DNA of 32,000 nt from the NCBI RefSeq assembly GCF_000014265.1, contig NC_008312.1, positions 990,001-1,022,000 on the forward strand. The letters are read 5' to 3'. This DNA comes from Trichodesmium erythraeum IMS101 (GTDB lineage Bacteria > Cyanobacteriota > Cyanobacteriia > Cyanobacteriales > Microcoleaceae). Position numbers and translations under genes: made by a program. Below the pieces are notes generated by a model. That model was not told the DNA's origin, made no database searches, and saw nothing but the letters and a program-made list of their open reading frames with translations. Positions 1 to 32,000 of the stretch are shown here, piece after piece (position 1 is the first letter of the stretch; every line of letters begins with the position of its first letter).

Positions 1-763
1 TGTTGTCAAAAAAATGTGGGATTCTTAAGTAAGCCACACTCTTACATAAACTGCCTAGATACAAGACAAATTATTGATGTTTATGTACAATTGCCCTGAC
101 TATTGAAAATTAAAAATTGAAACATCAACATTGAGTCAAAATTACTAACTGTTGTATAGAATTTTGAGGTTAGTTCTGTCTATATTCTGCACAACAACGG
201 TAAAAAATTAAAGATAAATAATTTTTCAACCCAAGAGTATAATAGGATGATATCTAAAATTTTGCTGAGTGATACAATCAAGAATAATTTATAATAAATG
301 TCTACCTTATGGTAGAACAAAAAAACAAATAGTTTTAACTGAAAAACATTTAAGCGAATTATTTTAAGATTATCTAATAATCAAAAAAATGACTTTCATT
401 CAATAAGTGGTAAATTTGCTATAGTAAATATTTTTAACTTAGAGCTGATTGAAAAACTTAGCTGGGATTTTTATCCTGCCTAGATTTTAGTAATTTGGGG
501 TGTACAGGACAAAAAATTGCACAAAATTTAAGGGTAGCAATAAATTTAGCTTTTTAATATCTACTTAATAAATCAGCTCTTAAAACTACCAAACCCTTAG
601 CTTTGATCAACTCCTTGGAAATTCTTGAACCTAAACCTAAGTTAAAGTATTCCTTTAGAGGTGTTAAAAATACTCTGGGTGATGGAAAAGGCTAAAAAAT
701 TTATTTCAGCAAATTATCCTCACCTGCTTAAAAATTATTACCATTTGCAGAATAAATTTCCTT

Positions 764-2905
764 ATGTCATTAGAAAATTCACAAACAAAAAACCTGGAGG
801 CAAGTTCTGATAGCTCCTCTGAAAATGGAGTAAACAGCTATAATAGTAATTCTCTAGTAGAAACAGAAGCGGTAAATACTACTTCAAAACCTTTAGAGGA
901 AGAACAAAACGATAACTTAGAAGTTGAACCCCAAAAAAATTCCCAAAAATTAATAGAATTTCAAGGAAGAAAAGACAAAAAAAAATATTGGGGATGGCAA
1001 CTAAAGTGGTGGAGTATTGCAGCTAGCTTTGGAATTACAGCTGGTGTAGCACTTCTGTGGTTACTGGTTATCCCTGCCGAACCAAACTGCGAAAAAATTT
1101 CACCATTATCATCAGATGGCAAACGACTTTACTGCGCTAACAAAGCGGCCGAGTCACGAGATCTAGAAGAGTTAGAAAAAGCTTTCAATTTAGTAGAAAG
1201 TTGGCCAGAAGAACACCCCCTCTATCAAATGGGTCAACAAATGACAGGAGAATGGACAAAGTTAATCATCTCCATTGCTTATCAAAAGATTAGAAAAGGG
1301 AACTTACAGGGAGCTCTAAATGCAGTAGAGAAAATTCCGGAAGATAGTCCGGCTTACCCTAGGGTAGAAGAAGCAGTAACAGATTGGAAAAAACAATGGA
1401 TAGAAGGTCAATCTTTCTATGACAAAGCTACAGAAGCTATAAAGGCTATGAATTGGAATAAAGCTTCAGATTATTCCTTGACCATGTCAAAGCTAGATAA
1501 TGTTTACTGGCAAACTAATAAGTATAGAGAATTATTAGAGCGCATTGTATTGGAAAAAAAGGCTTGGCAAATCCTTAAAGATGCTCGTTATTTGATATAC
1601 AGAGAAACAGTAGACGAATATGGAGAAGCGATCGCTTTAGCCAACAAAATAGACCCTAGTCTTTATATTCGAGCAGAAGCTGAGAAAAATATTCAACAGT
1701 GGGTTCGTACCTTAATCGAAATTGCTACTGAATATATAGAAGAAAAAGATATAGAAGGGGCCATTACAGCTATCGAATATATTCCTTCAGGGCATAAACT
1801 GAAAAAAGAAGCTAAAGACTTAATATTACTAGGCCATGCTCAAGCAGCAACTTGGAACAAATCTGAGGGAGAGTCTCAAATTGCCAATATGGTAGATCTC
1901 ATAGAAGGAAAAGCTGTAGCAGCTCAGATTACTTTAGATAGCCCATATTATACACAAGCTCAGACTCAAGCTAAACAACTCCAACAATATTTAGACAACT
2001 TAACTCGTATTCAGCTAGCTAAGGCGATCGCCAGCATTGGTCAACCACCAGCATTACAATTGGCCATAGACCAAGCTCAAATGGTTGGTCTGAAACAACC
2101 AGGACGAATCCAAGCTCAAACCTTAATTGCTAAATGGCGCAAAGATATTCTCAAGATAAAAGACCGACCTTATGTAATTTTAGCTAAACAACTAGCTAAA
2201 CAAGAGACTATTGATAGTTATACAAAAGCTATTAAACAAGCTAGTTATGTTGCCTTGGATCGTCCACTGAGAATAGAGGCTCAAACTCTAATAGCTGAGT
2301 GGAATAAACGAGTACAAATTATAGAAGATTCACCATTATTAGCAGAAGCTAGAGCTTTAGCAAAAGAAGGAAACCTAGGTCAAGCTATTGATGTTGCATA
2401 TCAGATAGAACAGGGTCGTGCTCTATATAGGGAAGCTCAGGATGAAATTTATAAATGGACAACAGAGCTACAAATTGCCCAAGATCAACCAATTCTTGAT
2501 CAAGCTTATAGCTTGGCCAAGCAAGGTAGTCTGACTGCTGCCATTAACACAGCTTATAAAATTGGCTATGGACGTACTTTGTATTATGAAGCTCAAGATG
2601 CTATATCTCGTTGGGAGTCTGAACTAGATGCGATACGGGAATCACAAAGAGCTGAGCAAGCTCGCAGAGAGCAACAATACCAACTAAGGCAGGAGCAACA
2701 ATATTATTCCCCTGCTCCAAGTACCCAATATTATTCACCAGCTCCACAGAGGTCTTATTCCCCTGCCTCTAGTCCTCAATATTATTCTCCTGCCCCGAGT
2801 CCCCAATATTATTCCCCTGCTCCACAGAGGTCTTATTATTCTACCCCAGACCCATCTCCAGCTCCAGCCTCCAATAGGTCAGATGCCTATCTACTTCAAG
2901 AATAA
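764..2905 (+). CDS. Membrane-anchored repeat protein with Tyr/Pro/Ser-rich C-terminal tail (function unknown)
   Basis: 713-aa ORF. Acidic N-terminus, then a K/R patch (GRKDKKKYWGWQLK) and one hydrophobic helix (aa ~82-103, WWSIAASFGITAGVALLWLLVI). Several ~45-aa helical repeats follow, e.g. LAKEGNLGQAIDVAYQIEQGRALYREAQDEIYKW and LAKQGSLTAAINTAYKIGYGRTLYYEAQDAISRW. The tail is made of QYYSPAP(S/Q) units. Confidence 0.75.
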   Translation: MSLENSQTKNLEASSDSSSENGVNSYNSNSLVETEAVNTTSKPLEEEQNDNLEVEPQKNSQKLIEFQGRKDKKKYWGWQLKWWSIAASFGITAGVALLWLLVIPAEPNCEKISPLSSDGKRLYCANKAAESRDLEELEKAFNLVESWPEEHPLYQMGQQMTGEWTKLIISIAYQKIRKGNLQGALNAVEKIPEDSPAYPRVEEAVTDWKKQWIEGQSFYDKATEAIKAMNWNKASDYSLTMSKLDNVYWQTNKYRELLERIVLEKKAWQILKDARYLIYRETVDEYGEAIALANKIDPSLYIRAEAEKNIQQWVRTLIEIATEYIEEKDIEGAITAIEYIPSGHKLKKEAKDLILLGHAQAATWNKSEGESQIANMVDLIEGKAVAAQITLDSPYYTQAQTQAKQLQQYLDNLTRIQLAKAIASIGQPPALQLAIDQAQMVGLKQPGRIQAQTLIAKWRKDILKIKDRPYVILAKQLAKQETIDSYTKAIKQASYVALDRPLRIEAQTLIAEWNKRVQIIEDSPLLAEARALAKEGNLGQAIDVAYQIEQGRALYREAQDEIYKWTTELQIAQDQPILDQAYSLAKQGSLTAAINTAYKIGYGRTLYYEAQDAISRWESELDAIRESQRAEQARREQQYQLRQEQQYYSPAPSTQYYSPAPQRSYSPASSPQYYSPAPSPQYYSPAPQRSYYSTPDPSPAPASNRSDAYLLQE
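2702..2872 (+). repeat. In-frame degenerate tandem repeat encoding (Q)YYSPAP(S/Q..) units
   Basis: Direct reading gives YYSPAPST QYYSPAPQRS YSPASSP QYYSPAPSP QYYSPAPQRS YYSTPDPSPAPAS. The nucleotide string caatattattc(c/a)cc(t/a)gctcca recurs. Confidence 0.85.
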
Positions 2906-3007
2906 TTAACTATTAAGATTGAAGATTTAATCAAGATATTAAAGAAACTTTCAGTTTAATTTTTACTGGTTATTATAATCTTAAATATCTCAAGCAAAAA
3001 CAAATTT

Positions 3008-4957
3008 ATGAATAGTGAATCAGCATTAAAATTGCTGCTCATCGATAATGACCCTATCTTTCGGATGGGGTTAAAATTTTCCTGTGAGCAGTTTTCGGAT
3101 ATAGAAATAGTAGTTGAGACAGAAGTAGGCTCAAAAGCATTAAAAATTATTCACTCTTTGAACACACAAGAGAATAATTTTTTGGTAATTCTAGACATAG
3201 AAACCAATAATTTGCTTCCTCAAACTACAGAGAAAATTACAATTTCTGGAATTGACTTTTGTCAACAACTTAAAATTTCGTACCCAGAATTACCAATATT
3301 ATTATTAACATATCTACAAGATAACCTATTATTGACATTAGTAAAAAATTTAGGTGTTAATGGTTATTGTCCAAAAGGAATCAGTATTTCTGAGTTAATA
3401 ATTATTATTAGAAAAATAGGGTCCGGCCAATATCATTGGCAAAATATTATTGGGGTTGAAGCTATAGAAGAAAACTCTAATAAACTAGCAAATTTAAATT
3501 CAAGAGTGCAAATAAAAAAAATTTTTAATAATATTTTTGGTAACATCTGCAACTCGGGGATAAAACAAATAGATTCTGCTCTCTCAGAAGTAACATCTCA
3601 ACTGAATGAAAGAGAAAAAAAATTAGATATCAACAATTTAACTTCTCTACTCAATATGGCAATAACTTCTGGGCAACGCCGAGAATTGCTAACAGCTAGA
3701 TGGATACTAATTCAATTTTCAAGTCAGTCTTTTAATACTTATAATAAACAGGAGCAAATAGATTTAAATGAAGATAATTTTGACTACTCAAAAACACAAA
3801 ATATTACCGATTTACAAACTAATAAGCTCATTGGTTTAGTTAACAATAATCGGGAAACTTTTCTGAATACAAATGCAGAAGTTATTTCCCAAACTTCCAC
3901 TGATAAAAGCAATGTACAAACAGCAGTATTTGAAGCAACAGTAGCTAAATTAAATTCTAATTTAATCAACTTCAGTGGGTTACCTATGGAAATTGATATA
4001 TTGCGAGGTTCTAAGAAAAAAGAACTAATTTATATAGCTTTATGTAAGTTTGAAGATCTTCTTGATGAACTACGTAGTGCTTCTACTCTGAAGGAAGAAA
4101 TCATAAAAAAGAGATATGATATTGTACATAATTTGTGGGAATTAACGAGCCAGTTTTTTTGGGATGAATACCATAAATTAGAAATCAGTAATAGCATAGA
4201 ATTAGTCAATTGTTTTTCAGAAAAAATTAGAGTAGAAGTGATGCCAGTCTTATTAAACGAGGCGGATAATGTACATAAGTTTATTCTTGATAAAATTCCT
4301 TTAGTTGAAGAATTAATAGCTTACTTATTATTTGAAGTTCCTTTGTTAGTTGATAATGTATCTTTTGCCGTAGGTACTCCTGAAGCTATGGAACGTTCTG
4401 AAGCTTTACTGCAAAATTTATTAATTTCAGTTGCTAACAGTGTTATCCAACCTTTATTAAATAATTTTGCCCATGTAGAGGAAATTAAAAAATATTTTTA
4501 TGATCAACAATTATTATCCACACGAGATATTGAAAAGTTCAGAAATCGCTTATCTTGGAAATATCGCATAGAACAATATATAGAGGAACCAAAAGCAATT
4601 TTTGAGAGTAACTTTTTCTTATTTGTGTTAAATGAACGTGGCATTAAAAGAATATCTATTTATTCACCCCGTAGACATGAATTAGGAAAACTATCAGGGA
4701 TTCCATTAACAGTAACATTACTTTTAGAAACTCGTGATGCAATAGCTCCTGGTATTAGAGGAACTATTTCTTTTATTGGCAGTGGAGTTGTGTATTTATT
4801 AACTCAAGTAATTGGGCGTGGTATAGGTTTAATTGGAAGAGGTATTATTCAGGGCGTGGGTAGTTCTTTTCAAGATGCTAGATTTGGTAAAAATAATAAT
4901 ATGGGACAAACAAGAAGAAATCATGAACAAAGCAGAAGGCAGAAAGGGAGTATCTAG
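3008..4957 (+). CDS. Response-regulator receiver domain protein with long C-terminal domain resembling the cyanobacterial REC + DUF3685 architecture
   Basis: 649-aa ORF. The N-terminus is CheY-like: LLLIDNDPIFRMGLKF, a candidate phospho-Asp in FLVILDIE, LLLLTY, and YCPKG. There is no DNA-binding output domain I can recognise. The C-terminal end is Gly-rich (GRGIGLIGRGIIQGVG). The DUF3685 assignment is from memory of that architecture, not a search. Confidence 0.75.
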   Translation: MNSESALKLLLIDNDPIFRMGLKFSCEQFSDIEIVVETEVGSKALKIIHSLNTQENNFLVILDIETNNLLPQTTEKITISGIDFCQQLKISYPELPILLLTYLQDNLLLTLVKNLGVNGYCPKGISISELIIIIRKIGSGQYHWQNIIGVEAIEENSNKLANLNSRVQIKKIFNNIFGNICNSGIKQIDSALSEVTSQLNEREKKLDINNLTSLLNMAITSGQRRELLTARWILIQFSSQSFNTYNKQEQIDLNEDNFDYSKTQNITDLQTNKLIGLVNNNRETFLNTNAEVISQTSTDKSNVQTAVFEATVAKLNSNLINFSGLPMEIDILRGSKKKELIYIALCKFEDLLDELRSASTLKEEIIKKRYDIVHNLWELTSQFFWDEYHKLEISNSIELVNCFSEKIRVEVMPVLLNEADNVHKFILDKIPLVEELIAYLLFEVPLLVDNVSFAVGTPEAMERSEALLQNLLISVANSVIQPLLNNFAHVEEIKKYFYDQQLLSTRDIEKFRNRLSWKYRIEQYIEEPKAIFESNFFLFVLNERGIKRISIYSPRRHELGKLSGIPLTVTLLLETRDAIAPGIRGTISFIGSGVVYLLTQVIGRGIGLIGRGIIQGVGSSFQDARFGKNNNMGQTRRNHEQSRRQKGSI

Positions 4958-5265
4958 GGTTATAAAGTCATGCATTTATATATTCATGTATTAATCTATG
5001 ACTAAGTTTAAGCTTGAAAATTTGTTAGCCTATCAATGTTTCTTACTTGTCGACTTTTGTATGAATTTATATAACTCAGTTATGTAATATTTTTACTTAA
5101 ATTGGTATGACTAATAGCTATAATATCTGCAAATTAAAATGATAATTTTTAGTAGTTAGGAAATACAGCATATCCCGTGATTCATCTGGTACAACTAACA
5201 GGGTAAATATTTGTTGCTTGTTTCAATTCCTATTGCTGATCTTCCCTATTTTCTATTCCCTAAAA

Positions 5266-6087
5266 ATGACAAAATATAGACTCTCTCAACAACACCTAAA
5301 TTTACTGACAACTTGTCCTCGCAAATTCCAATACCTCTACCTAGATAATTTAAGTGTACCGACAACACTCATAGAGCAAGAAAGAATCAATTGGGGAAGC
5401 CAGTTTCACTTATTAATGCAACAAAGAGAATTAGGATTACCAATAGAATCTTTGATAGTAGAAAATCAAGAAATGCAGCATTGTTTTGAAAATTTTTTCC
5501 AAGCTGCACCAGAAATATTAAATTTTGACACTCAAGATGGTTTAATCTTACGTCAAGCTGAGTATAATCGTAGCATTAATTTTAATGGCTATATTCTGAC
5601 AGTTATTTATGATTTATTAATTACTAATTTTCAACAAGCACAAATTTTTGATTGGAAAACTTATAGCTACCCTCAAAACAAAGAAAAAATAGCTGAAAAC
5701 TGGCAAACACGTCTCTATCTTTATACACTAGTGAAAACAAGTAACTATTTGCCAGAAGAAGTTTCGATGAACTATTGGTTTATCCCACCAAAAAATAAAC
5801 AACTACCCTATAAATGGAAGTTTTCTTATAATCAAAAACTACATCAGAAAACTGAGCAGGATTTACAACATATATTAGATAATTTAAATGAATGGTTAAA
5901 GCATTATCAGCAAGAAGGGGTTGAATTTCCTCAGGTAGAGATTCTTGATACTTGTGATAATTGTCAATTTGCTAGAAACTGTGAACGTTTTTCAGAAGTT
6001 CAATACCAAGAGAAATCTGTTCAATCTGGAGATATTCAACCTAGTTTTATATTAAATCTAGAGAGCATTCCAGAAATATCAATTTAG
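5266..6087 (+). CDS. PD-(D/E)XK nuclease family protein, Cas4/AddB-like with four-Cys cluster
   Basis: The ORF is open from a TTG at 5218, but ATG 5266 (MTKYRLSQQHLNLLTTCPRKF) is the likely start. Motifs seen: N-terminal CPRK Cys, VIYDLL (D), IFDWKT (D/ExK), QTRLY (QxxxY) and C-terminal CDNCQFARNC (CxxCx5C). Confidence 0.8.
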   Translation: MTKYRLSQQHLNLLTTCPRKFQYLYLDNLSVPTTLIEQERINWGSQFHLLMQQRELGLPIESLIVENQEMQHCFENFFQAAPEILNFDTQDGLILRQAEYNRSINFNGYILTVIYDLLITNFQQAQIFDWKTYSYPQNKEKIAENWQTRLYLYTLVKTSNYLPEEVSMNYWFIPPKNKQLPYKWKFSYNQKLHQKTEQDLQHILDNLNEWLKHYQQEGVEFPQVEILDTCDNCQFARNCERFSEVQYQEKSVQSGDIQPSFILNLESIPEISI

Positions 6088-6603
6088 TCTAAAATTATCA
6101 AAATAACTAGTTCAAATTAAGGTTACGATTAATATTATTTTGGATTATAAGTCATATTTATCTAATGCCACGGTTAAAAAGGGCTTTGGTTTACCTAGTT
6201 TCCTTTCTAGTGATTTAGCTTTATTAATTCCTGACATTACGTTTAACAGTAGGTATATCTGCTAAAGTTTGTTAACTCCTCAGTACTTACGCAAAGACAA
6301 TAGGGTTGTTGGGTGTGGAAAAATTTAAAATGTTTAAAAGCTTACTCTATAAAGTTTTTAGATTTTTTTGATCTTGTAAAACACCCTTAAAGATAAACTT
6401 GTTTTGGGTTTTAGCTATTTTTTAGGCTTAATTCCCAACACATCTAATATATATACATAATAATATGACAAAAAAGCGCGACGTTCATTATAGCTTTATG
6501 TGTGCCCAGCCCTCCGTCATAAGCAAGAGGGTATATAGGACAAATACTTATCTAAGATAACAAATTAAGCAATTGAGCTGTTTATACCGATTTCTATAGA
6601 AAT

Positions 6604-6720
6604 CAAAAATACAGAGATATTAGCTTAAAAGTAGAAGCTAGAAGCCAGAAAACTGAGGGTAGAAGTCAAGTTGAAATGACAGTGAAAACCGCTATAATTT
6701 GGACTTTTACTCTGAAACCC
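6604..6720. repeat. Dispersed intergenic repeat, copy A (partner at 18806)
   Basis: caaaaatacagagatattagcttaaa matches 18806-18831 at 25 of 26 positions. Both copies continue with AGAAG-rich purine runs, then agtgaaaac and a (t)tactct(g/c)aaa segment. Confidence 0.6.
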
Positions 6721-7126
6721 AATAAGTAATTTTATGGTTAATTTAGGCAAAATTATTAGTATTAAGACTATATGATAGCATATAATTATTAGTTACAAGT
6801 AACCTGAAGTAGATTTAGAAATTAATGTGGTATGACTGACGTGGTATAGCTAAAGTTATAAGTTAGGTATAGGAGCAGTCGGATAGGCAGTTTACAGAAG
6901 TTAAATTAGCACCATAGACTCAATGTAAGAGGTGTGATAATGTCCCCACTGCAAGTTAAAACTACTGTTTTTTCCCTATCTTCCAACCCATATTTCTTGT
7001 TCTATAAGAATGTTGCATCGAAAGTCCCCACTTATCCCTTGCTTCTTAAACCATCAACGTAGCTGTCTAATAACTTCGTAAACGGTTGTATAAATTAAAA
7101 ACAGTTGGCTTATTAATCAGAATATC

Positions 7127-8314
7127 ATGTCATCAAAAATACTTGTTGTAGATGATGAACCAGATTTTGAATCACTGATCATCCGTAGCTTTAGAAAGAA
7201 AATAAAACAAAAAGAGCTGGATTTTATTTTTGCCACAAATGGTATAGAAGCACTAGAAATTTTGTCAGAGGGAGTTAATATAGATATAGTATTAACTGAT
7301 ATTAATATGCCCTTAATGGATGGGTTAACTTTATTAGATAATCTTCGAGTTTTCTATCCTGATATTAAGGCAGTAATTGTTTCTGCTTATGATGATCTCG
7401 ATAAAATTAGGTCTGCGATGAATAGAGGTGCTTTTGATTTTTTGACTAAGCCTATAGATTTTCAAGATTTAGAAATTACAATCCAAAAAACATTAGAAAA
7501 TGTTCAACAGCTCAAAGAAAATAAGCGTTTAAAGCAAGAAAAACATGAGGCAGAAGCAGCTAATCGAGCAAAAAGTGTATTTCTCGCAAATATGAGCCAT
7601 GAATTACGAACACCATTAAATGCTATTATTGGGTACAGTGAAATTTTACTAGAAGATGCTCATAGTTTAGGTTCTAAAGACTTTATTCACGATATTAACA
7701 ATATTCATACTTCAGGAAAACATTTATTAACGATAATTAATGATATTCTCGATCTTTCAAAAATTGAGGCTGGTAAGATGGATGTTCACTGGGAAAGTGT
7801 TAATATTATGGTATTAATTGAAAATGTTTTAGCAACTATTCAACCTTTGATTGAACAAAATAATAATATATTAGAAATAATTTGTGAAGATAACCAAGAA
7901 CCGATAATGGCAGATCCTAATAAAATGCGTCAGGTAATTTTAAATCTTTTGAGTAATGCAGCTAAATTTACAGAAAATGGCAAAATAATTTTGAAAGTTA
8001 AAGTTGCTAATAATGATGAAGATTTTATTTCTCAAAATAGAGACTGTAATTTTACAGATAAGGTGTTAATTCTAAGTGTTGCTGATACTGGTATAGGTAT
8101 ATCAGAAGAAAAAATAGATAGTTTATTTCAACCATTTACTCAAGCTGATAATTCAACAACACGAAAATATGGAGGAACAGGTTTAGGTTTAGCTATTAGT
8201 CGTCACTTCTGTAAAATGATGGGTGGGGATATTACTGTAGTTAGTGAAGTCAATAAGGGTTCAATATTTACTGTGAAATTTCCTGTTCCTCAAATAATAT
8301 CTATTGATTCATAA
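7127..8314 (+). CDS. Hybrid two-component protein: N-terminal receiver domain fused to HisKA/HATPase histidine kinase core
   Basis: 395-aa ORF. REC: [27 protein letters not shown]-box: [18 protein letters not shown]-box: [11 protein letters not shown]1: DTGIGI. G2: [12 protein letters not shown] coiled-coil linker joins the domains. There is no TM or sensor domain. Confidence 0.9.
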
Positions 8315-8646
8315 AAAATATTAAATAAAAAATTAATATATACCTTACGATTAAGAAAAAAAATTATCTTTTTAGCTTTTACTATACATTAATGCTTTCA
8401 TTTTGAAACGACTTTGTACTTTAGGATTTTTCTAAAAGTTGTTAAGTCTACTACTACCTGATACAGCTTCAAATAAGTTAAAGTTTAATTCTCCAGATGA
8501 GGTAAATTATACATATATCTATTTAATATTTTATAGGTTTAATTAGGGTTTTCTAAAAAAGTATGAAAACAGTTGATTTATTCTTATACTAATTTCATAA
8601 ACTTAAGCTACACTTTTAGAAGTAACCTATTATAGAAAATGTCCCC

Positions 8647-9150
8647 ATGTCAGGAGTAGTAAAAATTGAGATAAATGAATCGGTAGAAACTCTCAAAAAA
8701 CTTTTAAAAAGTGCGAGTACAGCTCAAGAAAAGGAAAGACTTCAAACTATTTACTGGTTGAAAACTCAAACAGTAGAAACAGTAAAAGAAATTGCGATAA
8801 TGTTAGGACGCAATCGAGTCACAGTACAAAAATGGTTAGGGAAATATCGTACAGGTGGACTGAATCTTTTACTAGAACCAAAGAAAAATCTAGGAGGGAG
8901 GCCAAGTTCAATTCCACCAAATGTAATCGAGAAATTAGAAGCAGAATTGCAAAACCCGGAAGGTTTCCAAAGCTATGGTGAAATTCAACAGTGGTTAACG
9001 ACTTGTTTTGACATCGAGCTGTCTTATCGAACAGTTCATCAATTAGTCAGATATAAATTAAAAAGTAAATTAAAAGTTCCACGTCCAAATCACATAAAAC
9101 AAAATAAAGAAGCTCAAGAAAACTTTAAAAAAAACTCTCATCTCAACTAG
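8647..9150 (+). CDS. IS630 transposase N-terminal (HTH) part, orfA
   Basis: 167-aa ORF with helix-turn-helix-like segments (VKEIAIMLGRNRVTVQKWLGKYRTGG; SYRTVHQLVRY). An A8 run at 9127-9134 lies just before its stop. Confidence 0.8.
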   Translation: MSGVVKIEINESVETLKKLLKSASTAQEKERLQTIYWLKTQTVETVKEIAIMLGRNRVTVQKWLGKYRTGGLNLLLEPKKNLGGRPSSIPPNVIEKLEAELQNPEGFQSYGEIQQWLTTCFDIELSYRTVHQLVRYKLKSKLKVPRPNHIKQNKEAQENFKKNSHLN

Positions 9151-9719
9151 AAGAGAAAATTAAGTTAATTAATAAATATTCGGAAAATCAACTGCCAATT
9201 CGCTATTGGTGTCAAGACGAGACTAGAATTGGATTAAAAACTATAACAGGTAAAGTCATTACTGCTTGCGGTGTTAAGCCCATTGGTTTATATCAATGGC
9301 TATTTAAATATCTATGGCTTTATGGTTTAGTAGAACCAAAAACAGGAGATTCCTTTTTTTATGAATTTAGTCATCTAGATACTCCTTGCTTTGAAAGATT
9401 TTTAGAGCTTTTTTCTCAAACATATCCTGAAGAGATTCATATTATTCAACTAGATAACGGGCGAGGGCATCTAGGGAATGATTTATCTATCCCTGATCAC
9501 ATCATTTTATTATTTCAACCTCCTTATTGTCCCGAAGTTAATCCCATTGAAAGACTGTGGAAAGAGGTGAAAAAATTCTTGAAAAATCGAGTTTTCGATT
9601 CCTTAGATTTCTGACGCAGAATCCTGAGAAATATATTAACTGGATTTAGTCAAAAAGATATTGCTTCTTGTACAGGATATGATTTTATTCTTGAAGCATT
9701 ATGTGTAGTCGGACTTTAG
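9129..9719 (+). pseudogene. IS630 transposase DDE part (orfB), reached by -1 shift, interrupted by premature stop
   Basis: The -1 frame from A_AAA_AAC (9129-9135) reads KKLSSQLEEKIKLINKYSENQLPIRYWCQDETRIG...NPIERLWKEVKKFLKNRVFDSLDF, then TGA (9612), then RRILRNILTGFSQKDIASCTGYDFILEALCVVGL and a stop. Confidence 0.75.
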
Positions 9720-9869
9720 GAAATTGGTATTAATAAAAATTGATATTATCAAAAATTATTATCATTTATTCAACTAGAAGTTGAAATTATTAAAAACAAC
9801 TAGACAAAAAACTATAAAAAAAGAGAAAAAGCCTTTTTTAAGAGGGTAGAAAGGTTGATTACTAAAAAA

Positions 9870-11150
9870 GTAAAAAAAAGTAATTGCGATTTCAGTTGTG
9901 GAAGTTTTAGAAAGGTTAGCCATTACTTTTTTTATGACTAAATCCTTTTTTGCCGCCGGTCAAATTTACCTTCAATATGGTGACGTAATCTTTCATCGCT
10001 CCTGAGCTTGTTTTTCTGTTCTTTATCAATATTTTTGGGTGCTATTCCCTAATGAACCACTGATTCTAATACCTTTGTCTTTATATAATTTTCGGTTTTC
10101 TCATGTTAGCTAAATTTGGTCTGCATTAACTAACTCTGGGTCATAACCTATGTAGTTTTTCCACTCTTCAACATCAGCCTTTAAATCTCAAGATTCGTTA
10201 TAGTTATTCCAACTTATTCTATGTAAAAATATATATCCATCCATAGAACTTGCAGATACTTTGGCTCCAAATTATGTATCTTTTCCACTTTTTACTGTTA
10301 CTATTTAATGTACATTAGTTTGATTTAAACTTACTATTATCTCATCTATTTGTTGTTCTTTGTTCTCTTACATCAATTTTTGTTGACGCTAAATTTCACA
10401 GAAATCCAACAATGTTTTATATTGTCTAATACTCAAACTTTTATGACAGACACCATTCTCAATTAATAGCCTTTTGGGTACTTAAGTTTTTACTTAAATA
10501 TTTCAGTTTTTTTTGATGGTTTTCCCGATAGTCCTAGAAGTTCGTGGTCTTTTTTTGCCTACCTTTAGATATTTTTTTCTTGCTGTTTAACGGTGAGTAA
10601 TGGGTTTTTGGTAAAACTGGCTTTTAATAGCCTTTTAAGAGAATATCTTAGATGATTTCGGTTTCAATTATGCCATGATTTAATAGATTTAAGTCCGTCG
10701 GATAGCTGGGAGTGCAGGTGGCATATTAAATTAATTTACCTTAATTTTTACACTCCTTTATCTCTTCTAATAAGGTTCTTTTTTTTTCTTCATATTACTT
10801 ATTTTTCACCATATATGAATTAATTTTATTGATTAAATCTGCGCCTATTATTTTTCTAAAATAAACCAAAATTAAAGCATAAAAAGTCTCTTATTTTCTA
10901 TATAATTTAAGATAAATAAACTATTGTAAACAGGGGTTTTCCTTAATTTATTATACTTTTTTACTATCCCTTATATCTAGTTTTTATTTAATAATTAACG
11001 CCCCTAACTCTATTCTAAAATTTAATCTAGGTGCTCCTAGGCATGGTATAGAAAAAGATTGCATATACATTTTCATATTTTTCCCAAGGAATTAAACTAG
11101 CCATTACTACCCAAGGATTTTCTGGGGATAATTAGGCATTGAACGGCAGT
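9870..11150 (-). pseudogene. Heavily decayed IS5/IS1182-like (DUF772-type N-terminus) transposase remnant
   Basis: Reverse-strand translation across several frames, with many stops, gives ASLIPWEKYENVYAIFF, then ICHLHSQLSDGLKSIKS (compare DATC.P..I.YPTDL.LL), and a C-terminal HHIEGKF..AKKDLVIKKVMANLSKTSTTEIAITF (compare IEGKFGQ.KR.FGL.R.M.KL..TS...I...F). The family call is by remembered motif pattern only. Confidence 0.5.
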
Positions 11151-12048
11151 TAAAAATATTCTGCTGGAGTGTCATGTTAGCCTACTTTTCTGTACATTTT
11201 TTGTACATTATATATACCTGGTTATTAGTCTATTTTAGCTGAAAATTGGATACTATTTCTGATTAAAAATATCTAAAATTATTATTGTGTAATTTTTTGA
11301 GATTTATTCAGCAAACCCTAATTACTTTAACTAGACAGTAATATACAATTTGGTAGCATTGGTATAATTAGATAGTTAGTTAAACTCATCACTCAAAACT
11401 AAAAACTCACAAGTCAGGAGGAAAAAAAACTTAGTAATATTTGAAGGCTGGGCTGAATATGAAATATTTTTTCACACCAAATTAAGCGGATTTGATAGGA
11501 TTTTATAAAATCATTTTACATATTACATATATAGTTTATTTGAAAAATATTTGTAATATTATTCTTACAATTAGTAAAACATAGTTGTTTTCATAAATTC
11601 ATAAATAGTTAACAGGATATTTGATATGAATATTAATTTTTAATTGGGAAAAAAATTACTACTTGTCAAATAAATAAGAAGAAAGAGATAGTAATTAGCT
11701 CGTAGGCTGTCACAATTAAAAAAACTATAAATTTAAATTAACTCCGAAACTGGTATTATTTTGTTCCGCAATTCTCTAAAAAGCCAAACCAAAAATTAGC
11801 AATATAGGTGGAAAGTATAAAAATAAGATTGTTATAGTCGTGATAATGACTGTTGTGATCTACTTAAATTATTTGATGGTAGGTTTCGTTACTTAATTGC
11901 GTAAATAACTAAATGTTATTCCTTCTGTAATTGTGTTATTCACAGCAATAATTTTACTTTCAACTTACTTTCGGACTAATTCTATATTTATATGGTTAAC
12001 TATAATGTTTATATTCTATTCATTAGTACAATAAATTGCTAAATAAAG

Positions 12049-14481
12049 ATGTCTCAAGAAAAAAAATATTGGCAAATCCTGAGTTCCAATCATCCACCTT
12101 ATTCATTTATTGAATCTTTCAAAAGCTATGTACCAGAATTATCGGGAAAATATCTAGCACAATTATTATGGCAACGTGGAATTAAAAATCCTGAAGATAT
12201 AGCATCATTTTTAGATCCGAAACAATATAAACCAGCTAGTTTTTCAGCATTTGGCTCAGAAATTAATAATGCCGTAGCAAGAATTATTTCTGCTAGAAAT
12301 AATCAAGAAAAAGTTGCTATCTGGGGAGATTTTGATGCAGATGGGATTACGTCAACATCTGTACTATGGGATGGATTAGGAGAATTTTTAGATAAAATAG
12401 ACCAACTAACTTATTATATTCCTAATAGGTTTACAGAATCTCATGGTTTGAATTTTTCTGGAATAGAAAGGTTAGCTAAAAAAAATTATAGTTTGATAAT
12501 TACCTGCGATACAGGTAGTACAAATATTGCCGAAATAGAATATGCAAATAGTTTAGGTATAGATATAATTGTTACTGATCATCATACTATTCCCACAAAA
12601 CGCCCACCGTTATTTGCTATTATTAATCCTCGCTATTTTTCTCAAGATCATCCCCTATATAATTTATCTGGAGTTGGAGTAGCTTATAAGCTTATAGAGG
12701 CACTTTATTTAACTCATCCGGAAATACCTCAACTTCCCCTAACAGAATTATTAGATTTAGTAGCTATTGGTTTAATTGCAGATCTAGTTGAACTAAGAGA
12801 TGACTGTCGTTATTTAGCACAAATAGGTATTGAAAAATTAAGGACACAATTACACAAAACTACCAGGCCAGGAGTTGCTAAACTTTTAGAATTGTGCCAA
12901 AAAACAGGCGATCGCCCTACAGATATTTCTTTTGGTATTGGCCCTCGAATTAATGCTGTAAGTAGAATTATGGGAGAGGCCAGTTTTTGTGTGGAACTAT
13001 TGACAAGTCGTAACCCTCAACATTGTCAAAAACTAGCGTTACAAACAGAGTTGGCTAACTCTAGGCGCAAGTCTCTAGAAAAAGAAGTAGCTAAAGATAT
13101 TGCCCAAAAATTGACAAAACTAGACCTTTCTACGACTCATGTCATAGTTCTGAGTGATCCTCAATGGCCTGTTGGTGTGCTAGGATTAGTGGCAGGCCAA
13201 ATAGCTCAAAAGTATGGTCGTCCTACTATTTTATTTAGTGAGGAAACTGAAGTTACTAAAACTTCTGAAAAAAAATTATTAGCTCGCGGTTCTGCCCGTT
13301 CTGTTGGTAATATAAATCTTTATGAGTTGGTGAAAAATCAAGCACATTTGTTACATAATTTTGGCGGTCATCCTTTTGCTGCTGGTCTGAGTTTACCAGT
13401 AGAAAATATTTCAATATTTACAGATGCTATTAATCAGTTATTGGGAGAAATATTAGGGGTCACTTTTAACCAAACCTCAGTAATAGAAGTAGATTTAATT
13501 ATCACTGTATCTGAGTTAGGTAGAGATTTATTTCAAGAACTAAAGCTTTTGGAACCCTGTGGTATGGGAAACCCGGTGCCTAAACTTTTAATTCAAAATT
13601 GTTGGTTTACTGATATTTGGCATCAGAACCAAACAGACATGGAGGGAAATAAAGTCAGATATATTAAAACAAATTTTGAAATTTGCGATAAGTCTATAGA
13701 TAAAGGGTTTCCTGGTATTTGGTGGGGTCATTATAAGGAAGAAATTCCTGAAGAAATATGTGATGCTGTTCTAGAATTAGATTTCAATGCTAAAAAAAAA
13801 TGTTATGAAGCTCGACTTATTGCTGTACAACCCAATTCCCAAGATAGTCAAGTCGTAGCATCGAACACCGTAAATTGGATATTAGACTGGCGCAATAATA
13901 GTCAACCTCTTTTTGAAAATAAAAACTCAAAGTTCCTAAATAAAAATTATAGTGACACGAATGAATCTAAGTTATCCCTTCGCGAAAATGAAAAAGACTT
14001 AATTGTTCTTACCCAATGTCCCACAAACTGGAATGATTTACGCATCTGGTTCCGACGAGCAATAAATCAACAAAAAAAACTAGCGATCGCTTACTCCCAA
14101 CCTTTTATTACCCACCCTCTACAAATCTGGCAACAACTTCTGGGAATTGCCAAATATCTTAGCCGTACAGGTCAACCTGTAACTCCTGATCAATTGGTAA
14201 AAAAGTTAAGTATTAGTGATACTACTCTTAAATTAGGTTTAATAGCATTACAATATTTTGGATTTAATGTCAAGTATAAAGATAAATATTTTTACATTAT
14301 TCAGAGTCAAAGCCAAAATCAAAAATTAGAAACTTTATCCCAAACAGTCCAAAAGTTCCTCGCAGCAGTATCAGAAGAACAATTTAGGGAAAAATACTTT
14401 TGTGAAGTGCCCCTAAAAATAATAGAAGCGATCGCAATTCAAACAATTTTAGAAGATGCTAATAGTTCTATTCCCTTCTAG
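12049..14481 (+). CDS. recJ: Single-stranded-DNA-specific exonuclease RecJ (with long C-terminal extension)
   Basis: 810-aa ORF. DHH-family motifs: VAIWGDFDADGITS, IITCDTGS, IIVTDHH, GLIADLV. DHHA1 motif: GGHPFAAG. Confidence 0.9.
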   Translation: MSQEKKYWQILSSNHPPYSFIESFKSYVPELSGKYLAQLLWQRGIKNPEDIASFLDPKQYKPASFSAFGSEINNAVARIISARNNQEKVAIWGDFDADGITSTSVLWDGLGEFLDKIDQLTYYIPNRFTESHGLNFSGIERLAKKNYSLIITCDTGSTNIAEIEYANSLGIDIIVTDHHTIPTKRPPLFAIINPRYFSQDHPLYNLSGVGVAYKLIEALYLTHPEIPQLPLTELLDLVAIGLIADLVELRDDCRYLAQIGIEKLRTQLHKTTRPGVAKLLELCQKTGDRPTDISFGIGPRINAVSRIMGEASFCVELLTSRNPQHCQKLALQTELANSRRKSLEKEVAKDIAQKLTKLDLSTTHVIVLSDPQWPVGVLGLVAGQIAQKYGRPTILFSEETEVTKTSEKKLLARGSARSVGNINLYELVKNQAHLLHNFGGHPFAAGLSLPVENISIFTDAINQLLGEILGVTFNQTSVIEVDLIITVSELGRDLFQELKLLEPCGMGNPVPKLLIQNCWFTDIWHQNQTDMEGNKVRYIKTNFEICDKSIDKGFPGIWWGHYKEEIPEEICDAVLELDFNAKKKCYEARLIAVQPNSQDSQVVASNTVNWILDWRNNSQPLFENKNSKFLNKNYSDTNESKLSLRENEKDLIVLTQCPTNWNDLRIWFRRAINQQKKLAIAYSQPFITHPLQIWQQLLGIAKYLSRTGQPVTPDQLVKKLSISDTTLKLGLIALQYFGFNVKYKDKYFYIIQSQSQNQKLETLSQTVQKFLAAVSEEQFREKYFCEVPLKIIEAIAIQTILEDANSSIPF

Positions 14482-14526
14482 TTGCTCTACAATAATTAAA
14501 GTTGTGACACAAAATCGCTACTAATT

Positions 14527-16728
14527 ATGCTCATTTGTCCCCAATGTGAGTTGGAAAATCCTGATAATCATAGATATTGTCAAAAATGTGGTGTATCCTT
14601 AACCCACAAAAATTGTCATCAATGTGGATCGCAAGTCTCCTTGAAAGCTCTACAATGTCACAACTGTGGAGTCTATACAGGTCAAGTATGGAAGGCCATT
14701 ATTTACTATCAAAAAGAAGTAGCCACTCCTAGTATACCAGAGATTAGTGTTAATAATCTCAGCCAACAAGAATTCATGACAGGAGAAAAGCCCCTAGATA
14801 ATGATTCTTTAGAATCAGCAACTAAAATTATTGGAGAAGAATCTGAAAAAATTTTAGAATCCTCTCATAATTTGGACGAAAAAATTAAAATAGAAGATGA
14901 TTATCAATCTAATAATACTTTTGGTACATCAGCTTCAGATATAGAAGTAGAAGAAACTCAACCGAAAGCAATAGGAAACTCAGATAATTCAGAATTAACA
15001 ACTACAGATATACTTAATCTAGTGTGTGAAACAGTAAACACAGAGAATCAATTATCCTTAAACGATACAAAAATTCTCTCTACTCCTTCAATTGAAAAAT
15101 ACTTAGACCCTAAACAACGCTACCAAGTATTGGAAACTATACCAGTGAATAACCAAGGTCAAAGAGTAGTTGTGGAAGTATTAGACCGTTACCCACTAGA
15201 AGAAACCCCAATTCGAGCTTGGTTGAAAAATAACTCTGATAGCTTTAAACAAATAACTCCTAAAGCTATGGAAGCTTTAATTATCCCCATAATTGCCCAA
15301 CCTTATATAGCTTTACAGACCCAAATACCTCAAAATTTGCCAACTATTCACGATAGCTGGCGATCGCACTCCATAGAACGTTTGCGATGTCACTCCAAAG
15401 AAATACTACTTTTGGCAGACTATAGCAGTTGGCCACGATTAGTTGATCTCTGGGGAAACCAGCAGTTGCCCCAACTACAAATTTTATCGTGGTTGGAACA
15501 AATGACCGAACTGTGGATAGCCTTAATGCCCTGGGATTGTTGTCAAAGTATACTCGAAGATGAAAATCTCCGAGTAAATCAAGTAGATAATAATTATATC
15601 AAGTTGCAAAGCTTGTACTCAAAACCTGGAGAACCTAAAACTCTAGAAGATTTAATGTTATTCTGGCAGCGGTTATTTGAGCAATCCCAACGTACAAAAT
15701 TTGGTTGGATAACAGCTTTATTTCAAGATTGGCGAAATGGTGAAATACAAACTATTGAACAATTGCGATCATATATAATGAATACTCAAGATAATTTACA
15801 GTCTCAGGCACCTGCTAAATCTGCACCGACATTTTTGCAAGCAGATAATTCTGCCTCAAAAATACCAGATGATGTTGAAACTCAAGAAACTGAGCTATTG
15901 CCAACACAATTGATTAGTTTGGAAAGTTCGAGTAAAAGTGATGTAGGCAGTCAACGTGATCATAATGAAGATGCTTTTGGGATTCAAACTCAGATAGAAA
16001 GTCAGGAAACATCAATTGAAAAAATTATTCAAGCTAAAGGAATTTATATACTTTGTGATGGTATGGGAGGACACGCTGGTGGAGAAATAGCTAGTCATTT
16101 AGCAGTAGACAGTATTAAACAATATTTTCAAACAGAAAGTAGTTGGTCAGTAGGTTTGCCTTCAGAGGAAACAATTCGTGAAGCAGTTTTACAGGCGAAT
16201 GAGGTAATTTACGATCTTAACCAACAAGAAGCCCGTTCTGGTAGTGGTCGAATGGGTACTACTTTAGTTATGGCAATGATTTATGATACAGAAGTAGCTG
16301 TAGCTCATGTAGGGGATAGTCGTTTGTATCGTTTTTCTCGTGAGGGAGGATTAGAGCAGATTACTCTAGACCATGAAGTAGGTCAAAGAGAAGTTAATCG
16401 CGGAGTTGAACTACAGATAGCTTATGGTCGCCCTGATGCTTATCAATTGACTCAAGCTTTAGGACCACGAAATGAAAATTTTGTGAGGCCAGATATACAG
16501 TTTTTGAATCTCAAAAATGATACTTTATTAATCTTGGCGTCTGATGGTTTAACAGATAATCAGCTTCTGGAAAACAATTGGCAAACTCACCTGAAACCAC
16601 TTTTAGACAAACAAGCTAATTTGGAATTGGGTGTAAGTAAATTAATTGATTTGGCAAATCAATATAATGGTCACGATAATATTACAGCAATTGTTATTCG
16701 TGCTTTAATAAAGCCAGAAAAAGATTAA
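14527..16728 (+). CDS. Double zinc-ribbon / degenerate kinase-like domain / PP2C (PPM) Ser/Thr phosphatase fusion protein
   Basis: 733-aa ORF starting 45 nt after recJ. N-terminus: CPQC..(x10)..CQKC and CHQC..(x9)..CHNC. The middle region (aa ~198-415) aligns by eye to the kinase fold but lacks the G-loop, HRD and DFG. C-terminal PPM motifs: [49 protein letters not shown]. Confidence 0.85.
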   Translation: [733 protein letters not shown]

Positions 16729-17014
16729 AGAAATTATGACTTAAGTAGATCGAGTAGATCGGAAGTATTCGGTAACTCCCCAAAACTTGATTAAGGGCGT
16801 TGCGCAATTACGAATGATTAGGATAATTGAGGAATTTGCGTATCTTTCAAATAGAGCAAAGTGCGCTGGTGTATTTACAATTTTTGTTAATGAGGGCCTA
16901 TTTTAAAGGGTTTGGACTGTAAATATGCCTAAGCTCACTTCTATAGTAGATCAGGAAAGAAACTGCCAATTCTCAACATATCAATTGACTTGGAGTAGCA
17001 TAAAGTTTTGCGAT

Positions 17015-17147
17015 ATAATATCAAATCCGTTGGTTTCGGGGTAATATAATTCCTATTGTCATTAAGGACAAACGGTTGCTCATTCCTAGAATTTCAACTT
17101 ATTACTCCTCAATATGGAATTATACCAATGCTACCGGGTTTGATATA
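17015..17147. repeat. MITE-like element copy 1 (~133 nt) bounded by TATCAAATCCG-type inverted termini
   Basis: The left end ataatatcaaatccg (17015-17029) is identical to 20806-20820. The right end ctaccgggtttgatat (to 17146) is the imperfect inverted complement and matches ctaccggatttgata at 20925-20939. Confidence 0.5.
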
Positions 17148-17829
17148 AAAAACCCACACCATCTGTCTTAAACGGTAGTATTCTTCTACTCAAGGACTTA
17201 CCCAAAGGCACTATATATAGTGCATGACAATTTTGACGATATACACTGTTTTAAATGGTATTTTCTTATAGTTTATAGCCATTTTATATCATTTATTAAA
17301 CACTTTTTTATTTTTATTTTTTTGTCAGTATCTGGTATAAACTGCATAATATATAATCCATAATTGTTCATTCCTTGATTAAAATATATACAATTAACTA
17401 TTCCAAGACCCACTAACTTCACAGCTAATATAAAGCAAATAACTTGATGTTCATTACCACTATATTGTCATGGTATACGCTGAATATTATACCCATATTT
17501 TTTATTAATTACTGTGTCATAAAATATTAAATAAGCTGCTGTATCTGTACAAATTCTTATTGAACATTTCCCCAGTTTTTCTTGTGAATTTAAAGACTAA
17601 TATCTTAAATAACGGTTTATTGTATCTATGGCTAATATTTTCCCTCTGGGTTTGCTAAGGAGCATTATTGTATAATTCTTGTGATATTTAAGTAAATATT
17701 GACGAGTTACAACAAACATTAAAATCCATGTTTTCTTGCAACTAATATAATCATGTCATTATTGTTTAATAATTAAGGATTTTTAGCAAATCCATTTAAC
17801 AAATGTAACCTGATTTTAATATATATTAA

Positions 17830-18430
17830 AAGTAATATCTATGCGAAAAAAACTAATTATAGTATTGACAATTTCATTTTGGCAGTATACCAGATATAGC
17901 TTACCTGCGTAAGTCCTGTACTCTTGTCATCGCTGTTTTGCTGGCCTGGTGGTTACAATCATCTTATAAGCAAGGATAAAAGAATACGCGTCAGAGTTGG
18001 TGGAATCATCTGCCTATGCCTTATAAGTGTGAAGTTAACAGCGGAGCGATCGCCTATCACCAACTTCAAAATTCCTGGCATTTGGCTATTTACAACTGTC
18101 CAGACCCAAATTGATATTTTTTTTTAGCTCACGCGCATTTTAAAGTTCATTAAGAGTAAGCAGTTTCAGGATCTCAAACTTCTTTAGTTTTAATATGTAC
18201 TTAGTACAAGCTCTACCCAGTTAAGCACCGTCCAAGAAGGAAATATCAGTCACTCTCTCAATGGCTCGAAATTCCATGGCGTTAAAGGAGATTTATAAAC
18301 AAAGCTCTTTAAAATCATAACTATAACCGATAGGACAAAAGTTTTCTCACCCATTGACGGCCACACTCACGACACAAATAACTCTGTTTTTCCTGATAAA
18401 GGCCATTGTGCCTACTTTATGGCTTTAACA
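17830..18430 (-). pseudogene. Decayed IS1-like transposase remnant
   Basis: Reverse-strand translation gives QSYLCRECGRQWV (Zn-finger region), then GYSYDFKELCL.ISFNAMEFRAIERVTDIS (HTH region), then KKISIWVWTVVNSQMPGILKLVIGDRSAVNF. Frameshifts and stops separate the pieces. The pattern matches cyanobacterial IS1-family transposases as I remember them. Confidence 0.45.
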
Positions 18431-18805
18431 ATAAGGACTATCTATTTCTCAATAAAATTATAGAATATCATTTTTTCCACGATCCAATACCCTTTTCTTT
18501 TTAAGGAAAGGTAATTAGGGCTTCCTAATTAAATCCCAAAGCATTAACTAATATTTACGAAACGCTTTTTTTTTGCATTTAAAAAGTACTTGGTATCATC
18601 TTCAAAACTTTTACATAAGTTAGAATTTTGGGCAGAATGATTGTGGAGGGCCGTAAGGGACAAATATCTCCGACTATCTCCACCTCCTATATGATTCGAC
18701 CTTCCTCTGTACAGATTTTGTATGCAAAGTCTTTACCTACTCCCCTACTTTTTAATAAGAGCAAACCCTCATTAATTCTTGCTGACTATGGCAGTTTTCA
18801 TTACT

Positions 18806-18900
18806 CAAAAATGCAGAGATATTAGCTTAAAGCCAGAAGGCAGATAGCAGAAGTTTTGTAGTACAAAAGTGAAAACTATCCTTCGTTTAACTCTCAAAGC
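18806..18900. repeat. Dispersed intergenic repeat, copy B (partner at 6604)
   Basis: caaaaatgcagagatattagcttaaa, followed by gccagaaggcagatagcagaag, then agtgaaaac and taactctcaaa, collinear with copy A. Confidence 0.6.
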
Positions 18901-18980
18901 ATTGACATATTGTATCTTTAGACTTTTGAAATTAAAAATTTGCAAGCTGTCTACGAATACCCACTGTAGAAAAACTTTAG

Positions 18981-19018
18981 GGAATTGGGAATTAGGAATT
19001 GGAAATTGGGAGGAATTG
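18981..19018. repeat. Degenerate heptamer tandem repeat (GGAATTG family), STRR-like
   Basis: Reads ggaattg ggaatta ggaattg gaaattg ggaggaattg. Confidence 0.7.
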
Positions 19019-19326
19019 ATGTGAGAAAAGTATTTTTACTAGAGCTAATTAATGAAACTTGATATTAATCAGGTGTGAATGAGACTCACACACTAAAAAA
19101 ATCGGCAAATTTTGGTCAATTTCCCTCATCTTCCCCACTCGGATACATCATTAACTTATAATACTTTGAAACAGCCATGCTAATTATTAAGTATTAATTG
19201 TTATATCAATTCATAAAAATAATGCTATACTTTCCTAAGGTTTTATTTATTAAGTAATAAGTAACCAAGAACAATGTTTTTTAGGATTTGTAGGCATAAA
19301 GTGTAAAGATATCTTATGCGGTCGAA

Positions 19327-19347
19327 CCCTACTCCCTACTCCCTACT
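19327..19347. repeat. Perfect 3 x CCCTACT heptamer repeat immediately upstream of the kinase gene start
   Basis: Reads ccctact ccctact ccctact, ending 9 nt before GTG 19357. Confidence 0.85.
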
Positions 19348-19356
19348 AATTAGATC

Positions 19357-20580
19357 GTGATTAGGTTAACCCTCCTAGACCCTAAAAAAAATACTCCTTT
19401 AAAAGATTGGGACTTTCAGAACGAATCAATAATTAAGGTTGGTCGCTCTACAGATAATCATATTGTTTTATCTGATAGTTTAGTTTCCCGATACCATCTA
19501 GAGCTACATAAAATATCAAAGTCCCCATCTGGAAATATTTGGCGCTTAGTAAGCCTTGGGACAAATGGAACTTTTGTCAACGGAGTTTTGATGTCTCAAG
19601 GAATTGTTTCTGATGGTTCCCTGATACAGTTAGCAAGAGGTGGCCCGACCTTCAAGTTTCATGTTCAGGCTTTACCTGCTGCAAAGATTTCCCAGGAATG
19701 TTGTCCTCGCGCTAGTGAGAACTCACCAGGGAATCTATTCTGCATCTATTGTGGTAAACCAATTCAGGTTGAAAAAATTATTCGTCAGTATCAAGTTTTA
19801 CGGATATTGGGTCAAGGAGGCATGGGTACTACTTATTTAGCTTGGGATCAGGAGCCACATAATTTTCAAGGTATGGCCGTTTCCCCTGCTGCTGCTTTGG
19901 TGGTACTTAAGGAGATGAATGCTGATATGGCTCAAATTCGTAAGGCTCAAGAATTATTTGAAAGAGAAGCTAAGGCTTTGAAATTATTAAGCCATCCAGG
20001 TATTCCCAAGTTTTTCGATTTTTTTGTCGAAGAAGACAAGAAATATTTAGTAATGGAAATAATTCATGGGCAGGATTTGGAGAAACGCATTATTACTCAA
20101 GGACCGATTTTGCCGCAACAGGCTATAGGGTGGATGGTTCAGACTTGTGAAGTTCTAGAATATATTCACTCACAAGAGCCACCCCTGATTCACCGGGATA
20201 TTAAACCTGCTAATCTTTTAGTGCGCCGTCGTGATAATCAGATAGTGGTTTTGGATTTTGGAGCAGTGAAAGAAATTGGAACACCTTTAGGTACCAGAAT
20301 TGGAGCAGAAGGCTATAGCGCCCCCGAACAAGACCGCGGACAACCTTTGACTCAATCTGATTTGTATGCAGTGGGTGCAACTCTAATTTTTTTGCTGACA
20401 GCTAAAAGCCCAATGCATTTCTATGATAATCATGGGAATGGTTATCGTTTTTATATTGAAAACGTTCCCAATATTACACCACAACTAAGAGAGGTTATTG
20501 AAAAAGTCACACAACCATTACCTAGAGATCGCTATAAAACTGCTCCTGCGTTAGCAGAAGCATTAAATAGTTGTCTATGA
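19357..20580 (+). CDS. FHA domain / zinc-ribbon / Hanks-type Ser/Thr protein kinase
   Basis: 407-aa ORF with a GTG start; TAG at 19351-19353 closes the frame just upstream and there is no nearby in-frame ATG. [26 protein letters not shown]...GTNGTFVNG. Zn ribbon: [19 protein letters not shown]. Kinase: [38 protein letters not shown], SAPEQ. Confidence 0.9.
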   Translation: [407 protein letters not shown]

Positions 20581-20805
20581 TACTCCCAAAGTTAACTCAA
20601 AAAGGTAAAATAAGGGTATATCAATGTCATAATTTAGTATTTTACATACCTTTTTGCAGAAAACGCTACAGGATCTGTAAGTGCCTTAAGAGGAAAAAAT
20701 ATGTATGTTCTCATAAATCAAGAAAAATTAATAAAACTTATAATTATATCAAGTTTTAATTAGCTAGTACTAAATCTAGTCTGGATGTGTAATTTCTCAA
20801 AAAAA

Positions 20806-20940
20806 ATAATATCAAATCCGCTTGTTTTGGAGCTTGAGAATAAACCGGGTTCATGGGAAGTAGGCTTAGTATGGTAGAGCATTTAATATTTTCCCGGGGT
20901 TTTCTCTACTTTCTTGTACAGATACTACCGGATTTGATAC
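20806..20940. repeat. MITE-like element copy 2 (~135 nt) with perfect 11-nt terminal inverted repeat TATCAAATCCG
   Basis: Left end ataatatcaaatccg (20806-20820) and right end ccggatttgatac (to 20940). The termini match copy 1 while the interior has diverged. Confidence 0.5.
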
Positions 20941-21269
20941 AAAGTGGGAAAAATGATCAATCTTTTTGGTCAATCGAACTTGGCATCAGGAACTTCAAGG
21001 CATCTTTGAGTTCTTCACAAGGAATCTTTAGTAGTGCTTGAAACTATCTCATCATCCATTTGAAAGGAGCAATTATTATAATTCGTGCGCCGTTTAGAGT
21101 TCTTGTAATTACAATGTTACACTTGGGGCACTTAAACAATCTTGAGCAACCAAGTTTTTTTTACATGACCACGGTTGCCACAAGGGACGACAACCATAAG
21201 GAATATTTTACCTGAAAGCTATAATCTCTTTAGCTGCTTACCTTAAGCCTAATTGGGAAGGTGAGTAAA

Positions 21270-21488
21270 TTAATCCTCTTCCCAAGCTTCTACAGCTAAT
21301 AGTTCACTAATTGGATCTTTCATAGAAAAACCAAACTCTTCTAGTTCTTTTTTCCAATAAACCCATTTATCTCCAAAAAGTAGAGCTATCTTCCAGATAC
21401 TATCTGTTGGCTTAATTATGTTAGATTCCCGAAGAGAATTTACCTGACGTTGGAGTTTATCCATCGGGTGTATGACCTGTTGGCTCAT
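21270..21488 (-). CDS. Hypothetical small protein (72 aa)
   Basis: ORF with an AAGAGG Shine-Dalgarno-like motif 5 nt upstream of the ATG (reverse complement of cataatacctctt at 21486-21498). I recognise no family. Confidence 0.4.
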   Translation of the reverse strand: MSQQVIHPMDKLQRQVNSLRESNIIKPTDSIWKIALLFGDKWVYWKKELEEFGFSMKDPISELLAVEAWEED

Positions 21489-22079
21489 AATACCTCTTAA
21501 TTTTTAAAATTCTGCTAAATACAGCATCTCCATTCTCACTTTTACCGATCCGTAGATTTTTTGTGGCCTTGGAGAAGGTACTTTAAATTAGTACGTTTTA
21601 TAGTTTTATAATTTAACACACTTGCTTTTGGCAAGCAAGTATATGGAAAAATCAATTATAAAAAGTATATTATAAGTTTAGTTTATATAATTGAAATTTT
21701 ATAAGTTTTCCTACTTGAAAAAAATGAATTAATATGATAATCTATAAGGCTATCCTGAGTTATTAAACTATCTCTGTTTATTATTATATAGATATGATAA
21801 CACAAAGTAAATATTTATCAAGATTCACAGCAATTTTGATATAGTAGACCAAAAATCTTGGTCAAGCGGAAGTTGCCAAATCGAATAGGTGAATAAATCT
21901 AAAAAAAAGTAAAAATTTATGTTAAACTAGGGAAGCTTCTTTCTAAAATAATTGCTATGTAAAACCTGCTTGTCTTGAGAAAGGGACGTGAGGCTTTATC
22001 TTCATCTCGTCTCGTCTCCTAAACTTCTCTTTTCTTATGTATATCCTTAAAATTCCACTTTGGACCTAATGAGTCTTGA

Positions 22080-22690
22080 GAAAGCTTACTACTTTCAAAT
22101 CCTCGGCAGTTTTAATGTTGTAGCAGTAGCGGTGTAGAAGTTGTATGTTTTTGTATGCATCTTCTCTATCTATAAACCTAGCAACAATATAGTCAACTTC
22201 GATTTGTACCTTTGGTCTAAAATTTCATCCGGAAGATGTGCATTAGTTTTTCTGACTTTTTAATAGATTCGCTACTATGGTTTTTATGCCGGGATATTTA
22301 CCGACTTTATTACTCCAAGAAATCTAGTCACCATGATAGATTTGATTTATTACCTTCAATTTTATTGAACTGTATAATGGGTATATCCGAATGAAGGTTT
22401 AGTATATATTTACCTTTGTTTAGAATCTAGTTTCTGGTTTCTGTTGATGATTTGCCAGCTTTTGTTACATCCCCTGGAATTTTTCAGATCCAAGATCTGG
22501 GGACACTCCATAAGTCTTTATTCCATACTACTTAAGAATATGTTGGTAAGTACTGGGCTTATATACCCCTGCCTGTGCTGTTCCTTCCAAAGTGTCTGAA
22601 AATTATTTGTTATCAAAAACCCAGGATCTTAACCATTGTTTGATTAAACGTTTATATGGTGTTTTCCCAATTTTTCTTAATTGCTATATA
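22080..22690 (-). pseudogene. Decayed reverse-transcriptase-like fragment (group II intron-type RT domains 3-5), N-terminally truncated
   Basis: Reverse-strand translation gives KRLIKQWLRSWVFDNK*FSDTLEGTAQAGVYKPSTYQHIL (compare LI.KWLKAGV.E......GTPQGGVISPLLANI.L). About 80 aa later comes QIYHGD* (compare RYADD). There are multiple stops and frameshifts. Confidence 0.35.
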
Positions 22691-22705
22691 TATTTGGTAT
22701 AATCA

Positions 22706-23788
22706 CTAAAAATCAGTTAACAATCTAAGTTTTCTGAGAACAAAAGTTAGCACGGTCTCTTGGGAAGAAATAATATCAGCTCGACCTTCCATTCCTGGTT
22801 GAATCAGATATTGACTACCGCCTTTGACTAAGTAAGGTTTTTCAGGTTCTATAGTGACCTCATAATAAGCTTCTTTAAGTACTTGATGAGCGATAGCATC
22901 TGGAGAAATTGAACGTACAGTTCCTTTGAGAATACCATAATCAGGAAAAGGATAAGCTGAAACTCGAATTTGTACGGGTTGACCTATTTTTACTTTGGCA
23001 ATATCTGCTGCTGTCACCCTAGCCTTAAATACTATATGCGCGTTGTTAGGGACTATCTGAGCGATCGCTGCTCCTGATTCGACAGTTTGCCCAGGATTAC
23101 GCAAAGATAACTTAAATATAGTACCATTTGCAGGAGCAATGATTACACTATTATTAAGTTTAGCATTTACCTGTTCTAGTTCTCTGTTACCAGCAGTCAA
23201 TTCTTTAATTAATTCGGTTCGCTTAACTATCAGGTCCCGTCTATCTTTAGCAAACTGTTGAGCAACTTTAGGCAAAGATAAGGATAGCTCTAAAATAGCT
23301 GACTCAATAGATGATTTATCTATCTTATTATTTTCTGCTATGGTAAATTGTGACTGATACTGAAAAGTTTGAGGTCTAGCAGTAGCTAAGATTTGAACCT
23401 CTAAAGCAGATATTTGTTGATTAATTTGCTCTAATTCTATGTCGCACTGTTGGATTTTTTCTTGTAGTTGAGTTTTTTGACGACTCAGAGCAGATTCATC
23501 TATGCGTGCGATCGCATCTCCTTCATGAACTACTTGGTTTTCATTTACTTCTATACTGTCAATTTTACCCTCTGTAGGTGCTTGAACAATTCTTACGTCT
23601 CCTATTGGTCGAGCAATAGCTTCTGTTCTCACAGTAGGGTTATACTTTACTAGGCTAATTAGGGCAATAGCTGCACCAAATGTACCCAATAAGAACATTC
23701 CACCTATCTTATTCCAACGACTCATAGGAGGGAGAAATTCATCACTTTCTAAGGGTTGTACTTCTGTAGAATCAAAATTATTAAACAT
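22706..23788 (-). CDS. HlyD-family secretion adaptor (membrane fusion protein) for the peptide exporter
   Basis: 360-aa ORF. N-terminal TM (IGGMFLLGTFGAAIALISLV), a lipoyl-like hairpin (VQAPTEGKIDSIEVNENQVVHEGDAIARID), a long coiled coil, APANGTIFKLSLRNPGQTV, and C-terminal PGMEGRADIISSQETVLTFVLRKL. Confidence 0.9.
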   Translation of the reverse strand: MFNNFDSTEVQPLESDEFLPPMSRWNKIGGMFLLGTFGAAIALISLVKYNPTVRTEAIARPIGDVRIVQAPTEGKIDSIEVNENQVVHEGDAIARIDESALSRQKTQLQEKIQQCDIELEQINQQISALEVQILATARPQTFQYQSQFTIAENNKIDKSSIESAILELSLSLPKVAQQFAKDRRDLIVKRTELIKELTAGNRELEQVNAKLNNSVIIAPANGTIFKLSLRNPGQTVESGAAIAQIVPNNAHIVFKARVTAADIAKVKIGQPVQIRVSAYPFPDYGILKGTVRSISPDAIAHQVLKEAYYEVTIEPEKPYLVKGGSQYLIQPGMEGRADIISSQETVLTFVLRKLRLLTDF

Positions 23789-24548
23789 AATTTATTTTTA
23801 CTTACTAAAATAATTTTTTTGAGGCTAAATTGAGAGATGAATATTAAGTTTAGATAGTTACTTACTAGACTGACACATATTTAATATTGCGTTACGACAA
23901 ATTTTTAAATACCTTTGGTAATCTAAATTTTAGGTTTAAATATACACTCTACAAGCTTGGCACTAAATTAGCTGTATTACTCCACCAGAATGTGTCATGG
24001 TCAATGAGCTTATATAAAATACAAAAAATTGTGCTAAGCTCCGAATGTCATCCGGAACCCTATAAATTTTTGGTAGCACATATTAAGACCAATTTCCATG
24101 TATTAATACTATACTTAGATAGCACTTCAGTTACTACATGATTAACACCAAGGGAATAATCTTTTTGCATGATAAACATTCTCTGATTATGTTAATTTGA
24201 TAAATTTTGTACGAAAATTGCATACAACATTTTTACCCATAATACTCTTAATTCACTATTAAATTTTGATATTTACTATCGGCAATTTGGCAAAAAATAA
24301 GTAAAAAATGCTATCAAAGCCTTATATAGTAATTGTTTTATACTTAATTAATTTGTTTGCTAATTGATATTATTTATCTACGTTTCAGCCATTTTTAGCA
24401 ACAGCTACTTATTTCCCTTGCCTCTATTAGCAATGACAGGAATTTTCACTATAAAAAATGTCAAAGTACTGCTATAAGTTATCTTACTTACCTATTTTTT
24501 ACTTTCTAGCATAGGGAATTATTGAGCTTAGGAGTTATTTTGTAAGTG

Positions 24549-24556
24549 ATCCGGAT
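24549..24556. promoter_or_regulatory. ATCCGGAT palindrome, distal copy upstream of precursor 1
   Basis: Exact 8-nt palindrome. It is one of only four in the window, all in precursor-gene upstream regions. Confidence 0.35.
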
Positions 24557-24630
24557 AAATTTAAAAATTGCAGAAATTAGGATTAAAGTTAATATTCAAA
24601 AGAAGGTGATTAATTATAGAAGTTAGAAAA

Positions 24631-24638
24631 ATCCGGAT
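24631..24638. promoter_or_regulatory. ATCCGGAT palindrome 108 nt upstream of precursor 1 start (24746)
   Basis: Exact palindrome. A TATAAA -10-like hexamer lies about 20 nt downstream. Confidence 0.4.
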
Positions 24639-24745
24639 ACTGTAGGTTATTTGGGAAGTATAAACTCAACTTCCTTCAGAAGTTAAAGAAATCAGCAAAG
24701 ATTACTATTATTTTATGAGAACTATTAACCATGAGGAAGCTGATC

Positions 24746-24961
24746 ATGCAACAATCTCAAAAACAGCAACTTTTTACAGAATTAAACTTAGAAGAATCTA
24801 TTATAATCAATGGTGGTTATAATGAAAATTATAAATATCATCGTAGTTTTTTAGGCTTTCAACTTTGCCCTCGCAGTAATTACAATTATAACCGTTATTC
24901 TCCTAACAATAAACGTTATAATTATAACTACTATAAGGGGAATACAAGAGGCTATTACTAA
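24746..24961 (+). CDS. Double-glycine-leader precursor peptide 1 (Tyr/Asn-rich core)
   Basis: Leader MQQSQKQQLFTELNLEESIIINGG aligns with the three paralogs. GAGGAAG SD-like motif 8 nt upstream of ATG 24746; the ORF track's 24731 start adds 5 unconserved residues. 47-aa core YNENYKYHRSFLGFQLCPRSNYNYNRYSPNNKRYNYNYYKGNTRGYY (12 Tyr, 10 Asn). Confidence 0.75.
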   Translation: MQQSQKQQLFTELNLEESIIINGGYNENYKYHRSFLGFQLCPRSNYNYNRYSPNNKRYNYNYYKGNTRGYY

Positions 24962-27052
24962 TTAAAATTATTCTTATTTTACTACTGAAAACCTATTAGT
25001 TAAGGTTAATTGCTGACTACTCAATGATTACTTTTGACTCCCAGGGACATTAACAAAAATCCTGTGATAGCCTAAGTTAATTTTTAACATTCTTTTTTCA
25101 CTCTTGGTATATACTAAACATAATATTGCTTAAAGTTGCTCAATCCCCAAACCTTCCTGATAGATTACTATTGCCTTTTGGCTTTTGACTTTATCATAGG
25201 GTTATATTATACCATTAAAAAAAAGAATAAAAAAAAGAATATTACGAAAAATTCTAAGTAGTTATACAAAATTAATTACACATACTTTCAAGCTAAAAAG
25301 CATATATTTCCTGTAATTTGGGAATAAATAATGGAAATTAATTTTGTATAGACAATTTTTACCTCTATGACTTTTATAGTTTATTTCTAGTATTTTTACA
25401 TAATAATTATGAAAGTTTTAGCTATATAAAATCAGGAATATCTTCGTAGATATAGCAATCCTAAATAGGTTGTAAAAATATAATTGCAAAAATAATATCT
25501 CTACTTCACTAGACAAAAAAATGAAGATTATAGATAAAATAGATAATTTTATACTTTAGAAAAAAAATCCTAAAGAAACAACAATAGCTTTAGTATTAAA
25601 AATGATTTGGTGAGTAAATACTCTTATAAAAACACCAATAATTATTAAAGGTTTCTCACAGTTTATAGATCTGAAATAAAAAAAATTAGCACTTTTTATA
25701 GCCCTATAAATTTTAATAATTTAGCTATATTTTTTTAAAAAACCACATTAATTTAAGTAAAAAAAGAGGAACCAATTTCTGGGTATTGAGCAAAAAAATA
25801 TTTTAGAATATCAGGCTTAAAAAACTATTTACAACAAACAATTTAATGTAGTTTTTAATTCGCATAAAAGTTATTATAATGACTATGAAAAAGATGTTTA
25901 TTCATTGAAATAATTCCCCAACCAAGAATTATACTAAAAATGATTAATTTGTGAAAGCAAAAAAAGTTAGAGAGGATAAATTGGCAAAATAGCAACGAGA
26001 AATAGAAACTATAAAGCTGGCTATGTTTATGATTAAGGAATGTTATATCTTATGAAAAGACTTTTGAGTTTATGGTTGGGTACCAATAGATAAAAGAATA
26101 AAAAATCCACTCACAAATGAAAAAAAATCTACTTATTCTGGCGTCTTAAACTACCAAGCCCCATAATTTATTGATGTTAAAAAGAAGTGGAAATACTGAA
26201 AATACTATGAAAAATATTTAACTATTTACAGCAGCCAAGGCAGGGAAAAAATGAGCAATATTTGGGGATAGAAGCACTGATAATAATTTGAGATAATTTT
26301 GATAATATTTAATGACAAAAAATAGCTAAAAAAACCGAAGGATAATGGTGAATAAATTGTATAAAATTTTCTCCGAATACCCCGGAGTAAAACCCCGTTA
26401 AAAATATTTAGTCACAAGGTAAAAATTTCATCGGACAATTTAATCATCTTTGCAGTTATTTGAAAATAGTTAATTTATTTGAAGTTTTTTGCACTCTGGT
26501 CAAATATTCGACTTTCCCCAACTTTTTAAGTATTAAATTGTACCACAACCAATACACGAAATGTTATGAGTAGTTAAGATGAATCTAAATATAGAACACT
26601 CTCTAGTTTAAATTAAAATAAAAATATATTTTTAGTAAAAATTAATGGGATAAAAATGACAATAAAAAGACAAGTTATTGTTCAAAAAACATAAACAGAA
26701 GTTTTTGTACTAAAAAAATAGAGAAGGTTACTTAATAATTAAAATTACACCCAAGTATAGCATTCTTTATTCACAGTTATTATAAAACTGTATCTCATAG
26801 ATTAAATGAATACTATTATCTTAATTTATAAATATTTAAAAGAAACATAAAAATAGAAAAGAAAAGCAGATAAATTTTGTAAATAAAACTCTTTATTTTA
26901 ATATCAATAAATATTTAAATCTAGTCATGATATGGTCTAATTTTTGGAAATCATTATGACTGAAAATACTATAAATAAATATTGATTTTTTTTATTTATA
27001 TGTTTTATTACAATAATAATTACTTAATTAAAAAATATTTGGCTAAGTATTT

Positions 27053-27060
27053 ATCCGGAT
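27053..27060. promoter_or_regulatory. ATCCGGAT palindrome (TATCCGGATA) 100 nt upstream of precursor 2 start (27160)
   Basis: Exact palindrome, extended to 10 nt. Confidence 0.4.
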
Positions 27061-27159
27061 ATTACTAAACACTTAGGAATAATGAATTGTAATTCCCAGT
27101 AGTCAACATAAATTATTAAAGGTTACTAATGTAGTTAATTAAGGTTAAGGATAATTTTT

Positions 27160-27384
27160 ATGCAAGAAAGACAAGAAACAAAAAATAATCAACTTTTTAC
27201 TGATTTTTCTACTGAAGAATCTGCTACTATTAATGGCGGCCATAGATATTATGGTAGTAACAGTCATCGCGGTTATTACAGTTATGGCTATCGTAATTAT
27301 TATCCTCGTTATTATCGTCGATCTGTACGTTACTATTCCCATTCTTCCTACTCCTATAATCCCTACCATCACGGCTGTTACTAA
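27160..27384 (+). CDS. Double-glycine-leader precursor peptide 2 (Tyr/Arg/Ser/His-rich core)
   Basis: Leader MQERQETKNNQLFTDFSTEESATINGG. AAGGA lies 9 nt upstream. 47-aa core HRYYGSNSHRGYYSYGYRNYYPRYYRRSVRYYSHSSYSYNPYHHGCY (16 Tyr, 7 Arg). Confidence 0.8.
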   Translation: MQERQETKNNQLFTDFSTEESATINGGHRYYGSNSHRGYYSYGYRNYYPRYYRRSVRYYSHSSYSYNPYHHGCY

Positions 27385-27487
27385 TTAAAAATTTTTCATA
27401 GTAGTTTTCTCCTGATTAATTGAAAAAAAGTAATTTTTTTAGTATTTTTTTATCTGCCATTTATGAGAATATAATCAGGAAAAAAAT

Positions 27488-27495
27488 ATCCGGAT
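27488..27495. promoter_or_regulatory. ATCCGGAT palindrome 96 nt upstream of precursor 3 start (27591)
   Basis: Exact palindrome. TATAAT hexamers lie about 36-50 nt downstream. Confidence 0.4.
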
Positions 27496-27590
27496 GCTAG
27501 AAATAAATAAAGAATAATAGATAGGAATTTATAATATATTTATAATTTTTTAACTATCTTATAAACCCAAATAAAACAGAGGATAGTCTT

Positions 27591-27803
27591 ATGCAAAAAA
27601 CTCAAAAAAGCGAACTATTTTCTAACCTTTCTTCTGAAGAATCTGGCACTATTAATGGTGGTCATTATTATAATAATAATTACGATTATAGTCGCTCTGT
27701 ACGTTACTATCATCGTCCTATTAGCTACCACTATCGTAGCTATAGCTACTATTATAGTCGCCCTGTCAGTTATAGCTACGGAGGCTATTATTATTGCGAC
27801 TAA
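27591..27803 (+). CDS. Double-glycine-leader precursor peptide 3 (Tyr/Ser/Arg-rich core)
   Basis: Leader MQKTQKSELFSNLSSEESGTINGG. GAGGA lies 8 nt upstream. 46-aa core HYYNNNYDYSRSVRYYHRPISYHYRSYSYYYSRPVSYSYGGYYYCD (17 Tyr). Confidence 0.8.
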   Translation: MQKTQKSELFSNLSSEESGTINGGHYYNNNYDYSRSVRYYHRPISYHYRSYSYYYSRPVSYSYGGYYYCD

Positions 27804-27940
27804 AAGTTAATGTAAAAATCAAAAAAATCTCCTGAAGCTTCACCTGATAAAAAGAATAATCTATTACAAATCATCAGATAGTTTCGTAAACAAATATAAC
27901 TTAAACGACCTTATTGATTAAATTATATTTAAGGAAAAAA

Positions 27941-28180
27941 ATGATGCAAAACACTCAAAATAAAGAGCTATTTTCTGATATTTCGACTGAAAACTCTGCC
28001 ACTATTAATGGTGGTCATGGTTGTGTTTGTCATAACTATAGATCCAGTCGCATTGTAAATTATGGCTATGGTCGTGGCGACTATTATTATGTTCATTATA
28101 ATCGTCCTATACGTTATGGCTATCGTCCTAGTGGTTATCGCTACAGTTATGTTAACTATTCTGATAGAGGATGTTACTAA
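27941..28180 (+). CDS. Double-glycine-leader precursor peptide 4 (Tyr/Arg/Gly-rich core with three Cys)
   Basis: Leader MMQNTQNKELFSDISTENSATINGG. AAGGA lies 7 nt upstream of ATG 27941; the track start 27914 adds unconserved residues. 54-aa core HGCVCHNYRSSRIVNYGYGRGDYYYVHYNRPIRYGYRPSGYRYSYVNYSDRGCY (14 Tyr). Confidence 0.8.
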   Translation: MMQNTQNKELFSDISTENSATINGGHGCVCHNYRSSRIVNYGYGRGDYYYVHYNRPIRYGYRPSGYRYSYVNYSDRGCY

Positions 28181-28230
28181 AAGCGATATTATGGTGAGAT
28201 TATAACTTTAATTAGTATTTCATTAAACTC

Positions 28231-28267
28231 GGCACCTGTAGATTTATAGGTGTCTTTTTCTGATTTT
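28231..28267 (+). terminator. Candidate intrinsic terminator/attenuator between the precursor genes and the exporter gene
   Basis: Stem ggcacctgta / tataggtgtc (8-10 bp including G-U pairs), GATT loop, followed by tctttttctgatttt. Confidence 0.5.
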
Positions 28268-28347
28268 ATTGTTTGTTAATAGAAAGAATTATTTGGTATA
28301 TCAAAATTAATCAGTATAGTTATTTTTAAATTAAAAATTAAGTTATT

Positions 28348-30558
28348 ATGTTAGACATTGTACCAATACCAATATTACCAAAAGCATCTACTGAACGTAA
28401 AATAAATAACTTTAATAAATATCCAATAATTCTTCAACAAAGTGAGGAAGATTGTGGAGCTGCTTGTTTAGCTTCTATTGCTAAATATCATGGTCGTATT
28501 TTAACAATTAATCGGATTAGAGAAATAATAGGTACTAATCAACAAGGAACTACATTATTAGGTTTAAAACAAGGTGCAGATACTATCGGTTTTAATGCTA
28601 GGTCTGTGAAAGCTAATCCAGAAATTTTAAATCAAATTGACCGTGCTCCTTTACCAGCAATTATTCATTGGCAAGGTAATCATTGGGTAGTTTTATATGG
28701 CAAACAAAGTGATAAATATGTAATTGCTGATCCTGCTATTGGGATTCGTTTTTTGTCAGAAAAAGAATTAGCTGAAGCTTGGGAAGATTGGATTTGTTTA
28801 TTAACAGAACCTGACCCAAAACGTTTTTTTTCTGAGGCTGATGAAAAAGTTAGCAATATTAGCAGATTACTCAGACGAGTTTGGTATTATCGCCAAATTA
28901 TTGTTCAGGTATTTTTGTTGAATATTGTCTTAGGTTTACTTTCTATTGCTTCTCCTTTCTTGGTGCAAATTTTAACTGATGATGTTCTAGTTCGGGGTGA
29001 TTTTCAGTTACTTACTAGTGTAGTAATTGCTGTAATTATCATGAATATTTTTAGTAGTTGTCTGGAGTTAGTTCAATCCAATATGATTTCCCATTTTGCC
29101 CAACGTTTAGAGTTAGGAATAGTAATGGAATTTTGCAGACAAATTTTACGTTTGCCATTAAATTATTATGAGACACGACGTAGTGGTGAAATTATTAGTA
29201 GACTGACAGATATTAAAGAGATTAATCAATTATTTTCTCAAGTAATTGTGAGTTTACCTAGCCAATTTTTTATTGCTTTAGTCTCTTTAATTTTTATGTG
29301 TATCTATAGTTTTTCTCTGACTATAGTTGCTATTTTTATGGCAGTAGTTATGACATTATCAACTATTGCTTTGTTACCGATATTACAGCAAAAAACTAAA
29401 AATTTATTGGCTTTAGAAGCAGAAACTCAGGGTGTCTTAGTAGAAACTTTTAAGGGGGCAATGACTCTTAAAACTACCTCTAGTTCTCCTCAGTTTTGGG
29501 AAGAATATCAAGGTAGGTTTGGCAAGTTAGCTAATTTGAGTCTTAGAACTACTCAGATTGGGATTGTAAATGATGTATTTTCAGGTTTAATTAGTAATAT
29601 TGGTAATATTTTTATGTTGTGGTTTGGCAGTAATTTAGTTATCGCTGAACAATTAAGTATTGGTCAGTTATTAGCTTTTATTGCTATGAATCAATATGTA
29701 TCAAGCTTGGTGAGTACATTGGTAGGATTGATGGATGAATTAACAAAAGTTCAGACTGCTACTAGGCGACTTTCAGAAGTCATTAATTATCTTCCAGAAA
29801 CGGATGGAAAGCATCAAAAACCGGAGGCTAAAATTAAGGATAATGATGATATTATTTGCTCTAATATTAGCTTTCACTATGCTGGTAGAATAGATCTATT
29901 AGAAAACTTTTCTGTGAGGTTTCCTGGTAGCAAGTCTATTGCTTTAATTGGTGAATCTGGCTGCGGTAAAAGTACAATTGCTAAATTAATTGCTGGTTTA
30001 TATCCAGTCAAATCTGGTAATGTTCAAATTGGCATTTATAATTTGCAGGATTTAGATATAAATTCTCTGAGAAAGCAAGTTGTATTAGTACCTCAAGATG
30101 CTCATTTTTGGAGTCGTTCAATTATTGAAAATTTTTATTTAGCAGCTCCGGGAGTAACATTTGAAAAAATTGTTAAAGCTTGTCAAATTTCTGGTGCTGA
30201 TGAATTTATTAGTTGTTTGCCTAATAAATATCAAACAGTTTTAGGAGAATTTGGAGCCAATATTTCTGGGGGTCAAAGGCAGCGTTTGGCAATAGCTAGA
30301 GGTATTGTTAATGAGCCACCTGTATTAATTTTGGATGAGTCAACTTCTGGTTTAGATCCGATAGCTGAGTCTGAAGTTTTGGAGAGATTATTGTCTTATC
30401 GTCGGGGTAAAACTACTATTTTTATTAGTCATAGACCTAGGGTAATTAGTAGGGCTGATTGGATTATTTTATTAAATCGTGGCCAGCTAGAATTGCAAGG
30501 TTCTCCGGCATCTTTACGGGCAAAACATGGTAATCATTTAGATTTTTTGAATCCTTAA
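28348..30558 (+). CDS. Peptidase C39 domain-containing ABC transporter (double-glycine leader-cleaving peptide exporter)
   Basis: 736-aa ORF. C39 domain with catalytic Cys in QQSEEDCGAACLASIAKYHG and His in GNHWVVLYG. Six-helix TMD. Walker A GESGCGKST, signature ISGGQRQRLAIARG, Walker B VLILDESTSGLD, H-loop ISHR. Confidence 0.92.
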   Translation: MLDIVPIPILPKASTERKINNFNKYPIILQQSEEDCGAACLASIAKYHGRILTINRIREIIGTNQQGTTLLGLKQGADTIGFNARSVKANPEILNQIDRAPLPAIIHWQGNHWVVLYGKQSDKYVIADPAIGIRFLSEKELAEAWEDWICLLTEPDPKRFFSEADEKVSNISRLLRRVWYYRQIIVQVFLLNIVLGLLSIASPFLVQILTDDVLVRGDFQLLTSVVIAVIIMNIFSSCLELVQSNMISHFAQRLELGIVMEFCRQILRLPLNYYETRRSGEIISRLTDIKEINQLFSQVIVSLPSQFFIALVSLIFMCIYSFSLTIVAIFMAVVMTLSTIALLPILQQKTKNLLALEAETQGVLVETFKGAMTLKTTSSSPQFWEEYQGRFGKLANLSLRTTQIGIVNDVFSGLISNIGNIFMLWFGSNLVIAEQLSIGQLLAFIAMNQYVSSLVSTLVGLMDELTKVQTATRRLSEVINYLPETDGKHQKPEAKIKDNDDIICSNISFHYAGRIDLLENFSVRFPGSKSIALIGESGCGKSTIAKLIAGLYPVKSGNVQIGIYNLQDLDINSLRKQVVLVPQDAHFWSRSIIENFYLAAPGVTFEKIVKACQISGADEFISCLPNKYQTVLGEFGANISGGQRQRLAIARGIVNEPPVLILDESTSGLDPIAESEVLERLLSYRRGKTTIFISHRPRVISRADWIILLNRGQLELQGSPASLRAKHGNHLDFLNP

Positions 30559-30820
30559 AACAGATAAGTAGGAGATTAAATAGGAAGGTTTTATATGACG
30601 TTCATAGGTTATAGCAAACATAAGAAGAATTCAAACTAATTATCTAATAATTATCAAAAACTTAAAAAAAGACTGTGTTAATTGCTTAAAAATTTAAGTA
30701 TCACCTCAATATAGTATTACTTTTGGTTATTGCTATAAAATTGTTACAGATTTAGTCTTTTGTTGCCACCTCAAGAGTGAAGTGTTAAAATTTAGTCTGT
30801 TGTCAATAAATTCAATAATA

Positions 30821-32000
30821 ATGACTATAGCTAATCCTATTAAAAAGGTTAACCAACTACTTCGGGAAAGAAAATTTGATGATGCTTTTAAAGAGTGCCA
30901 AAAATCTATAGAAGTAAACCCTAATTTTTCCTGGAATTATTACTATTTAGGAAAAATATTAGCTGCACAAAATAAATGGCAAGAAGCACTTATCCAATAT
31001 GAAGAGGCAGTTAAAATCAATCCTAACTCTGCAACTTTTTACTATAGCTTGGCTAAAACTTTAAGACATCAAGGTCAATTAGATGAAGCAATTAAATATC
31101 TAAAAATAGCTATTTCTCTAAAAAATAATGTGATTATTTATCAACAAACTCTAGCTGAAGTTTATGAAGTTAAGTTTGATTTTGTGGGCGCATTTAAAAT
31201 TTGGCAAGAAATTATTGCTATTAATTATAATCATCCTGTAGCAACAAAAAAAATTCATTGGTTACGAACAGATATTGTTAGAGATTTTGTCGAGAATGGG
31301 GATAAGTTAAATAAGGAAGGAAAAATCAAGGAGGCTGTTAATTTTTACCAGCAAGCATTAACTATAAATTCCCAACAGCCTATGCCTATTTATCGTAATT
31401 TTGGGAATAATTTAATTACTTTAGGTAAATTTGAGGAAGCAGAAACGGTATTTAAGCAATTAAAAGAAATGTATCCAGAGCTAACAGATGGTTATGAGGG
31501 TTATGCAAGGTTAACTCATAGTTTAGGGAATTGGGAGTTGGCATTAAAGCGTTGGGAAAATGCTATAGAAAAGTTTCCAGAAAATATCGGTTTTCAAACT
31601 CAGAAAGGCAATATGTTGATAAATTTGTCTCGGTTTGATGAGGCAGAATCAGTTTTTCAAAGTTTAAAAGAAAAGTTTCCTCATCAACCTCAAGGTTACG
31701 ATGGTTATGCCAGATTAACTCATAGTTTTGCTGATTGGAACTTGGCTTTGAAGCGTTGGGAAAATGCTATAGAAAAGTTTCCAGAACATATCGGTTTTCA
31801 AACTCAGAAAGGCAATATATTAATAAATTTATCTCGGTTTGATGAAGCAGAATCAGTTTTTCAAAGGTTAATAGAAAAGTTTCCTCATCAACCTCAAGGT
31901 TACGATGGTTATGCCAAATTAACTTATCGTTTTGCTGATTGGAACTTGGCTTTGAAGCGTTGGGAAAATGCCATAGAAAAGTTTCCAGAAAATATCGGTT
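30821..32000 (+). CDS. TPR-repeat protein (5' partial; runs off the window end)
   Basis: Open frame from ATG 30821 to the window edge; it is absent from the ORF track because no stop is reached. TPR-like 34-aa units, e.g. NYYYLGKILAAQNKWQEALIQYEEAVKINPN and FYYSLAKTLRHQGQLDEAIKYLKIAISL. Confidence 0.8.
   Translation, partial: MTIANPIKKVNQLLRERKFDDAFKECQKSIEVNPNFSWNYYYLGKILAAQNKWQEALIQYEEAVKINPNSATFYYSLAKTLRHQGQLDEAIKYLKIAISLKNNVIIYQQTLAEVYEVKFDFVGAFKIWQEIIAINYNHPVATKKIHWLRTDIVRDFVENGDKLNKEGKIKEAVNFYQQALTINSQQPMPIYRNFGNNLITLGKFEEAETVFKQLKEMYPELTDGYEGYARLTHSLGNWELALKRWENAIEKFPENIGFQTQKGNMLINLSRFDEAESVFQSLKEKFPHQPQGYDGYARLTHSFADWNLALKRWENAIEKFPEHIGFQTQKGNILINLSRFDEAESVFQRLIEKFPHQPQGYDGYAKLTYRFADWNLALKRWENAIEKFPENIG
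31547..32000 (+). repeat. Near-identical 204-nt (68-aa, two-TPR) tandem repeat inside the TPR gene
   Basis: aagcgttgggaaaatgc(t/c)atagaaaagtttccagaa recurs at 31547, 31751 and 31955 with a period of exactly 204 nt. A more diverged unit precedes it from about 31340. Confidence 0.85.

Follow-up and report, generated by a model that had tools for sequence, protein, structure and literature searches.

A 32,000-nucleotide stretch of the Trichodesmium erythraeum IMS101 chromosome (CP000393:990001-1022000; here, the window) contains four double-glycine (GG)-leader peptide genes, at window positions 24746 to 28180, with a divergently oriented HlyD gene on one side and an ABC exporter bearing a C39 peptidase on the other. 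The best explanation of the locus is an export module that belongs to the "group III" double-glycine type of cyanobacteria, resides on the chromosome, and is inherited vertically. We further propose, tentatively, that its four products, peptides A to D, may act jointly outside the cell as cationic Tyr/Arg peptides that associate with one another and bind surfaces or matrix, rather than as independent pore-forming toxins.

The coordinates and features given for this locus (22706 to 30558) in the first-pass annotation were all verified on re-checking, including the placement of four small ORFs between the HlyD adaptor and C39-ABC genes, which was confirmed by an ORF check and by Pfam domains. 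The suggestion made there of an undescribed class does not stand, as Table S3 of Wang, Fewer, and Sivonen (2011) already contains exactly the same four ORFs, entered there among the putative bacteriocin precursors of "group III." The locus has been known since then as a putative bacteriocin cluster; Wang et al. made no mention of the composition of the four precursors, and the Tyr/Arg-rich composition, the types A to D, and the upstream box described below are newly noted here. A search for an experimental or expression record for the four IMS101 peptide genes found none.

The exporter and its predicted cargo

The divergent gene (22706 to 23788, minus strand; 360 amino acids [aa]) encodes an HlyD-family membrane-fusion protein, or periplasmic adaptor, that is matched by Pfam HlyD_3 (E=6e-21) and by TIGR01843 (type_I_hlyD; E=4e-47; 161 bits, under the curated cutoff of 208 bits) and is syntenic with the peptide genes in all relatives. 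The peptidase-containing ABC transporter (PCAT; 28348 to 30558, plus strand; 736 aa) combines a C39 peptidase (Peptidase_C39, PF03412; E=1.9e-37), a transmembrane domain (ABC_membrane, PF00664; E=1e-35), and an ATPase (ABC_tran, PF00005; E=4e-28), and its best NCBIfam models, TIGR03796 and TIGR01193, score under their curated cutoffs. Catalytic-type motifs (EEDC36GAAC, NHWVV, and ADP) are present in the sequence. Orthologous PCATs of 91 to 93% identity in Dapis, Trichodesmium, and Okeania have the same peptide family as cargo; PCATs of 48 to 66% identity in other cyanobacteria are accompanied mostly by unrelated GG cargos. Between the peptide D stop and the PCAT start lies a terminator-like hairpin (28231 to 28254, plus strand; a 10-bp stem followed by TTTTT), a product of a consensus scan only (3 sites in the region versus 2.5 expected) that is suggestive by position alone.

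All four peptides share the leader M-Q-..-L-F-[ST]-x-[LFI]-x-x-E-[EN]-S-x-x-I-N-G-G, in which hydrophobic residues are conserved at -4, -12, and -15 and position -8 is acidic. Given these leader positions, the Pfam and NCBIfam assignments, the catalytic motifs, purifying selection on most of the leaders, and the hairpin before the PCAT gene, the locus reads as an export module. The cleave-and-export reading made from the GG leader, C39-ABC, and HlyD holds, and export with cleavage after Gly-Gly is a well-supported prediction.

The four precursor genes lie on the plus strand, and each is preceded 6 to 9 nucleotides upstream by a GAGGA/AAGGA Shine-Dalgarno (SD) motif that is conserved across species, in agreement with the SD-like motifs noticed at first. 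Peptide A (24746 to 24961; CDS31 of Wang et al. 2011) consists of a 24-aa GG leader and a 47-aa core (YNENYKYHRSFLGFQLCPRS...KGNTRGYY) with 26% Tyr, one Cys, and a predicted mature mass of about 6.03 kDa. Its start is likely 24746 rather than the alternative upstream ATG at 24731, because the SD motif, which is the part kept across species, falls within the upstream "ATGAGGAAG" of this gene, and one relative (L012) is without the upstream ATG. Peptide B (27160 to 27384; CDS32) has a 27-aa leader and a 47-aa core (HRYYGSNSHRGYY...PYHHGCY) that contains 16 Tyr (34%), 5 His, and a single Cys at the penultimate position. Peptide C (27591 to 27803; CDS33) has a 24-aa leader and a 46-aa core with 37% Tyr, repeats of the motif [SR]R[PS][VI][SR]Y, and a Cys near the C terminus, to which most orthologues add an N-terminal Cys. 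In peptide D (Tery_0624; 27944 to 28180, with another in-frame ATG at 27941), the leader is followed by a 54-aa core (HGCVCH...DRGCY) with 26% Tyr, three Cys (an N-terminal CxC and a penultimate Cys), and an internal 21-bp tandem duplication at 28101 to 28143. The CxC was present in 18/18 type-D cores examined; with all types pooled, 38 of 48 cores have a penultimate Cys. The odd Cys counts of A (1), B (1), and D (3) favor intermolecular disulfides.

The unusual composition claimed for the cargo is supported by Tyr statistics and residue counts. Tyr accounts for 59 of the 194 residues in the pooled cores (30.4%), and its share across nine long ORFs from the window is 3.3% (binomial tail, 8e-40). 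The range of 26 to 37% Tyr in 46- to 54-aa cores was reproduced, as were the absence of K, L, F, M, W, A, T, Q, and E from cores B to D and the strongly basic character of the cores (predicted pI, 9.0 to 9.7; net charge, +3 to +7). The cores consist mainly of Tyr, Arg, Gly, and Ser and have hardly any hydrophobic residues. The Ile/Val-rich ORFs that overlap the peptide genes in other frames are shadows of the TAT-rich coding frame. No Pfam or NCBIfam model matched the peptide family, and Tyr spacing in the cores gave no consistent structural signal. AF2 found no fold for the peptides, at pLDDT values of 43 and 48 that carry no information for short peptides with shallow alignments.

Conservation, selection, and upstream signals

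At least nine other species-level genomes have orthologues of all four peptides in this order, which types A to D keep throughout Trichodesmium, Dapis, and related Microcoleaceae. Okeania has a split locus, HlyD-A-B-C and D-PCAT, with all four types retained. The Microcoleaceae MAG MO_207.B10 (L006), the only relative for which the upstream flank was examined, has the same chromosomal neighborhood (RecJ, PP2C, FHA-kinase, and DUF4327), and relatives including Kovacikia have housekeeping flanks. The kept order, the retention in Okeania, and the shared neighborhood point to a conserved functional set and not to a shuffling toxin arsenal. Related Tyr/Arg-rich cargos form about 89 clusters, of which every named one is cyanobacterial and "hypothetical."

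Within the HlyD-PCAT interval, conservation is limited to the peptide genes and the sequences just before them. The distance between A and B ranges from 0.4 to 2.2 kb among relatives, and the AT-rich A-B spacer of IMS101 (25004 to 26774; GC content, about 24%) contains no conserved ORF, shows no nucleotide similarity to any related locus, and yielded no match in Rfam and tRNA searches. Type A is the best-conserved type (34 invariant columns in an alignment of 10 sequences) and is wholly under purifying selection, with a core dN/dS of 0.17 to 0.42. In types B to D, purifying selection acts on most leaders (dN/dS of 0.07 to 0.23 for the leader of B), and the cores evolve fast, with dN/dS often at 0.5 to 1.2 and above 1 versus the closest relatives. 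Given the ordered orthologues and the purifying selection on type A and on most leaders of B to D, the four peptide genes are not chance ORFs.

Across about 10 species, a TCCGGA(T) box is found 102 to 115 bp upstream of nearly every peptide gene. A motif scan of the window located four copies of ATCCGGAT versus 0.25 expected, a count reached in 0/100 shuffles: a distal copy at -196 upstream of peptide A (24549 to 24556), one 114 bp before the peptide A start codon (24631 to 24638), one 106 bp upstream of peptide B (27053 to 27060), and one 102 bp upstream of peptide C (27488 to 27495). The box position is kept at -111 to -115 for peptide A in nine relatives, at -92 to -103 for peptide B in relatives, and at -112 to -115 for peptide C in most relatives. 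Comparison with relatives revealed that peptide D is preceded, at a distance of 114 bp, by a degenerate form of the box, TCCTGAA (27830 to 27836), after which come a GAATAAT element and then a weakened copy of a conserved inverted repeat found in front of type-C and type-D genes; the variant TCC[GT]GA[AT] also precedes type-D genes of other species. The fixed position of the box indicates that these are real, co-regulated genes.

Possible matrix and antimicrobial roles

The adhesion or matrix role proposed in the first-pass annotation is plausible and has a direct cyanobacterial precedent not cited there, the EbfG1-4/PteB system of Synechococcus elongatus, which shares the "group III" architecture and in which four GG peptides of the same size are exported by a PCAT and build the biofilm matrix. 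The EbfG peptides are secreted via PteB and enable biofilm formation, EbfG1-3 form amyloid, and EbfG1-4 are the S. elongatus group III precursors of the same table in Wang et al. (2011) that lists the IMS101 locus; class II microcins of Acinetobacter, too, form biofilm fibers by self-assembly. However, the IMS101 peptides show no detectable similarity to EbfG, and their cores lack its amyloid hotspot motif, A-[FI]-N-I-[GS]. The fast evolution of cores B to D also fits an arms-race toxin, which counts against a matrix role.

A close alternative, only slightly less likely than a matrix role, is that the peptides are class II microcin- or bacteriocin-like, such that exported cationic, disulfide-containing Tyr/Arg peptides would attack competing bacteria or grazers in the colony microbiome through membrane or envelope binding and not through helical pores. 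A GG leader, PCAT, and HlyD constitute the canonical class II bacteriocin/microcin machinery, and the multi-paralogue array with fast cores and conserved leaders, the positive core charge, and the conserved Cys near both termini of types C and D are consistent with such a function. Leader-homologous cargos include Cys-bridged cationic peptides, for example, YRCFYVWASRRVCYWYGCFFRYVRVVRCY and RRCFYVRVVRRVRRGFYWFYQYFWVIRCY, which we take to resemble arenicin- or tachyplesin-type hairpins, and Gly/Tyr-rich cationic antimicrobial peptides exist in animals. Both also make the missing amphipathic helix, invoked earlier against antimicrobial activity, a weak argument. The likeness of the leader-homologous relatives to disulfide-stapled beta-hairpin antimicrobial peptides is, in its own right, a point against a matrix role. 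In one Okeania genome, a CPBP/Rce1-like membrane protein, of a family that often provides bacteriocin immunity, adjoins peptide D, and Wang et al. (2011) assigned the IMS101 locus to putative bacteriocins. Conversely, neither the locus nor its immediate surroundings contain a conserved immunity candidate in Trichodesmium, Dapis, Kovacikia, or other Microcoleaceae, and the fixed order of four types across genera is unlike typical strain-variable bacteriocin islands. The chromosomal site shared with L006, the sole relative with an examined flank, the clear purifying selection on type A, and the scarcity of hydrophobic residues in the cores likewise argue against a bacteriocin.

The downstream sulfotransferase, other possible roles, and a proposed mechanism

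A large gene matching TPR families begins downstream of the exporter and runs off the window (5' part at 30821 to 32000, plus strand); its C-terminal domain, in the matching contig (L001:13334-15808), is a family-2 sulfotransferase (PF03567; E=1.5e-29). The earlier statement that the locus has no modification enzyme stands insofar as the conserved module neither includes nor adjoins a LanM, cyclodehydratase, or radical-SAM gene in IMS101 or in any of the relatives, but it overlooked this TPR-sulfotransferase. The gene is probably a neighbor and not an obligatory part of the system, because most relatives lack it or carry a decayed copy: the L080 gene is interrupted by an in-frame stop, those of L082 and L083 by frameshifts, and an Okeania copy (L081), at an unlinked site, by three stops, and the gene is absent downstream of the PCAT gene in L006, L010, L013, L015, L005, and L008. 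The peptide genes are intact in all of these genomes, which makes it improbable that the products are sulfotyrosine RiPPs whose precursors would be bound by the IMS101 TPR array and O-sulfated at some Tyr residues before export. TPR domains commonly bind peptides, and this same-strand gene, 262 bp downstream of the PCAT gene, encodes many TPRs and the motifs IPKCACTT and VVVREPIKRFLSAF, which we take to be of the PAPS-binding type; the same position is filled in three other lineages (L016, L080, and L082). Such a pathway would parallel RaxX-RaxST-RaxA-RaxB of Xanthomonas, where Tyr sulfation of a GG-leader peptide precedes its cleavage and export by a PCAT and a membrane-fusion protein. However, the domain belongs to Sulfotransfer_2 and not to the TPST/RaxST-type family (PF13469 gave no match in the TPR-sulfotransferase at E<=0.01), the Okeania gene adjoins a glycosyltransferase, and just 15 of the 48 cores contain a "DY" acceptor-like site. 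Known bacterial members of the Sulfotransfer_2 family sulfate glycans.

Less probable still is that one or more of the products, type A especially, are secreted signaling peptides (pheromones or morphogens) by which neighboring cells or filaments would coordinate their behavior, on the model of ComC-type pheromones or the HetC-dependent signals proposed in Nostoc. PMC10986499 provides the precedent, describing quorum-sensing peptide export by PCATs and HetC as a PCAT tied to differentiation. The leader weakly matches the ComC family below threshold (E=0.02), the upstream box suggests tight regulation, and type A combines strong purifying selection with a distinct conserved hydrophobic patch, RSFLGFQLCPRS; however, four peptides of 46 to 54 aa with low-complexity, fast-drifting cores would be atypical receptor ligands, and no sensor kinase/response-regulator pair is conserved beside the module across relatives. 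Chelation of Fe, Cu, or Ni, or dust binding at the colony surface, by His/Tyr/Cys-rich mature peptides is very improbable: Tyr, His, and Cys are good metal ligands, Trichodesmium colonies collect dust, mature B to D usually begin with His or Cys (N-terminal His or His-Gly-Cys-x-Cys), type D always has its CxC, and B is rich in His and Tyr, but composition is the sole basis of the argument, the locus has no linked gene for a metal transporter or receptor, and His content varies between orthologues.

For the export module, we propose that four co-regulated genes, each with its own cassette (TCCGGA(T) box, -10-like GAATAAT, inverted repeat, and SD), would encode precursors of 70 to 79 aa. The leader would dock on the C39 domain of the PCAT and be cut after Gly-Gly, and the core of 6.0 to 6.6 kDa would be pumped out via the PCAT-HlyD complex, with a TolC-like outer-membrane partner presumably encoded elsewhere. 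The mature peptides, with calculated masses in reduced form of about 6028, 6071, 5976, and 6611 Da, would probably be unmodified, save for disulfides formed by the conserved terminal Cys. The hosts of the locus, Trichodesmium, Okeania, and Dapis, are colony- or mat-forming filamentous cyanobacteria, in keeping with a matrix role. An extracellular or matrix role is slightly favored over an antimicrobial one, which is a close second, and killing and matrix functions could coexist in these peptides.

The export locus and its cargo

The first-pass annotation had described a divergent HlyD adaptor gene, four small genes with double-glycine (GG) leaders, and a C39-peptidase ABC transporter gene, and this anatomy was borne out by both the ORF listing and the raw sequence. 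The adaptor gene (22706-23788, minus strand) adjoins the peptide genes and encodes a 360-aa membrane-fusion protein of the HlyD type, which matches Pfam HlyD_3 (PF13437; E = 6e-21) and, below the curated cutoff, TIGR01843 (E = 4e-47). Peptide genes A, B, C, and D start at 24746, 27160, 27591, and 27944, respectively, on the plus strand. They are followed on that strand by the gene for a 736-aa peptidase-containing ABC transporter (PCAT; 28348-30558), with an N-terminal Peptidase_C39 domain (PF03412; E = 1.9e-37, 129 of 133 model positions), ABC_membrane (E = 1e-35), and ABC_tran (E = 4e-28). NCBIfam models of bacteriocin or type I exporters matched strongly, yet under their curated cutoffs. 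As read from the sequence, the C39 catalytic residues are retained, with Cys36 in EEDCGAAC accompanied by the HWVV and ADP motifs.

The four precursors (70 to 79 aa) share a leader of 24 to 27 aa that ends in I-N-G-G. The pattern LF(-16,-15)..I/L(-12)...E(-8)S(-7)..I(-4)NGG is present in all four peptides and in 48 orthologues; it has the characteristic hydrophobic residues of GG leaders at -4, -12, and -15 and the acidic residue at -8, together with Ser at -7, where a hydrophobic residue is usual. Given the established behavior of such machinery and the conservation of the leader and catalytic motifs, it is very probable that the C39 domain cuts the leader after GG and that the core, that is, the mature part of the peptide (predicted mass, 6.0 to 6.6 kDa), leaves the cell through PCAT and HlyD. 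The route would be completed by a TolC-like channel encoded elsewhere; no outer-membrane factor gene was found within the window. The export system itself is of a known, ordinary kind.

The composition of the cargo, which had been claimed to be Tyr rich and cationic, was confirmed. Tyrosine accounts for 26 to 37% of each core (12 to 17 residues per cargo) and for 59 of 194 residues, or 30%, when the cores are pooled, compared with 3.3% in nine long ORFs of the window. The cores have a predicted pI of 9.0 to 9.7 and a net charge of +3 to +7, and they contain no hydrophobic segments. The Cys counts of A, B, and D are odd (1, 1, and 3), which suggests intermolecular disulfides. In Pfam and NCBIfam searches at E ≤ 1, the only match to any of the four peptides was a subthreshold one to ComC.

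AlphaFold2 (AF2), run with alignments of 10 sequences, reached pLDDT values of only 43 for the type D precursor and 48 for that of type A; it predicted a short leader helix and nothing else, which is not a usable model. An amphipathic beta-strand built on YxY alternation was considered as a general rule and rejected, given that only type D is enriched (z = +4.3) and type B is depleted; in the peptides of the window itself, the alternation did not differ from that in shuffled sequences, and no general structural rule emerged from Tyr spacing. Within the gene for peptide D, a 21-bp tandem duplication (28101-28143) yields RPIRYGY/RPSGYRY and suggests that cores grow by duplicating 7-aa R-P-x-x-Y units. 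Separately, the window contains a second Tyr-rich low-complexity sequence, in a 713-aa protein (764-2905, plus strand) that has an N-terminal membrane segment, no NCBIfam match, and a Tyr/Pro/Ser-rich C-terminal repeat, (Q)YYSPAP(S/Q), encoded by 4.8 copies of a 27-bp tandem repeat (2699-2824).

Orthologous peptide types and their upstream regions

A profile search of 5.8 billion proteins yielded 78 relatives, all annotated as hypothetical, and those from named organisms belong to Trichodesmium, Okeania, Dapis, and other Microcoleaceae. When loci around PCAT orthologues and individual peptides were fetched and rescanned, four orthologous types emerged. Type A cores follow the pattern YNENxQYRRSFLGFQLCPRS...YYKGNIRGYY, with one Cys; type B cores run HGYYGRY...YRRPVRYYSRRRYYGGCY, with a single, penultimate Cys; type C cores, HYYDDCY...RPVSYHYRSYSYHYSRPVSYSYRGYYDCY, have a Cys near both ends; and type D cores, (H)GCGC...GYGRSVSY...RRGGCY, have three Cys and occur in 1 to 3 copies per genome. 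Nine other genomes keep the four types between HlyD and PCAT in the order A-B-C-D. Okeania has the locus in two parts, HlyD-A-B-C and D-PCAT, and still retains all four types. The upstream flank was examined in one relative, the Microcoleaceae metagenome-assembled genome (MAG) MO_207.B10 (locus L006), where the RecJ, PP2C, FHA-kinase, and DUF4327 neighborhood is that of the window. The 48 cores together contain 60 occurrences of R-[PS]-[VI]-[SR]-Y, and 38 of the cores have a penultimate Cys.

Pairwise Nei-Gojobori estimates indicate that type A is under purifying selection, with core dN/dS values of 0.17 to 0.42 and leader values mostly of 0.20 to 0.29. The leaders of type B are likewise constrained (0.07 to 0.23), and those of types C and D have few synonymous changes, which makes their dN/dS less informative. 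The cores of types B to D drift rapidly, with values commonly between 0.3 and 1.2 and above 1 against the closest Trichodesmium relatives, all calculated over few sites.

Among 1.84 billion representatives, an index-free HMM search retrieved only 89 clusters at E ≤ 1e-3, nearly all of which combine a similar leader (LFTELxxEESAxVNGG) with Tyr/Arg/Gly/Cys-rich cores that carry YRP or RPV repeats and reach up to 48% Tyr. Those with a named source belong to Leptolyngbyaceae, Lyngbya, Limnospira, Kovacikia, and another cyanobacterium, and again all are hypothetical proteins. The homology search placed the peptides in no named family, and they match no Pfam or NCBIfam family. What the locus encodes as cargo is a family without a name, made up of Tyr/Arg-rich peptides with Cys at their tips and so far seen only in cyanobacteria. 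PCATs that are 48 to 66% identical, from Nostocales and Leptolyngbya, have GG cargos that are mostly unrelated.

Two further kinds of cargo surfaced in these searches. A few relatives resemble Cys-stapled cationic hairpins, for example, YRCFYVWASRRVCYWYGCFFRYVRVVRCY from Cyanobacteria bacterium FACHB-502. Such 29-aa GG cargos, linked to the family by leader or PCAT, are rich in Arg, Tyr, Val, and Phe, have 2 to 4 symmetric Cys, and look like animal beta-hairpin antimicrobial peptides; besides YRCFYVWASRRVCYWYGCFFRYVRVVRCY, they include RRCFYVRVVRRVRRGFYWFYQYFWVIRCY from a Phormidesmis MAG (examples at L076 9493-9654, a fetched related locus, and relative proteins P0158 and P0135). Another subfamily has a Tyr/Arg/Gly-rich N-terminal half and ends in a conserved tail, VNQTVNVNV(x)Y(N/D/E)D, that is missing from the Trichodesmium peptides; it is represented in two fetched loci (L041 2696-2953 and L043 985-1236) and by proteins P0078, P0109, P0118, P0126, P0136, P0138, P0141, and P0144.

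The upstream regions of the peptide genes are also conserved. Four copies of the palindrome ATCCGGAT are present in the window compared with 0.25 expected, a count reached in none of 100 shuffles, and every copy lies upstream of a peptide gene (-196 and -114 for A, -106 for B, and -102 for C). In about ten related genomes, a TCCGGA[TA] box is found 102 to 115 bp ahead of nearly every peptide start codon, and type D often has the variant TCCTGAA, located at 27830 in the window. When 27 upstream regions from types C and D were aligned, the box came first, with a conserved GAATAAT about 20 nt further on, then an inverted repeat, ACAAGATAGTTAAA...TTTAACTATCTTGT, and the Shine-Dalgarno motif GAGGA. 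Nearly all of the 9 pairs in the repeat are invariant, one pair is compensatory, and the energy is weak. Because it is almost invariant, covariation cannot decide between a role in RNA and one in DNA; a specific assignment as an RNA hairpin was set aside, the data not separating RNA structure from a DNA operator. A terminator-like hairpin lies between peptide D and the PCAT gene (28231-28254). A promoter scan of this AT-rich DNA was uninformative (44 sites versus 45.6 expected). From this conservation we infer that every peptide gene would have a conserved cassette of its own, comprising promoter and 5'-UTR, and that one regulator would be common to all of them; the TCCGGA(T) box offers a concrete handle for finding that regulator.

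An additional TCCGGAA box is situated at 24051-24057 in the intergenic region between HlyD and peptide A; relative to HlyD, which is read from the opposite strand, it lies ∼263 bp upstream of the start. No mention of Tery_0623 to Tery_0626 was found in the papers searched, and the text of the IMS101 primary-transcriptome paper does not cover the locus. Between the FHA-kinase gene and HlyD, both here and in a related Microcoleaceae genome, lies a DUF4327 gene (72 aa; 21270-21488, minus strand); according to the primary-transcriptome paper, a paralogue, Tery_2891, ranks in the top 20 of IMS101 primary transcripts by abundance.

Likeness to matrix proteins and microcins

The locus is already catalogued, although the nature of its cargo family had not been described. 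The first-pass annotation had suggested that the peptides may be an undescribed class, a claim that does not survive for the ORFs themselves: all four are listed as putative bacteriocin precursors of "group III" of Trichodesmium erythraeum IMS101 (CP000393) in Table S3 of Wang, Fewer, and Sivonen 2011 (PMC3140520), as CDS31 (1014731-1014961), CDS32 (1017160-1017384), CDS33 (1017591-1017803), and Tery_0624 (1017941-1018180), coordinates that correspond to the four ORFs of the window plus exactly 990000 and place the window at CP000393:990001-1022000. Three of the four were unannotated genes at the time (PMC3140520). That catalogue records size, pI, and charge; it never mentions tyrosine, defines no family, and includes no test, and the papers searched for tyrosine-rich double-glycine peptides in cyanobacteria do not describe the family. 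As a member of group III, the locus has its typical architecture, with HlyD, a short-type C39 ABC transporter, and several GG precursors, and with no SurA, LanM, or second ABC gene (PMC3140520). Most group III cargos are of the NHLP, N11P, or other types, whereas the peptides of the window match none of those models: they lack a TIGR03793 or TIGR03798 leader domain, and their leader is only 24 to 27 aa long.

The closest characterized parallel is EbfG1-4/PteB of Synechococcus elongatus PCC 7942, a group III system from the same table, in which Parnasa et al. equate EbfG1-4 with the listed ORFs (PMC4997328). Both loci have four small precursors with GG or GA leaders beside a PCAT, three of them originally unannotated, and mature products of ∼6 to 7 kDa; the precursors of 70 to 79 aa found here agree with the EbfG pattern of several GG precursors of ∼9 to 10 kDa beside a group III PCAT. 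Experiments on EbfG1-4 show that a PCAT secretes them, that secretion requires its C39 cysteine, and that they form biofilm matrix or amyloid, their function being in the extracellular matrix rather than in killing (Parnasa et al. 2016, PMC4997328; Frenkel et al. 2023, PMC9981879). The sequences have no evident relationship. EbfG cores carry an A-[FI]-N-I-[GS] amyloid hotspot, whereas the cores here are Tyr/Arg/Gly/Ser rich, cationic, and Cys bearing, and the hotspot motif is missing from all four, a comparison made at the level of the motif.

Conservation between HlyD and PCAT is confined to the peptide genes and the ∼200 bp upstream of each. The 2.2-kb spacer was considered as the site of an immunity gene or noncoding RNA and rejected: the stretch 25004-26774 contains no conserved ORF, Rfam family, or tRNA and has no similarity to any relative. 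No immunity-like membrane ORF is conserved at the locus, the small ORFs of the relatives being nonconserved or not membrane-like. In a single Okeania genome (sp. SIO2C9, locus L005), a multipass CPBP/Rce1-like protein is encoded directly upstream of the half-locus with type D and PCAT (8615-9460, minus strand); no such gene was seen at the locus in Trichodesmium, Dapis, or other Microcoleaceae. The CPBP/Rce1-like family is often tied to bacteriocin self-immunity. Rfam and tRNA scans of the whole window found nothing, and three stretches (9151-12048, 16729-19356, and 25004-26774) have no ORF of at least 90 aa (at least 50 aa for the first) and no tRNA or Rfam match. Such kilobase-scale ORF-free stretches fit the unusually large noncoding fraction reported for this genome (PMC4143802).

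By analogy with EbfG1-4/PteB, we tentatively favor, at somewhat less than even chances, a matrix or self-assembly role in which the four types together would form an extracellular, self-associating set. Several facts speak for this reading: the set of four types is stable and its order fixed, no immunity gene is conserved at the locus, composition is conserved while sequence drifts, the Cys counts are odd, the cores lack hydrophobic segments, and the hosts form colonies or mats.

A purely antimicrobial role is unlikely on balance yet a serious contender; in its favor are cationic cores that evolve fast, Cys pairs at the termini, and relatives that resemble hairpins. It has a natural model in the class II microcins of Gram-negative bacteria (for example, MccV, MccE492, and MccAB1), which share a short GG leader, export by PCAT, HlyD-type adaptor, and TolC, and mature peptides below 10 kDa with few or no modifications. 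Microcin loci, however, have an adjacent immunity gene and Gly/Ala/Ser-rich cores with hydrophobic segments, in contrast to the ∼30% Tyr found here with no conserved immunity ORF; unlike microcins, furthermore, this locus is a conserved chromosomal set across genera. Among animal peptides, the Gly/Tyr-rich nematode NLPs and caenacins and the beta-hairpins arenicin and tachyplesin are cationic and antimicrobial. Type D and its Dapis paralogues resemble such peptides in being cationic and Gly/Tyr/Arg rich with GYGYG runs, and some leader-homologous cyanobacterial cargos are Cys stapled and Arg/Tyr/Val alternating like the hairpins, whereas the animal peptides have no homology to the family and mature by signal-peptide/propeptide biogenesis. 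The matrix and antimicrobial roles can coexist, if Acinetobacter microcins, in which matrix and killing functions occur together, are a guide.

The neighboring sulfotransferase and the wider meaning of the locus

The statement that the locus has no modification enzyme held in part. In all related loci inspected, the 10 kb around the conserved module are free of LanM, cyclodehydratase, radical SAM, and P450 genes, the sole radical SAM gene seen being nonconserved and 8 kb away (L008); no maturase defining a lanthipeptide, cyanobactin, or radical-SAM RiPP class is present in the cluster, and in Kovacikia, three such peptides and a PCAT sit amid housekeeping genes with no maturase. What the statement missed is a sulfotransferase gene directly downstream of PCAT. 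This gene starts at 30821 and runs off the window; on the contig matching the window (L001), it encodes many TPRs and a C-terminal Sulfotransfer_2 domain (PF03567; E = 1.5e-29) carrying IPKCACTT and VVVREPIKRFLSAF, which we take to be PAPS-binding motifs. Sulfotransfer_3 gave no match at E ≤ 0.01, and a search of solved structures with the sulfotransferase domain returned chance-level matches only. The TPR region includes a 204-bp tandem repeat (31490-32000; 2.5 copies, 92% identical) that equals two TPR units, and a run of N at the repeat on L001 (∼13230-13333) leaves repeat number and gene length uncertain.

Linkage, tested with separate N- and C-terminal queries, proved unstable. The sulfotransferase gene appears intact behind PCAT only in IMS101 and one related locus (L016); another copy (L080) has one in-frame stop inside the catalytic domain, that of L082/L083 is frameshifted, and that of Okeania (L081) lies elsewhere and has three stops. 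No such gene is found downstream of PCAT in L005, L006, L008, L010, L013, or L015. Because it is decayed or absent in most relatives while the peptide genes remain intact across all these lineages, the sulfotransferase appears not to be an obligatory partner. The RaxX-RaxST-RaxA-RaxB system of Xanthomonas oryzae (PMC6637879), too, has a sulfotransferase gene next to those for a GG-leader peptide, a PCAT, and an HlyD-type adaptor. RaxST, however, is TPST-like and acts on one Tyr of one peptide, whereas the enzyme here is a TPR-fused family 2 sulfotransferase beside four cargos; it is not of the TPST/RaxST family and does not co-occur with the precursors across genomes. Tyr sulfation of the peptides by this neighbor in IMS101, which would make them sulfo-RiPPs, is possible but, on these grounds, quite unlikely. 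A signaling role is very improbable, and metal binding is scarcely to be expected.

Returning to the matrix reading in its fullest form, the family would be an unnamed secreted class of Tyr/Arg "stickers," some 89 clusters at 50% identity, that forms an adhesive or matrix phase on the anionic sheath, a combined proposal that we regard as doubtful when all its parts are taken together. After export, the peptides would self-assemble through pi-cation and aromatic contacts and intermolecular disulfides; by Cys count, D would be trivalent and C divalent, and A and B would each be monovalent. In Trichodesmium, the material might help to bind filaments, and perhaps dust particles, into colonies, and in IMS101, the TPR-sulfotransferase could tune it by sulfating the peptides or their bound glycans.

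Trichodesmium supplies a large share of new nitrogen to the tropical oceans, and its ecology rests on colony formation, a surface microbiome, and particle capture. Little is known of the molecules that bind colonies or keep their associates in check. The secretion module described here is conserved and apparently tightly regulated. At 30% Tyr, cationic, and with terminal Cys, its products are unlike characterized bacteriocins in composition and resemble sequences that are known to promote self-association. A matrix or adhesive role for the peptides would carry the EbfG paradigm over from a freshwater unicell to marine filamentous cyanobacteria of global importance and would provide an example of Tyr/Arg sticker chemistry outside a bacterial cell; as antimicrobials, the peptides would represent a new, nonhydrophobic microcin-like scaffold. 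Either would be new.
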